This document shows positions 1 through 64,000 of a stretch of DNA of 64,000 bases, piece after piece. Every line of letters starts with the position of its first letter. Within the stretch, counting starts at the first letter, position 1. The position numbers and the translations under genes were made by a program. The DNA is from Amoebophrya sp. A120. Taxonomy: Eukaryota > Protista > Dinoflagellata. Location: the NCBI GenBank assembly GCA_905178155.1, contig CAJINV010000003.1, positions 1,483,557-1,547,556 on the forward strand, in the 5' to 3' direction. The notes beneath the pieces were generated by a model. That model searched no databases. It was given only the letters and a program-made list of their open reading frames with translations, and was not told the DNA's origin.

Positions 1-301
1 AAGTTTGCCATGTTTTCGTCGCCCCCGCAGCAAGAACATGAGCTAGGGCGGAAGAAGGAAATTTCTTTCGAGAAACAACAACGTAAGATTCTCCTTGATT
101 ACGAAAAAGGTAAGTACAACACCCAAGCGACTTTCGGGACCCATGACGGCAAGATCGTCGGGCGGCTGAACCAGTTGCTGGAGAAGCAACGCGGTAAACA
201 ATCTGTTGCGCAGACTTCTGCCTGCGGTGGTTCTGCGAGCAGCTCCTCTTCGTCTTTCCAAAATAACCCGCAGCAGGCGCACCACAGACAACGCTGCAGC
301 C

Positions 302-563
302 TATCAAATGTAAAAATGTCTGGGTCCGGAACAAAACAACTTGTCATGCTAAATCTGAATCATGTAAAAACCTGTGTTGCATGATTACCAAAAGCTGTCC
401 ACTTTTGACCTAATCGAGAGGCAGTTTCTCATGCACGATAGGCATGATAAAACTCTCACAGAATCTGTCATGCTATGTCCCTCGTACCAGACCTCGCGGG
501 CCATGGAAAACCTGCATGACAAGTCTGGCATTCTTCCAGACCCCGACATTTTTGCAATTGATA
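302..563. mobile_element. Introner element, family A (MITE-like, TIR-bounded)
   Basis: Starts TATCAAATGTAAAAATGTCTGGGTCCGGAA and ends TTCCAGACCCCGACATTTTTGCAATTGATA (about 30-bp imperfect TIR). The body closely resembles the copy at 38773. The flanks CAGCC/CGACC do not form a TSD. Confidence 0.9.
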
Positions 564-1296
564 CGACCACCACGACGACGATATTCGGACTGGAAACCAC
601 AACAACGACAATCGCACCGGATGCGCCGTATCCCAACAAAGGTAGAAGTGGTTTTTGTCTATGCTGCTGGTTCTTGTTTGTTTGCGTATATATTCTGTGC
701 ATAGAAGATATCATGGCGCAAGAACTGTTTGCCGCTGCCGGCTATTACTTATGTAGCAAATAATTATTTTCGTAAAGGGAAATCAGAAATCAAAACTGCA
801 CAGATATGCTCCTGACAAAGCCGAACTACTTTCCGGACAATTTGAAACACGAGAACATCATGGTCCCGCTGGAGGCGATGGCCAGCAATCAGCCCACCGT
901 GGACTACCTCTTTGGCTACCGGTACCACACCGATGGGGAAGAGGGGTACCTGGCGCAGGCGGGGAACCTGCGGAAAATCATCTACCGAAACGTATGACTT
1001 GCTCAAACGTTACAATCTCAAACGTTACAATAGAGTCTGGAATTTGTGTTGCATGATGGGCATGACAGACTCGCACAGCGTTCCACCTTTTGCAATACAA
1101 ATTTTCCCAGATTGTAGTGGGGTTTGGAGCTCCGGAACTTGTCATGCGCAGCCCTATGAGAGTTGGCTAGATCATGCTCATCATGCAAGACAAATCTCAG
1201 ATTCTATTGTAACGTTTGAGATTGTAACACCCGAGCGGGTTATAAAACGACCCCCGGTACGGTGTGATGAACGTGATCAACGACCCGCGGAACGTG
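564..1296 (+). pseudogene. Three-exon fragment of an unrelated gene lying between two family A introners
   Basis: Exon 564-641, GT-AG intron 642-803, exon 804-992, introner 993-1244, exon 1250-1296. These join in frame: TTTTTIFGLETTTTTIAPDAPYPNK-DMLLTKPNYF...GNLRKIIYRN-DPRYGVMNVINDPRNV. No resemblance to metacaspase and no stop of its own. Confidence 0.6.
993..1244. mobile_element. Introner element, family B
   Basis: TAT...ATA ends. Long TIR (GTTACAATCTCAAACGTTACAATAGA.. at 1009, reverse complement ending 1228). TSD AAACG at 988-992 and 1245-1249. Removal restores the frame. Confidence 0.9.
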
Positions 1297-1385
1297 TATC
1301 AAATGTAAAAATTTCTGGGTCTGGAAAATGCAACCTGTCATGCTAAATCTGAAGCATGCAAAAATCTGTGTTGCATGATTACCAA
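1297..1385. mobile_element. Truncated family A introner (left end only)
   Basis: TATCAAATGTAAAAATTTCTGGGTCTGGAA...GTTGCATGATTACCAA matches the first about 90 bp of the copies at 302 and 38773. No right TIR. Confidence 0.85.
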
Positions 1386-1386
1386 C

Positions 1387-3064
1387 CAGCCACACCACCA
1401 CCAGCAGGCGCACCACAGACAACGCTGCAGCCACAGACACGTCCTGTCGGGAACAAGATTGGCGCAACAACTACATCTCCGGTGAGCAATGCCGCACTTG
1501 CTCCGTCCACACCCGACGAGCAGAGTAAGACCTCGTTCACAGCGACCGGTAGACGAAAAGCATTCCTGATTGGTATCAACTACTACGGGACGCAGGCGGA
1601 GCTGGCGGGCTGCGTGAATGACGTGGAGAACATATCTAGCCTGCTGATCCGAAAATTTGGTTGGCGGCAGAGCGAAATCCGCACGCTCGACGACGACCGC
1701 GGCCGCAGCTACCCGGCGGTGCACCCCACGCGGCAGCGCATCCTGGAGTCGTTGCAGTGGCTGGTACTGGACGCGCAGCCCGGGGACACGTTGTTTCTTC
1801 TGTACTCCGGCCACGGCGCCCAGGAGGTGGATCCCAACGGATACGAGGAGGACGGAATGAACGACACGATTCTGCTATCCAAGAAAGAAAACTGTGTTAG
1901 TGTAGATGTCTACTTGGAGTGATAGCATGACAAAGCTTTTCTGCATGACAGAGAAAGCCCTCTGGAGTGCACAGCTAGCACATGAAAATACACGCACATC
2001 GAAATAAGAGGACTTCGTGGTTATCTGGCATGAGTAAAAATGTAAAGTGTTCGGCATTTAGTCCATTACAGGCTTGCACTTCTATACACAGTTTTTACTG
2101 TCTTGCATATCTGCCGGTGGATTTTGCGGAGAACGGCATGATCTCGGACGATGTTCTCACGGAGCTCTGCGTCCGCCCGCTGCCCGAGGGCTGCAGTTTG
2201 ACCTGCATCATCGACGCCTGCCATTCGGGAACCGCGCTGGACCTGCCGTGGACGTGGCAGCCGGGCCTGGGGACCTGGCGAGAGGACTGGAACCCGTTTT
2301 TCACGAAGGCGGACGTGCAGATGTTCTCGGGGTGCGCGGACGCGGAAACCAGTTCCGACGGGGGCCGCGATCTGTACGGCCGCCGCGGTGGGGCGTTGAC
2401 AACCGCCTTCTGCGAGATTTTTGCAGCCTCGTCGCAGACCCGCGGGGCGGGCATCGGCTACGATGAGCTGCTGGAGCGGTTGCTGCAGTCCATGCGCGTG
2501 AACGGATTCTCGCAGACTCCGCAACTCAGTTCGAGCCAGGCCTTCGACCAGCGACAGCGCGTCTTCGCCCCTTTTGTTGTACAAAATGCGAGTTCTTCTT
2601 CGTCGCCGAGGCTGCTGCCGCAGCAGAAAAAGATCTGCAGGAACCTCAACAAGAATCCGGAGTACGGTCTCGTTTTCCGCAGAAAGTTCCCGCCGCAGCC
2701 GGCGCCACTCACCGGGTCACCACTGGAGTCGATGCTTATGGACCTCGGTATTGTCCTTTGGTGCCTTTTTTTATTCACGAATGTCGTGCAAGATACGAAG
2801 AGTTCCTCAATTTTTTCACGTCTCTAGAACAAAGTAAGTATTTCGTCGAGCAGGAGTTAAAAATGTTGAAAGTTTCAAATTTTTTACCCCGCATTATCAG
2901 GTATGTTGGTGTTACAAGATGCGGTGGCGGAGGAAATCGGGGGTGCTGTGGTCGACGGTTTGGGGGATGTTTTCGGCGGCATGGGCGACCTGCTGGGCGG
3001 TGCTGGGGACCTGCTGGGCGGTGCTGCGGACGACGTCGCTCAGGACATCGAGGAACTTTTCTAA
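1387..3064 (+). CDS. Metacaspase (peptidase C14B); 5' end uncertain, possibly extending to the ORF at 10-301
   Basis: RRKAFLIGINYYG, LAGCVNDV, LLYSGHG (catalytic His) and IIDACHSG (catalytic Cys). Removing introner 1876-2109 plus one TSD gives DGMNDTILPVDF. GT-AG intron 2748-2900. Last exon ends DIEELF-TAA at 3064. Confidence 0.93.
1876..2109. mobile_element. Introner element, family E, in metacaspase
   Basis: TATCCAAGAAAGAAAACTGTGT ... ACACAGTTTTTACTGTCTTGCATA imperfect TIR. TSD TCTGC at 1871-1875 and 2110-2114. No GT-AG register exists. It interrupts the conserved ILPVDF motif. Confidence 0.9.
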
Positions 3065-4080
3065 ATCGTGTTTCACAGGAATGAATGCAAGCTGATTTGG
3101 TGGGCACTCCACTGTTTACTACGTCCACGTCGTACATTGAGCATGACAGGAAGCGCTAGTTGTGTAGCTGTGCGGTATTCAGTTGATGCTTCCTTGCTCG
3201 CTATCGTGTGGTGGAAGCGTGCTGTACTTAATGTCGTTTCTTGCATCGTGTCGTGCTCGTGCGGCATGTTGAAATATCGCTGTACTTCTACAACGTGGCA
3301 TGATCGTCATCCAAATCTTCTTTGAGAGCAGGCGTCGCGTGTGCAAACCTTCAATTGACAACCTGTACGAATGGATGCACAGCGACATGTAATAAAGAGG
3401 TTCTTCTAGATGAAGTAAATGATGTAAAATACTTGAACATGACAAACGGACACACATTCATATGTTTGAACTTCACCGACGAGTTTCGGTATCTAGATCA
3501 AATAATATTATGGTAAAGCACAGCTCTCGCTCTCAGGAAGTGTGCCGATGTCCGTTCAGTAATTATACCGTAGGCTGGGCCACGACGCTCTATGATCAGC
3601 CATGAGAACCAGGCTGCAGCTGGTGCATGGTTGTAGATATGTACTAGAATTGGAGACTTTTATTTAGTTGAACTTGGTCTTGGACCCTAAGTCGCCGATG
3701 TAGGACGGAGGAGAAGCTGCAGTGCCTTCCTAGCCATCGATCATTCTCAGTCCTCAAGTGATGAAACGTAGTGATTTATGACATAGGTGAACACAATCTG
3801 CCTTCGATGCACACACACCCCCAGCAGGAGCCCTATAGGTTCCACCTACTTGTGTGTCTACAAGAAGAGCCTTAGTTTCCCCTAGGCCTTCTCCAATTAT
3901 TGATTCCCATATGTAGCCTCGTACTGTTTATTTGCTTTATTCTGTGCGCATGCACCCACGCAAAACCTGTGCAGACGTCAATAAACTTTTCATCTCGACG
4001 ATGAATTGTGTATGATTTACCCCGGAAGGAATTAGAAATTTCCCCTAAGCGTACATATCTTTCGAAAATCGTAAAGGAAA

Positions 4081-7000
4081 ATGGACGAGCTTCTTGGCCA
4101 TAGATACGTGCCTGTGGGCCGTGCGCCACCGCCTGATGAAGGTATGATTTGCGTTGACCAGGTAACGGGTCAAATTGTAATCGTACCGGACAACGTCGTC
4201 AAGGTCCTCAAGCAAGCCGAAAAACGGACAGAATTATCCGCTTACAATCGTTCCGCCCTCGCAATGCGCTCTTCGGGAGGAAGTCTGGTGTCTTCATCTG
4301 CGCGGCCCTCCGGATCACACAGTGGCAGCCACATCGTGCAAACGGGAGGCGCCACGAAAAATGCCTTGCCGGCGGCCGAGGAAGCGCAAGACACTGCGGC
4401 GTCGAAGGTGGCCAAGAAGAAAAGAAATAAGAAAAACAAGAAGGCCTCCCCTGATGATGCAGGAGGAGCAGCGACCCCCGGTTCCAGCCCTAGTGCCGAT
4501 CCACCGAAAGCCGTTTTGCAACCTTCAAATATATCACCTGAGGAGAGAGGTGCACGATCTTCAACTGGTGAGGCTGCTGATACAACTTCCAAGGGCTGCA
4601 TGAAGAAAAGCGATTCGTCAAACACACCCGTGCACGACTTTGGCGACTCGTTTTGGCAGAAAGAGGTGGTTGCCATCGAGGAAAACTCCTCCTGGTCCCA
4701 GGAGGTCGTAGCCTCGGGGCCCGGGAAGCATATGTGCTACTACCTTGCCAACCTCGGCTACAATTCGGTTGTGGAAACGTATCCCAACCTGAAACCGCAG
4801 CTGATCCTGGGTAGGAACATCACAAAATTACGGAAAAAGGACGTTACAGGCTACTTTTGCGAGAAAGCGCCGCTCGGCAAAGAAGTCCAGCTGGCGCTAA
4901 AGACCAAAAGCAATAAAACACAGCCGGGAAAAGACGCACAATGGGCCGCTGATCTGAAGTTGGACCTGGGCAAAAACGAGTCCCTGAAACAGTTCGTCTA
5001 CGACCGGACGGAGAAATTTCCGTACGAGTGCGCGGAAGACTTCCTGAAAGACATTTTTTGCCTGCACGAGCCCGGCTCTACTTCGTCCCCGAAAACAAGT
5101 CAACGCGGGGGGGCAACATCCGAGCAATCTGCAGCAGTGGTCACCGCCATAGCAAACGAGGTCTTGTGGTACGATGCTAGCGTGAGGTGCCACTTGCGCG
5201 AAGGACTTGTGGTACTTCTGAACGCGAAAAACTGTCGTTCATTTCGCCTCGCTGTGCTGGAGAAAGTGTGTCACGCTGCCGTTCAAGTATTGCAAGAGTT
5301 TCTACCATCGGCGGCCAAGAAGCAGGAACAGGTTGACAGCGCCACGGAATCGACATCAACCACCGCGGAACAAGTGGCGAGTGACGAGCACGTCGATATT
5401 GAAAATTCAGCAAATAAGGAACTCGTGCAGACTGCGGTGGCTCGGTTTCAGCATTTTTGTCAGTGGCTGCAGCAGGAGCTCGATGATTTTACATTGCAGC
5501 TGTTCGACGACGACGGGAAAGCAGCAAAAGCAGTGCGCACCGAGCTGACCGCTGTCGTTAACATGTTTAAACTCTGCTCCTCGAGTAAGGACAGCACATA
5601 CAGCAATAACTGCGCTGCGGCAGGCGAAAAGAAGGATTGTGCGCAGGGAAAGAACTTTTACTTGCAAACCGAGGACCACCAGCTCGACGTCTTACTCTCC
5701 TGTTCGAGGCAGCTGCTGGGTTCCGCAGTTTGGAAAGGAGTCGGATCGCTCAAGCACCTGATTGCGTTTGTAGAGCAACTTCATGAAGTCGGAGATGTGG
5801 GGGACAGTGTGTGGAAAGAGCTGACATGCTCGTCCGGCTCACTGTCGACATCGACGAGTCTTTCTTCGACAAAACGGGCGGAAGTCGTTGCGGCACCCTT
5901 TGAGGAGGAGGATGATGACTCCGAAGACGAGCAGTCAGTCTCGGAGTACGAAAGCCTCGACGGGGATGCGGACGAAAATGGCCTCTCGTTAGAGCAGGCC
6001 AGAGCTCCTGCTGCAGATGAAGACCCGAGGGCGCCGCAGCGGCAGACTTGTTGCATTAGGCTTCGAAAAAAGTGCGTCGATAGCTCGTTTGGTTCCTTGG
6101 AAAAATCCTCACACTCTTTCCCCGAGCAGTCGCAAACAGCTATTTTTTCCGACCTTCCCCTGCTGCTCCGGTGTTATCAAGGTGCCGCCTACGTTCGAGG
6201 TCTGCGCTCGCCGTTGGCAAAACAGCGTTTTGACGAGCTCCTCGCCTGCTTCGTCGAGGACGAACTAAAAAAGTTGACAGACCTGTCAAAGGTAGCAGCG
6301 GTAAGACCGCATGAGATAGACGAAAGTTCGTTTGCCGCGGACTTTTGGCCTCCTGTCTTGGACTTGATGTCGACAAGGAATGGCGAGCTCTATACGCAGT
6401 TAGACCCGCAGCCGTTTGTTCTTGAAGATCAGCTTCCCATGGCCTCGGAGATTGCAACAACTGAGACTGCTATAGCACAGAGTACGCCTGCCGAGGTGTC
6501 CATCGGTCGCTGTGGCGTCGCCGGTGAAGACAAGAAAGAATTAAACACGGACCGTCTAATCCGCGCCCTGCGTGATCCAATAGAATTCCTCGACCTTTTT
6601 CTTTTCGAAGCTGCGCGCGCGGGCAACCCGTGGATTGTCTCCGTGCCGTTCGCAATGGAGAAGCTGCTGACCAGCTTTCTCCAACACGCTTTCGTCCAAG
6701 ACCTGTTGCGAGATCAGGACGCTGCACTTCGTCTCGGAGCTATGTTGCGCAAAGCTTTGGGTCGACTGCGCGAACGAGAGCCTGGCTGTATGTGTTTCAT
6801 CAAAGCGGCGCTTCCAGATCGACAGGAAACAAGCTACGAGTTCTTGTCTCGACTGCAAGGCGTCTTTGCCCAAACATTTGACAACTTGGGTAGGAGCAGG
6901 TACCTGCATCAGGTCCCGGAAAGTATTTTCGTTTTCCTTCCGCTACTGCTTGATGGCGTCGGAGACGTACACAAGCCCTTGCAGCTACGTGGAGATGTCA

Positions 7001-10000
7001 CCGAGCACCTGACGGGTTGCCTGTGCGATGTGTTAGATTTTTTGGGCCAGCGGGTTTGCACGGACGACGATGAGTTTGGCTTGGATGCCACTAGTCGTAC
7101 CATGGCGAATAAATTTTTGCTGGCAGAAGGAGCGCGTGACGAACAATGCCGTCGAAATTATCGAGCTGCTGTTGGCAAGCTTGTGCAAGCATCGAGAGTG
7201 CATTGCGACACAATTTTCACTGCGTCACTTCCGGTGCGCGAGGTCGCGGAGAAGAGTCGAAAGTACTCTGTCGCAGGACAGCTGGACCGAAATTGCGGAA
7301 AGCTCGTCGACGCTCATGCTGCTGTCACCGGCTGCATCCATGCATCTTCGCCCGCCGCGCTGACAGTCGCAGACACAGCTGAAGAATTCGTCGACACGAA
7401 AGCGCTGTTAAGCTGCTCATGGGGATTCAAACTTGAAGTGGTTTTGCCCGTGCTGGATGCTCTTGTGCAGACGTGCGCCGACCGGGTGCAAGCGGTCTGC
7501 ATCTTTCTTCAACGTGAAGAACGACGCCAGCAGCAGCTCTTTTTAGACGCGTTCAAGGAAGCTGAAAAACTGGAGAACAGAATCCGCAACACGATCCTGC
7601 AAGACGGAATCGGAGCGCTTTTGAAGGGGCACCTTCTCGGCCGAACTTACGAAGCGTACTGCGCAACCCGGGACAGCCGACCTCTTCCGTGCGATCCCGA
7701 TGCGGAGCCGATCTTCGCCGTGATGACACTAGGCAAAATGACGGAGCGCAAAGCGGCCGAGGCCACAGGGAAGAATCCGCTTGCCAAGAGCATGGCAGCA
7801 GCAGCCGAGGACTCCAATGCAGGGCGGACGTCCCGTGACCTGCGCGTGGCGTTCGAGCGACATTGCAAGCCGAAGCTGATTTTCGACCAGCAGGGGCAGT
7901 GTACCGGGTTGACGCCGCTGAAGCTCCTCTGTCTACTCTGCACACACGCAGCCACGGCAACGGCAGAGCAGTTTCTCGATTTTGTTGAGGATACGACTGT
8001 CGAAGAACTGGAAGTAGTCGGAGGTGTTGAAGATGAAGATCTAGAGGAGCGCGGGGCATTCAACGCACAGAAATTGGTAGAGGATGTGGCTGCTGCGCAG
8101 CAATCCTCGAAGGATGACGAGCCTGCAAAGGAGCAAGCCTTCACAGGAGAAAATCTGCACACCAAGGATGTGGTTGAGGGGCGCGAGCCTGCTGCGCCGA
8201 CACAGGTGGAATCAAAAGTGGTTAGTGCAGAGCCCTCGTCTTCAGTACAACCACTGGCGCGCGCAGCTTCGGCAACAGAAGTCGATCAGACGGAGAAAGG
8301 GATTGCTTCCTCTGTTGAAAATAACTGGATTCAGAGAGGCGTCGGCAAAAAGGATTTCTACTCAGAGGAGGGGTATGCGCTCGGAATCATCAACGACAGC
8401 AACCACATCGTCGTCAAAAATAATTTTCGCCATGAGTCTTCGCGACGATATCTTGAAGACAACAATATCAAGTGCTTCGAGTCGGACATGCACATGAAAA
8501 ACGACTCGCCGCGCCTGATATGGGTCATGTTCACCATGGCGGAGACAAACATCAAAGACACCAGGTTACAGCGGCCAGGTTCCTACGTACAGTTTCAGAT
8601 AGACATGTCGCGTGCCCCGATCCTGGAACAGAATTCACCGCACGGAAAGGCAACGTATTTTGCGATCAACAGCAGTGTTTGGAGGGCTTCCTGGCAATAC
8701 CAGAGCTACGAGTGGGTGCTGCAGGAACCTACTGTTCACCATCGCTCACAGACCCGTTTGGACCGGAAACAGAGCGACATGCTGAACGAGGAGCTTTTCG
8801 CAGATCACACTGACGTCGCAGCGACCGGGAAAGAGCCGACAAAGCGCGCTTGGGCATGCGTGTTTCACGACATGAAGTTTGCGCGCGAAGACTTCCGGCA
8901 GCAACACGACGGCCGCTCTTTGCTGGGACAAATCGCGTACCGCGCAGACGACTCGTTCGTGAAGAAGGTCGGCTTTGTCAAGCCGTTGGGGCCCCGCGAG
9001 GGCGCTGAGTTTCCCGAGGTCAAAACCATGCTCGGAAAAAACAAGATGGAGAACTTCGGCAAAAGTGCGCAGTTCATTCACGTCGACCTCAAGGGCCTGG
9101 CAAGGCACGCGCGGCTGGAACCGATAAAGGGAGACGTGGTTTCCTTCACTCTGGATGAGGACTCGAAGAAAGTCAGCGAGGTGGTGAGCGGAAGAAAGAA
9201 ATACCTTCCCGCACGCGATCTGCACGTTGTCCGCTATAAGTCCACAATAAACTCCGGAGCGAGAACCGGCTCCGCGTCATCTCCCATGCGTGGCTTGCGG
9301 CATCTTCTGAAGCTACTCGAGCCCGTATATACGAAGTCTTTGACTAGTACTTCGGTAGCTGATTTTGAGAAGGAACTCGGCTGGTACAGCTTGGTATCCG
9401 AAGCACTGCAGCAGTTTCAGGATGTGGCGTCGAGTCCGGAGGACGCGACTACAACGAACAGGACCCGCAGACGAGCGAATACTGCGTCCAGAGGGGATGC
9501 CAGCACCAGAAATGGCCCAGGAGACGGGGACCTGAGTGACTTCAGCGACGCAAGTAGTGATGCGTTTGACGAAGAAGACGATGCGTTCCTGGGTCCCGGT
9601 GACGAAGATGTGTCCATGCGGCAACGCAGTCAGGCCGAACTCGAGGCGTTGCGCAAAAGAACCGCTCTAATCACCTCCGGCGAGAGCGGAGCCGCTTTTT
9701 TCCAGCTTTGTGTCGAAGAACTGTTGCAGTTGCTCGACGTTTCTTTTCACTTTCCTCTGACAGCTGATGAAATGGCAGAAGTCGGCGCGGGCAACCAGGA
9801 TTTGTATTTGCAGGGAGGTGGTGGAGGAACGTTGGGCGCCACCAGTTACGTGACAAGCAGGTCGTCTTCAGTTCTTCCGGCACGATCTTCAGGCGCAACA
9901 ACTGTATGGGGCGTAGCTCCGTCTGTGGTTGGTGCAACGCTTGCTGAGGAGCGAGCGAGGCTGGTGAATGCAATCCTTGGTCTGATGATGTCTTTTGAAC

Positions 10001-13000
10001 GCGAGTACCGTCAGCGCGTCGGGGTGACGGTTAAGGCCCCCGGTGAGCCACAAAATCCGAACATCGACCCTCGCCAATGTCTCGATGCAACCCGTCACAG
10101 TTCGCTTCTCGTGACATTTTTGTCCGCGTTGACGCATTTGGCGGAATCTCGTCAGAGTGCCTCCGCCGCGCAGCTGGATCTCGTCGCTCGTGCCTTAGCT
10201 AGGTGCTTCAAGTTGAAAGAGAAGGCAAGTCCAAATAGCAGCCCCGCCGACTCGGCGTTCCAAAAGCCTCGGGGGGACCGAGGGCAGCAAAAGCAGAGTG
10301 CGTTGTCGAAGTCCAAGTCGAACAACAAATCCAGCGGATCTGCCCTGCTCCTGAGAAGTTCCTCATCATCTTCACAGCAAAACGCCTCTCATCTTGCCGG
10401 TTTGAGTGTCGTTGGTCTTACGGGCGTATCCGAGCTGTTTCAGTTTGTGGTGGCCAACGTGCAGATTTACGACCCGAATCTCATCGAGGGCTTTCGCGCG
10501 CTGTTCTCCTCCGGGCCGCTGCGCGCCCTGCAGACGCGCGCAGAGACCGCCTTGTTGTACGACGTGCACGGCTTCCTGGAGCAGGCACAGAAGACCCACC
10601 TGAACGCCATGAGGTTTCTCGCGCAGCGGGCGCAGGTCGCGCAGGGAACCCGCGAAGAATTGGAGGAAAAGCACTGGTCAGAGTTGCCGCTAATCCCTAC
10701 CCTAGACGAACTTCGGGACGACCGACTGGGGAATCTACCGGTAGTGCCCGACGTTCGGGCGGCCGTACGGAAGTTCATGAACGAAAGCAGAGCGGGCGCG
10801 GACAGCGCACGAGGAGAAACTACTTCCATAATCGGTCTGCGGGGATACGAGAGCTATGAGCACTACATGAACACGATTCTTCGACAGCTGCGGCAAGATA
10901 CCTTTTCGAGTCTGCGGATGGGCGTGTCGCGTTACATCCGCAGCCGCACCGTGGATTTCGGGCTCATGCGCATGTACAACCCGCAGTTCGTCGGCTTTCA
11001 CTTCCGCGACCAGGACACCATCTCGGTCGTGCTGAAGGTGCAGGCGATGAAGGATAGTCGGACCGGGGACTACAACAAGTACTGGGCGGACAACGGCGGT
11101 ATGATGTACGGCAATTTGATCGTTATCTCCCTAGACGGCGATTTTGAAGACGAGGGTCGGCTGGTGTACGCTCAGGTAAGCTGGTCGGACAAGGAGATCT
11201 TGCGCACAGAGGGAATTTTCTTCGCGGAAATTCTACCGCGGGAAATCACGGGTAGCGAACGGAGTCCGATGGAACAGGTGATCGCGCTGATTGCGGCGCT
11301 CTCCAGTGGCGACAATGAAGCGGTGCTTGCGGAAAGTCCGGCGTACTACAAGGCTTTTTCTCCTGGCTTGAAGTGTCTGCAGGGAAAAAAACAATTGGAA
11401 AATCTGCCGCCGTTCGCCTCCGAGTTCATTTTCGGAACGAAGAGCTATGCCGGACCTCATCTAGTTCCGGGTCGAGAATCTGGACCACGCAGTGGGGTTT
11501 TTCCTGCTTGGTCGACCCCAACAGAGCCTGCGCCCTTCTACCTGAATCAATGGCCCGGAGCGACCGTCGAGATCGGACTTTTAGATCAGCAAGCAACGTC
11601 GGAAGACGGCTCTGCCGTCGAGTCAACGTCGCGTCGCATGCGGGTCGACGAATGCGTGCCGGTGTTGCTGAGTAAAAAGGGAGAAGAAGGTCGAAATGCG
11701 AACGATCGCAGTCTCGACAGTAATGTTGCCACTGCGTTGGATGAATTTCAGCAGCACGCGGTGGGCGTCGTTCTCTCTCGCGCCATCGCGGCCATCCAGG
11801 GCGCGCCGGGATGTGGGAAGTCTCATCTAGCGGTGCTCCTGGTGCGCCTCCTGGCGAGTCTGCGTGACAAGAACGGGGCGCCGGTCAGGCTTCGCTTCCT
11901 GATCGTTACCTACAAAAACAAGGCATTGAACGAGCTCGCCGAGGCGTTGCTGAAGTACTTTCCGAAAGACCTGGTGCGCGTCGGGTCGGGCGGGACGGGC
12001 GAGGACAGTTCGGAGTTGCTCGAATCGCGAAACCTGAACCTGCTCAAATCGGCCTACCAGCAGACGGAAGAAAGTCACGCTTTCAACGAGGAATGGAAGC
12101 GGGCGGACAAGCGGCTGGACGTTGTGTCTACGGAGATGGAGGAGTTGGCAACCCGTTTGGTCAAAGCTCGCTTCTGGTCGATTTCGCTCTTCGTGCTGCG
12201 GAGTCGGCCGGGCCAGCTGGAACAACTGCTGCGAGGCGCCGGCGAGAAAGGGCATCTGCAGATGAGTGTCAACGAGCTCAGCAAGTGCCTGACAGAGGCC
12301 GAACAGTGGGTGACGCGGATGCGACAGATCCGGAACAAGGACCTGACTCTGGCAAATTTTCTGGATTGCGAGGCCGAATACCTCAAGGATCCGGTGTTGC
12401 ACAAAACACGACTGGACCTGTATGCGTGCCTGTCTGACGCGCTGGAGAAATGGGTGCCGCAAATGCAATGGTTTCAGGCTGTCGCCGAGCGGGTGCGTCA
12501 GCATAAGGTCATCGGCGGACGCAAACTGGACCTGCAGAACGATCGCAAATTCAAGAGCCTCGTGGTAGAGTTGAAAGACGGAAAAAGAACACGAGCGTTC
12601 GAGGAAAGGAACGCAGCGCACGAACTGCAAGAATCTTCCGGCTCTAACAGTGCATCGTCAACGTCGCTTGCTGCACAGAATTACGCGTCCAATGGTGCTT
12701 CCCTCGAGGATGACGACGAAGAAGATTTCCTAAAAGAAGCGCAATACCAGCGAGACGCGGGAGAAATGATGGACAACAACGTGTTAAGCGTGGAGCCGCG
12801 ACGTGGACGCAGGTACAACAACCAGGGTCAGGGTGTGCGCGGCAACCGCATGACCTTTAAGGATTGGGAGGATCACAAGAAGCACGTCATTTTCCTCGAT
12901 GCGAGCACGTCTGACGCAATTCGATACGCGCCCGAGGTGACCGAGTACTTCGCCTCGCGGAAACCCAACCTGCTGAAGCGGAAGGATCTTTGGTCCCTTG

Positions 13001-16000
13001 ACAACGGGGATCGGGTGTTGCTCGTGCAGTTTCTGTTGCAGGAACGCGTCGATGAAATTGTGGAGAAACTGATCGTGAAGGAGCGGGAGTATACACAGCT
13101 GAAGGAAGAAAGGAAGAGAATTGCGGACGAACAGCGCGCGGCGGTCTTCCGCGCCAACCAGATCTGTGTCACGACCATCACCGGTGCAGCCATCTACGCG
13201 AAAGAGATCGAAAAAGCGGCTTTCGACGTGGTGCTCGTCGAAGAGGCCGCGGAGGTGCTGGAAGGCCAGCTGGTCGCGATGCTGAACGGCAGCGTGAAGC
13301 ACCTCATCATGATCGGGGACCACTACCAGCTACCGCCTCCGGTGCAGTCGTCGGTGCTGCGGGAGCGGTTTTTCTTCGGACGAAGTCTAATGCACGAGCT
13401 GATCGATATGTGGCAGGCAATGGAGCTGCTGTCGCCCGGAGGTCGTGGGGGAGCTGGAGCCACCGCAGCAACGTCATCAAATGTCTGCATCAGCGGGGAA
13501 GCGATTTTGATGCGACAAAGCCGTATGGATCCGGAGATCGCGAAGTACTTGCGTGCCGACCGTAGCGGGGGTCGAAATGAGGCAAGATACCCGAAGCTGA
13601 AGGACAATCTGAACATCGTTGGCAAGTACACTCGCGAGGCACTTCCCCTTGTTTATCCGGTGGAAAAACGCGACGCGGTGTTTATCGCTGATTTTCTACA
13701 CCACGCACCTGTTTTTTTCTGGGACACGCCACTGAAGGGAACCTGGTGCGACGAGCGGCAGGAGCTCAGCTTCAAAAACCATGAAGAAGCCGAGCGCCAA
13801 CTTGCAGTGTTCATGCTGATGGTATCCCAGGGAATTCCGGCCCACAAGATCACGATCACGGCGCCCTACCGTGCCCACATCCGCTACATCAAAACGGAAC
13901 TTATGCCAAAGGCGAAGAAGGCGCGAAGGGACTATTTGATGTGCGCGTGGTCGATCGCTGGACTTGAACTTGCCGAGGAAAGGGAGGCCCGGTTTGCAGC
14001 ATTAGACGAAGATCCGCTTCTGAAGTGCTTCGACGAGGTAGTGTGTACACCGCTCGACGGGTACCAGGGCAACCAAAATGACCACATCATTCTTGCGCTC
14101 GTGCGGTCCAACTCGACTTTGGACTGTGGCTTCTTGAAAAAGGAACCAGAAGGCATTTGCCGCCGCACTGTGGCGCAATCGCGAGCGCGCAAGTCCTGGA
14201 TCATTATTGGCAGCGCTGACTGTTTTGGGCACGACCGCTGTGGAGGTGGCAATTCGAAAGCAGCCCGACGCGGATCGAAAGACAAAATTTCCATTGCCGA
14301 GGAACCATCGGAGCCAGAAAAAAATGGCGGATCATTTCGCAGCAATTCCGTTTGGGGTGCTGGTCTCATTGATCATCTACGAAAGGACAATCGGGTGTCG
14401 GAGACCTTGCCGCTCAAATGTCCGAGGCACGACCCTCCTGTGCGAAACTCGAACCCGGCTTCTTGTGGTGAAGAAGGCACGACTGGAGAGGCAGCTATTG
14501 CTTCTGGTGCTAATGCTAAAACTCCATCGTTTTTTCCCGCCTGCGCCAGCGAGCTCAGTGATCCCGTCATCTGTCAGGACTTGCCAGAGGTGGAGTCCGA
14601 CCAAGATCCACTGTCGTTCACGAACCGATTGATTTGCACGAAAATTTGCAATAGAGAGCTACCCTCCTGCGGACACGCCTGCAGGCGGTACTGTCACGCC
14701 GGGGAATGCGATGCGCGATTCTGCAGGGAGATCGTGTTGACGCCGTGTGCGAAGTTTCCGGACAAGCATCTCGCGCTTCGCCGAGTGTGCAACGCGCCGG
14801 AGGTCGTGTGCCAGGCCGAGGTGCAATTCACTTGCAAAAAAGTGCGAAGTGACGGCGGAAGACAGGTGTCTTGCAACACAACGCTAACACGTAAGTGTTA
14901 CCAGAACGGAGACCTGGTACAGCACCTGGTCGACTTTCCGTGCAAAAAATGCACTCGCCCGATTGAAGCGCCCTGCGATACAAAGCCAGCAGACCTGCGT
15001 TGCAAGGAAAACTGCCAAAGGAAACTCGCATGCGGACATGCCTGTCCGCTTCTTTGTTGGGAGGAGTGCAGAAAAGCAAAGTGCCAAGTCAGGGTCACGC
15101 AAAAGTGCGCCGCGGGTAAACACACCATAGAAATGCCGTGCTGGCGAACGACCGGCTTTGGGAAGGTGTCCCAGCTGCAGTTTATTTGTCGGGCGGAAGT
15201 TGCTTTTACGTGCCCGGTGTGTAACCGCAAGCAAAAAAAGTTCTGTGGGGAATCAGAAACGCACTGCAACTTCCCCTGCGGGAAACTTTGCAGTGCGGGG
15301 CTGCATGCCTGCACTGCCCGCTGCGGAGAATGCGCCGCCACCGGCACCTGTTTGGCAAGTGGCGAATGCCGCAAGTGTGCGGGCGACGAACTGCAGTACC
15401 AGGTGGATCGCATTTTCAGAAACGCTGCGGGCTCGAACGCGCCCAACAACACGCGGCGGCAATTTCGCTCTTTCAAGCTGTCACAGCTCAGTTTTCCAGA
15501 GCCCGCGGTCTACAACTTGTGGTTGCGGTCCTACGGTGGAGCAAATTATGCGAGAGACCACCACGACCAAGAGGCGAAGACGCCGGTGCACCTGGAAGAC
15601 ACCATTCAGGAGATCAAGGACCTGCAAAGAAGCGACATTTTTGGTGGTGCGGCCGGTGAAAAACGGCTGCTGGACCTCCTTCCGAAGGACTTGGACGTCG
15701 TCCAAGTCAGCTTCGGTATGTGCGTCGCCATGGACCCGCAGTTGCTGTACGTGTTGCGACGTTGCTTCGGTCCGGAGCAGAAGATCAGCGTGCGTTTCTT
15801 TCGCACGAAGGACGATTTCAACAAGGTTTCCACCGCGAAGTTTCAGCAGGTCGTGCCAAGCGAAAAAGATACGTTCGAATTCGAAGAAATCCAGCTCCGG
15901 CCGTTCCCCGCCACGACAAAGCCCGGCCTGGTGTCCCGGCGTCCAGAGGTAGATCAACATGATCCCACGCACGCGATACTGGACTCGGGGAATATTCTGC

Positions 16001-16482
16001 ACTTTCATGAGTTGGCGGCTCTGCAGACCGTGCGAGTGGGCGCCAGTACGTTTACGACCGAGAAGAGGCGCACCAATTTTCGCTACCTGCTGTGGGTGTT
16101 TCGCAGTTTGATCCGGCGCTATCCGAAATGTGAGATCAAGATCCCCATCTATCGGGACAAGGCGGACGCGTTCAAACGCGACCACGTAGGCATTTTCAAC
16201 GAGATGCTGCGATTGGAGCACGAGCGGTGCGTCCAGGCAAAGGTTTCGCCGCGGACGGAACGGGAGTTGTTCACCATCGTGCGACACGGTCAGGACGTGG
16301 ACCTGTACTGCCTGAAATTGGCGGTGCTTTACAGCAGTCCGGCGACGCGCGTGGCGATCGTCACCAACGACGCCTACCGGGAGCATCGCGAAAATTTTCC
16401 GAGTTTGAAGACCAATTTCGACACGGGTAAGCTCTTGGTCCCGTTCACCATCGTGCCGGAGGAGGAAGTCGCGTTGTTTTAG
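4081..16482 (+). CDS. ZNFX1-like UPF1-family (SF1) RNA helicase with NF-X1 zinc fingers and a C-terminal Regnase/Zc3h12a-type NYN (PIN) RNase domain, 4133 aa
   Basis: ZNFX1-type pre-helicase blocks (LPLIPTLDEL, GYESYEHY..LRQD, MMYGNLIVISLD). Walker A GAPGCGKS (about 11800), VEEAAEV, IGDHYQLPP, RQSRM, DGYQG, VAQSRAR. Cys/His-rich CGHxC repeats at about 14630-15380. ILDSGN...DVDLYCLKLA...IVTNDAYREH at about 15970-16390. Confidence 0.9.
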   Translation: MDELLGHRYVPVGRAPPPDEGMICVDQVTGQIVIVPDNVVKVLKQAEKRTELSAYNRSALAMRSSGGSLVSSSARPSGSHSGSHIVQTGGATKNALPAAEEAQDTAASKVAKKKRNKKNKKASPDDAGGAATPGSSPSADPPKAVLQPSNISPEERGARSSTGEAADTTSKGCMKKSDSSNTPVHDFGDSFWQKEVVAIEENSSWSQEVVASGPGKHMCYYLANLGYNSVVETYPNLKPQLILGRNITKLRKKDVTGYFCEKAPLGKEVQLALKTKSNKTQPGKDAQWAADLKLDLGKNESLKQFVYDRTEKFPYECAEDFLKDIFCLHEPGSTSSPKTSQRGGATSEQSAAVVTAIANEVLWYDASVRCHLREGLVVLLNAKNCRSFRLAVLEKVCHAAVQVLQEFLPSAAKKQEQVDSATESTSTTAEQVASDEHVDIENSANKELVQTAVARFQHFCQWLQQELDDFTLQLFDDDGKAAKAVRTELTAVVNMFKLCSSSKDSTYSNNCAAAGEKKDCAQGKNFYLQTEDHQLDVLLSCSRQLLGSAVWKGVGSLKHLIAFVEQLHEVGDVGDSVWKELTCSSGSLSTSTSLSSTKRAEVVAAPFEEEDDDSEDEQSVSEYESLDGDADENGLSLEQARAPAADEDPRAPQRQTCCIRLRKKCVDSSFGSLEKSSHSFPEQSQTAIFSDLPLLLRCYQGAAYVRGLRSPLAKQRFDELLACFVEDELKKLTDLSKVAAVRPHEIDESSFAADFWPPVLDLMSTRNGELYTQLDPQPFVLEDQLPMASEIATTETAIAQSTPAEVSIGRCGVAGEDKKELNTDRLIRALRDPIEFLDLFLFEAARAGNPWIVSVPFAMEKLLTSFLQHAFVQDLLRDQDAALRLGAMLRKALGRLREREPGCMCFIKAALPDRQETSYEFLSRLQGVFAQTFDNLGRSRYLHQVPESIFVFLPLLLDGVGDVHKPLQLRGDVTEHLTGCLCDVLDFLGQRVCTDDDEFGLDATSRTMANKFLLAEGARDEQCRRNYRAAVGKLVQASRVHCDTIFTASLPVREVAEKSRKYSVAGQLDRNCGKLVDAHAAVTGCIHASSPAALTVADTAEEFVDTKALLSCSWGFKLEVVLPVLDALVQTCADRVQAVCIFLQREERRQQQLFLDAFKEAEKLENRIRNTILQDGIGALLKGHLLGRTYEAYCATRDSRPLPCDPDAEPIFAVMTLGKMTERKAAEATGKNPLAKSMAAAAEDSNAGRTSRDLRVAFERHCKPKLIFDQQGQCTGLTPLKLLCLLCTHAATATAEQFLDFVEDTTVEELEVVGGVEDEDLEERGAFNAQKLVEDVAAAQQSSKDDEPAKEQAFTGENLHTKDVVEGREPAAPTQVESKVVSAEPSSSVQPLARAASATEVDQTEKGIASSVENNWIQRGVGKKDFYSEEGYALGIINDSNHIVVKNNFRHESSRRYLEDNNIKCFESDMHMKNDSPRLIWVMFTMAETNIKDTRLQRPGSYVQFQIDMSRAPILEQNSPHGKATYFAINSSVWRASWQYQSYEWVLQEPTVHHRSQTRLDRKQSDMLNEELFADHTDVAATGKEPTKRAWACVFHDMKFAREDFRQQHDGRSLLGQIAYRADDSFVKKVGFVKPLGPREGAEFPEVKTMLGKNKMENFGKSAQFIHVDLKGLARHARLEPIKGDVVSFTLDEDSKKVSEVVSGRKKYLPARDLHVVRYKSTINSGARTGSASSPMRGLRHLLKLLEPVYTKSLTSTSVADFEKELGWYSLVSEALQQFQDVASSPEDATTTNRTRRRANTASRGDASTRNGPGDGDLSDFSDASSDAFDEEDDAFLGPGDEDVSMRQRSQAELEALRKRTALITSGESGAAFFQLCVEELLQLLDVSFHFPLTADEMAEVGAGNQDLYLQGGGGGTLGATSYVTSRSSSVLPARSSGATTVWGVAPSVVGATLAEERARLVNAILGLMMSFEREYRQRVGVTVKAPGEPQNPNIDPRQCLDATRHSSLLVTFLSALTHLAESRQSASAAQLDLVARALARCFKLKEKASPNSSPADSAFQKPRGDRGQQKQSALSKSKSNNKSSGSALLLRSSSSSSQQNASHLAGLSVVGLTGVSELFQFVVANVQIYDPNLIEGFRALFSSGPLRALQTRAETALLYDVHGFLEQAQKTHLNAMRFLAQRAQVAQGTREELEEKHWSELPLIPTLDELRDDRLGNLPVVPDVRAAVRKFMNESRAGADSARGETTSIIGLRGYESYEHYMNTILRQLRQDTFSSLRMGVSRYIRSRTVDFGLMRMYNPQFVGFHFRDQDTISVVLKVQAMKDSRTGDYNKYWADNGGMMYGNLIVISLDGDFEDEGRLVYAQVSWSDKEILRTEGIFFAEILPREITGSERSPMEQVIALIAALSSGDNEAVLAESPAYYKAFSPGLKCLQGKKQLENLPPFASEFIFGTKSYAGPHLVPGRESGPRSGVFPAWSTPTEPAPFYLNQWPGATVEIGLLDQQATSEDGSAVESTSRRMRVDECVPVLLSKKGEEGRNANDRSLDSNVATALDEFQQHAVGVVLSRAIAAIQGAPGCGKSHLAVLLVRLLASLRDKNGAPVRLRFLIVTYKNKALNELAEALLKYFPKDLVRVGSGGTGEDSSELLESRNLNLLKSAYQQTEESHAFNEEWKRADKRLDVVSTEMEELATRLVKARFWSISLFVLRSRPGQLEQLLRGAGEKGHLQMSVNELSKCLTEAEQWVTRMRQIRNKDLTLANFLDCEAEYLKDPVLHKTRLDLYACLSDALEKWVPQMQWFQAVAERVRQHKVIGGRKLDLQNDRKFKSLVVELKDGKRTRAFEERNAAHELQESSGSNSASSTSLAAQNYASNGASLEDDDEEDFLKEAQYQRDAGEMMDNNVLSVEPRRGRRYNNQGQGVRGNRMTFKDWEDHKKHVIFLDASTSDAIRYAPEVTEYFASRKPNLLKRKDLWSLDNGDRVLLVQFLLQERVDEIVEKLIVKEREYTQLKEERKRIADEQRAAVFRANQICVTTITGAAIYAKEIEKAAFDVVLVEEAAEVLEGQLVAMLNGSVKHLIMIGDHYQLPPPVQSSVLRERFFFGRSLMHELIDMWQAMELLSPGGRGGAGATAATSSNVCISGEAILMRQSRMDPEIAKYLRADRSGGRNEARYPKLKDNLNIVGKYTREALPLVYPVEKRDAVFIADFLHHAPVFFWDTPLKGTWCDERQELSFKNHEEAERQLAVFMLMVSQGIPAHKITITAPYRAHIRYIKTELMPKAKKARRDYLMCAWSIAGLELAEEREARFAALDEDPLLKCFDEVVCTPLDGYQGNQNDHIILALVRSNSTLDCGFLKKEPEGICRRTVAQSRARKSWIIIGSADCFGHDRCGGGNSKAARRGSKDKISIAEEPSEPEKNGGSFRSNSVWGAGLIDHLRKDNRVSETLPLKCPRHDPPVRNSNPASCGEEGTTGEAAIASGANAKTPSFFPACASELSDPVICQDLPEVESDQDPLSFTNRLICTKICNRELPSCGHACRRYCHAGECDARFCREIVLTPCAKFPDKHLALRRVCNAPEVVCQAEVQFTCKKVRSDGGRQVSCNTTLTRKCYQNGDLVQHLVDFPCKKCTRPIEAPCDTKPADLRCKENCQRKLACGHACPLLCWEECRKAKCQVRVTQKCAAGKHTIEMPCWRTTGFGKVSQLQFICRAEVAFTCPVCNRKQKKFCGESETHCNFPCGKLCSAGLHACTARCGECAATGTCLASGECRKCAGDELQYQVDRIFRNAAGSNAPNNTRRQFRSFKLSQLSFPEPAVYNLWLRSYGGANYARDHHDQEAKTPVHLEDTIQEIKDLQRSDIFGGAAGEKRLLDLLPKDLDVVQVSFGMCVAMDPQLLYVLRRCFGPEQKISVRFFRTKDDFNKVSTAKFQQVVPSEKDTFEFEEIQLRPFPATTKPGLVSRRPEVDQHDPTHAILDSGNILHFHELAALQTVRVGASTFTTEKRRTNFRYLLWVFRSLIRRYPKCEIKIPIYRDKADAFKRDHVGIFNEMLRLEHERCVQAKVSPRTERELFTIVRHGQDVDLYCLKLAVLYSSPATRVAIVTNDAYREHRENFPSLKTNFDTGKLLVPFTIVPEEEVALF

Positions 16483-17370
16483 GTCCGGGCCCGAAAGAAA
16501 AATTACGGGATACAAGAGGAGCATCATTCAACTTTTTTCTCGTGTGCATTTTCCGACAACAGAATCGGATCCGATTCCGTTCCATATCCCATGGCAAGAA
16601 AGGTGCAGTAGTCTCTTGCACTTCGCAACATGATTAAAACTGAAAACAAAAATGATATGTCACTCACGTGACCTCATTCATATCTCGTCAACAAGGAGAG
16701 CTTAAACATATTCGCGCACTTTCCTTGCTGCTCTGCATGTATCTATGTACGGAATTTTTTGAAAGAGTTAGAGTGGATCGTCTCAGCGATGATTTCGCAG
16801 AAGCCACTGCTCAGGCGTTTCATGATAAAACAAGGAAATATGACTTGGACGATTGAAGTGCGGAAATCGCATTTAGACACCACTTATATCAGAATTCGCA
16901 TCGTCACTCGGGACGGATTCGTAACGCAGACAGGCACAGTCGCAGATGATTTTCTCGAACTACTGCACGGGTGTAGTCGTGTTGCCTCTGAGTCTGATTA
17001 TCAGATGGAGGCTGGAAATCGAAATAAAACCTTGACTCCGTGTCTTTCGGTTATGTGATCCGTGCGTGTTGACTGACATTGATATAAATATACCGGTTCG
17101 TTTTTTGTGTTGGCTACTACTGAGTATTAGTGCCAAAGAAGCTTGCAACACTTGTTTTTTGCTTCTCCTTGTCGTAGTATCATCATGTCCACCACGTGCG
17201 GCAAAAGCTCTCGAATTAGAAGTGAAGTCGTCCCACGCAGAACTTCGATAGGAATCAGGATTGCCTTTCGAGAAGAGGAATTGGATTGAGTGCTGGCGTT
17301 AATTGTTTGCGTTAAGTACTCGATTGAATCGAGCCTTGATGTTCGATTGAGTGCTTCGTCTTCATTTGCT

Positions 17371-17580
17371 GACCTCGGCGGAGATTGGGAAGCTCCGCGG
17401 AGGTCGGGGAGGTCAGCAACCTCCGCGGAGGTTGGGAAGCCTCCGCGGAGGTCGGCAACGTCCGCTTAGGTCGGCAACCTCCGAGGAGGTCGGCAACCTC
17501 CGCGGAGGTTGGGAAGCTCCGCGGAGGTCAGCAACCTCCGCGGAGGTCGAGCAGGTCCGCGGAGGTCAGCAACCTCTGCT
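17371..17580. repeat. Tandem array of about 10 palindromic units (about 19-20 bp; core ACCTCCGCGGAGGT)
   Basis: Repeated GGTCGGCAACCTCCGCGGA / GGTTGGGAAGCTCCGCGGA variants, directly visible in intergenic DNA. Confidence 0.9.
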
Positions 17581-18075
17581 GGGGCAGCTCCCGTCCGTGT
17601 TTCCGGTCGCGCTTTCTCTTTTTTCTCATGCATTTATTGGGGAGCCCCAGGCCCAGGTCCAGCTCGTGCTTGCGGAAAACGAGCGCCCCTGTATTTTGTT
17701 GTGTGTGACTTGGCTTCAAAATGTTTTCGAGTTTGAGCGGGTCGCGAAAGGCGGGTGACTGTAGTAGCCTGTGTTGAAATCAGGGGTGGTGGGCCGCTGT
17801 GTGTCTCAACAGAGTTTCATAGTGCTTTCGAGTTTTGACTGTGAAAGAGTGGGCAGTTGTTAGTCGTGGCCGGGACAGAGTGTAAGAAACAAGATAGAAG
17901 ATGAAAAGTGAAAGAAGTAGCAGGAGAGGGGGACAGGTCGTGTCTTCTTCGTCACTGGTTTAGTCTGCTTGATGAGAGACGTCGACATCGCATTGACCAT
18001 GATGATTCCCATTATTGTTGCAAAAGAATGCAGTGCAAGCCACAGCTTGAAATTGACAGCCAGTTTGAAATCAGC

Positions 18076-19572
18076 ATGGCGCGCACGGCTTCGCCCTGCC
18101 GCGTTTCCGTGGGAACGTCGACGCTGCAGTCTATTTGCCTCTCGTCCTCTTCATCGTGCATGCGCGCGAATGCGGCCCTCGTCGTAAGCAAGGCTGGGAC
18201 AACAGCAGGCAGGCCCGCGCCTCCCAATGCAAATCCACCGCATGCCAACGTGCATAACGTGTTGACGTTCACGACGGGACCAGTGAATGCGCAAAGCTTC
18301 GCAAACACGGACGAATTGCGAGGGCTAGCCACGTTCGCGCTAGTGGACGACATCCAGGCCCGGGTGTGGCGTTCGTACCTCCCGGAAATTGTTGCGGAAG
18401 CGAGACACCTCCGGCACCAAGCACTCGAGACACCGTTGTGCCGCCTCTTCTCTCTGCGTCATCAGCGGGACGAGCATCTCCATCGGGAGTACTACGTCAC
18501 GGATTCTGAAGAAGGGTCGAGTTATGTGTCTTCCAGCTACGTGGGCTCTCCGGTGCACCAGCCCTCTTCTCCGGCTAATCAGGGCTCGGCGACGGTCCTC
18601 GGCCACGAAGCAGAAGAACCTCCTGCAGCGGAAGGAAGAGTCATATTCGGAGCAGGAGAGAAATCAGGATGCCGCAGCCCGGGTTTGGAAAGTGGCGAGC
18701 GGTTTTTGGGTGATGAAGAACGAGCTGCTGACGTTGATGTTCCTGCTCCCGAACAAGGGACGGACCCGTTACCAACAGTCGGTCCGCCACATAGACGCGC
18801 ATCGGATACGGAGCAGATGACAGGATCAAGAAGCGCTTTCGTGGGTGCGACGTGTGTCGAGCCTGCAGCTGCATCTTGGGAGTTTGCACACCTCGAACTC
18901 ACTTCGCCAGCAGCACGAAACGGGATCGGAGGCAGCGCCGGTCCTTTCTCCAACACGAGCACGACGAAGGGTCTGGATCTCGCCTGCCTGGTCGCGCTGA
19001 GGGAAAAGTTTTCCGTGCGGGAGCAGAAGGAAGCTGTGAACCAATACGCCGATCCAGTTTTCCGCAAGGAGCGGTACGCGATCGAGAATTCGCCGTATGC
19101 CAGGGCGCTGATTCGTTCATCCCCATCTGCTCGAGCAGCGCCGGGTCGTGGTAGCGAAGCTTCTGAAGTTTCTGAAGAACCAGGTTGCGAAAACCTAGAC
19201 CAACCCCGCACGGAATCGGATGCACAACTACGTGCCAGCAATAAGCTGCCTGTTCGGACACGCACAAGCAGTCAACGGGAAGACGCTGCCGCAAACAGTG
19301 CGTACCCGACGTCCTGGTCCGAGATACTCTCTTCACCTGTTCACGTCGATTTTGGTACAGCGCATTCATCTTCGAAACTGAGGCGGACGCGCGTAGACCT
19401 GGACTGCAGCGTTTGCAGAAGTGTCCTATCTGTTCGGGAAAATTCCGTGTCAAAAAAGATGGTCTGCCTGCCGTGCGGTCACGCAGTGTGCGAAGGAGCT
19501 TGTTTGCAAGAGATACTGGATCTGTTTCCGGGGCATGACCGGTTAGTGTGCCCGTCGTGCGGCTCGTGCTGA
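18076..19572 (+). CDS. RING-finger protein (C-terminal RING-HC-like), putative E3 ligase
   Basis: C-terminus CSVC...LPCGHAVCEGAC...CPSC. The ORF is open from 17908 (GTG); in-frame ATGs at 18028 and 18076, so the start is uncertain. Confidence 0.75.
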   Translation: MARTASPCRVSVGTSTLQSICLSSSSSCMRANAALVVSKAGTTAGRPAPPNANPPHANVHNVLTFTTGPVNAQSFANTDELRGLATFALVDDIQARVWRSYLPEIVAEARHLRHQALETPLCRLFSLRHQRDEHLHREYYVTDSEEGSSYVSSSYVGSPVHQPSSPANQGSATVLGHEAEEPPAAEGRVIFGAGEKSGCRSPGLESGERFLGDEERAADVDVPAPEQGTDPLPTVGPPHRRASDTEQMTGSRSAFVGATCVEPAAASWEFAHLELTSPAARNGIGGSAGPFSNTSTTKGLDLACLVALREKFSVREQKEAVNQYADPVFRKERYAIENSPYARALIRSSPSARAAPGRGSEASEVSEEPGCENLDQPRTESDAQLRASNKLPVRTRTSSQREDAAANSAYPTSWSEILSSPVHVDFGTAHSSSKLRRTRVDLDCSVCRSVLSVRENSVSKKMVCLPCGHAVCEGACLQEILDLFPGHDRLVCPSCGSC

Positions 19573-20540
19573 CTGCCTGCGTTTTTTTTTTTTTCGGTTC
19601 TCAGGAGTTGTTACATTGAAAGTCAAACTAGGTTGCACCTCACACTGTTTTAGTATGAATTACTTAGTATGAAAAGATAACGGAGTCAGAAGTAAGTTGG
19701 TAAGTACGAACAAAAGCTGTGGAGGAGGTACAGTCGGTCATAACCATAGTCAAGATTATTTCTATGTGCATTCATCATAACAAACATGAGAAGAACAAGA
19801 AGTCGTTTGCTGGGTGTGCATCTGCATGCCAGTTTGTAGGTGGAGCTACGTGAAAATCAGATGCCCCCTTTTGAATTCTGAGTAGTTACTACAAGTAGTA
19901 GCACAGTAAGTATGAATTGGGACGGTCGGAAACCCACTCTGAATGTACATTTGCGTTTGGATATATCATTTCTTCTGCAGCAACTTTTTCGTCAGTTACA
20001 GCTGGCAGACGTTTGTCAGGGTCGCCGCGGCTCTCTGCGAGGTGTAAAAATCGCTGGCGTCCGGGTGCGCTTCTGTTTGTGTTTGTTTTGTTTGTTTCGA
20101 AATTCGCAAAATTCGACGAGAGCCAGGGCGAGGTTTCAAAACACGACAGAGAATTTGGTGGAGAGAAGCCTGGGTTGAAAATTGGTTCGTTTCGTAAATC
20201 GTGGATCAGTCGGACCCTTTTTCGGTGTATTCTTTTGTTGTGACAAGAAAAGTAGCTGCAGAATTGGCACAGTCTTCGAACACAAATTCGCTATTGCCTC
20301 GCCGTTTCCACTTTTCTCGCATTATGGAAAAAATAAAAAAGTCTTCCTTCGGCCCAGTAGCAGTAACACTTTGACCTTCGTCAAATACCCTGCTGTACTG
20401 GCCCTCGACGCAGAAGTACATCTCCTGTAGATTTGTTTTGTGGTTGTTGTGATATGCGAAAAGAAACCCCTCTTCGACCCGCAGTGGAAGGGATAAATAC
20501 AAGATAGTTTATTTGTGTACTTGAATAGAAGAAACCAACA

Positions 20541-22791
20541 ATGGCGACCGGGGCCGGATCCTCTCCCAGCAATGAAAGGCAGGTAGCCGCATCTCCCAAT
20601 GACGTGCCATCCCATGTACAGATTCGAGTGCGGAACTTCACCGGCACCGAGCACGTCGCTTTCCTTGATACGTCGACTTTCAAGACCGTGCGGGATCTTT
20701 CCTGCGAGGCTGTCCTCTGTCCAGCGTTTTTCGATAAGGACGATCTACCGCCGCCCTGCCTCATTCGCTGGACACTTGTGGAGGAAGACGGTTCCGGTGG
20801 CGAACATTCTCAAAATGCCGATGCCGACAACATGCTTGTTGACGACGAGCATGCGTCGCGATCGCAATCTAAGTCGAGCCAGGAACACGACATGCGGAGC
20901 TCCTGTCGTGCCAGTCCGAGCGACGGCGCCGATGGGGTAGAAAGTCAGGAGAACGACGAAAGCAAGAAAGTCCAGGGAAGCCAGCAGAAATTCCTCCAGG
21001 TGAACAAGGAAGTCGAACAGGGCCAGGAAGACGACCAGAGCCAGGAAGTCGAACAGGGCCAGGAAGCCGAGGGGACCCCGGGCCCGGGAGTCCAGGAGAA
21101 CCCGGAAAACGAGCAGAGCCAGTTAGACAGCGACGCGGACGAGATGTCGGAGTGGGAGTCTGAGTCGAGCTCGAGCAGTGTAAGCAGCAGCCAGAGCTGC
21201 AGCATTGCAAGCGAAGAGTCCACCTCGGGGTTTTTAAGTCCGGACACAAAGTTGCAGTTTGTTCAACATGTTGTCTACCAGTTTGCTGTGGTTTCGAAAG
21301 CCTGCGACATGCGGCTACGGCCTGACGAAGCTGACCAAAGCTACAGGCGACGCGTCGCGCGCATGATTGATTCGCTGACCTCCGTCGAAGAGGCGCATGC
21401 GTTTCTTTACGACCACCCCTACAGCAATATTCCGGCCCAGCATCTCGACTTGTTATGGGGCGTCTTACCAACCCAGCGCGGGATACAAATTAAAGTCGCT
21501 CCCACTCGATTATCGTCGAGCGGCAGAAGACTTCGAAGAATTCGCTCAGGGAGGTGGAACCTGATGTGCGCTGCATTAGAGCTGACTGCAACGCAGTGGA
21601 GTAAGCGGCTCCAGACCATTCAACCGCAGCCACCGCAGCCGCACCACTTGCTCGTGGCACCCTTTTCGAATTCGTTGAACACGTATCGGACTTATTTTCA
21701 TATGGAGAAAAACAACGGACCAGACGGTCATCACAACTACGCAGGGGAATACTTTTCCCCGCTAGAGGATCGCGTCCACCGTCCTGGTCAACCGGTTCGA
21801 GTGATGCCGTTTCCTGGTCCAGATCATGTCTTTCCATCGCGTTCCCTGTTCGCTTTCGGAGTTGCGCAACACATCTTCCACCACGGCCCGCACGCGGAAG
21901 ATAGCCGAGCGCGTGATCTTTTCAACCCGCATCTTGGGTTTCCTCAAGGTGTAGGGCGGACCGAACTCCTGCGTGTGTTGGAGCGAGCGCTGGAAGTAGC
22001 TCACGTCGGGGGAAGATGGGCTTTGAAAATGTTGCAGATGACGATCTTCGTGGACCCGTGCCCGGATAGGCAACTTGGAAGTCTATGCGACATGCAGAAA
22101 AGCGGCGACTTTTGTCAGACTCTGCTGAAACAGTTGGCGAAAAATGGCGACAGTCTGGCTGAGTTTTTTGCGTTGCTCCCACACCATGACAGTTGCGAGG
22201 GTCCACACAACCAGCGTGAGTGGAAGAGGAAAATTCGAATTGGAGTCGAACGCACACTCGCCACGATCTCCAAGCAGCCGCACTGGTCCGACGACCTGCG
22301 CGAAGAATACTACAGACGTGAGCTTCCCGAAAGCATTTCTGACGCACTAAAGGAAGTATCCACGCTGCAGAAAATGTCCCTTGACCTTGCGGAATTTCTC
22401 GAGTTAAAAATCTGCCAGAAAACCAATCTGAAGTACGACTCTGCGCTCCTGCGGAAGACCCTGCGGGACGTGATCGAGAACACCAGCCTGGGTGGAGCCG
22501 GTAGTTCCAGCCTTGTGTACTGGCTTCGATTGCACACCCGCAGTACAGTACTGCGGGTGTGCAATCGAAGCCTACTGTCGGGAAGTTCACGACGTGGTAA
22601 CGGAGGAGCTCGGTGTCACAGTTAATTGGGAGCAAGTGCGCGTTGTTTTTGGCAAGCCCACGATCACCTTCCGCGCCGACAATGAAGGACCGACGGCAAT
22701 GCTTGCAACCGGAGGTGCTTCATCCTCATCAGCACCGGTACCGGAACAAGTGCCACCGCCAAACCAGCGCGCGTCCGGAGCTGAGGTTTAA
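20541..22791 (+). CDS. Hypothetical protein (acidic low-complexity N-half), with a 55-nt hairpin intron near the 3' end
   Basis: Long ORF from 20541. Removing 22522-22576 joins SSLVY to CREVHDVVTEELG...SGAEV-TAA (22791). Confidence 0.7.
22522..22572. mobile_element. Perfect-hairpin micro-introner
   Basis: 25-bp perfect arms GGCTTCGATTGCACACCCGCAGTAC / GTACTGCGGGTGTGCAATCGAAGCC around a 1-nt loop. Direct repeat TACT(G) at 22518 and 22573. Confidence 0.85.
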
Positions 22792-23282
22792 CACGCCTGT
22801 CCCGATTTTTGAAAGGTTGCTTGCCTTCGGTTCTTTTTGAACAGAGTGAAGAACAATTCAATAAAATAACTGAACGAAAGTGTGGACTGCAGAGATCATT
22901 AAATTAGAAACTCTGGATGAATGCCACAGAAACGTTCGAGAATGTCCGTGGACGATATGAAATATCAATCGGCGGCAAGAAGCAAGAACAGCTACAAATC
23001 GTGTATTGTAAAGTGAGGATTTTCATCTCCTGACACTCACGACTGGTTTATTTTTCGTCAGGAAAACGAAAGAGAAAGGCGGATGCGGATCCGATCCTGC
23101 TACATGTTCACCCAGCTCTGGTAAACCGACGGATCTAGAGCCGGACCAACGTATTTTTGAACGAAGGAAAGGCACATTTTTTTCAGCGTACCTTCTTGGC
23201 GAGTGGTCAGGAGCGCTCATCTGGCATTGCGAGTAAAGCAGATGATATAGGTTTCACGCGATTCCGTTTTTCGCCAAACAAG

Positions 23283-24866
23283 ATGTCCAACGCAGCGCAC
23301 GCTGGGCCTGCCACATCGGGCCCGCCATGGGAGGACTTGGACTACCCACGACTAGCGAGCACGCGCCAGCTAGAACTGCCGCCCGGTGTGACGGTGCCCT
23401 CTCGACTCCCCGAAGAGCGGTCCCTGGACGTGGACGGTACAAGGGTCCTATACTGGTCGCGTTTTATACTCGGGCCCCGAGGCGGCTGTAATGAGAACGA
23501 CCCTGTGCGCCTGGTGGTTTGCCTTCCCGGGTTGTGCTGCTCGAAAGCGGATTTTCAGGCGGCTGTGTGCCACGCGGAGCACCCGGATATGCCCATCCAC
23601 GTCGTCGCTATGGACTGGCCGCAAACAATTTGCGGCGAAGGCGAGCACGGAGCCGCCGCTTTCCCGACGATGACCGACCTGGGTGCGTTCGTAAGTAAGT
23701 TCGTTGCCGCAGTGTGGGAGGAAAGTGCGCGCGAGTTGGCTCATGTTTGTCTGGAGAAAGAACCCGTTCTCGTCGGTCACAGCATGGGCGGCGTTGCAGG
23801 TCTTTTCTGCATAGGGAATGACAACTTCCGGCTAGTTACGCAGCAGACACGTCGCACGACGTATCACTCTTTTGTCAATGTGGAGGGGTCGTTTATCGGG
23901 TCGCGGAAGAATCTCATCGTTCATCTATGGGAGGAGCATTTTGCAAAGGGAGAAGAGCTTCCGCTTGAAACGCTCCAGCGCGAACTGGGCGAGAGAAATG
24001 AGGAGCCCGAACAGCTGCTTGCAGCGCAAAAGGAAGAGGTGGAACTACAGCCGACGAGTAGCTCAAGAACGGAAATTGAGGTGGGTCCGCGTCGCTGGCG
24101 TCGACACCTCGGGGAGTGTGGCGGCGTGCAGGCGTGGAAACAATATTCGGAACCTCTGGTGCGACATTGGACTGACGAAGGGAGCATAGAAAAAGCTAAA
24201 GGATGGTACCGAGATTGCATCCTGTCAAAGCAGGCCGTACAAGCCGGCGCGACGTGGACATCTGAAAAATCGGCTCTGGCGGCATCGCGACATGCAGCGG
24301 ACACGCTATACTCCTCGACGGCCGACGCGACCTTGGTCGGGGCAGAAGCGGCTTCACACGTTGCCGCGGAAGAAGTAGAACCCAGAAGCCTCCATTTAGA
24401 CGTGCCAGTGGAGCAGGACAGGGCTGAAGAGAATCCACGAGATGATCACTATAGCAGCAAAGTGCCGGCTTTGTTCGTGATCGGGGAACACAACAAAACG
24501 AACTTTCAGAAGGAGTATGCGTTTCTGCAGCAAAACAGTTATGATGTGGTTGCTGTGAACGGCGCAGGCCACTTTCCCATGATAGACCAGCCACAACAGT
24601 TTTGGAAGCTGGTTTCAGATTGGATTCGAGAAATCGACGGTCTACGTCGACAGCTTTCCGCAGCATCTCAAATGCCTTTTGGGGCAAAGTCACGCATCAC
24701 TGGTTGCGCAAAACTGAAGGATCATCTACCGGTTTGCTGTTCATGCGTAGTGTTTGTTGCTTTCAATGTATTGAAGCACTGTAATAGCTATGTTGTCAGT
24801 TGGTTTAAGTACTCGGTATTTGCTTTCTTTTTGTTTCGCCGCTCTTCGAAAGAAGTGAATTTCTGA
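23283..24866 (+). CDS. Alpha/beta hydrolase fold protein
   Basis: VVCLPGLCC oxyanion region, VLVGHSMGG nucleophile elbow, VPALFVIGE, GAGHFPMIDQP catalytic His. The true 3' end is uncertain. Confidence 0.85.
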   Translation: MSNAAHAGPATSGPPWEDLDYPRLASTRQLELPPGVTVPSRLPEERSLDVDGTRVLYWSRFILGPRGGCNENDPVRLVVCLPGLCCSKADFQAAVCHAEHPDMPIHVVAMDWPQTICGEGEHGAAAFPTMTDLGAFVSKFVAAVWEESARELAHVCLEKEPVLVGHSMGGVAGLFCIGNDNFRLVTQQTRRTTYHSFVNVEGSFIGSRKNLIVHLWEEHFAKGEELPLETLQRELGERNEEPEQLLAAQKEEVELQPTSSSRTEIEVGPRRWRRHLGECGGVQAWKQYSEPLVRHWTDEGSIEKAKGWYRDCILSKQAVQAGATWTSEKSALAASRHAADTLYSSTADATLVGAEAASHVAAEEVEPRSLHLDVPVEQDRAEENPRDDHYSSKVPALFVIGEHNKTNFQKEYAFLQQNSYDVVAVNGAGHFPMIDQPQQFWKLVSDWIREIDGLRRQLSAASQMPFGAKSRITGCAKLKDHLPVCCSCVVFVAFNVLKHCNSYVVSWFKYSVFAFFLFRRSSKEVNF

Positions 24867-25028
24867 CGTCGTGGCTACTCAATGCCGTAGACAGCTGCAA
24901 GGTGCCTTGTGTACTACTAGTTCTTTTTATTGTTTCGGAAAAATGAAATGCAAGCGCGAGAAGCGCAAGTAGTACCCTGTGTGTACCTGTAAGGTCGTGA
25001 AGTACCATCAGAGTCTGCGACACAGAAA

Positions 25029-26783
25029 ATGAGTCGAGCTTCTCCAGACCTCGAGGCTCCGCTCCTTCTGGTTCGAAACGATGGACCGCCGGTGAAAGGA
25101 CCTGCTGGTGTTGCTGTCCAGTCTAAGTCTCAGCTTGCGCAGCAGAACCCAACGCGTCTGAGCATCGATTGGAGCAGCACGACGGGACTGCGGGGCCTGT
25201 GCGCGGTGCAGATCATGGTGGGTCACTTTTTCTTCGGCATGGCGCCGCGGAGCTTGCGACAAGTGTGCAACGATCCCGGGGTGACCGACAAGGCGTACGC
25301 TGTGATAGTCGCCATGGATCAGCCGGTAGCGCTGTTTTTCCTCCTGAGCGGCCTTCTGTACGGCGTTCTCTACTACGACAAGCTGGACTGGATACAACCC
25401 GTTTTTAGTAGCAGCTCGCATGATAAAAACCAGCCCCAACAACGACCTGAATCAACAAGTTCAAAAAAGACCAACTATGAAGTCTGGAAGACATTCACAC
25501 AACGGCGGTTTGCGCGTTTGGCTCCTGCATGGTACGTGGCTCTCCTGTGTATGATGCCGTTTTACCTGCCGGACGAGAACCTCCGACCGCAGCGAACGAA
25601 GGTCGAAGGCACGTTGACGGCGGTGACGTTTTTGCAGAGCGTGCTGGGCCCGCCCGACGGGTTTCCTCACGTCATTCCGCCACCGCACGGCCCCGGCTGG
25701 CAAATCTCCGCCTTCATGCTCTCCTACGCCTGCTTACCGCCGGTGTTTTGGCTGTTCAAACGGTACATCTACATGCTCTATGTAGTATAGCAGGTTTTTG
25801 AAGAGTACAAGTGGTACTTTTTGTCTAAGTTCGATTGAAACAAATGAATTTGATGAAAGTCACGTTTTGTTTCATGCATGCTTGGATCTTGATCCGCTTT
25901 GTTTCATTCTCTTACCGCCAGGTTGCCAGACGTTGCCTTAGCTTTGCTGATCGTCGCGCTTTTCGGTGTGAGCCTGGGGGTGATGCAGCTTTGCCTGTAC
26001 TGGATTCCGATCGGTTTTGTGCACTCCTTTTTCTTCGCTCGTTTCCCGAACGTCATGATGGGCGTAGCGCTGGGGATGCTAGCCAAAAGACGGGTCTGTC
26101 CGGAGAAGCGCACGCACCAGGAGAGTTTTATTTGGTCGGCGTTCGACAGAATGTCAATACTGTCGACTTCTCTACCCACGAATAAAACAAGCCTCGTCAG
26201 TGAAAAACGGAAGTGGCTTCTGGACGGCTGCTTCGCAATCTACGTGTGCTACAATGCGGGGTATGTGCCCTTGACGCATTACGACGGGGACATCTGGCTT
26301 CAGTTCTACCTGCTGCCGCTGTATTGCGTCTGGCTCTGGTGGCTCGTCGTGGTTGTGGATAACACAAAAGGCAAAGAGATTTTGGAGCCCCCGCAGAGGA
26401 GCAGTGCGATGATCACATCGGGCGGAGAGAAGAACTCGACGTCTTATTCCAGTACGATATCGGAACAAGCTCAAGCTGCAAGAAAGCCCACTGTTGTCGA
26501 GACTGTTTTGACGTCAGAATGCCTGCAAACTACTGGGGATTGGTCTTACGTGTTGTACTGTTTCCACTGGCCGACCTACTACTTCGCTACTTGGTTACTC
26601 TCTGGGTTCTCGACGGAATTCATCTGGCATCGCTGCTTGATACTCGCGCAAGGCAATGGCTGCTTCGGAATGGAGTACTGGCATTTGCCGATTGCCGTCG
26701 GCCTCTGCTTTTGTTTCTCCGGGTTTTTCTCGATCTACGTCGAGGACCGAATACGGAAAAAGATTGACGCCGTTTTGGGATAG
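25029..26783 (+). CDS. Acyltransferase family 3 (OafA-like) membrane protein
   Basis: GLRGLCAVQIMVGH, VALFFLLSG, RRFARLAP, GWQIS, GDWSYVLYCFHWP, SIYVEDRIR. GT-AG intron 25763-25921 keeps the frame (KR-LPDV). Confidence 0.9.
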
Positions 26784-27525
26784 GAAGATGAAGTGAGCAC
26801 TCGTTTATTTGTTTTCAAGTGTAAACACTCGACAATATCGATGTAACTAGTCGATTGAGCATTTCTTATTCAAACATAAGCAACTACGCGCACAGGCAGA
26901 TCTACTGAATAAAGTCATATCATACGAAAAACGAGTGGCACGTAGTCATGAAAGTGATGTTTCGCTATGGCTCGAAGCATTCTTTTTCACCAAACCAAAA
27001 TGTATAAAAAGTGAAACAGCAGACAGAGTTTCTAAAATCCAAGTTTTTCGTGGGCGATGGCGATTGCGAAGAAGAGAAGGCAGCACCTCTCGCTTCCAGC
27101 TGTCCCGCCTTGCCCGGTATTGGACCTCGTTTTATGGAACGGCTCCTAGGGCGGAAAGACGAGTCTTTCGGGCGGAAAGACGAATCTTGTCGTCTTGGAA
27201 CGCAGCGTCTTAGAGGACGCTCCCCAAGGATAGTTTGCTTCCTGAGTACGATGCTTTCCTTCCCGACGGGAATAACCCTTTGCAGAAAATTTGCGTTTTG
27301 CTCTTCAGGAAGACTACGCTTGTAGTGAAGATACGATCTTTCTTTTACGAATTGAAATTGGTCCGTGTTTGATCTGTTGGCTCCCAGCAGTACGCCAGAA
27401 CCTCGCATTTTCATCACAAGAGGATACTTGTTTTGTCGATAGGGTTAGAGAGATAAATAGTGCCTATGTATCAGATCTAGTAAAGTCAGTGGCATCCTGT
27501 AACGCTCGCAATTATTTGGAAAGAC

Positions 27526-30500
27526 ATGCGTACTATCGGAAGGATTGGGCTTGAGGCCCAGTACAACGCGCGAACCGGCTCTGCAGTGAAGGCGGAGCAT
27601 GTCTGGTTCGTCCGTTCCATGCTGGCGTTACTGACAGCCGCTGCGGTTTCGCTTTGGGATTTCGTCGTGCCATATTTTTACTTCGAGCTGTTCCTGCCCA
27701 CAGTTGGCCGCTATGCACTTACCGAAGCGTGGGTTGCCAGTGGGGCCTTCTTCCTCTGGATTAACGTTTTCAGTCTCATCCGGACCGCCGGGCTCCGTAG
27801 CGAGACGCTTAATAAGTGGCACATACACGATTACAAGGCCCGCATGGCCGGTCGCGGCTGGACCGTAGAAGCAGAGGCGGGGGATGTTGGCACTGTTAGC
27901 CACATATCTTCCGCCGCCAGGAGCGATGTTGTTTTCGCGAGCAGCGAAGTAGAGGCGGCCAAGACGACGTCCCGAAAAAATCTACGCCAGGAGAAATGGA
28001 CGTGGAGGCAGTATTTGTTTCAGAGTCAGGGCGCAAAGAAAGCTTTTCTGCCAGTTTTCGTCTACATGTTGGCGATATTTCTATTCCACGAGTTCGTACG
28101 CAAGAGGCCACCGCTAACGGAGAGGTACCCGGATAAATTCCGTTGCCTGGCGGAACTGGGTTTCGGAGTGGTTGCGTACGTATGGGCTCAGAGAAATTCA
28201 TGTCTAGTACCATGTTCGAAAATTTAAATTTCGCAGTTTTCGAATAGCGCCAATGGCAAAACATTGCGCGCCTCCTTTGCTTGTGCAAGTTGCCCAGCCA
28301 CGGAGCTGCTGCCAGAGTCGAACCGCTACAGTTCTGCAAGAAGTAGCGACGGCAGCGCCGGCGCCGCGCTTTTTATTTCGCACGTTAAGCGCTTCGGCCC
28401 TCTGGGTTATGACCTCACTCCTGGCATCCTGCTCTGTTGTGGTCGTCGCCCGGGCACAGGCCTGCCGCCCACGTTGGGGCCTTTGCCCGAAGAAAAAACT
28501 GGAGCAGTTGCACTGGTCGCCGGCTTGTGTTTCTCGGTCTTAGGTGTTTCGGCTCAGTTTGGTGGCTCTGCGTGTTTTCGGTTTTCGGCGGTTTTGTCGG
28601 CCATCGGGGGCCGCGATTTGGGGGCAGGGCATAGGGGTTCTGGCCGCCGGGAGCGTCTGTAGTTCGCCCCTCTGAGTGGCAGAGCGACACCTCTACAGAC
28701 GGCAAGCATTCACGATCGGCACTGGCACTATGAAGATTGTGGCTAAGAAACCAGCTGAGTGGAGTGCGTTGCGAACCACTTTAGGGCATGTTCTGAATAG
28801 TGAGGGGCCCGGCTCCGGTTTTCAGGGGGTGCGCTCTGTGGTCCCCTCGCGGTGTGTAGCTGCAAGGCTTTGCCGGAAGGTGGCTGCCCGAGCCCTCCTT
28901 CCGGCGCCCTCCAGGCATTCTCTTGTGGGGTGTTTTAAGTCGTCGTCGATGTGGCGCCACGCTAGGGCCAGCTCGGAAAAGGAAGGGCATTAGGTCCGCG
29001 CCCGGCTTCGCATAGGCCAGGGCGCAAGAGGTTTCGGGCCGTGGACAAGCAAAGCCAACAAAGCTGAGCGCCTTCGCCGTGGTTCGGCAAGCTGGTTGCC
29101 CTTCGTGAAGTGAAGCGCCTCAACTCCGGCCATTTTTGTAAAACCCGCCCCCGACTGCGAGGTGGCTCGAGGCGAGACAAATGACACGGCCCCACGTGGA
29201 TGCCAGCATAGGCAGGCTCCTCCCGCTTCGGCCTCTGGGGCAGGTAGGTCTGCAAGGGTTGAGCGGCCTCAGCTCAGAAGGGGGCGATGGGCTTTGCCTT
29301 CAAAGCTGAAGCGCCTCGGGTCTGGCCATTTAGAAGAAAGCAGCGGGAGGGCCGGGGCCGTTTCCGGGTTGGGACGAGGGGCGCCTGGGTTCCGAAGAAT
29401 GTGGCGGAGGTTTGGAAGGAGGGGGTCCAGGCTCCGGATGAGGGCGCTTGGGCTGTGGAAGAAGTGGTCTGGGTTCCGCGTGAAGGGGGCCGGGGCCCAC
29501 AGGAGAAGACCTGGCTCCGGGAGTAGGCGGCTGAACTTGTAGAGGAGGTGGTCCGGGTTGGGAAGGAGAAGGCTCGGGCCCCAGGGGAGGTAGCGGGGGT
29601 TGGGGGAGGAGGTAGTTGGGACATCTGCTGGCGCTAGTGCAAATTGTTGGGGATGAATCGTTTTCGTTTTGGATTTGCGTTCGACTCTTCCGGCTACACC
29701 TTGCAATGAGTCCAGGCAGGGACTCCTTGCAAGGACTCCTTCGAAGGAGTCTTTTAAATTTACGCACTTGAATTTATTGCCATTGGCAACAAATTCAAGT
29801 GCGTAAATTTAAAAGACAGTAAATTCAAGTGCGTAAATTTAATTATGAAGAGAAATAGTTGAGACTCTATTGAAAGAGTCATTGCAGTGAGTCGTTCCAG
29901 TGACTCTTTTAAATTTTCACACTTGAATTGTTACCCATCGGGGGTAGCAAAAAAAAGAGTGCTGAAAGCGACTCGTTTTTCGAGACCAATAACAGCCCCA
30001 ACAAATTTTCACACTTGAATTAATTTCCACCAGGAGGAGTCGCCTTCGTCAGTGGCGAATAGATTTTCAGTTTACAATGGGCATTTTCACCTCTAGGTGA
30101 GAGGCGAAAGCGCTGTCGCCTCTCACCTAGAGGTGAAAATCCTCATTGGTAACTGAAAAGCTTTTCAGTTACCAATGGGGATTTTCGCCACTCGGTGAGT
30201 GGCGAAAGCGCTTTCGCCACTCACCGAGTGGTGAAAATCCCCATTGGTAGCTGAAAAATGTTTCAGTTACCAATGGGGATTTTCACCAGCCGGGGGCCGG
30301 CGAAAGGCATTTACACACTTGAATTTCTCAGGCTCTAAAAGAAAAGCGGCGTTTTTCTTTTAGAGCCTGAGAAATTCATGTGTGTCAAATTCGATTTCTT
30401 CAAAAAGTTCAACCTTTGGCCGCCGTGATCCGGAGCTGGCAATCAAGCCAGCCCCGACGGTCGGCGACCAACCGCCTTGTTGGCGAAAGCGGATTGGTTC

Positions 30501-32345
30501 AACATTTACACACATGAATTTCTCATGCTCTAGAAGAAAAACGCCGCTTTTCTTTTAGAGCCTGAGAAATTCATGTGTGTCAGATTTGATTACTTGAAAA
30601 GATTGAACCTTTGGCCGCCGTGATCCGGAGCTGGCAATCAAGCCAGCCCAGACGGCCGGCGACCAGCCGCCCTTTTGATGGAAGGGGATTGGCTCAACAT
30701 TTACACACATGAATTTCTCAGGCTCTGAAAGAAAGACGCCGTTTTTCTTTCAGAGCCTGAGAAATTCATGTGTGTCGAATTTGTTGGCTTCGGAACCTCA
30801 AAGCCGTGGTGGGCACCTCATGGACTAGGCAATGGAGCCAACCTCGGCGTTCGGGGATCAAGCGGCTCCGGATCGAGGGCCGGCTTGTTCGAAGTCCACA
30901 AAAGAGAAGCTCCAGAGTTCTGGAAGAAAAACGGCGCGTACCTTTCAGAGTTCTCGAAGCCCCCTTTTCGGGGCCTTGTTGACTTTGGAAGCTGAATGGG
31001 GTTCGCCGGGGCCGGGTTTTGGGCGCGTGTTATAAGATTCGCAGAGGGTTTCGAAGTTTGCGAATTTTAAATTTTCAGAAATGGACTCTCACATGAATTT
31101 CCGAGAGCCTATAGTACGACTTCTTGATGTTCTGGATTCACGTACTTTTTCTGCACCAAATTCCGCTAAAAACGCTCTGTTCGAGGAACCGTCTCGTGGA
31201 CTGGTGGGTGACCACGACACAGCAGCGCAACAAGACGCTGGTGCTCACAGCGTGGTGGGGCCGTGGGACAACGGCGCGCTCTCAGGATGAAGACCGGGAA
31301 AATATTGAATCGTCTGGCAAGAAAAACCAAGTGTGGATCATGTGGCGCGGAAGAAGCAAAACGACAACGAGGAAATCAAGTGAAGAGGACCACAACTCCT
31401 GTCGGGGAAGCACAGTGGTCCCTAGGTCGGTTCCGGCTGGCACCACAACGAGAAGTAACAACGCAGTTACACAACTCGTGGAGAAGAACAAGAAATTCGA
31501 TCAGATCATGCAGATCGGCCATGATCATGTGAGCCTTGGTGCCCAGGCTACTATTTGCCGCTCCTTCCAACCCTCCAATCCACCGGGTAAGGTCAGCAAG
31601 TGGCACTCGCGACACCATAGTGCGGCGGCGGCGGCGCTGTGGCCGGTGGACACGGTGCACCACGGGCTGTTGGACGGTTTTCTGCAGGTCGCAGTCAACA
31701 TTGCGGTGCAGCAGAAGAGCTTTTTGTTTTTCCCGGGCAGTTATCAAATGCAAACATGTCTGGGTCTGGAAACTTGTGATGCTAAAATGTGGATGAGGAT
31801 GATGGAAACACTTCCGACTGCAGCCCACCATGACAGTCCGCAGGGGAAACTGCGTTTTTGCATGACAGCACAGATGGCTGCGGCTTTTGTCGGTTATGTT
31901 GAGCTAGCATTACAAGTTCCAGCTTCCCAGACCCAGACATATTTGCATTTGATAGCAGTCTTCCTAAGCACGACTTCACGCGTTTGCTGCACAATGTGCT
32001 GATCACCTTTCTCTTGACCGAATCCCACTCCGGCCTGGATGCGCCGTTTTCGCTGCACCGCGTCCTGGGTAAGAAGTTCTACGTATGAAATGCAAATGCA
32101 TCGTACTAGTAGAAATCGCATGACAAATTCTCTCAGCATGAAAAATGAAGTTTGTAATGCGGATTGAGGTTAAGAAGGAGATTTGTAATGCATGACTGGG
32201 ATTATTACGAGTACGATACTTTTGCACAGGATACTACGGCGGCGCTTGGAATCATGACGCGCATCACGCGGGCGGAAACCGTCACCTCCAACAGTTCTTC
32301 TGCTACCTGGACTGGTTCTTCAAGCTGGACGAACAACCTGCGTGA
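27526..32345 (+). CDS. Fatty acid hydroxylase / sterol desaturase family protein, interrupted by three introners
   Basis: After removing elements 28181-31113, 31742-31954 and 32084-32233 (each plus one TSD) the protein reads VAYDFLMFWIHVLFLH...WHSRHH...ESHSGLDAPF...FYGGAWNHDAHH...YLDWFF, i.e. the family His boxes. Stop TGA at 32343-32345. Confidence 0.88.
28181..31113. mobile_element. Giant (2933 bp) introner with about 64-bp TIRs and internal cargo
   Basis: Left TATGGGCTCAGAGAAATTCATGTCTAGTACCATGTTCGAAAATTTAAATTTCGCAG aligns with the reverse complement of the right end, TATAGGCTCTCGGAAATTCATGTGAGAGTCCATTTCTGAAAATTTAAAATTCGCAA. TSD GTACG at 28176-28180 and 31114-31118. Confidence 0.9.
29734..30781. 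repeat. Cluster of palindromes and a 195-bp hairpin-containing tandem repeat inside the giant introner
   Basis: 27-bp arms at 29749-29775 and 29791-29817. Chained hairpins at about 30060-30300. Units start at 30308, 30503 and 30698, each with GAATTTCTCA(G/T)GCTCT...AGAGCCTGAGAAATTC. Confidence 0.9.
31742..31954. mobile_element. Introner element, family A
   Basis: TATCAAATGCAAACATGTCTGGGTCTGG ... CCAGACCCAGACATATTTGCATTTGATA. TSD GCAGT at 31737-31741 and 31955-31959. Confidence 0.93.
32084..32233. mobile_element. Introner element, family C (150 bp)
   Basis: TATGAAATGCAAATGCATCGTACT ... AGTACGATACTTTTGCACAGGATA. TSD CTACG at 32079-32083 and 32234-32238. It is the reverse-orientation homologue of 34014-34163. 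Confidence 0.88.
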
Positions 32346-33040
32346 TGGGAGTGTAGCGATGTTGAGGTAGCCAGGACTAGGAGGAGCAGTATTTCATCTG
32401 GCAGGAATTATGAATGTATCACGTCGTTTTTCGACAGGTCGCGGGCGTCGTGGTGAAGCTTTTTACACATTTTCCGTTTGTTGTCCTGCCATACTTGTAA
32501 AGTCGCAGGTGGCAGTGGCAGAAGCAGTAACTGTACCATAAAGCATGAGGCCCAATGAATGTTTCACTGTGAAGTACAACTTGAGCTCCATTTTCGCTGT
32601 CAGATTCATGACGAAGAAGGGACCACAATGAATACTACTATTTTCATTCTTGAAGCGACCTTTTTTTGCTGTTAGACGCACGTGTAGCTACTAGTACTAG
32701 AGGCTTTCACCTAGGGCCGGGTACGGTGGCAGTTCTCACTACACCGGCGTCGCAGCACAAAGTATAGATGAAGTACGAGTGATTTTTTTAAGAGAGCGAG
32801 CGGAACGAGTCGAGGTGCAGTCAGTCAACAATCCTCGGCATGATCTTCGCTGCGATTTATTCTGGCGATATCTATTAAATTTGTCACCGCGGAGGTGCAT
32901 CTGGTCTCGTCTCAAGAATCAATTGTCAACGAGGGACCTCTTCACACAGCAGGGTCGCCCTCTTGCCCAAAGGGACTCGCTTACGTTGAGAGGCAGATAT
33001 TATTCGCTCGTCCCTACGCGAACACGGTCGTGTCAAGAAG

Positions 33041-35648
33041 ATGTCCTTGTACAAGCGTGTTGGAGGGCGCGGGCGCGGTAAAAGCGCCCAGCTTGCGGGT
33101 GACCTGGATCTGCCGAAGACTGCGGGCTACGTCTTGCAGGACGTCTTCCCGGACAAGGACGACGATTCAGTGCAGGCCGTGCTGGCTGCGTACCGGCAGA
33201 AAGTGGCAGCGGAGATGAACGACGAGGAGGACGCGGATAGTCAACCCTCCCCAGACGACGACGACGACCACGGTTCGGATCCCAACTATTATCAAGTCAA
33301 CGAAACCGCCGCAGACCACGTTTTGGTCCTCTCGAGCGTGACCCGCCAGCTGCGCGAAAGTCTACGATGCCGCGGGGAGCTGACTTTCTTCGCGTCCGCG
33401 AAGTTGCACTTCCACTCCTCGGTCGCTTGGCTGATCCTCTGGTTCGTGTTTGCCCTGCAGGGCTTCATTCTTTTCAAGCTCCGGGACATCACCTCCTACT
33501 ACAGCGGGGACTTCACCGCGAAGCTGGTCGGTGAGGAGCGCGGTGTCTGCGCCAACGTGGGGCACTTGAAGACGGATCTCGACGCGAACGCTCTCCTCCC
33601 CCCGGCCGTGTGGTCCTGCGCCCCCCCGCCGCTCGACTACGCATCGCACTGGAGTAACCTAGACACGAACCAGGACGGGGTGTGGTCCCTCTCCGAGGCG
33701 GAGGCGACCGATAAGACGCTGCCGCGGTCGAAGTCCAGCCTGCTGTTTGAGCACTTTTTGGGAAAGATTCGCGACCAGAAAAATCCGGACACAGGGGAAA
33801 AGATGTGGGAGGAGCAGAGCAAGCAATTCACGGTGATTCCGAAAGAGGCGTACGTCGGCGACAAAGCCCTCACTTTACTGCAGAAGGACATGCTGATTCT
33901 GTGCCAAGTGCTCGACGCGAGGTTGTGCAGCAACCTGGAGCTCGACGGGCATTTACGGCCGTTGTTTCCCGACGCGAAGCACCCCAGCCAGCGGATCGCG
34001 AAATGCGAAGACCTATGCTCTGCAAAAGTATCGTACTCGTACTAATGGGAATCAGGCATGACAAATCTGGTTTCCTACCCAAATCTGCATTACAAATTCT
34101 AATTTCCTTCCTGATACAATTTGTCATGCGATTTATACTAGTACGATGCTTTTGCAATGCATAGGACCTAGTCAAGAGCCACTGCGACTTCTTCGGCGGC
34201 GAAACGTACAAAACGTATCAGGTCCGCCACGGCGAGCTTTGCGGCGAGTACCAGATCCGCCAGATTGTGGGAAACGGGGCTATCAAAAGTAAAAATGTCT
34301 GGGTCTGTCAAAAGTAAAAATGTCTGGGTCTGGAAACTTGTAATGCTGGGTGGCGTCTCATGATGAGGCTACGAATACTGGCTCAGCATGGCAAGTTTCT
34401 GAGCTCCTAGGTGTTGCCTATTCTGCATGACAAACTGCGTCTCTGCATCACAGAAAAACGGGGCTCTTGGGTAACGTGCATGACAGATTTAAGAGTCATG
34501 CCAGACAAGCATGACAAACATGAATTCTTCCAGACCCAGACATTTTTACATTTGATAGGAGTGCGGGAGGCCCAATTCTCCGAGGTGGTGCGCTACAACA
34601 ACAAAGTGGATGGGGTCACGACAATTACCTTCTCCATGTTCCTCGCCGTGATCCTGTGCCTGTGGCTGATGGTGCTGCTCAGCGAAATCAAGAGCGCGCT
34701 GCGCATGGGCCTGCTGCTGCTGTTTTTCCCCGTCGCACAAACGCCATCGCCTGCGGAGGGCTCCTCTTCGCCGGAAGACCAATCATACGGAGGTTTCAGC
34801 ACGAGCTACGCTGCCTACGCAGCGCCGAGGCCCAAGGCGGTGCGGCACCACACAACGCCGAAAGTAAGATGGAGGGCGTCTGTTTGTGTTGAGTCAAATT
34901 ATGCGAAGTTTTCATTTGATTTTGAAATATATAACTACAAAACCACGAGTTGGATATCAACAGCACTTTCGTAAAACCAAAACAGGAATGGTCAAAAGAA
35001 AGATAAATACATCGATAAAACCAGATCAGTGTGTACACCAGTGGGGGAAAAGCGTTCCATATCCTTGCCACTTCGAGCGTCCTCCACAAGCTTCAGCTAG
35101 TTTTCTTCGTGTTTCTGCCAAGGATGTTCATTCTGGGTCTGCTGATTGTCGTCGGGACCGAATTCCTCTTGTCGAACTTCGCCTACATCGACTTGATCCT
35201 CAACGCAGTGGCCCTCGGGTTTTTAGTCGACGTCGACAAGATTGCGTACGGCACGTTCTCGAGTCGCGACCGCCGGCTGCTCTTGAACAGCGTGAAGCCG
35301 CTCCGGTTTTCGGGGACCAGAACCGAAGGACGGTCCTGGCAAGCGCTGCGGTACCGGTTTGCGGACGCTTGCTCCCTGGACCACGGCATTTTTTCCCTTT
35401 TCGCGGCCGTCGTCGCCATCGGGGCCGGCGTGGCCCTGCACACGCAGTTCGCGCCCGGGGGCTTGCGGGACGTGGCGCACGCGCTAAAGTGCTTCTGCAC
35501 CATGGACGGGGGGTACTGCCTGTCGAGTCGCAAGTTCCAGGCCAACGCCAATAATCAGATCGTGCCCTCGGAGGACTCCAGCGCACTAGTAGACAAAATG
35601 AAACTGTTCGCGGGCGGTGCCAGCACGGCGCTGGAGGAAGCTTGGTGA
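33041..35648 (+). CDS. Multi-pass membrane protein with an EF-hand-like loop, function unknown
   Basis: Hydrophobic segments, DTNQDGVWSLSEA EF-hand-like loop, Cys-rich region, DLILNAVALGFLVDVD. The frame is restored by removing introners 34014-34163 and 34281-34557 and GT-AG intron 34864-35024. Confidence 0.8.
34014..34163. mobile_element. Introner element, family C (150 bp)
   Basis: TATGCTCTGCAAAAGTATCGTACT ... AGTACGATGCTTTTGCAATGCATA. TSD AGACC/GGACC. Removal gives CEDLVKSHC. Confidence 0.9.
34281..34557. mobile_element. Introner element, family A, with a tandemly duplicated left TIR
   Basis: TCAAAAGTAAAAATGTCTGGGTCTG occurs twice at the left end. Right end CCAGACCCAGACATTTTTACATTTGATA. 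Diverged TSD GGGGC/GGAGT. Confidence 0.9.
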
Positions 35649-36385
35649 GGCGGTGGGGGATGTTGCCTCCGTGCAACCAACATGGACGTGACAGGTCTGA
35701 AACGAAAAATTAGTGATTTTCTTCACCTCCGGTGAGTTTGGTAAGTATGATTCTACTGCAACTTCTAGAGGAGACGCGAAGCGAAAGCGATTTGAAACAG
35801 AGGACGAAAAAAAACGTGCATAATGGTCACGCAGATTTTTCAGCTCGCAGGCGAAATAGAGTTGGAGTTCGTTGCAGCCAGTGAGTAGCCTCCCGATCTT
35901 GACCAGTAAGGAAGTGTTCCCGGGCGACGGGAAGAAGAGAGATGAGAGTTGCAGCTTGCATGCTTAGAGGGCGTAGTGCTTGGTGCGGCATCAACATCAT
36001 AATTCCAGATTGTGCCGTTTGTTTGGAATCCGAATCCACCCGGTGGACAACACTGTCGAAACCCGAAAAGAAAATGAGAGACAACAACATCACATCAAAC
36101 CTCTGATCGTAAACAAGATGACACAAGGCGGCATTGTGCTGCGGGCTCACGGGGGACACGCTAAGTCCGCAGCCTGCTTTTGCGTTTTGGGTCCTCCGCA
36201 ACTGCCACTGGAAAAAGGCTAAGCAGTGGTGCGCAGGGAGTATCGAATCGTCAATACCTTGGAAAATAAACGGCGGACGCGTAGTTCTTGACGTTGCAAT
36301 GGATTGGCGGCTGACCATCGAGCATCGTCACCGTGACCGACAGTGAAGTCGTTTGGAAATAAAGAACAAATAAATCTGGTCAAAG

Positions 36386-39300
36386 ATGAAGCTCTCGGTG
36401 GTCGACTGGGTGGAGCGGTTCGGCCTGGGGCTGGCCCAGTTCAAGGTCATTCTCACGAGCGGGGGCATTTGGATGGCTGACGGTGCAGAGCTGCTGCTGA
36501 TCTCCTCTGTGACGAAAGCGTTGGCTGACGAATGGTATGAGTGTGAAATCTTCGGGAAAAGATGATGGATGCGCAGCTATGAATTTGTTGATAATTTCCA
36601 TATGTTTTCCGTTTCCGGTGTTTCCGTGTATGAGTTGTTCTTTTTGATGGAAATGCAACAAAACACCCCCACCACTCAGGGACCTGACTGCGGTGGAACG
36701 CGGCTCTGTGGTGAGCATCGTGTTTATCGGGGTTCTTTGCGGGAACATGCTTTCCGGCCACCTCGGGGACCAGTTCGGACGCAAGATTCCTGTTCTTGCC
36801 TCCTACATCGCCATCTTCGTGTTCTCGCTCTTCAGCGCGATGGCAGTGGACTTTTACATGCTAATCTGCCTGCGGTTCTTTGTTGGGGCCGCGTTTGGGC
36901 TTGGACAACCCTCGGCGGGGGCGCTGGCGGCCGAAGTGATGCCGATGGCGTGGCGAATTTTGCCCCAGGTGATGGGCCAAGCCATGTTTCCCATCGGAGA
37001 AATGTACAGCGGCCTCCTTGTCGCCATCGACGACCCACAGATGAGGGAGCTGGATTGGCGGTACTTAATTCGGATTCGATTCAACTTCAGTACCAGCCCG
37101 GCGCATTGAACAATCGTGCTGCATTGTTCTTCGTTGGTTTTAATAGAGATCATAGATACGACATACTAAGAAAGTAATGCGAAACTACACAGGTGGCTGA
37201 TCACCATGGGAGCGCTGCCGTCACTGATTCTGGGTCTGTACGCCTACTACGAACTGCACGAATCACCGATGTGGTTGAAAACGCAGCCCAACCGCGAAAG
37301 CGAAGCCGCCGAGGTACTTGGCAGCATGCGACGAGCGAACCTGCGATGGCGCGTCGGCGGCACGAGTTTGACGGATCTGCTGACCCCAACGCGGAGTCGC
37401 GGCAAACACGATCAACTTTACGCGGCTGTAGAGGGCGGGGGTGGGGGCGACGGCGAGGCGGCGGCGGACGAGGAAGAAGTGTGGCACGGGCCGATCGAGA
37501 TTGCGTCTACGAAGATCACAGGCTCTCCGGGTAGCCCCGCTGACAGATTGCAGGATAATTCTACTACGGGCGACAACAACAACAAAAACACCGCCTCGCT
37601 GGGTTTGCTGCGCAAGGTGTTTTCGTACGAGTACGCGAGCAGCACGATCGTACTCTGTTGGACCACCTTTACCCTAAACTTTGTGTACTACGGAGGTTTG
37701 TACGCGTTTCCGCAGCTGCTCGAAGGCATCGGCGACACCCTGACGGTCTCCCCGGCTGTTTCGCTCGTGTTGGCCGCGGTGTGCGAGATTCCGGGTTGCG
37801 TGATCGCTTTGTTGCTCGGGCTGTACTGCTTCCGCAAGCCCGCGCTGGTGCTCTCCTTGCTGCTGTGCTGCCTGTCCACGGGGCTGTTCATCGGGGGCGC
37901 CAGTTTGGTGGCGAAGGCGGAGACGAAGGAGGTCGTACAGGCGATCGCGGAACCGGACGTGCCCGGGTATTCCCCGCCCGTCCCGGGCGTGGATTGGGAA
38001 GAGCCAAGTACCAATAAAGCCGCAAACGGGTTGTCCTCGGGGAAGCTGGTCGGAAAGACGACGGCGTCCGCCGGGGCCGATTCTGCTCCTTCGACCCCGG
38101 AGGTTGTCGCGGAGGACCAGAGCAGACGAGGTCTCGCGCCGGAAGATGCGTCGGCAGGAACGAGCACAAACACGGACGGGGGGCCACCTTCCGCGTCGGC
38201 AAGCATCTCACCGCCGGCAGCAGCTGCAGGGCCCGCAACGAGGACCCCAGAAAGAACGACCGAGCAGCCGCTCGTGGGTTCTCCCGGACGAGATGCAGAC
38301 AGTGTACCTGTGGCTGTGCCGCCGTCGAAAAATGGAGGGGAAAGTCCAACGCCTACGCCGCCAGTTGCAAAGCCGCGCCGAGCTCGCAAGGACGGGGACG
38401 CAAGCGATGCAGATAAAAATAACAAAGCGACGAAAAACATTTGGGACGAGAAGACCCAGAAGTTTCGATCGAACAAAGAGCCCGCACCAAAGGACGCAGC
38501 CGCAGCAGATGAAGGGAAAAAAGCAGAAAAGAAGAGTAAGAAGCCGAAAAAATACGTGGCCACCGTTGCCGGTCCTGTTTACAAGGGGCAGAACAACTCC
38601 ACGACCGCGAATTCCGCCGAGGAAGGGGAGAATGAAGGCAAAATAAAGGTACAAGACGCGGCGTCGAACAGGGGGCAGATGCAGCGTGCTACACCTGCTC
38701 CAAAATCTGTGGAGGAACAGCGAATCTCGGACACGACTTTGGCGGACCGTGCCTTGGTGCAGGAACGGACCATATCAAATGTAAAAATGTCTGGGTCTGG
38801 AAGATTGGAACTTGTCATGCTAAATCCGAAGCATGCAAAAATCTGCGTTGCATGATTACCAAAAGTCGCCCAGTTTTGACCAAGTCGGGAGGGAGTTTCT
38901 CATGCAGGATAGGCATGAGAGAGATCGCACAGAATCTGTCATGCTAGGTCCTGCATTCCACACCTCATGGGTCATAGAAAAGCTGCATGACAAATCGCCC
39001 AGGGCCGGGAGATGATGGTGATGGCACTTCGGTGTCCGCCTGACCTACCTTCCCTGCGTGACAGCCATCTGCGGCCGTTTACAAAGGGGGAGGCAAAGTG
39101 TGCCGCACTTCTGTTTAGCATGACAAATCGCCCATTCTTCCAGACCCAGACATTTTTACATTTGATAGACCAGTTGGCTCGTGCAGTTTTTCAATTTAGC
39201 GATCCCGCAGCCGATCGTGACGAAGACGCTGGCCAGCCCCGGTTTGAGCTGGAGTAGCGACGCGCTCGCTCCTTACACTCGACAGGACAGTAAGAATGCT

Positions 39301-40264
39301 GGCCAGCTTGTTCACCTCCAACACGAGGAAGAGCATGATCATGCACAGCAGCACATACCTGTTACCTTTCTCGAGACCGGTGCAATCGAGACGGTGCACC
39401 ATAATTATGCCGGTGATCAAGTCCATGTCGCGACCAGTCGAGAAGATCAGCGACGGCGCGCACGAGGGGAAGACGACCAGGATGATGGCATCATAAGATC
39501 AGGAGAACTTCTGCAGCAACCCGGCGAAGATGCTTCTTCTGTCTCCATGGTTTTGTCCGCGCAGCAAAAAGCCACAAGCAAGACGGAGGTTTCATCAGGG
39601 CGCGTGTTGACGGACAGCGAGGCTGTAATTGGAGATCATAAAACTACTTCTCAACAAGCCACCGACTCGTCCACCGACGGTGACGATTACAAATTGCTGG
39701 CGAATTTTTTCCTGCAGGCCGGACTGTTTGGCAACAAGATTTGGGTGCAAGTCTGCTTTGTGCTGATCTACCTCTACTCCGTCGAAGCGTATCCGACGCA
39801 GTACCGCAATTCCGGCGCGGCGGTGTGCCTGGCAGCGGGGCGCATCGGGGCCATCAGCTGCCCGCTGATCTTATGAACTGCAAAAGTATCTTACTCGTAT
39901 AAATGCGTTACAAATTTTCTCAGCATGAGAAAGAAAATTTGTCATGCTGATTTACTTTAAGAAAAAAATTTGCAATGCAAGACTTGCATTTATACGAATA
40001 CGGTACTTTTGCACAGGATAAATCTACGAACTGCTCCCGCACCAGTTCTACTTTTTCGTCATCATGGCCTCCCTCCTGGCGATCAACTGTTTTTTCTTTG
40101 TGTTTTTTCGCCTGCCGGAAACCGCCGGCCAGCCGCTCGCTCCGGACGACAGTTCAAAGGCGAGGCAGGGCTATACCAGTCTTCTGTCCGTTCCGTTTGC
40201 GTTTTTCATGGCGACGGCGGCACCAGAAAAAATACTTAATGCCAGTAGGTATTCAGAAGGATGA
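36386..40264 (+). CDS. MFS transporter, SV2/SVOP-like (sugar transporter family)
   Basis: IWMADGAEL, GHLGDQFGRK, CLRFFVG, ELHESPMWL, YSVEAYPTQYRNSG, AGRIGAISCP, LPETAGQPL. GT-AG introns 36535-36679 and 37061-37192. Introners 38773-39167 and 39872-40020. Confidence 0.9.
38773..39167. mobile_element. Introner element, family A, with a 116-bp internal insertion
   Basis: Perfect 30-bp TIR TATCAAATGTAAAAATGTCTGGGTCTGGAA. TSD GACCA at 38768-38772 and 39168-39172. Confidence 0.95.
39872..40020. mobile_element. Introner element, family C (149 bp)
   Basis: TATGAACTGCAAAAGTATCTTACTCGTATAAATGC ... GCATTTATACGAATACGGTACTTTTGCACAGGATA. TSD GATCT/AATCT. Removal gives CPLIYELLPH. Confidence 0.9.
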
Positions 40265-41317
40265 AAAACACGACATGCCAATTGCAGTAACTCAAAATGA
40301 TCCACCAGGGCCAGCCAAACAAGGTTCGCACAAGGTAGTGCATAAGTAACTAGGTACAGTGATCCTTGATTTACTGTGCGGAAAAGCTCTCTCCAGAGGG
40401 CTGTTGTGGGTCTCATGTACTACACAGAGCGTGGGTGTGGTAGATCTTTCACCTTCATCTTGCATTTGGCATGTCATGCTTTTCCTCTGGATATTGGATC
40501 CTCCAAAGATGCGGCAGTGCCGCTGACGGAAGGCACATAAAAGAGAACTGTCAGAACATTAGCAAAGGTGAGTTTTCTTTTCCAATCGACATTTTCTACT
40601 CAGCTCAATTCTACCATAAAGAGCGCCACTTCGTGCTGCCCGTGTTCGGTAAAATTTAGCGTCACGGAACATCTGCATTCATGGTATCGGTTTTTTGTAG
40701 TCGTACATGCAGCTCGTGCTGGCGACAGCACGCATGTTCATGCACCTCAGAAAAGTTGTCGACGCTCCTGCTTTCGGTTTTTCACACGCGCGAAACTGGC
40801 ACTACTGTCTCTTGCGATCATCCATTTTGATTTTGTGCTTGAACGCTGACACTGCACGCACCCTTAGGTCTCTTGATCTGTCCAACCTCATCGGATCCGC
40901 GACTGGTATCACAGTAGTTCTACTTTTTGCAACCCATGCATGGGGATGTTTCATGATGTTGATGTTCCTATTGAACAAGATGTTAAGCTTAAGTTTCTAA
41001 GCACATGCTCGCACACAGAGGCTCCTCCCTACTGACTTTCCCATTTCGTGAAGTTTTGTGCGCATGCCTACATGAACATCTTCAGCTATTCCTAAACCGA
41101 CACCATGTAAACGTTTTACAGCCTGTTTCTTCTACGCCTTTTTTTGTTTTATTCCAGCGACATCTTTGTGCCAGTAGCAGTACCAGTACCAGTAGTAGAT
41201 ATGACCAAGAAATTTCGATGTCAGCGTCAGACACAACCGGCACCCCCTGCTTAGTTTAAGTTTTACCTGGTGAAAACAAATTTCTTCCACGAGTCGTGTA
41301 CGAATCGATAATACAAA

Positions 41318-44300
41318 ATGGGTGCGAAGCAAAAGTTTTCCTCCATGGACGTGGGGGCCATGGTGAGCGTGTTGCAGAACAAGGTGCTTCGCAACCAAGT
41401 GGCTAATGTGTACGACTTGGCGGCCAGTAAAGCCTTCTTGCTGCGGTTAAAAAATCGCGAGAAGGATTCCAAGGTGGCCGGAACGGAGTTTTCCAACATC
41501 ATTCTCGAGCCCGGCACCAGGTTTCACATCACGAAGTTTGACCGCGAAAAGAGCACCGTGCCCTCCTCCGCCACCATGAAGCTTCGAAAACACTTGCGCA
41601 ATCTTCGGCTCACCGACGTGCAGCAAGTGGGGCTGGACCGCGTGGTGCTTTTTACGTTTTCAGGGGCCGGCGGTGCGAATTTTCAGGCGGGCGGGGACCC
41701 GACCGACAATGTTCCGGAACCGGCACCCACGACACAGCAGCCCGTCAAGCTGTTTCTAGTCCTGGAATTGTACTTTTCACTTTTTTGTTTGAAGCTGCTT
41801 TGATGTGCATCTAAATGTGCAGAGGGCTCGAAGTTTTCATGTGCCCACAACAAGTCGTGTGGATGTGGTGATTCACTACAAGTCGAACGATAATTGAAAG
41901 CGCTTTTACTTAATCATTTTGCAAATAATATAACCCTACTTCTCCCAGGTTTGTCCGCGGCAGTTTGGTGTTGTGTGACCACGACATGAAGGTGCTGTTT
42001 CGGTCTGTTACCTATGAGTACGCGACGAATCACGTGCCGATCGGCGAAGTGTACAAGTTCGACCAGCCTGCCATGACGTGTTTGGTGAATCCAAAGATCG
42101 CCACCGATCAAACCGCCCCAACCGTTCCCTGCCCAACCCGAATACGCGAGTTTTGTGAGGCGATTGTGGCCAAGGAAGACGAGGAGGCGGCGAAAGCAGC
42201 GGCGGACGACGGCACCTCCGCGGCTGCCGCCGGAGCGGGAGGTGGTAAGAGAAACAAAAAGAAAAAAAAAGGGGGCGACAAGAAGCTCGATGCGGTTCTC
42301 CTGCAGCTTCTGTACTGCGTCCACCCTAGTCTGTGCAACTTCGCGCTCGAGCAAGCCGGACTGAAACCGACGGTCAGCGTCCGCGACGCGCTCCTGGACG
42401 GCGAGAGCTTCGGCCAAAAGATGGCCGCAGCGGCCAGTGGCTGCCTGGAGATGATGCGGTCGGTTTCCTCCTACGACAACAAAAAGCCTGCCACGCTGGG
42501 TTGCAGTTTGGGAGGAGACCCCAGCGCCTACCGCACGGAGGCCTTGCGCGGCTTTATCTGCATTGACGACAAACAGTACCTGGACTTCTCTCCCGTCAAA
42601 TGCCTGCTGCAGCACTACACTGAGGACATGATGGCCACAAGTACTGAGCAGGACGGAAATAACAGTACTAGTAGTCCAAGCAGTAGCAGAGCAGGCATCC
42701 TCAAGACCACTGCTGCAACGACAACAGACGGCGCCGGCGCAGTTTCTTCAGTGGACAATAAAAAACCTCCGAAATTGTGCCGGGTTTTCGCGGACTTTGG
42801 GGAATGCGTGGACGAGTTCTTCTCTCAGCGCGAAATCCAGAAAATCGAGGAGGCGAAACAGCAGAAACAATCCAAGGTGCTCTCCAAGGTAGAGCGCATC
42901 AAGAAGGACCACGAGGAGCGGTTGCAGAAGATGGAGCAGATTCAGTTCGACGCGGACCTGAAAGCGCTGCTGCTGGAGGAAAATTTGGAACTTGTTGACA
43001 ACTGCATCACGATGCTGAACGCCCGCGGCCGGATCGACTGGCAGCAGTTGTGGCAGGAAATCAAGATCCAACAAGGCCTCGGGCACCCCCTGGCCCAGCA
43101 CATCCATTCCCTGGAGTTTGCGAAAAACCAGTTCACCATCCTGCTCGAAGATTCCGTGTCCACGCTAGGAACTGAGCAGGAAGAAAGTAGTTCTTTGTCG
43201 AAGACGAACTCGCAGGCGGTCGAGTCCGAGGAGGAGGACGATGACCTGGATGCCTTATTTTCCGACGACGACGACGGGGACATAAATAACGAGAAGGAAG
43301 GTAAGAGCAAAAGAAAAAACGCCAATGCGCAGACCCAACGCCAAGACCTGCCCATGGTCACGCTGCCGATCGACCTCGGGCTGACCGCGTACGGCAACGT
43401 GGCCAAGTTGCACGCGCACCGCAAGGCGACCAAGAGCAAAAACGAGAAAACGGTGCTCGCGAAGGACCGCGTGCTGAAGCAGGCCGAGAAGAAGGCGCAG
43501 CTGGACGTGAAGAAGATCGAGCGCGACCACAAAGTCCAAAACCTGCGGCAGGTCCGGCAACTCACCTGGTTCGAGAGCAAGTTCCACTGGTTTTTGTCCA
43601 GCGAGGGCTTCCTGTGCCTGCAGGGGCGCGACGCGACCACGCAGGACATGCTGATCAAACGCTACATGGACCCCGCGCACGACGTCGTCGTCGGCACGGA
43701 TCACGTCAGCTACCACGGGGCGACGGCGGCGCGGCTGGTTTTGGTCAAGATGCGTCGCGACCTGCTGGAAACTGGGAGTTGTACTAAAAAGATGGAAAAC
43801 TACCAACTCGAAATTCCGCCCTTAACCCTGCAGGAAGCCGCGGTGCTGTGTTTGGCGCAGAGCGAAGCGTGGGCGAAAAAGGACTTGGTGCCGTGCTGGT
43901 GGGTGTTTGGGAAGGAAATCAAGTTTCGCAGCCTGGAGATTGAGGGCAAAGCGTACTACTACGACATCGCGGCGTCCGCCAAGAACTTGCTACCGCCCTC
44001 GAAGCTCGAAATGGGCTATTGCCTGCTGTTCGAGGTCGAGTTGTCCAACACGCGGCACGCAGGGGAGCGAAAAATTCGGTCCGGACCCGACGCAGATGAG
44101 CAGCAGCTTGCATCTTCTGCGAGCAGCCCCAACATCGAGGACGAGGATGAAACTGCGGAAAATGAGGAAGAGAGGAATGTGGACGAAGAGGGAGGGCCAT
44201 TGAAGTCCCATGAAGATGAACAAGCAGAGGACCAACACAGCAATTCCTCACAGGACGATGACAAGGAAATAAGCGACACCGAGGATATCGTGCAGCAGAA

Positions 44301-45929
44301 TTATGGCACTCCTGGTCCTGAAGAACATGCTAGCCCAGCACGAAGCGCGCAAAGTCGGTTTGCAGCTGTTGAAAGCGAACAGAAAGAGACGCTGCTACCG
44401 ACGTTGGAAGAGGAAGTAAATGCGAAGCTGACTAGTAATGGACGTGAAATAAACAACTACACCGGTCAAGCGCAAAGCCTGGAAGATTCTAAGCTGTCGG
44501 GGCTGGGAGAAAAAGATCTGGACGAAAGCCAGGTGAACGACGAGTACAAATTTCATCCAACCGAGCGCATCGCGGGACCTGGGCACAAGAAAAAGTTGAC
44601 GAAGAAGGAGCGCGAGTTGGCAAAAAAGGGCATATTATCAAATGCAAAAATGTCTGGGTCCTGGAAGGATGTAACTTGTGATGCGCATTTCAGAACACAC
44701 AAAAATCTCTGATGCATAGGCAGCAAAAGCTGCTCACTTTCTGTCACCAAAATGGGGGATTTGTTATGCGGATTCGGCATTGCGGAAGCTTCTCGGAACC
44801 TGTGATGCTAGAGCTTCCATGCCAAACCTTCTGTGTCATGCAGAAACAGCATGACTCTTCCAGACCGAGACATTTTAATATTCGATACATAGTTCCACCA
44901 GCACCGCAGCAGCAGAACGACGCAGCCGACAGCGATGTTGATGAGCCTACTGATGGCGGCAGAGCTAGAGCTAGAGCTTCCAATACGAAGCAGAATCAGA
45001 AAAGTAAGAACTCTACTCCTCCTACAACAACTGGGAGCGAAATAAATCAAAAAGGTGCATCTACATCTAGTACTGCACAGCAGGCCGTCCCGAAAGCAGT
45101 GCCGCGCGGGCAAAAGGCAAAGTTGAAGCGCGTGGCGAAGTATGCCGACCAAGATGAAGAAACGCGAACAGCACGGATGGCATTGATAGGCGCGAAAGAG
45201 AAAAAGGTAGCTCCAGTCCTAAACGCCGGCATCTTCGGCGAACAAATAAATCCGGGCGACGACAATGATGCGGCGGATGGTTCTCCTTCTGGACGAACCG
45301 TAGATCATGGGCAGCAGAACACAGGCGACAAGAAAGGGGGAGCAAAGCCGGGCGCTAAGGGTAAAGGAAAACAAGCCGGCGGTACTGCGCGAGCGGAGAC
45401 AAAACCGAAAACGCAGTGGCAGCTGGAAGGCGAGCGAACCGCCATTCAAGAGGCACTGCTGCTGGACCCATTGACCTGGGACGCGCGGTTCACCGGCCGC
45501 CCGTGTCTGGAAGACGCCGTCGTACGGGCGATTCCCATGTGCGCCCCCTGGAGTGCGATCAACAAAAGTTGCTGGTTCAAGGTACGCCTGACGCCCTCCA
45601 CGGGCAGCTCCGCTATGAAGAAGGGGCGACTACGCGAAATTGCGCAGCACCTCTTTTTCGACGACCGAAACCAAAGCGACATCAGTCTGCAGCTGCAAAA
45701 AGAGCAAGCGGAGGGTGACCAGTCGGTGGCCTTGACGCCGCAGAGCGTTCTCTCGCAGTGGAAGGAGTACATGCATGCCATTCCGGACATGGAAATCATG
45801 AACGCGCTGATTTCGGGTTCCCAAATTCAAGCGGCGGGCGTCCAGAAGGTCCAAAAACAGATGAAGAAGGAGAAAGTAACGAAGGCCAAGAATAACCAGC
45901 AACAGGGAGGAAATAAAGCCAAGAAATGA
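41318..45929 (+). CDS. NEMF: Ribosome quality-control factor NEMF/Rqc2 (NFACT-N, coiled coil, NFACT-R, DUF3441-like C-terminus)
   Basis: KQKFSSMDV, VANVYDL, MKLRKHLRNLRL...VGLDRVV, WFESKFHWFLSSEGFLCLQGRD, IPMCAPWSA...KVRLTP...KKG. GT-AG intron 41770-41948 and introner 44636-44887. Confidence 0.93.
44636..44887. mobile_element. Introner element, family A (diverged), in NEMF
   Basis: TATCAAATGCAAAAATGTCTGGGTCCTGGAA ... TTCCAGACCGAGACATTTTAATATTCGATA. TSD CATAT/CATAG. Removal joins ORFs 41965 and 44712 in frame. Confidence 0.9.
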
Positions 45930-46327
45930 AATAGCCTATGCGCGCAAGAACCAGTTTGTCATTGTCTCTAAGCATTCGCTGAGCAGATCTAAACAAAAAA
46001 TAAAGTAGAACATGAAGTATCCGTCCCATGACGAAAACATGAGGGAGGCCACTGACGGCTTCTTCTAGCGCTTTTTTTTTTTGCACTTGGCGCAAGAAAG
46101 TCGCGCGTGTTCTCTTTCTTCCTAGTCGACTATGGTGGCGATTTTCTGCTCAGTGTTGTTTGCACGTGCAATAATGTCTTTCTGAACAGAGACAAAATGT
46201 TTCCTGTGTTTCCTTTGGCACGGTAGCCTAGATAAACCTTTTTCGTTGCAGCTTGGACCACACTTAGTACGTAGGAAAATTGAAGAATATCTTCTTCCTT
46301 CCACCGGCGCGCTTTCAACTCGCAAAG

Positions 46328-47627
46328 ATGTTGCTATCATTTGTGGCTGACTACTTTCCGGAGGCCTTGCTAGCCTTCGATCAAGTGCATCTCTGGTTGC
46401 TGGAGAATCTGCACTTTCTCTCTCGGTGCCTGGCCGGCAGCTTGGTGGGTTTCGTGCGGAACTTCCTTGTCGTCTTCCAAACTTATGTTATGCCAACTCT
46501 GAACCTTTACGTTTTGCCGCCGATGGGAATTGGTCTCGCTTGGCTGTCCCGTTTCGTCTCCACCGTTGCCGAAGACGAGGCAGTGGCTGGCAAGGTTACA
46601 ATTTGGCAGGTACGTCCTTTTATTTTAGCTGAGTCTTCATCTTCTCGATTCTGATTCATCAGGTACGGGCACGGCTATCGTCACGATGAATCTCACGCGC
46701 ACAAGAAATCGCATGAATTCGGACGCTGCCGTAACGGGATAAAATCCAGATCCAGTGGAGATGGATGTACCCTCTGTAATTACTTTGCAGGTCCGTCTTT
46801 CTCCAGCGGACATCGATGCCCGCGTGAAGACAGTCGAGAGTCTGTTGGACTTCGGGGACAATGGGGACTTGGCACTGGGCTTCTTGTCGTGCTACATCAT
46901 GGTTTCTGTGTCTCTGTCTCCGTTTATCGTGGCGTGCGTGTACGGGCTGCGGGTGTGGCGGCTGCGACGCAAGCAAAAGGCACTTGCGGAGACGTGGAGC
47001 GCTGCGCGCAGCACGCTGGACCACCACTTGCAGCGCATTGAGGAAAAGCAGCTGCCGCGCGGAAGCGAAGCGAAAATCGACGAACTTGTTCAGTGCGGGG
47101 AACACGTGATTGCCTCCTTGGGCAGTGGGGAGCCGACTTTGCTACGCTCTAAGGATCACGAACAAAGCACGTTGACAAAGAGAAAAATCGACACAGATAG
47201 TACTGATGGCAGTGCCGAGCAGCACGCGGAGATGCGGGATCACGAGTCGGATCGTGGGTCGGCCCGCCAGGAAAATCACTCTGCAAGGGCCGCCCCCTGC
47301 AGGAGCTATCGGCGTCTACTGTTGAACCTTGCCAATCGGGCGTTCGTTTGCCGGCGACGGCCCGTCGTGATGGTGCAGGTTCGCGACTTTTCCGCTGGGT
47401 ATGGGGAGACCTTCCGTTTGGTCGCCCTGGAGGAGGGGTCGGTCACGGTGGATGCGGTGCGAGCGAAAGCTCATGAGAAGGCGATTCGTGGCTCGCGAGA
47501 AGGTCCGCTGATGTGGATAGATGACGGCAACACTATCGAGATCTCTTGCGACGAAGATCTTCGCCTCTTGCTCTTGCATCGGAAAAACAGTATCCCACGC
47601 TTGTGGTTCAAGCGGAAAGCCGAATGA
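46328..47627 (+). CDS. Membrane protein with a C-terminal PB1-like domain
   Basis: Hydrophobic segments. GT-AG intron 46610-46790 in phase 0. LMWIDDGNTIEISCDEDLRLLL resembles the acidic PB1 (OPCA) motif. Confidence 0.65.
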
Positions 47628-49119
47628 AAAAATGATTCAAATTATTGGTTGGCTCGATCTCGAAGCCTGGGAGGCATGAGCACAACCACACAGATATCTA
47701 GTATTGACGCCTCTTAGTTTTACTCAGGGCCAGGAGGCTTGTCCTCCGACTGACAAGAAACCTCTGTACATGAGGCAAAGAAGAAAGAGGATCGCGACCG
47801 AGCATTTCTTCTATTTTGTTTACCGGAGGAGCTCCGCACGGGGCTGAGAGCATTTCCACCTCGCGCGTTGTTGTTGGTTTTTGTCACGTTACGTTACCCG
47901 CCAGTGTGTTCTGTTGGGTTCTCAGATATCAAGAAGCCAAAAGATGAAACGAGAACATTAAAAACCCTTCATGGTGTTCGAAAGTGTGGCCGTTCCTTGT
48001 GAATTCAGTTTCGCACGACGTCCTGGAGCTTTTTGTCTGAGCCCTTCGTTTTGCGACAGAAAGAGGGCGCATGAATTTAACGAGGAAGTAACTATTCACT
48101 GGCAACTGGTCGCTGACGGAACACGGAGATGAAGATGTGTGTCACACTTCTGCTAAGCTGTAGTTTAGTACAGTTGAGGATATCGGATACGGCTCGACTT
48201 TTTCCATCGCTGACTGTCCCTGTCAAATCTTATTGAATGGATTCCGATGCGACTCCTTGTCGTCGTATGACACTGGAACGATGGAGCATCCCGTATTAAT
48301 TTGTATGTAGTGAGGTCACCGAACGGTTCTAACCGGGGAGTTTTCTTGACAGTAACCGCCAAAAACGATCGGCAGTCTGTAATGCTGTTCTGCGTTTTTT
48401 CGCATGAAAAAAATCAACGCGTGCCATCCTGTTTGGCTTTGTTGGCAACGAATCGCCTGCGGATTCTATCGGTCGCCGATTGATAAAACGACGCAAGGGA
48501 GCCGGCAAAGGGGGCGCCTTTCTGAGGCTCCCGCCGCTTGAGTTTCTGGCGATTTGGGGCGCCCAGAAGGGCGACCGAAAAAAGCGCGCCCAAAATCAGA
48601 ACAGCGAAACCGCATGGCACGGCCGCGATTTCGGAGCATTTTGGGCGGCCGCGAAAGCGGGCGCCTTTTCGCCGGTTTCTAATCGGGGGAAGCTTTGCAA
48701 AAAGCGCCGGCGCGAAAAATGAAAACGCAAAAAAGAAAAAGCGCGCCGGACGCGCGAAGCAAATCCGCATGCTACGGGCCCGATTTTTCTTCTGTTTTTG
48801 GGCGCCCCCCGTGGCGCCCGGATCGGGCCCATAGCATCGGGGCTGGCCTTCGGACAGAAATTTTGGGAATTTGCCAAAAATGCGTCACGTTTTTCAACCG
48901 GCCGCCATGCCGTGCGGCATAATCAATCTTACCCACGACGGAAAAACAAGCGCAGAAAAAACAAAGCCGCGGCCAAAGCGACGGCCGGCAAGAAAACGAC
49001 CGCGACCTCACTACCTCCGCCCCGGCGGCTATATTTGGCACCTTGTCATTCATTCCAGGGCGTTCGTCCACCTTCGTTTGCCAAGATTCAAAGTTGAAAT
49101 TGCGAAAATTGAAGTGAAA

Positions 49120-52100
49120 ATGGCATCTCTCGTCGAAGATGGTGCAGCAAGCGATAGTCGGACCGGTCCTCCGGGCGGCCAAGGCGAGGAAAACGAGGTG
49201 GAAATTTTGGAGGCCGACTTCTACAAGAAAGCGTCGTCGTCCGCGTCAAGCAGTGCGGGCAACAAGAGCCGCTGGCAGCGTCGCCGGTTTCGGCTGAGCA
49301 GTGACGTCATGACGTATTGGGATCATGCCGGTCGCAGTGGCTCGTCTTGTGCCCATTCAACGACCGAACAGCGATTGAAGCAGGAGAAGGTCTTTTACTT
49401 GCACAAGATCACGTTGGTACGGGAGCGCGTATCGACGACCCATCATGGTAGTACCACAACTATCAGCTCGACGAGTGCATCAACCAACACTATGGGCACA
49501 GTACCGGGTTTTTTTCTGGATCTCGGCTACGCTGGGAAGTTGTTTTCACTGCGAGACCATCGTCCGGACGAGCTGCGGCGCTGGGGTCAGGAGCTTCGGA
49601 AGCGCTGCGCAAACTTGATGAAAACGAATTCAGGCAGCGGCGCAAGTAAAATGATGTCCTCATGCTCGTCCGGCGCCACCACACCGACAAACATCATGCG
49701 CGAAGCTGACGCAGCCAGTGAGGCGTCCTCGCGCTGGCTGCCGAGCCTGCTGGATAGCCAAACCGACGGGGATGCAGACGACCGGTTTTCCCTTTCCACA
49801 CCCTCCGTGATGTCTACTTCTATCCTGAGTAAAAACGTACCCACACCAGAGTTGTAATGCAGATTTGCAAAGACAGGAAGACTTGTAATGCGCATCCCCA
49901 TGAGAGCCATTTCCAGTCGTGTTTTGGAATTTGTGATGCTGTGAACATGATGAGCAGATGAATCTGTGACGCGGCTGCACTTGCTAACCTGCACTACACT
50001 GCCGAGTGCAACTTGTCATGCGTGACTCACAAAACTCCTAGGTTTGTGTTGCAAAATCCCCATCCTGACTCTGGTGTGGGTACGTTTTTACTCAGGATAC
50101 CTTCCGTTGAAAACACACCAGTAGCGGGAATGTCCCGAAGCTCCAGCCAAGTAGCTAGCGAGCTCGAACGGGATGTAACTTACGGAAGCTCCTGCGCGAC
50201 GTTTGCGGACCACAATTATGTTGCGAGCCACGATCATCTTCACGCAGCACAGTGTAGTAAGAACCCCGGCAGAGCCGAGAGTCTCCTCAAGGCTTTGTCT
50301 CGGTTTCACTTGCAAGCGCGCAGTTTGTTTTCGTCGCCGGCCGATGCAGACGACGACTTCTGCGAGCTCGTCCTTGCGCGCATGGACGCCTGGTGTGAGT
50401 GCGAGTACAGCAGGCTCGCCCAGACTCAGCGCATTGCCGCGTTCGTGGAGCGAAGTAGAAAAGAGTACGCGACGACCACGACCACGGCGGCGCGAGGTGA
50501 AGTAGTAGGAAGCGCAGAGGTGTTGCAGCGCGAAAATAATCCTAATCCACCTCCTCGTCCACCACGGGGCTCATATAGTGCAACAACCTCTACCAGCGCA
50601 GCGGTACCACTTGCCGGGGAGGCCGGATTTGTGAATCAAACGCCTGCTACATCGACAGCAACCTGTTGCGCCGCCGCCGGGGGCAAACAAGACGGAAGTA
50701 AGGTTGTTGGAGACGTGGATCCAGCGCTTCCAGAAGCGGCGGGACTACCGAGATTTACGCGCGCACGCATCTGGCTCGATGTGTACTTGTGGCTGACCGA
50801 AAAGTTGCCGATCACCGCGGCGGGCGGTGCTAGTACTACCGAGGAGCAAAAGCGAACCGAAAAATGTGAACGGGTGCTTCGCTATTTGCTGCACGGCTTC
50901 GAAGTTTCGTTGGCGGAAGAAATGAAAGCCCGATCGACCTCCCTCATTCGGACCGGAGATCAGGAAGTCACCGGGAGAGAACAAAATATAATCACATCCT
51001 GCGAATCGAAATCGTCCCTCTCGACAGGTGCGGCTGGCAGCTCCTGTGCGCCGTGTTTGGTAACATCGCCACAGAAATTATCGACCACAAGACGGGCAAA
51101 GAGTGAAGAAGAGACTCATCATGGTTCTTCGGAGAAGATGCTCCTGCGCGTTGTGGAGAAGGAGCAAGAATTGTCACTGGAGGAGCAGGTGCACGCCCTG
51201 CAGCCAAATTTGCGTGAGCTCGCGGAGGAAATAAAACTCAACCATAGGCATTGTTCGGCCTTGGGCAAAGCTGCTTCGGAGGATGTGTCCGCGGCTTTGA
51301 AACTGTTGCAGAAATACAACAATGGGCGAATAGACACGATTTCGTCCGCTACCGCTTCCGTAGTCTCAACAGGCAACGTGATACTCCCCGCGGCTTCGGC
51401 AGTTTATTCCGACACGGAGTTCATCGTGGAGCGAAAAGATGAAAGTGCTCGCTGCCAACCGGTTGGGGCCGCCACGTCAACCATGGCGACGACGATCAAT
51501 CAACACGTTGGGTACGCCTTGTGTGCGTGGTTCAACCTACTTCTTTCGCAGCTCCGTGGGGGACCTCACCTGAATTGGGCTTCCGCGGCCTTGCTAGAAC
51601 AGGAGGACGGGGAGAAGGAAGAGTCTGCGCAAAGTCGGTTCTTGAAGAAAATGCGAAGGAGCACAGTCACTTCGATGCAGCAGATGATGACCGCCATTCG
51701 AAAGAAAACGGGCAAGAATAAAACAGCGGCCGCACTGGTGGTGCACGAGCCCCCGTCCGACTCTCACGGGCAGAAGATCACAGGGAACATTGTTTCTGCT
51801 CGCGAGGACGTGTCCGAGAATGATGCGGAGAAAGAAGCCGACAGCAACATCAAGCAGCTGGAGTTGCAAGCAGAGACGTCGGTGTCTTTACAAGAGCGTC
51901 CAAAGTCCACGACTCTTGAGGGTCAAAATGAGATAAACGTCGGAGCTCCTTCTACGACCACATGTCTCACTAGTCTCGTGACGCCAAAGTCGCTAACGAC
52001 CGCACGCCCCCAGCAGAGCAGGACCGTTAGTACAACGGACGAACACCAGCACATGGTTTCTACCTCTACCAGTTCCACAGACGAACAGAAATTTGATTTT

Positions 52101-53147
52101 CGCCGGTTGAACGATTTGGGTGTGCTGAGTTCGATGGCTGACATGCTGGCGTGTAGGTTTGACGCAGCACTCGCGGAGTCGTTTAGGGACTTTGCAAAGC
52201 GTTTTCGGCTGTTGGCGGCCGAAGCCGCGACCACCTGCCTCACGCCGCTACTAACTTCGCCTCCCTGCCTCCGGCTGCGAAAAAACCTCTGGAAAGAGGC
52301 CAGCAGTGGTCCGTGCACGTCGATTTCCAGTTGCTTTGCCAAGCTTTTTTTATGGGCACACGACTTTCTGCTGCGGAGCCAAGCGCAAATGGCGTCCCCA
52401 ACCAGCTTCCATTCCTTGCTTGATGCCACCGCGCGGTTGCTGTTGATCCGGCCCTCGTTGAGGGGACTGCTGGTACACGCTCCGTTGCGTCGTTTGGAGC
52501 GACAGTTTCTGGGCGTCAAGCCGGAGGAGAGAGACCTCAGTGTCGCACAACTTCTGTTACAGCAGGAAACCCTACTGCAGCGGGTGTTTTTCAACAACTT
52601 TCAGCTTCAATATCCGAAAAGTTCGACTAGCAGCGGAACAAGGGTCGTCGTCGTTGCACCTCCTCTTGGAGGGGATAATGATAAAGAGGCTTTTTCGCAA
52701 AAATCTTCCACCTCGTTTGCTGCCTCACAGATGACGTTTGCGAAAGGTGGGTCCACCTCGTCCTGCAAGAACTACCAGTTGCGCCCGCTGGAGCTAGTGC
52801 GGCGGGTTCTGCAAGAGGAAGAGACAGCTGACGTTGGATTGGTGTACGTGGACCTGCGAAACGAATTTCCCGCGTTTACTCTGAAAGCGATGCAAAGACT
52901 CCTCAGCTGGCGCGACCGCGACACGCGTCCCCAGCGCCAGGAATTGGCCCGCGAGATCCACCTGCTCGAGAAGGCCTTGCTGCTCGAACGCAGAAATACC
53001 AAGAAAGACGGAGGACGGGGAGAAGGTTCGTCTACCTCCGCGGAGAATTATCCACCGAACGATACGGCCTGCGCATCCGCCTGGAATCACGACGTCGCTG
53101 CACCCGGGCAGGAACAGGATGACATCTTTTTCGGTCTGCTGCAGTGA
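49120..53147 (+). CDS. PH-domain protein with a Sec6/EXOC3-like C-terminal region
   Basis: FYKK...SRWQRRRFRL..VMTYW...ELRRWGQELRK fits a PH domain. The C-terminal LVYVDLRNEFPAFTLKAMQRLLSWRD resembles the end of Sec6. Removing introner 49821-50099 joins ORFs 48871 and 50013. Confidence 0.7.
49821..50099. mobile_element. Introner element, family D
   Basis: Perfect 32-bp TIR TATCCTGAGTAAAAACGTACCCACACCAGAGT. TSD ACTTC/CCTTC. Confidence 0.95.
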
Positions 53148-54015
53148 ACAAAATGAAAACGTCGAAACAGTTGATGTTCACTAGATAGAAGACGGTCTGC
53201 TTTATTTCCATGTCCTCCGATAGAAATAGAATATTGATTGTGTGTGATTGTATATGTATTCATCATCGAGATGCCTGGAAGTAATGATCGATCCATCGTT
53301 TCAGGAGCGAGAAATTGCTGATTGCTCCTCCCGCATAGCCGAGCTGATCGATTTCCAAAGAGCTGGATGGAAGCCTCGGAGCACCATCGGCGTCGGCGGC
53401 CTCAAGGAAATGAGCCTCAGGGGTTTGTGAAGTTGAAGGAAGCTGCAGACAGATGGAAATTGATGGCGTTGGCACTATTTGCGTCTCTATCTAGACTATC
53501 ACGCCAGTCACTCTTCATTTCGAGACTTCTGACAATTCAAGTTCCAAATATTGACCTTCAAAAATCGACAAGCAGTGAGAAGCCACCCACTCGGTCACTT
53601 TTTCTTGTGTGCGAATTTCAAGCAAAGAACTTGACTTTCTTCGAGATCGTTGATTGACTGTAGACGTCTTCTACTTCCTCTCGCCGTTGCTAGTTTCTCA
53701 CTCTATAGGTATAATGCAAATGTTGGCGCTCCATTGTGGAAAGAGCTTGCGTGGTGTCGCCGCGACCTGGCTAAGGATGGAATGTGACAGTGCGCCTACT
53801 TGAGCGACGCTGGTCGCCGTTTCGTGCGTGGCTGAGGGATATGGTATTGGAGTGGTAGACTGCTCTCGAGGGCGAACAAAAGCTGGCGAGGGGCGTGCTA
53901 ATGCTTCTCCAGCCGCGCGACAGTTCCGGAGAGTGAGAACGTTTGCGACTGCAAGAGAGTTTTGGAAAACGAAGCCGCTGGTTGGAAGTGCACGCACCAA
54001 GTGCGCGCCTGTTGG

Positions 54016-54316
54016 TATCCTAAGCGAGTAAAAACGTCCCCACCCCAGATTTGCAATTACAGCAGGAGCGTTTGATGCAATGCGCACCCCCACGAGACGA
54101 GAGGTGTCTGGAGTCGTGTTTGCTAGTTTGTAATGTTGTAAACAGGAGATGGCTTTGCGATGTGACTGCGTGGGCTCGCTAACCTAGACTAAGGCTGCAA
54201 TGTAATTAAGGACTATACGCCAGGGCTGCGCGACCTCCTTTTAGAGGCAAAGCTTCTAGATTTGCATTACAAAGCTCCGAGCTTGACTATGGGACGGGGA
54301 CGCTTTGCATAGGATA
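54016..54316. mobile_element. Family D-related element outside any recognisable gene
   Basis: TATCCTAAGCGAGTAAAAACGTCCCCACCCC ... GGGACGGGGACGCTTTGCATAGGATA. TSD GTTGG at 54011-54015 and 54317-54321. Interior similar to 49821-50099. Confidence 0.8.
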
Positions 54317-54642
54317 GTTGGAAACTTCCCCACCGCAACCTGAACGCAGCGGGAGGTGAACGGGCTGAAGCCTGACGCACTGGGTGGTGAGCGTCCAAGA
54401 AGCGGGCGTTGTGGTGGTGCGAGGAAGGGCGTGTATTCTGCATCAGAGCTATGTATTGCGCTCCTTATCACAGAAAGCTTCTAATTCCAAACCTTCGAAA
54501 AAATACAAATCTCAGGTATGATAATCTATCCGGGCCTGCAGTCAGTTGCAGGAGCGGCGACATGATTCAGCAGACCAACAAACCATCAGTGGCGGAGCGT
54601 GCGTGGGCGCACGACAATCCATCGGCTCGATACTGCAGCACG

Positions 54643-54772
54643 AGCCTGATTCCATTAGTCTGATTCCACTCGTAAAGCTGATTCCAGCAGGCGGATTCCA
54701 TGTTTTAGTCTGATTCCATCAGCCTGATTCCAAAAATAAGTCTGATCCCGTAAATGCTTAAGTCTGATACCA
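54643..54772. repeat. About 8 short repeats of CTGATTCCA with variable spacers
   Basis: Directly visible, immediately upstream of the direct-repeat copy at 54782. Confidence 0.8.
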
Positions 54773-55289
54773 TCGACGACCGTAATGATCGATCCATCGT
54801 TTCAGGAGCGATAAATTGCTGATTGCTCCTCCCGCATAGCCGAGCTACGTGCGCCTGCTTTTGCGCTGCGGTTTGTGCCCACTGCCGCAATCGGTTACCC
54901 CGTTTGCGGTAGACCTGCTGGCAGCGGCGATGATGGGGACAAGGCAAAACGAAAAAAGTCGCTTCACAAATTTCAGCCACTTGAAGTGTTTCTTGGACAA
55001 CGCGCACCCACTCAGCCGCGAGTGCGAAAATAGATTCAAACTACGTATGCGAACTATATCAAAGATGCAGCCGGCGCGCAAGCAGGCAGTGGGCGTCCGT
55101 CTCTCGCACATCATTCGGATGTGCTTAGCAGTTGAAGAGGCGGATGACTTGAAGGTCGGCGCTACCTTACTCCCAGGCGGCGAGGGGATTCTGATGAAGA
55201 AAGCGGTCGGCTTCTTCATCGCTGCATGGTTTGCCATGCTGCGTTTGGACGACATCGGTTCAACTAAATGGACTCCGCACTAAGTTTTC

Positions 55290-56231
55290 GTGGACGCGCA
55301 GAAGCTGCAAGTACTGACTGAGCGTAGTGAGGAGATTATTAGAATTCTGGAGCAGGTGCGGGGCGGTGATCGGTCGGCGAAACTCACACTGAAACAGATA
55401 CAAAGTTTTGCGAGTCTCTACCGGCACTGTACGCAATGCCGGCGGCAGTTCTTGTTTTTGGCTCGTGAATTCGATAACTGGAGCCGGCCGGGCGTCTTTC
55501 CGCGCTTAATCGCCAGACAGGGTGAGAGAAGTCGTCTCCAGCGGCAGGTCGAGCTTTGTACCTTTGCGGCCACCCAGGCGCCCCCTCTTGTCCTCAAGCA
55601 GAATCTTGTCGACAAACCAATTTGCCACATCTACACGGACGCGTCGTGCGATGACATGAAGACGCTCAATTCATGGCTCAAGGCGGGCCGGAGGACCGGG
55701 CTTGAGCGGTTTAACATTTTTGTCGGCGGTTTTTTGTACATTAGCGAGGGAGATGTGGCTGCTTTTCGAGTACAGCTCACTACGCTGCCGGATTGGATGA
55801 AGCAAGTGGAGATTACCTTGCTGGAGGCGCTTGGGCCGCGGATTGCAGTCGAATTCTGGTCGCAAAAAATCAAGGACAAGTTTGCGCACATTCACATGGA
55901 TAACTTGGCGGCCGTGTTTAGCCTCGCGCGGAATTCGAGCAAGAATTTTTATGTGGCGCAAGTTAGTCGAAGTTTTCATGATTGCACTTCCCAGTGGGGA
56001 ATTGAGTGGTATGTTAGTTGGATTAGCACTCTTCGGAACATCGCTGACGTTTTGACTAGAAGGGAGCGGCTTTCTCTTCTTGAAGCCGCGTTTCAGGGTG
56101 TTCCTGTTTTTGACATCCCACAGTCCTTTTTGATCGAGCATGAATTTTTGTGGGGTGATTATGAATTCAGACGAGTCCCTAGGGCGACCCTTCTTGAGGG
56201 TGGTGATTTCACTGCCCCAGGGAGGACATAG
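55290..56231 (+). pseudogene. RT thumb/connection plus DIRS-type RNase H fragment (no RT palm)
   Basis: LKQIQSFAS, HIYTDAS, ITLLEALG, IHMDNLAAV, WISTLRNIADVLTR carry the D-E-D-D RNase H residues. No YxDD motif upstream. Confidence 0.8.
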
Positions 56232-58778
56232 TCGCTCCGAAGTGAAGCTCTCGTTCTTATTGACTCTTTATTTTTTATTTCTTTTTTCATTTCATTTGTT
56301 TCATATGATTTTACTTGTACTTAGTACGCTGTTAAGACTGAAGTAAAGGGTGATTGTTTGCTTCACACATGCGAAAACCAAGTCAAAAGCGACTGGTATC
56401 GCAAGGTGTGCCCTTCGTGCAAATCTACCCGTGTGTAAAGTGTAAGTCTACTCGACCTGGTTTAGGTCGGTAGAAGAAGCTAGCCAAGTGCTGCCACCGC
56501 ATTTAGGCCGGTGGAGCAAGAAGGCTAGCTATGCGATACCATTTTCGCTATATGATGCAATCACCTTATTCTGATCCTCGCTCTAAGACAAACCGACCTG
56601 ATGAAGGGTCGGAGTGCACTGCTAGTGATCGCTCGCGAGATGAGCGACACCGCAAGCGAGGTCAAATTTCGATGCGAAGCGATGAAATTCGAGAACGAGA
56701 GTTTTCTCGTCCAACAGAAACCAAGGCGCTCATCTGAATTCGTACGAAGGTGAAAGATAAAGATCGGAAGATGAAAACGAAGCCACTGAAGGACTTTGAT
56801 GGGCGTGTGGCTGATGTTCTTCCGATCGTACTCATTGAGCTTTCAGGATGTAAGAACAGAACTATATTTTCAATATAAATTGCTGATTGCTCCTCCCGCA
56901 TAGCCGAGCGGGATCGATTTCCGGAAGGCACAACTTCAGAAACCGCTTCGGCAAAACTCTGATTTCTCTTCAAGAACTATCAGAAAGTCATTTTTGTTGG
57001 CGGCAAAAAGAAGCTTGAGTTACAGAGCAAAGCGTCTAAGAGTCGAACGCATGCAAATATCAACTTCACTCGTATACAGGAGTTCGACCGGAAGCTGGCC
57101 GAAAAGCTTTCGGAGAAGCGCGAGCCTGCGGATATTCTTACGAGAATGGAGAGGATAGAGCTGCTAAAGAAGCTCTACCCACGTTGTAGCCACGAGGACC
57201 TGCCTACGTCCGACGCGCTATCGCCCCTGCTATGGGGCCTGGAGACTGACGGAGCAGAGGCATAGAGTCCTTCTTCCAACTTTATCTTGACCCAGCAGGT
57301 GGCCTCCCCGTTCTGGGTACGTCGACCTGCGAACTCTGCGCTCGCGTTTGGGCGCCGACGGTTTTGGGGTGGAAATGCCGCGGCATCCATGGCCGCTGCA
57401 GCTTGCACTTTAGCCTCGGCGCGAGATCTATCGCTGGTGTTGCACGTTGTTTTGAACACCAAGCGATCTAGTGAATGTGATGGCATTTCGATGCTGCTGT
57501 ACGTGAAGAGGAACTTCTGCACGTAGTCGCGTTACCGAATTTACCTCACCTTACTAGTTTGCTGGATCTCGCATCATTTCGCTGCAAGTTTGAACTTGCT
57601 GATCCTCATCGTAGTTACCATATTCACTACTTTTGGTTTGCGAGGATTTGCGATCAGCTTCTGCTTTTGCAGCTGAAAGGATGGACACCAACACGCGTTT
57701 TGCGTATTCTGTGCCAAAGTTTACAGGGCAAGATAAGATGAGAAGTAGTATGCTACGAAAGCGGTAGCTTGAGTTTGTGTCGAGCTGTGTTCGGCAAGAA
57801 GGATTACGGTCTTTATAGTAGGCTGGCTAGGTTTGGTCTATAAATTGCTGATTGCTCCTCCCGCATAGCCGAGCTGATCGATTTCCAAATGACCGATAGC
57901 GATAAATAGCTGATCGATTTCCAAGTGATCCAAATAGCTGATTTTGAAGCGTCAGATGCAGCAATCAAGGACAGGAGCTAGGCAACGGATCGGAAATGTT
58001 GGAGCAACCATAAATGGACGTGGGCCGCGCGCTGCCGCTGCCCTGCGAGGACATCCAAACGTGTTTGGGTTTTCTCCAAAAATGTGGAAAAAATTGTTCG
58101 AGATGATGAATCATCACAGTCACACCACTTAGACACTCATTTATTTTTTTCATCACTAAATGGATCCCAATCCCAAATGTCTATGTAGAAGAAGAGTACG
58201 AACGTGGGTCTACTGTTTAATTTCAACAGGAAATCAATGAGGACGAGGAGATATCTTGCCAAAGAAGCACTGCGTGATTGTGTGGAACGAACCTTTTTTT
58301 TTTTGGGGTTTTGTGGATATTTCGTAACTCTTGTCGTTTATGCATCATGGCCGTAGATCCTCTGAGTGCTGTTTCTCGTAAACATTTTTCTACTTCGCTG
58401 TTGCTTGCTTCGAGCATTTTTTGTTCAATCAGCTTCAGCTCACAAAACGATGAAGCTACTTACTTGAAATACAAACGGAAACCACGACAAGTAGGTGTCA
58501 TGTCGAGTCCGTATCGGTCTCCTGCACACCGTTATATAAATATAATAGGCTTTGAAAGAACCTAGGTCAGCGTATTGTACCAAAAATTCGTCTTGTTTAC
58601 CCGCGATTCACTTGTTTCTCCAGTACGCGAGCATTTATCTTCGCGCGACCACCTACTTCGGCGGCAGCGGGCGTCCACTTCCGACGTAATATCGCACGAC
58701 CTAATTTGTTTTCCGCAAAGTCGTGAAAGTTAAACCTTCTTTTTACCCGGCAGGAAGACAAGCTCCAGCACGAAGAAA

Positions 58779-61475
58779 ATGCTGTTGCACCAGCAGGCAC
58801 AGCACGACCAGGAGCTACCAACATCGCCAGCGTCACGGGCAGCTCATAGTGGCCGCGACAAGACGAACAATAGCTTCCTCCACTTTGGGACGGCCAATGA
58901 CCCGCGGTCGCAGGAGGAGCTTGCTGCGGCGTACGTGCGAAGCGTCGAGGAGGCGCGGCGTGAAGCAGAGGAGGAGAACCGGGTGCGGGTATTGTCGCCG
59001 GAGGAGTTCGTGGAGAAAGTGAACCAGGGTGAAATCGGCAACACGATCAACATCCGGGAACTCGCGGACCCCGTGGAAGCCCTGCTGCTGCTGAAGGACA
59101 AAGGCCGGGTTGCCTTCGGGTTGGGGAAGAACGACGTGGCGAAAGTGTTGTACGAGAAGGCGGTGCTGCTGGCGGACGTGATTAAGCACCAGTCGCTGAG
59201 CTGGAACCTGGGGAACGTGGAGCAACAGCAGGAGAAGGCCTTGCTGTCCGGAAAGCAGCCGGACCCGGACGAGTTTTACACGAACAACCAGAACCCGTAC
59301 CACGACCTGCAGCTCGGCGGCAAGCACAGCCGCGACCTCGAGCGGGGCCTCCGCCCCGTCCTGCTGGAGCGGTACCGCGACTGCGTCCCGCTGCACTGGG
59401 AGCTGGAGGTGGTCGCGTTTGCGCCCCTGTACGCGAATCTGGCGGCGGTGCACGTGGAGCAGCAGGAGTACATCCTCAGCTTCCAGAACGCGAGCAAGGC
59501 GTTGCTGCGCCACCCCCGGTACGACCGCGCGCGCCTGCGCAAGGTGCAGAGCCTGGTCGGCCTCGCGAACTGGCTGGACTGGGAGCTGAAAACCGTGTAC
59601 GACCGCGGCGGGTACGAAATCGAGAACTCCAACAACCACAGCGTGACGGTCCGGGACTTGAGCTGGTGCTGTCGGCAGCTGGCCATCAAGTACGCGCACC
59701 AGTACAACGGAGCAGAGGGAGATGAAAAGAAGACCACCCTCATCCCCGAGGCCGCGCAAGCTTTGCAGAAGGACGTCTACAGTCTGAAGGGCCTCAAGGA
59801 GGGTCGCGGCCTGCTCGGAATGGAGGCGCAGCGGGTTTCGATGACCGAAGAAACCAAGGCCTCCCGGCAAAGTTACCAGCGCAACCTGCTACCGCTTTTG
59901 GAATTTCCCGACGATTTCGCACACGTGCCGCCGGCCTTTCGCAGTGCGAAGAAGGTGGGTGAAAAGAACGCGAAGATCTGGTACGCCGACAGCTTTCCGT
60001 ACGTGGAAAAACGACAGAAGACGATGACGGTGAAAAAAAATAAGTGCGGTGAGCTGCACACGCACAGCTCCTGGAAGAAGAAAAAGGACACCAGTGCGGA
60101 TCATCATGCGACGACCCCCGCTGGGGACGAGGACCACACCAGCGGCATGTTTCGCTATTACGGAGAGGCCGGCTGGGAGTGGTCGCATTTGGCCCGGCTC
60201 GTCTGGTCTATGCTGCAAACGTACGGCGACGTCGGAGTTCTTGTGCCAGAAAAGAAGCAGGGCAACAAGATGAAAACTTCTACCGAGGGCAATGAAAATG
60301 ATGTTGACGCAGGAGTTCATCTTGTTGGCAGCCCAGGTGGTCGTGGTGGACCAACATCCAGCCCCGGACGACCGAGCAGCCCCGGTTTGTCTCCCCCCGG
60401 GTCCTCGTCGACCAGCAGTGGCCCGGGATCGTCGTCGACCACGTACGCGTTGCTCGACATGGACCTGCGGGGCGGGACCATGCCGACGAAGCGGTGCAAG
60501 AACCTGGTTATCGTCCTGCACGGGCACGGGGACAGTATGAACCCCTTCTTGAACCTCCCCACGAACCTGCACCTGCAGCAGACGGCCTTTCTGTTCCTCA
60601 ACGGTCCGGACGACGAGTCGAGTTTTTTCAAGGAGCGCGCCGGCAAGCCCTGCCGGTCGTGGTTTCCCAACTTTGAGACGGGCGCCGCGGCCATGGGGGA
60701 GTATGTGGATTCCATGGAAGAGATCGAGGAGGAGAACCTGGACAACTGCGTGCGGGTGGTCAAGCACAAGTTGTTTCCGTTGCTGGAAAGCTTGGTGCAC
60801 GACTGCGGCTGGGGCTACAACGAGATCTTCCTCCTGGGCCACGGGCAGGGCGGCGAGGTGGCGCTCGAACTCTTCTACCAACTGTACCGGAAGAGCCTGA
60901 AGGCGTCCGCGGAGGAGAACGCCAAGCACGGATTCTTCCAGCTGGGCGGCATTCTTGCTTCCAGCTGTAGCTTGCTCCCCGCCCGGCGCCTCGAGTTGCG
61001 GGCCCATTTGACCGAAAAAAACAAGAGGGCGGCGTTGGACTCCAAGCAGCAGATGGCAGCTCGTCCTTCACCTTCTCCGCCGGGCGCATCCTCATCTGCG
61101 ACTGCGAATGATATTAGAAATAAGTCTACTCCGATGAAGCTGCTGCAGGAGGTGACTGTTGCGGACGCGGAGATGAAACCGAAACCCACCCCGATCTTCC
61201 TGGTTCATGGGAAGCTGGACAAGCAGATTTCTCAGAACGTGTTCGCGAAATCGTGCGCGTTGCTGGGAAAGATGCCGGATCGCTGCGAACTGCGGATGCG
61301 CCTGTTCGCCAACCGCGGCGGGACCTTCTTGAACACCAAGGATCCCGAGGAGTGCACGTTTGTGAACCAATTTTTTGCGGACGCCCTGCACGGCTGGGGC
61401 CGCCGGGCGCAGGAGGAAACCATGAAGCGGGTGGTGCAGCGCGACCAGTCTGTTGTCGCGATGGGGGGACAGTAG
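58779..61475 (+). CDS. TPR-repeat protein fused to a phospholipase/carboxylesterase-like (abhydrolase_2) domain
   Basis: TPR helices LKDKGRVAFGLGKNDVAKVLYEKAV and LYANLAAVHVEQQEY...ALLRHPRYDRARLRK. Esterase-fold motifs LVIVLHGHGD, IFLLGHGQGGEVAL, PIFLVHGKLD. Confidence 0.85.
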   Translation: MLLHQQAQHDQELPTSPASRAAHSGRDKTNNSFLHFGTANDPRSQEELAAAYVRSVEEARREAEEENRVRVLSPEEFVEKVNQGEIGNTINIRELADPVEALLLLKDKGRVAFGLGKNDVAKVLYEKAVLLADVIKHQSLSWNLGNVEQQQEKALLSGKQPDPDEFYTNNQNPYHDLQLGGKHSRDLERGLRPVLLERYRDCVPLHWELEVVAFAPLYANLAAVHVEQQEYILSFQNASKALLRHPRYDRARLRKVQSLVGLANWLDWELKTVYDRGGYEIENSNNHSVTVRDLSWCCRQLAIKYAHQYNGAEGDEKKTTLIPEAAQALQKDVYSLKGLKEGRGLLGMEAQRVSMTEETKASRQSYQRNLLPLLEFPDDFAHVPPAFRSAKKVGEKNAKIWYADSFPYVEKRQKTMTVKKNKCGELHTHSSWKKKKDTSADHHATTPAGDEDHTSGMFRYYGEAGWEWSHLARLVWSMLQTYGDVGVLVPEKKQGNKMKTSTEGNENDVDAGVHLVGSPGGRGGPTSSPGRPSSPGLSPPGSSSTSSGPGSSSTTYALLDMDLRGGTMPTKRCKNLVIVLHGHGDSMNPFLNLPTNLHLQQTAFLFLNGPDDESSFFKERAGKPCRSWFPNFETGAAAMGEYVDSMEEIEEENLDNCVRVVKHKLFPLLESLVHDCGWGYNEIFLLGHGQGGEVALELFYQLYRKSLKASAEENAKHGFFQLGGILASSCSLLPARRLELRAHLTEKNKRAALDSKQQMAARPSPSPPGASSSATANDIRNKSTPMKLLQEVTVADAEMKPKPTPIFLVHGKLDKQISQNVFAKSCALLGKMPDRCELRMRLFANRGGTFLNTKDPEECTFVNQFFADALHGWGRRAQEETMKRVVQRDQSVVAMGGQ

Positions 61476-64000
61476 ACGACGGTAGGACTATGACGAACAG
61501 CGGTAAGAACTGTCGTGCGTGGATCCAGTTTTCAGTCTCTCGACCATGAAGATCTTATCTATAGACACTACTTATCAATCCATTTTCAGTCAAATTCTTG
61601 TATCTTCCGAGATATAATGAAAATAATAACGAAAGCAATTTGATGTTCTTTGAAGTACATGTACACTTCATCTTCGTAAAAATCTATGAAACATCCTCAG
61701 CGACCCACTGATTGCGATTACTTTATGGTCCAGCTAGTAGTAGTATCATCTTTCTTTAGAAACCCTCGCATGGCCGAATGACTAGGCGGGTACAACTGGC
61801 AACGGTGACCTCGTCATCGTCCGCTAACAGTAAACAAAGAGCGTTTAACTCCTCCCATCTAACGACAAAGACGAAAGCACTTTACTTAAATGATATATGA
61901 CGACAACTAACTTTTGCGACAGGATATGGATAAAAAAATTGTGTAACGAACAGCACCAGATGTTGTGCCTGCGTGTAGATACTCACGGCACTCTGTACTT
62001 GAGCTTCTTCACTCTTGATGTTACTTCCAGGTTGCGCTCCAGCGACCTGCCTACTTGAGCACTTCGTTCTTGTATCTTCAGTTCTTCTTCGTGCAGCGAC
62101 CCGAGCTGTATGCTCCTATTTTCCAAGATTCGTTCGCGGTCAGTTTTGACACAGACAGCGGATATTATCTTAATCTTCTCGACCGGCGAATTTTTCAGTA
62201 AGCAAATTACAGCGACAAAACGACAATACAACTACAATCTAGCGACCAATTCTTCAATATTAGACGGACCTAAAAAGAGAAAAATTTAGAAAGAGACAAC
62301 ACCTTATTTCATTTACGACCCCTGTGCGACATCGACAACCACAATTCGCAGTATGGAGGTTAGCAACGGAATGCACACGGCAAGTGGTCGCCTGGCTTCG
62401 TGGATCTGTCTTCAATGTTCGAGTCGTAAAAAACTACCGCCCTGTAATAGCAAGATCCTGCTACCGCCACCTGCCGAAAGAGCTGCTCAGGTACTGGAAA
62501 ATGCATGTCGGGATCCAGTTAGTTCATAAAATCGATTTTCACTGGTTTTATTGTTTCTGGATCTCGACGGTTAAGCGTCTCGTCAGAAAGGTTGCATTCC
62601 TCTGTCTTTTTTGCTCGTGGCAGCACCGTGCGACGGATTAGTCAAAGGGAAGTAGTGCTTGCTTTAATTATCAATGTGTTATTTCATCGGTAGTTGGTCT
62701 ATTGCAATAAAGGCGAATTCCATTCGGTGAGGAAGAAAATTCTGTGATATGGTATGTAAGTACTCACTTGCTGCAGCTGCAACATGCCCTTGCCGCGTAC
62801 GAATGAGAATCTGATGCCCGAAAAAAGCACGCGGTAGTAAGCTCAGGAGGAAGTAGGAGCGTTCCACGACCTGGAAAGTGACAGTGGCGTCGGGCAGGAC
62901 AAGCAGACACATTACCGCCCAGCTGTCCACGCAGTACCCGAGATTCCATTCTAGAAGTGTGCTGTTAGAGGCTGTGTAACAATTGGACCCCCTTTCACCA
63001 GGGGGGTAGTGGCCTGCTGGAGACCAACCTCCCCCCCCTTTCGTCGGGAGCCATGCGAAGTAAAAAAAGATCGGGCGCGGTGCGCTTTGAGTTGCTCCCT
63101 GTGTTGCCGGAAGTGAAAAAAATTGCGCGCGCCCGCTGCCGGTAAGCCGAGCAAGTTCGTTTTGTTCATTTTATTTATTGCTGCGCGCGCGTAATGTTGG
63201 CAAAGTTAAACTTTTTGGGGCGCGCTGCTTGCGCCCGTTGCGACTGCATTTACATCAACATCGCGCTGCGTGTGCGTGCCTACTACAGCTGTAAGCGCCG
63301 GCCCTGAAAACGCGCGCGTGCCTCCTCTCCCGCCGCAAGCGTCTCACGGCATGGATGAGGAAAGGAGAGTTCGGGCGCGCTTTGTGTGCCCACCGACTTG
63401 TGAAACCCACCAAGCTGTGAGGGATGCCCGCAGTCAACATACGGGGCACCCACAATCGGTCCGGGGCGACTTCCTGGTCGGAATGCGAAAAAAAGACAGC
63501 TCAGGCGCGCGCCCTCCTATTTCTGCCGGCGCCCCCATGTCGCACGCGACGCGGCGGGTTCGGAGCGCGCCCACAGATAACAAGCAAAAAGCCTCCTTGG
63601 GCCTATTAGTTACGTGCGCCTGTCGTGTGCCTGCTGCCGACCAACCAACTTCCCATCGCGAAGGCGCCACAAAACGAAGGGCCGTCTGGCGTTACGAGGC
63701 GAGACCCCCGGGAGCCCCCCCAGCTCCGCGCCGGGGTGCCAGCTCCCGTCCTCCGCAATTGAACCAACCTGCCCCCCCTCCCCCTTTCGCCTTCGCGAAA
63801 GGGGGCCGAAGTTGCACAGCCTTGTGAAAAATGCAACGAGGCTACTAACTCGCTCGGCGGTCGCTAAGAAGCAGGCACGCGACTGCATTTCTAAACCGAG
63901 TTTGGCTAGTACGGGTACGCAAGATTGCTCCTTCCCACTGACGACACCGTAAATCGGCTCCTTTTTCGTAAACCGACTGACGACCACACTGCGAGCGAGG

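Follow-up and report, generated by a model that had tools for sequence, protein, structure and literature searches.

A recent-looking, transcribed and non-productive three-gene chimera with breakpoints at introners in the metacaspase region of Amoebophrya sp. A120

Introduction

How did exons of an unrelated gene come to lie between two introners of one family at the 5′ end of a metacaspase gene, and is the arrangement real? The question is raised by a 64,000-nt stretch of Amoebophrya sp. A120 (contig CAJINV010000003.1, positions 1,483,557 to 1,547,556), called the window here. Introners have been studied as a source of new introns and not as agents of rearrangement, and those of dinoflagellates have reportedly been treated by Roy et al. 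2023. It has been described that the introner elements of Amoebophrya carry inverted ends and short direct repeats (3–5 nt) and are spliced without GT-AG (PMC7789003, PMC12130899). The words "shuffling" and "recombination" do not appear in the available text of PMC7789003, nor do "shuffling", "chimeric", and "rearrangement" in that of PMC12130899, and the supplements of either may describe such cases; a search of titles alone, with subscription journals mostly outside it, returned no title on introner-driven exon shuffling or rearrangement.

A sequence-only reading of the window had proposed that a segment looped out between two same-family introners elsewhere and recombined into an introner of the metacaspase, so that introners would serve as portable homology for exon shuffling. 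As described below, the foreign exons inside the metacaspase gene are a real chimera, and the locus is a transcribed, non-productive chimera of three genes with its breakpoints at introners, recent-looking because the repeated sequences are identical at 31/31 and 43/43 positions.

Sequences Compared

Proteins compared are given P-numbers, and public runs whose assembled contigs were compared with the window X-numbers. Thirteen public runs were listed, none recorded as RNA, and six were compared (X1, X3, X4, X9, X10, and X11), with X2, X5–X8, X12, and X13 outside the contig comparison. X3 and X4 derive from one sample and are RNA by guess, yet they lack four introns, and their contigs are called RNA-type here; X1 is a DNA run, perhaps the window's own source and not independent of it; and X9, X10, and X11 match introner sequence only. 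Contigs were assembled from 31-letter words and carry no phasing across the 31-bp repeat or across positions 1336–1385 of the second introner. A quick metacaspase tree took in 29 of 49 matches.

Organization and Transcription of the Locus

On the plus strand, the locus runs in the order gene U, a 31-bp target sequence, a 1,084-bp fragment made of introner A1, the cargo, and the introner stump A2, a 3-nt filler, a 44-bp target copy, and the remainder of the metacaspase. Gene U, the 5′ part of a third gene, occupies 1–270 in frame 1, is followed by the 31-bp sequence R31 (271–301), and is covered without a gap by a DNA contig of X1 (1–299) and by RNA-type contigs (1–300/301), so that the join of U to R31 is present in both kinds of contig. 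The open reading frame of gene U begins 53 codons upstream of the window in the annotated protein P0050, and 1–270 is open in frame 1 only and unspliced in the RNA-type contigs. Gene U has no family in Pfam and no usable Atlas match, and only itself was recovered among 97 candidates. A GT-AG intron at 110–273, which would put U in the protease frame, was considered and rejected, since contigs span 1–300 without a gap. The earlier view that foreign exons sit in the 5′ region of the metacaspase thus stands for the exons, which lie in its exon 1, but not for 1–270, which belongs to gene U.

A1 (302–563) is a complete family A introner with terminal inverted repeats of 33-nt arms, 85% complementary, and it folds as a strong hairpin (z −6.1, folding); its coordinates, inverted repeats, and flanks (CAGCC and CGACC) had been read correctly from the sequence. 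The window holds five complete copies of family A together with A2. A1 had also been called the only complete copy without a target-site duplication, which does not hold: among 13 complete TAT..ATA elements, the flanks match at 5/5 positions in six, 4/5 in four, 3/5 in two, and 2/5 in one (13 of 15 candidate rows were counted; the two dropped were a weak candidate, at 56397, and a second possible end of the element at 44636). The flanks of A1 match at 3/5, both mismatches being transitions, and those of the family A copy at 34281–34557 likewise match at 3/5 with two transitions; for unrelated flanks, such a 3/5 match is found by chance in 1.9% and one of 3/5 or better in 12%. Judged by these letters, the flanks of A1 may fit an aged duplication. 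This appearance counts against a cut-and-paste origin of the fragment and favours template switching, both discussed below.

The left terminal repeat of A1 adjoins the target exactly, with the breakpoint 301/302 at base 1 of the element; the zones within 2 nt of introner ends make up 0.1% of the window and 0.7% of 1–3100. In X3 and X4, that is, in one sample, A1 leaves the RNA together with 5 extra nt, 299 being joined to 567 and 267 nt skipped. This shows that the splicing of A1 does not depend on matching direct repeats, and, as A1 is spliced despite its 3/5 flanks, the cargo exons would have been joined to the recipient exon at once. The same joint narrows the cuts to 299–301 on the left and 566–568 on the right, which bears on the mechanism of introner splicing.

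The cargo consists of three exons of a gene X that are mutually in frame (frame 2), and its canonical intron and family B introner bear out what the sequence-only reading had described. The right flank of A1, CGACC, and the Thr-rich exon 1 lie at 564–641, as given by sequence and contig arithmetic, and are followed by the GT-AG intron at 642–803 and by exon 2 at 804–992 (GC3 0.83 in frame 2). The family B introner (993–1244) is flanked by a perfect 5/5 AAACG duplication and, with the second AAACG copy, extends to 1249, whereas the exon 3 fragment at 1250–1296, coding in frame 2 (GC3 0.94) and present in contigs, ends in ACGTG. X3 and X4 each contain a 406-nt contig composed of 274–299, 567–639, 802–987, and 1245–1365, the second piece of which was deduced from the joint table and from lengths summing to 406; in it, the GT-AG intron is joined across, the family B introner is spliced (987 joined to 1245), and the stump is retained. 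Gene X exon 2 has no relative in Pfam, none among 8 candidates in a set of 5.8 billion proteins (longer proteins only), none among 598 in JGI metagenomes, none among 8 in viral contigs, and none in the PDB, where the one match stands at E 0.3. P0051 was put forward as a relative of exon 2 (E 7e-4) and rejected, being a bacterial protein of repetitive sequence that gave neither a passing stretch nor a BLASTP alignment.

A2, described earlier as a second, truncated copy of family A and found to be so, starts at 1297, and similarity to the family stops at 1385, after 89 bp; 81 of 90 positions are identical between A1 and A2 (~90%), and the longest exact run is 20 nt. A2 is kept in RNA-type contigs while A1, the family B element, and the element at 1876 are spliced, as is expected of a stump. 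At 1386–1388 follow 3 nt of filler or a microhomology joint (ACCA is repeated at 1381–1388). The joint of A2 to the protease is crossed by an X3 contig of 1356–1431 with 0 differences, whose left side has 30 letters, one under the 31-letter bridge rule. No X1 contig over the A2 joint is found among the pieces listed, where the RNA-verified joint of exon 3 to A2 is equally absent.

A single transcript from gene U to the protease is inferred from the assembly and from similar depths. X3 gave depths of 32.7, 30.4, and 28.5, with 63.3 fitted for the shared part, and its depth bins were matched exactly without a skipping isoform, one model value being fitted. On the earlier question of whether RNA would show the cassette skipped or included, the cassette is included and spliced, and no skipping isoform is needed for the depth of X3. 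The RNA depth also leaves room for a native 5′ tip, at 0 to 24x, that was pruned; assemblers prune short tips. The contig depths in DNA are 40.7 for U, 43.6 and 53.7 for the cassette, and 43.8 for the protease, contig depth not being copy number, and their similarity is a weak hint that the fragment was moved rather than copied.

The Target Duplication and the Native 5′ End of the Metacaspase

The remainder of the metacaspase (1433–3064) contains an introner at 1876–2109 and a GT-AG intron at 2748–2900 and encodes a Peptidase_C14 domain (Pfam E 1.7e-16 and 4.9e-10) with the catalytic dyad, His153 and Cys209 of P0001, intact. P0002 is a second metacaspase of A120. A metagenome scan with P0001 returned just two distant loci, at 32–35%. 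In the quick tree, the two closest orthologues are P0005 and P0008 (clade support 96). No segment like the cassette occurs in the orthologues of the metacaspase, and 564–1296 are very unlikely to be native metacaspase exons, in line with the sequence-only reading.

The earlier observation that 271–301 equals 1402–1432 was confirmed at 31/31 positions (E 2.5e-8 within the window). A 96-nt DNA contig of X1 contains 1389–1431 behind 53 other bases. The last 30 nt of this flank read S-S-C-V-S-C-S-Q in the protease frame without a stop; C-x-S-C-x-[QE] is found in ~6e-5 (about 1 of 15,000) of random 30-nt stretches of the window, and the looser C-x-x-C in 1%. The proteins P0005 and P0008 begin MGNLCSCLQ and MGNCESCFQ, and P0003 begins MGGCFSCFE, while P0007, from the sister clade to P0005/P0008, has no N-terminal motif. 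We take the flank, which has no match within the window, to be the putative first exon of the protease itself, lying outside the window. A match of the orthologue N-termini at 38558–38596 (E about 3–4) was put down to chance and rejected, as it lies off frame within a transporter-like gene.

With the flank taken as the native 5′ exon, 1389–1432 is native protease sequence and 271–301 is a copy of metacaspase sequence. The locus therefore carries a 44-bp target duplication (1389–1432), the left copy of which is cut to 31 bp. The CAGCC at 1387–1391 had been regarded as the target-site partner of the left flank of A1. Only one base separates it from the end of A2, and the native sequence reads AGGCC at this place, so CAGCC was made by the joint and is not a target duplication. 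The CAGCC site in the target copy (1428–1433) is empty, with no introner.

The depth of the short repeat exceeds two copies: summed X1 depth over 1405–1430 is ~1,100 vs ~320 under a two-copy model, and an eight-copy model fits three downstream depth bins but not 1392–1404. In X1, contig ends fall at 299 and contig starts at 1409, a little away from the two-copy expectation. There are probably further genomic copies of the short repeat, or copies collapsed in the assembly. That the extra depth stems from a tandem array of 39 bp finds no support, no backward joint being found among the pieces listed.

Coding Consequences

Gene U, the cassette, and the protease occupy frames 1, 2, and 3, respectively; with three pieces in three frames, no fusion protein results. 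The U frame reads the cargo out of frame up to a stop at 1344, where annotated P0050 ends, the frame of gene X meets a stop at 1306 within A2, and the protease frame, on entering the cargo, would stop at 813. The cargo is in frame with neither neighbour, which does not agree with productive exon shuffling. On this point and on the shortness of the exact runs, the idea of introners as portable homology for exon shuffling finds no support. The allele that the sequence-only reading would restore, without 302–1391, does not code for the protease, as the deletion leaves stops in all three frames.

A2 contains the stops of the two upstream frames and also, at 1356, nine bases past the stop of U, an ATG in the protease frame, the only such ATG before the protease domain. 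This ATG is the annotated start of P0001; the translation of 1386–1874 is 100% identical to that protein. The protease could be made only from this ATG in the A2 stump and would then be without the predicted acylation motif. Reinitiation after an upstream frame of 272 codons would be poor. The arrangement suggests that annotated P0050 and P0001 are products of a broken locus.

Origin of the Chimera

The right end of the fragment lies inside A2 and has neither a terminal repeat nor a 5-bp duplication but a 44-bp duplication instead. A right end inside A2, with filler and a long duplication, marks non-homologous repair, and the missing terminal repeat and 5-bp duplication mean that clean transposition would need a second event. 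Of the features of two-element transposition, a breakpoint at an element terminus is found, and a terminus with canonical duplication at both ends is not. We give about an even chance to the reading in which the 1,084-bp fragment was cut at an introner end and non-homologous repair then placed it in a site free of introners, a reading favoured because contig depths weakly suggest a single-copy cargo. An insert paired with a long duplication has a parallel in another family A copy, at 38985–39134, described below. A transposase, working either on a single end or on both outer ends of a neighbouring pair of copies, would have cut at the left terminal repeat of A1, and the cut end would have been joined to the target after CAGCC (1432). 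The right end would have been trimmed into A2 and healed with the 3-nt filler and the 44-bp target copy, and in a later break the left copy may have been reduced to 31 bp and fused to gene U, parting the protease from its own 5′ exon. It has been reported that A120 has no transposase (Farhat et al., PMC7789003, as far as its available text goes), which counts against a transposase cut; unlike that report for A120, PMC12130899 describes, in the part available, an introner family with putative homology to transposases.

A more tentative proposal, clearly behind the cut-and-paste reading, needs no transposase: within a single event of replication or repair (FoSTeS/MMBIR or templated end joining), the template would have been switched several times, from U to R31, then to gene X at the hairpin end of A1 through CC/CAGCC microhomology, and from A2 back to the metacaspase. 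Template switching makes the flanks of A1 its own aged duplication, consistent with two transitions in a 3/5 match like that of the copy at 34281, and it is in line with the short homologies present at all three joints and with the strong hairpin of A1, while the extra depth of the repeat could represent more templated copies. Other scars resembling such switches occur in family A: the copy at 38773–39167 carries 116 bp between 17-bp repeats at 38985–39134 ("insert plus long duplication"), and elsewhere a terminal repeat shows a 25-bp doubling. However, copying should leave a donor and double the depth of the cassette, which looks single (a weak point, depth being what it is), no variant letters are listed in the cassette exons (also weak), and the switch must land within 2 nt of an element end.

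The loop-out model of the sequence-only reading now seems improbable, even in a mended form with 1428–1432 in place of 1387–1391 as the partner copy. In it, a circle excised from between two copies of family A would have recombined into an introner already present at the metacaspase CAGCC. To account for the locus, it must add a later step in which templated copying of 39 bp of the flank replaced the 3′ 173 bp of A2. Both fragment ends do lie in introners of the same family and orientation, and the end product here cannot be told from that of a two-element transposon followed by repair. Nevertheless, two crossovers would be required between ~260-bp repeats that are 83–92% alike, with exact runs of 18–25 nt, plus a third event; the resident element leaves no sign, A2 being a stump and 1428–1433 empty; and the duplication that had been claimed arose from the junction itself. 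Complete hybrid repeats, a duplication round the whole insert, and long near-identical homology, which are features of ectopic recombination, are all absent.

Assembly error, either a wrong join or a collapse at the 31-bp repeat or in A2, ranks slightly lower still, and what probability it has belongs mostly to a mild form in which the native 5′ exon stands before R31 and A1. The DNA run does show a third entrance to the repeat and depth beyond two copies, the repeat is beyond contig phasing, and gap closing was used in the assembly (as given in the available text of PMC7789003). On the other side, the scaffolds were checked with Nanopore reads (the same text). An assembly chimera through the repeat had been thought to look no different from the real thing; a plain one through A1 is unlikely, as the fragment is spliced in RNA-type contigs. 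The joints of R31 to the cassette, of the cassette to A2, and of A2 to the protease all occur in RNA-type contigs of a sample other than the DNA run, U–R31 is found in DNA and RNA contigs alike, and, as a stump predicts, A2 stays in the RNA from which A1, B, and the 1876 element are removed. Under the mild form, too, the insertion would be real and out of frame, with the stop at 813. That the cassette is metacaspase sequence by origin, or a domain shuffled in productively and in frame, is hardly credible: it is transcribed and spliced, and deleting 302–1386 would bring U into the protease frame, but orthologues have no such segment, every entry frame stops ahead of the protease domain, and the X3 depth bins, with one value fitted, need no skipping isoform.

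Relation to Known Systems and Significance

A1, the family B element, and the element at 1876 are introners like those described in Amoebophrya (Farhat et al. 2021; Gozashti et al. 2025), but unlike them as described there in the text available, an element end here forms a rearrangement breakpoint, and the element is spliced between unrelated exons. What is new about the locus is the nature of the element at the joint, a spliced introner. Mobile introns are likely to mark the break points of gene-scrambling events, which yielded here a broken gene and not a new fused protein.

It has been reported that alternative transposition of maize Ac/Ds produces composite insertions and chimeric genes (PMC4270019, PMC1592236). 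The present locus resembles that system, as far as those papers were available, in that neighbouring element ends move flanking gene DNA and chimeric genes arise. Non-terminal Ac/Ds joints heal by NHEJ with 0–4 nt of microhomology, and each side of a composite insertion bears an element end and an 8-bp duplication, the source being left in place (PMC4270019, in the part available). This locus differs in having one intact end and a 44-bp duplication and in that the element removes itself by splicing. That introners lying next to each other form the two ends of a composite mobile unit, which carries the intervening exons into other genes, is a doubtful proposition on present evidence. If it were true, the leading introner would splice itself out whatever its flanks and the broken trailing introner would supply a new start codon; tens of thousands of introners would form a genome-wide route of exon shuffling behind the fast protein evolution of Amoebophrya; and the events would be detectable as introners with unrelated flanks. 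The locus offers one concrete, RNA-backed case and a screen, namely for introners with mismatched flanks, or for stumps with a duplicated target behind them. As a single, non-productive case, it carries limited weight.

Type I metacaspases can be acylated, as cited for T. brucei MCA4 in the available part of PMC10896300. The orthologues resemble MCA4 in starting with Met-Gly and nearby cysteines, a pattern tied to myristoylation and palmitoylation (PMC10896300); unlike MCA4, acylation in Amoebophrya is predicted from the motif only, and the A120 copy in the window has lost that part.

In Pack-TIR elements, gene fragments are captured by template switching with short microhomology, and the chimeras are often transcribed (PMC8277862, in the part available). 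The locus is like Pack-TIR/Pack-MULE elements, gap-filling, and FoSTeST (Tan et al. 2021, PMC8277862) in that gene fragments are joined to TIR elements, but the cargo lies between the right end of A1 and the left end of A2 and not inside one element. Since a defining feature of Ac/Ds and one of Pack-TIR are each missing, the locus is filed as neither. A closer Pack-TIR look-alike in the window is the 116-bp insert within the family A copy at 38773–39167.

Splice Position at the A1 Introner

The complete family A copy at 302–563 (A1), a member of an introner family with terminal inverted repeats, has unequal flanks, and its splice position is pinned by the mismatch between them (297–301 versus 564–568). 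In the contigs from runs X3 and X4, taken to be RNA, the CAG of the left flank is retained and the CGA of the right flank is lost; hence at least three of the five extra bases removed together with A1 come from the right flank. Among the cuts allowed at A1, one reads CT..AC, i.e., GT-AG on the opposite strand, which is probably a coincidence.

DNA-Run Signals over the Repeat and the Cassette

In the public DNA run X1, the summed depth over the repeated metacaspase exon 1 sequence at 1402–1438 is far above the two-copy expectation, and the contig ends around the same interval suggest additional entrances and exits of the repeat. X1 contigs are also interrupted at 622 and at 785–814, within unique sequence of the gene fragment (the cassette) lying downstream of A1 (regions 622–814 and 785–1020), hinting at a partial second cassette copy or a minor allele; one X1 contig is given as going from 582 back to 300 with four letters in between.

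Introner Copies and Other Repeats

The family A introner at 38773–39167 is located in a transporter-like gene. Inside it, perfect 17-bp repeats flank a 116-bp GC-rich foreign insert (39002–39117), which represents a Pack-TIR-like capture; no source of the insert was found within the window, and a Pfam search with it gave no match. The minus-strand family A copy at 34281–34557 has a terminal repeat doubled in tandem (25 bp), and its flanks agree at three of five positions. An additional introner family of 150 bp comprises three copies (32084–32233, 34014–34163, and 39872–40020), about 80% alike and present in both orientations.

C-terminal to the catalytic domain, P0008, the metacaspase orthologue from strain A25, diverges from the window's protease P0001 and from the orthologues P0005 and P0003; its annotated gene model may read through an intron there.

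Long palindromic repeats with arms of at most 99 nt form an array at 30057–30783 and 29749–29842, which partly matches nearby 28175–28244 and 31050–31118; a GC-rich short tandem and palindromic repeat occupies 17366–17584, and a 35–65 bp sequence occurs in four copies within 53281–57889 (at 53281, 54782, 56874, and 57839) with 96–100% identity.

Follow-up and report, generated by a model that had tools for sequence, protein, structure and literature searches.

Does this locus of Amoebophrya sp. A120, a marine parasite akin to dinoflagellates, encode an RNA helicase of the ZNFX1 family and a ribonuclease in one polypeptide, and what might such a protein do? We addressed this question in a 64,000-nucleotide stretch of DNA (the window, whose coordinates are used throughout), for which a sequence-only reading had proposed a one-protein RNA sensor-nuclease. 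Our favored interpretation, to which we assign a probability of about 0.6, is that this ZNFX1-family helicase combines unwinding and endonucleolytic cleavage in a single chain and so eliminates foreign or aberrant RNA, a mechanism modelled on human ZNFX1 and on Regnase-1/UPF1; as to its targets, we can only guess at transcripts of viral, transposon or faulty origin.

The helicase and the C-terminal tail belong to one transcribed gene that is unspliced in RNA. Its stop-to-stop frame occupies 4075-16482 on the plus strand, with the first ATG at 4081 and no intron required (Table 1). Two contigs from a shared sample, X1 and X2 (3818-16852), which were taken as RNA by guess only, possibly derive from the source culture and miss strand, ends and rare isoforms, match the window gap-free and letter for letter. 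The sequence-only reading had named a transcript that ends or is spliced before the tail as evidence against it; both contigs span the whole ORF. X4, from a second sample of the same study, is represented by five pieces over 12087-17286 that leave one gap, X6 is unspliced from 1409 through to 17544, and an estuary metatranscriptome from another study yielded three 151-base pieces, all identical, of which two fall within the tail. Comparison of assembled-contig runs with the window revealed no splice joints inside the ORF. A gene-model artefact (two genes fused, or a splice ahead of the tail) was ruled out by the stop-free frame and the gap-free RNA contigs.

In line with the earlier description of the genome as introner-rich, the upstream gene contains introner-like introns that are removed in RNA contigs. 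The region just upstream (368-3065) holds one or more metacaspase genes (Pfam Peptidase_C14) with spliced joints in RNA (introns 1870>2110 and 2746>2900, GT..AG, skipped in X1 and X4), and 266-391 is partially repeated at 1297-1432. The introner-like introns at 988-1244 and 300-566 end non-canonically and each carry a pair of long inverted arms (993-1065/1172-1244, 84%; 302-334/531-563, 85%), and their region shows very high depth in a DNA-like run. Downstream of the gene lie about 9-12 tandem copies of a near-palindromic 19-nt unit (17364-17603) and, directly downstream, an RNA-contig-covered ORF (17905-19572) with a terminal RING-like Cys pattern and no Pfam match at E 0.001. Elsewhere the window carries a NEMF/Rqc2-like gene (41929-45929) whose NFACT-R and NFACT-C parts fall in two frames, probably split by an intron; an ORF (55284-56231) with no Pfam match at E 0.001, which by eye we take to resemble a retroelement RNase H domain; and a 913-aa ORF (58734-61475) that combines an N-terminal part judged TPR-like by eye with a phospholipase/carboxylesterase domain.

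Table 1. Features of the helicase gene and its product, P0001, in window coordinates
Feature	Window position	Strand	Basis or detail
Single-exon ORF P0001, 4133 aa	4081..16482	+	Frame and gap-free RNA contigs
Unspliced RNA contig X1	3826..16946		13,121 bases; true ends and strand not shown by contigs
N-terminal region, ~2190 aa	4081..10650	+	No Pfam family at threshold
ZNFX1-type block before P-loop, including 1B barrel position	10675..11196	+	Low-score alignment to human ZNFX1 448-564
SF1B helicase core	11716..14247	+	Pfam, solved-structure matches, motifs
Walker A	11800-11823	+	Residue 2574
Acidic run in 1C insertion	12706..12729	+	Residues 2876-2883; poorly aligned
EEAA Walker B	13240-13251	+	Residues 3054-3057
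Motif III	13312-13344	+	Residue 3078
Motif VI	14170-14193	+	Residue 3364
Cys/His-rich NF-X1-like zinc-finger stalk	14413..15378	+	Residues 3445-3766; Cys count, alignment
Conserved middle domain, 156 aa, between stalk and tail	15448..15915	+	A25 comparison
Probable PRORP/Zc3h12a-group PIN (NYN) domain	15952..16479	+	Motifs, fold comparisons, alignment
Motif ILDSGN	15976-15993	+	Starts at residue 3966
Motif DVDLYCL	16294-16314	+	Starts at residue 4072
Motif IVTNDAYREH	16357-16386	+	Starts at residue 4093
Predicted acidic site	D3968 (15982), D4072 (16294), D4074 (16300), D4097 (16369), E4101 (16381)	+	Motif position, alignment

By sequence comparison, the helicase core is SF1B (UPF1-like) and nearest to ZNFX1, as first read from its signature blocks. 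Pfam AAA_11 and AAA_12 matched P0001 (E 3.5e-22 and 5.9e-17, respectively), and human ZNFX1 (9q9z) headed 21 solved-structure sequence matches with 104 bits over five collinear stretches, followed by Aquarius (48 bits) and UPF1 (45 bits). Walker A and Walker B lie 480 residues apart, compared with 263-532 across 11 relatives, in keeping with a large 1C insertion. This insertion and the deviant EEAA form of Walker B have been named as ZNFX1 features in a report that also describes an acidic auto-inhibitory plug in the human protein (10.1101/2025.10.14.682297). The acidic run within the P0001 insertion is a candidate for such a plug helix, by an unconvincing alignment. A quick tree restricted to ZNFX1-like rows, without an outgroup, placed P0001 with its A25 relative P0002 on a long branch (support 100), joined next by P0003 (94); this is possibly a long-branch join, and the tree was set aside.

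In human ZNFX1 an armadillo domain precedes the helicase. Before the P-loop of P0001, a home-made profile of the 1B barrel gave a weak match (5 bits), and the Pfam scan did not match the ZNFX1 domain PF25396 (1B barrel). Cold-shock domains suspected by eye at about residues 1430-1700, like those of P0003, found no support (-0.9 bits, below shuffles). On the other side of the helicase, the NF-X1 zinc fingers claimed earlier stand as a Cys-rich stalk (42 Cys, 35 of them kept in A25) that aligns with human ZNFX1 1388-1450, but Pfam zf-NF-X1 gave only a single sub-threshold match (E 0.015-0.035). The middle domain that follows occupies the place held in ZNFX1 by Miz and a helical bundle, and it matched nothing in Pfam or Atlas and no Miz profile.

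The tail is probably a PIN/NYN fold. All three motifs quoted in the sequence-only reading are present, in the correct order and on the correct strands and helices of a Rossmann-like model, although the fold tests were all weak. PRORP came first in both structural alignments, with PRORP, ZC3H12C and Rae1 tied within about one Z unit. The predicted fold agrees with the earlier assignment to the PIN group, with modest strength; because PRORP equals or outranks the Regnase-family domains, we prefer "PRORP/Zc3h12a group" to "Regnase-type" as the more cautious label. Pfam RNase_Zc3h12a (PF11977) matched the tail below threshold (13.6-13.8 bits, E 0.05; gathering cut-off 23) and did not match the A25 tail. 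Single-sequence fold prediction was useless (pLDDT 35.6).

The acidic pattern attributed to Zc3h12a/N4BP1-type nucleases holds in part. An Asp follows strand 1 (D3968), and another follows strand 4 (D4097) with an acid four residues on (E4101, Asp in A25), but the Asp-Asp pair after strand 3 is replaced in both species by Asp-Val-Asp, in which V4073 takes the first position of the pair, the second Asp (D4074) is kept, and the conserved D4072 stands immediately before the Val. Against the Regnase-1 series D141, D225, D226, D244 and D248 (PMC5499597), we infer that D3968, D4074 and D4097 correspond to the first, third and fourth acids and E4101 to the fifth, with V4073 at the second; this mapping uses motif position and alignment to four viral comparators, which were chosen by motif and are hence biased. 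The Mg site of ZC3H12C comprises D271, D355, D356 and D374, with direct contact by D356 only (PMC8136824), and the directly metal-binding Asp is kept in the tail. A metal site from D3968, D4074, D4097 and E4101 is predicted, in which D4072 may take the place of the missing Asp. Given the fold, these residues suggest that the tail has a fairly good chance of being an active nuclease.

That the tail has some fold other than PIN, its motifs and Rossmann-like model having arisen by chance, is highly improbable in our judgment: every fold test was weak and no relative other than A25 and one repeat protein emerged from 1.84 billion representatives, but independent methods select the same group and the three motifs fall where they should. 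The tail might instead have the PIN fold but be dead or weak as a nuclease, binding RNA ends or partner proteins, while the helicase serves as a scaffold retaining RNA in granules. Worm ZNFX-1, to which this would be comparable, is described as guarding and storing RNAs (PMC9276528), the RNase_Zc3h12a family has members with 0-5 acidic residues (PMC5499597), and both species have Val in place of the leading Asp of the pair. Such a loss or weakening of activity is unlikely, however, when four Asp, including the one that binds metal directly, and the fifth acidic position are kept at about 50% divergence.

An active nuclease could also serve small-RNA amplification, the tail making a first cut in a silenced transcript like that of RDE-8, itself a Zc3h12a-type NYN protein, and the helicase, like ZNFX-1 or Hrr1, delivering the fragment to a tailing enzyme and an RdRP. 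In C. elegans the endonuclease RDE-8 and ZNFX-1 belong to one pathway, and in S. pombe an RdRP is the partner of Hrr1 (PMC9276528), but the passages of the Amoebophrya genome paper drawn on here make no mention of RNAi (PMC7789003), and we doubt that this is the role. Housekeeping RNA processing or surveillance, in which a PRORP-like structure-specific cutter would act on tRNA-like folds, stem-loop introners or mis-spliced transcripts, would accord with the leading position of PRORP in both structural alignments, with the inverted arms and non-canonical ends of introns in the adjoining gene and with the unusual splicing machinery proposed for Amoebophrya (PMC7789003). We consider it quite improbable, since the fold comparison is a near tie, no PPR repeats or other PRORP parts (nor a CCCH finger) were detected by Pfam in P0001, and ZNFX1 relatives of known role act in immunity and silencing.

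The nearest relative, CAD7954185.1 (P0002) from Amoebophrya sp. A25 (E 7e-189), carries the second RecA lobe, stalk, middle domain and tail in identical order with the same endpoint. Its record starts at motif III, probably through a split gene model. Identity to P0001 is 53.5% in the second RecA lobe (116/217), 39.5% in the stalk (121/306), 48.9% in the middle domain (66/135) and 49.1% in the tail (82/167). These values fit the average identity reported between Amoebophrya genomes, 48.2-51.2% (PMC7789003); therefore the tail is likely to be under ordinary constraint.

Beyond P0002 and the repeat protein P0021, no relatives of the tail were found in 1.84 billion representatives, the only search to cover stand-alone short forms. 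Word searches found none among 1673 candidate long proteins or 7343 candidates of 411-2000 aa, lengths of 2001-2272 aa being covered solely by the homology search that gave 19 hits, and none of 52 stretches from viral contigs held one. A metagenome scan returned three of 298 stretches, each bearing a gene distantly similar to ZNFX1. The tail is RZ in L001; in L002 (1-3510) a C-terminal domain without assignment follows the stalk; and L003 (5006-18128) continues in the next frame with more fingers and a series of repeated AAA+ modules. Judged by features as well as by fold, giant-virus NYN proteins are the nearest look-alikes of the tail; a profile comparison with PRORP-like proteins of this type, which took five of 120 pattern loci and is biased by their selection on motifs, was not significant. 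Composition gave no sign of a foreign origin (GC 0.568, as elsewhere; GC3 climbs smoothly from 0.59 to 0.76 with no break). PRORP/Zc3h12a-like proteins in which the Asp-Asp site is complete are encoded on four viral contigs (L004:730-1773, L053:889-1401, L070:889-1410 and L129:801-1289), of which three have record names that mark them as giant-virus bins.

At its C terminus human ZNFX1 carries an E3 ligase in two parts, Miz/Z-RING and RZ (10.1101/2025.09.05.674436), and C. elegans ZNFX-1 is described as lacking RZ. Among 25 proteins, profiles built from relatives detected Miz in 13, including five held-out ones (E ≤ 6.4e-07), and RZ in 13, three of them weakly; neither found its domain in P0001 or P0002, where RZ scores were negative. 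By these profiles, the P0001 tail replaces the ubiquitin ligase and is not added to it. Among 17 of the 19 homology hits scanned by Pfam (P0004 and P0007, the shortest of the fungal hits, were left out), nine carry RZ, three a triple AAA+ tail (P0006, P0008 and P0012), one a PARP (P0003) and one a DEAD-type helicase (P0018), and none matched PF11977 at E ≤ 0.001. These differently tailed relatives share with P0001 a ZNFX1 helicase and stalk and differ in the C-terminal enzyme, which in P0001 is probably a nuclease. Ahead of its helicase, P0003 matches a cold-shock domain weakly (E 0.0018), and a pair of PARP stretches takes the place of Miz/RZ; P0018, a Gregarina model, keeps Miz and runs on into DEAD/Helicase_C, as either a real fusion or a merged model.

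P0001 represents a transcribed new architecture within the ZNFX1 family that is conserved in P0002, and the earlier impression that a ZNFX1-NYN protein was undescribed apparently stands: we found none in the mostly open-access literature covered. P0001 shares SF1B type, EEAA Walker B, 1C insertion and stalk with human ZNFX1, C. elegans ZNFX-1 and S. pombe Hrr1, but at 4133 aa, with 2190 of them N-terminal and PF25396 unmatched, it has the 156-aa domain and probable PIN tail in place of Miz/Z-RING and RZ. The tail resembles PRORP1/2, Regnase-1, ZC3H12C, N4BP1 and KHNYN in predicted fold and order of acidic motifs, and departs from them in its sub-threshold Pfam score, its Val for a paired Asp, the lack of a detected CCCH finger or PPR and its fusion to a helicase. 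Helicase-RNase fusions are already known: interferon-induced HELZ2 couples two helicase domains, zinc fingers and an RNB 3'-5' exonuclease in one chain that degrades structured RNA (PMC10516660), whereas in P0001 a single ZNFX1 helicase is joined to a probable PIN endonuclease, and PhoH2 is a prokaryotic pairing of PIN and helicase (PMC5499597). The profile of MkoA, from the prokaryotic Mokosh system, which likewise pairs an RNA helicase with a nuclease, matches the P0001 helicase core (E 3.8e-38) through the shared SF1B core only, and no PADLOC family matched the tail. P0001 is further set apart from these prokaryotic systems by its eukaryotic host and its zinc-finger stalk.

The mechanism that we propose is drawn, beyond the fold, from two precedents. 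More than a dsRNA sensor, human ZNFX1 appears in recent structures as an ssRNA-binding, auto-inhibited 5'-3' helicase and E3 ligase, in which ssRNA displaces the acidic plug and a rigid stalk leads to the ligase (10.1101/2025.10.14.682297). Unwinding by UPF1, also SF1B, licenses cleavage by the Zc3h12a-type endonuclease Regnase-1 (PMC7145602), as two proteins where P0001 is a single chain with a ZNFX1 helicase and, we infer, similar coupling. RNA in the helicase groove would lift auto-inhibition; ATP would drive 5'-3' movement, opening stem-loops and stripping proteins; and the rigid zinc-finger stalk would place the nuclease within reach of the strand so exposed. The protein would then cleave RNA in place of tagging with ubiquitin. 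The earlier claim that helicase and nuclease are joined in cis holds for a ZNFX1-type helicase and a probable NYN/PIN domain in a single, unspliced chain, conserved in A25.

ZNFX1 was recently found to convert RNA sensing into ubiquitin signals. If the ligase has indeed been swapped for a nuclease, the helicase-stalk unit would be a modular sensor with exchangeable output, a reading to which relatives with PARP, AAA+ or helicase tails also point. More tentatively, ZNFX1 helicases may be an RNA-sensing platform with interchangeable effector tails, on which Amoebophrya put an active endoribonuclease where the ligase had been; its source was perhaps a giant virus, since the nearest look-alikes are found there; if true, this would be a one-protein sensor-nuclease against RNA invaders, with Regnase-UPF1 chemistry in one chain. 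The architecture, known from only two sequences, would allow the licensing of a Regnase-type cut by an SF1B helicase to be studied within one chain, and it is the first candidate RNA-defence factor of Syndiniales parasites.
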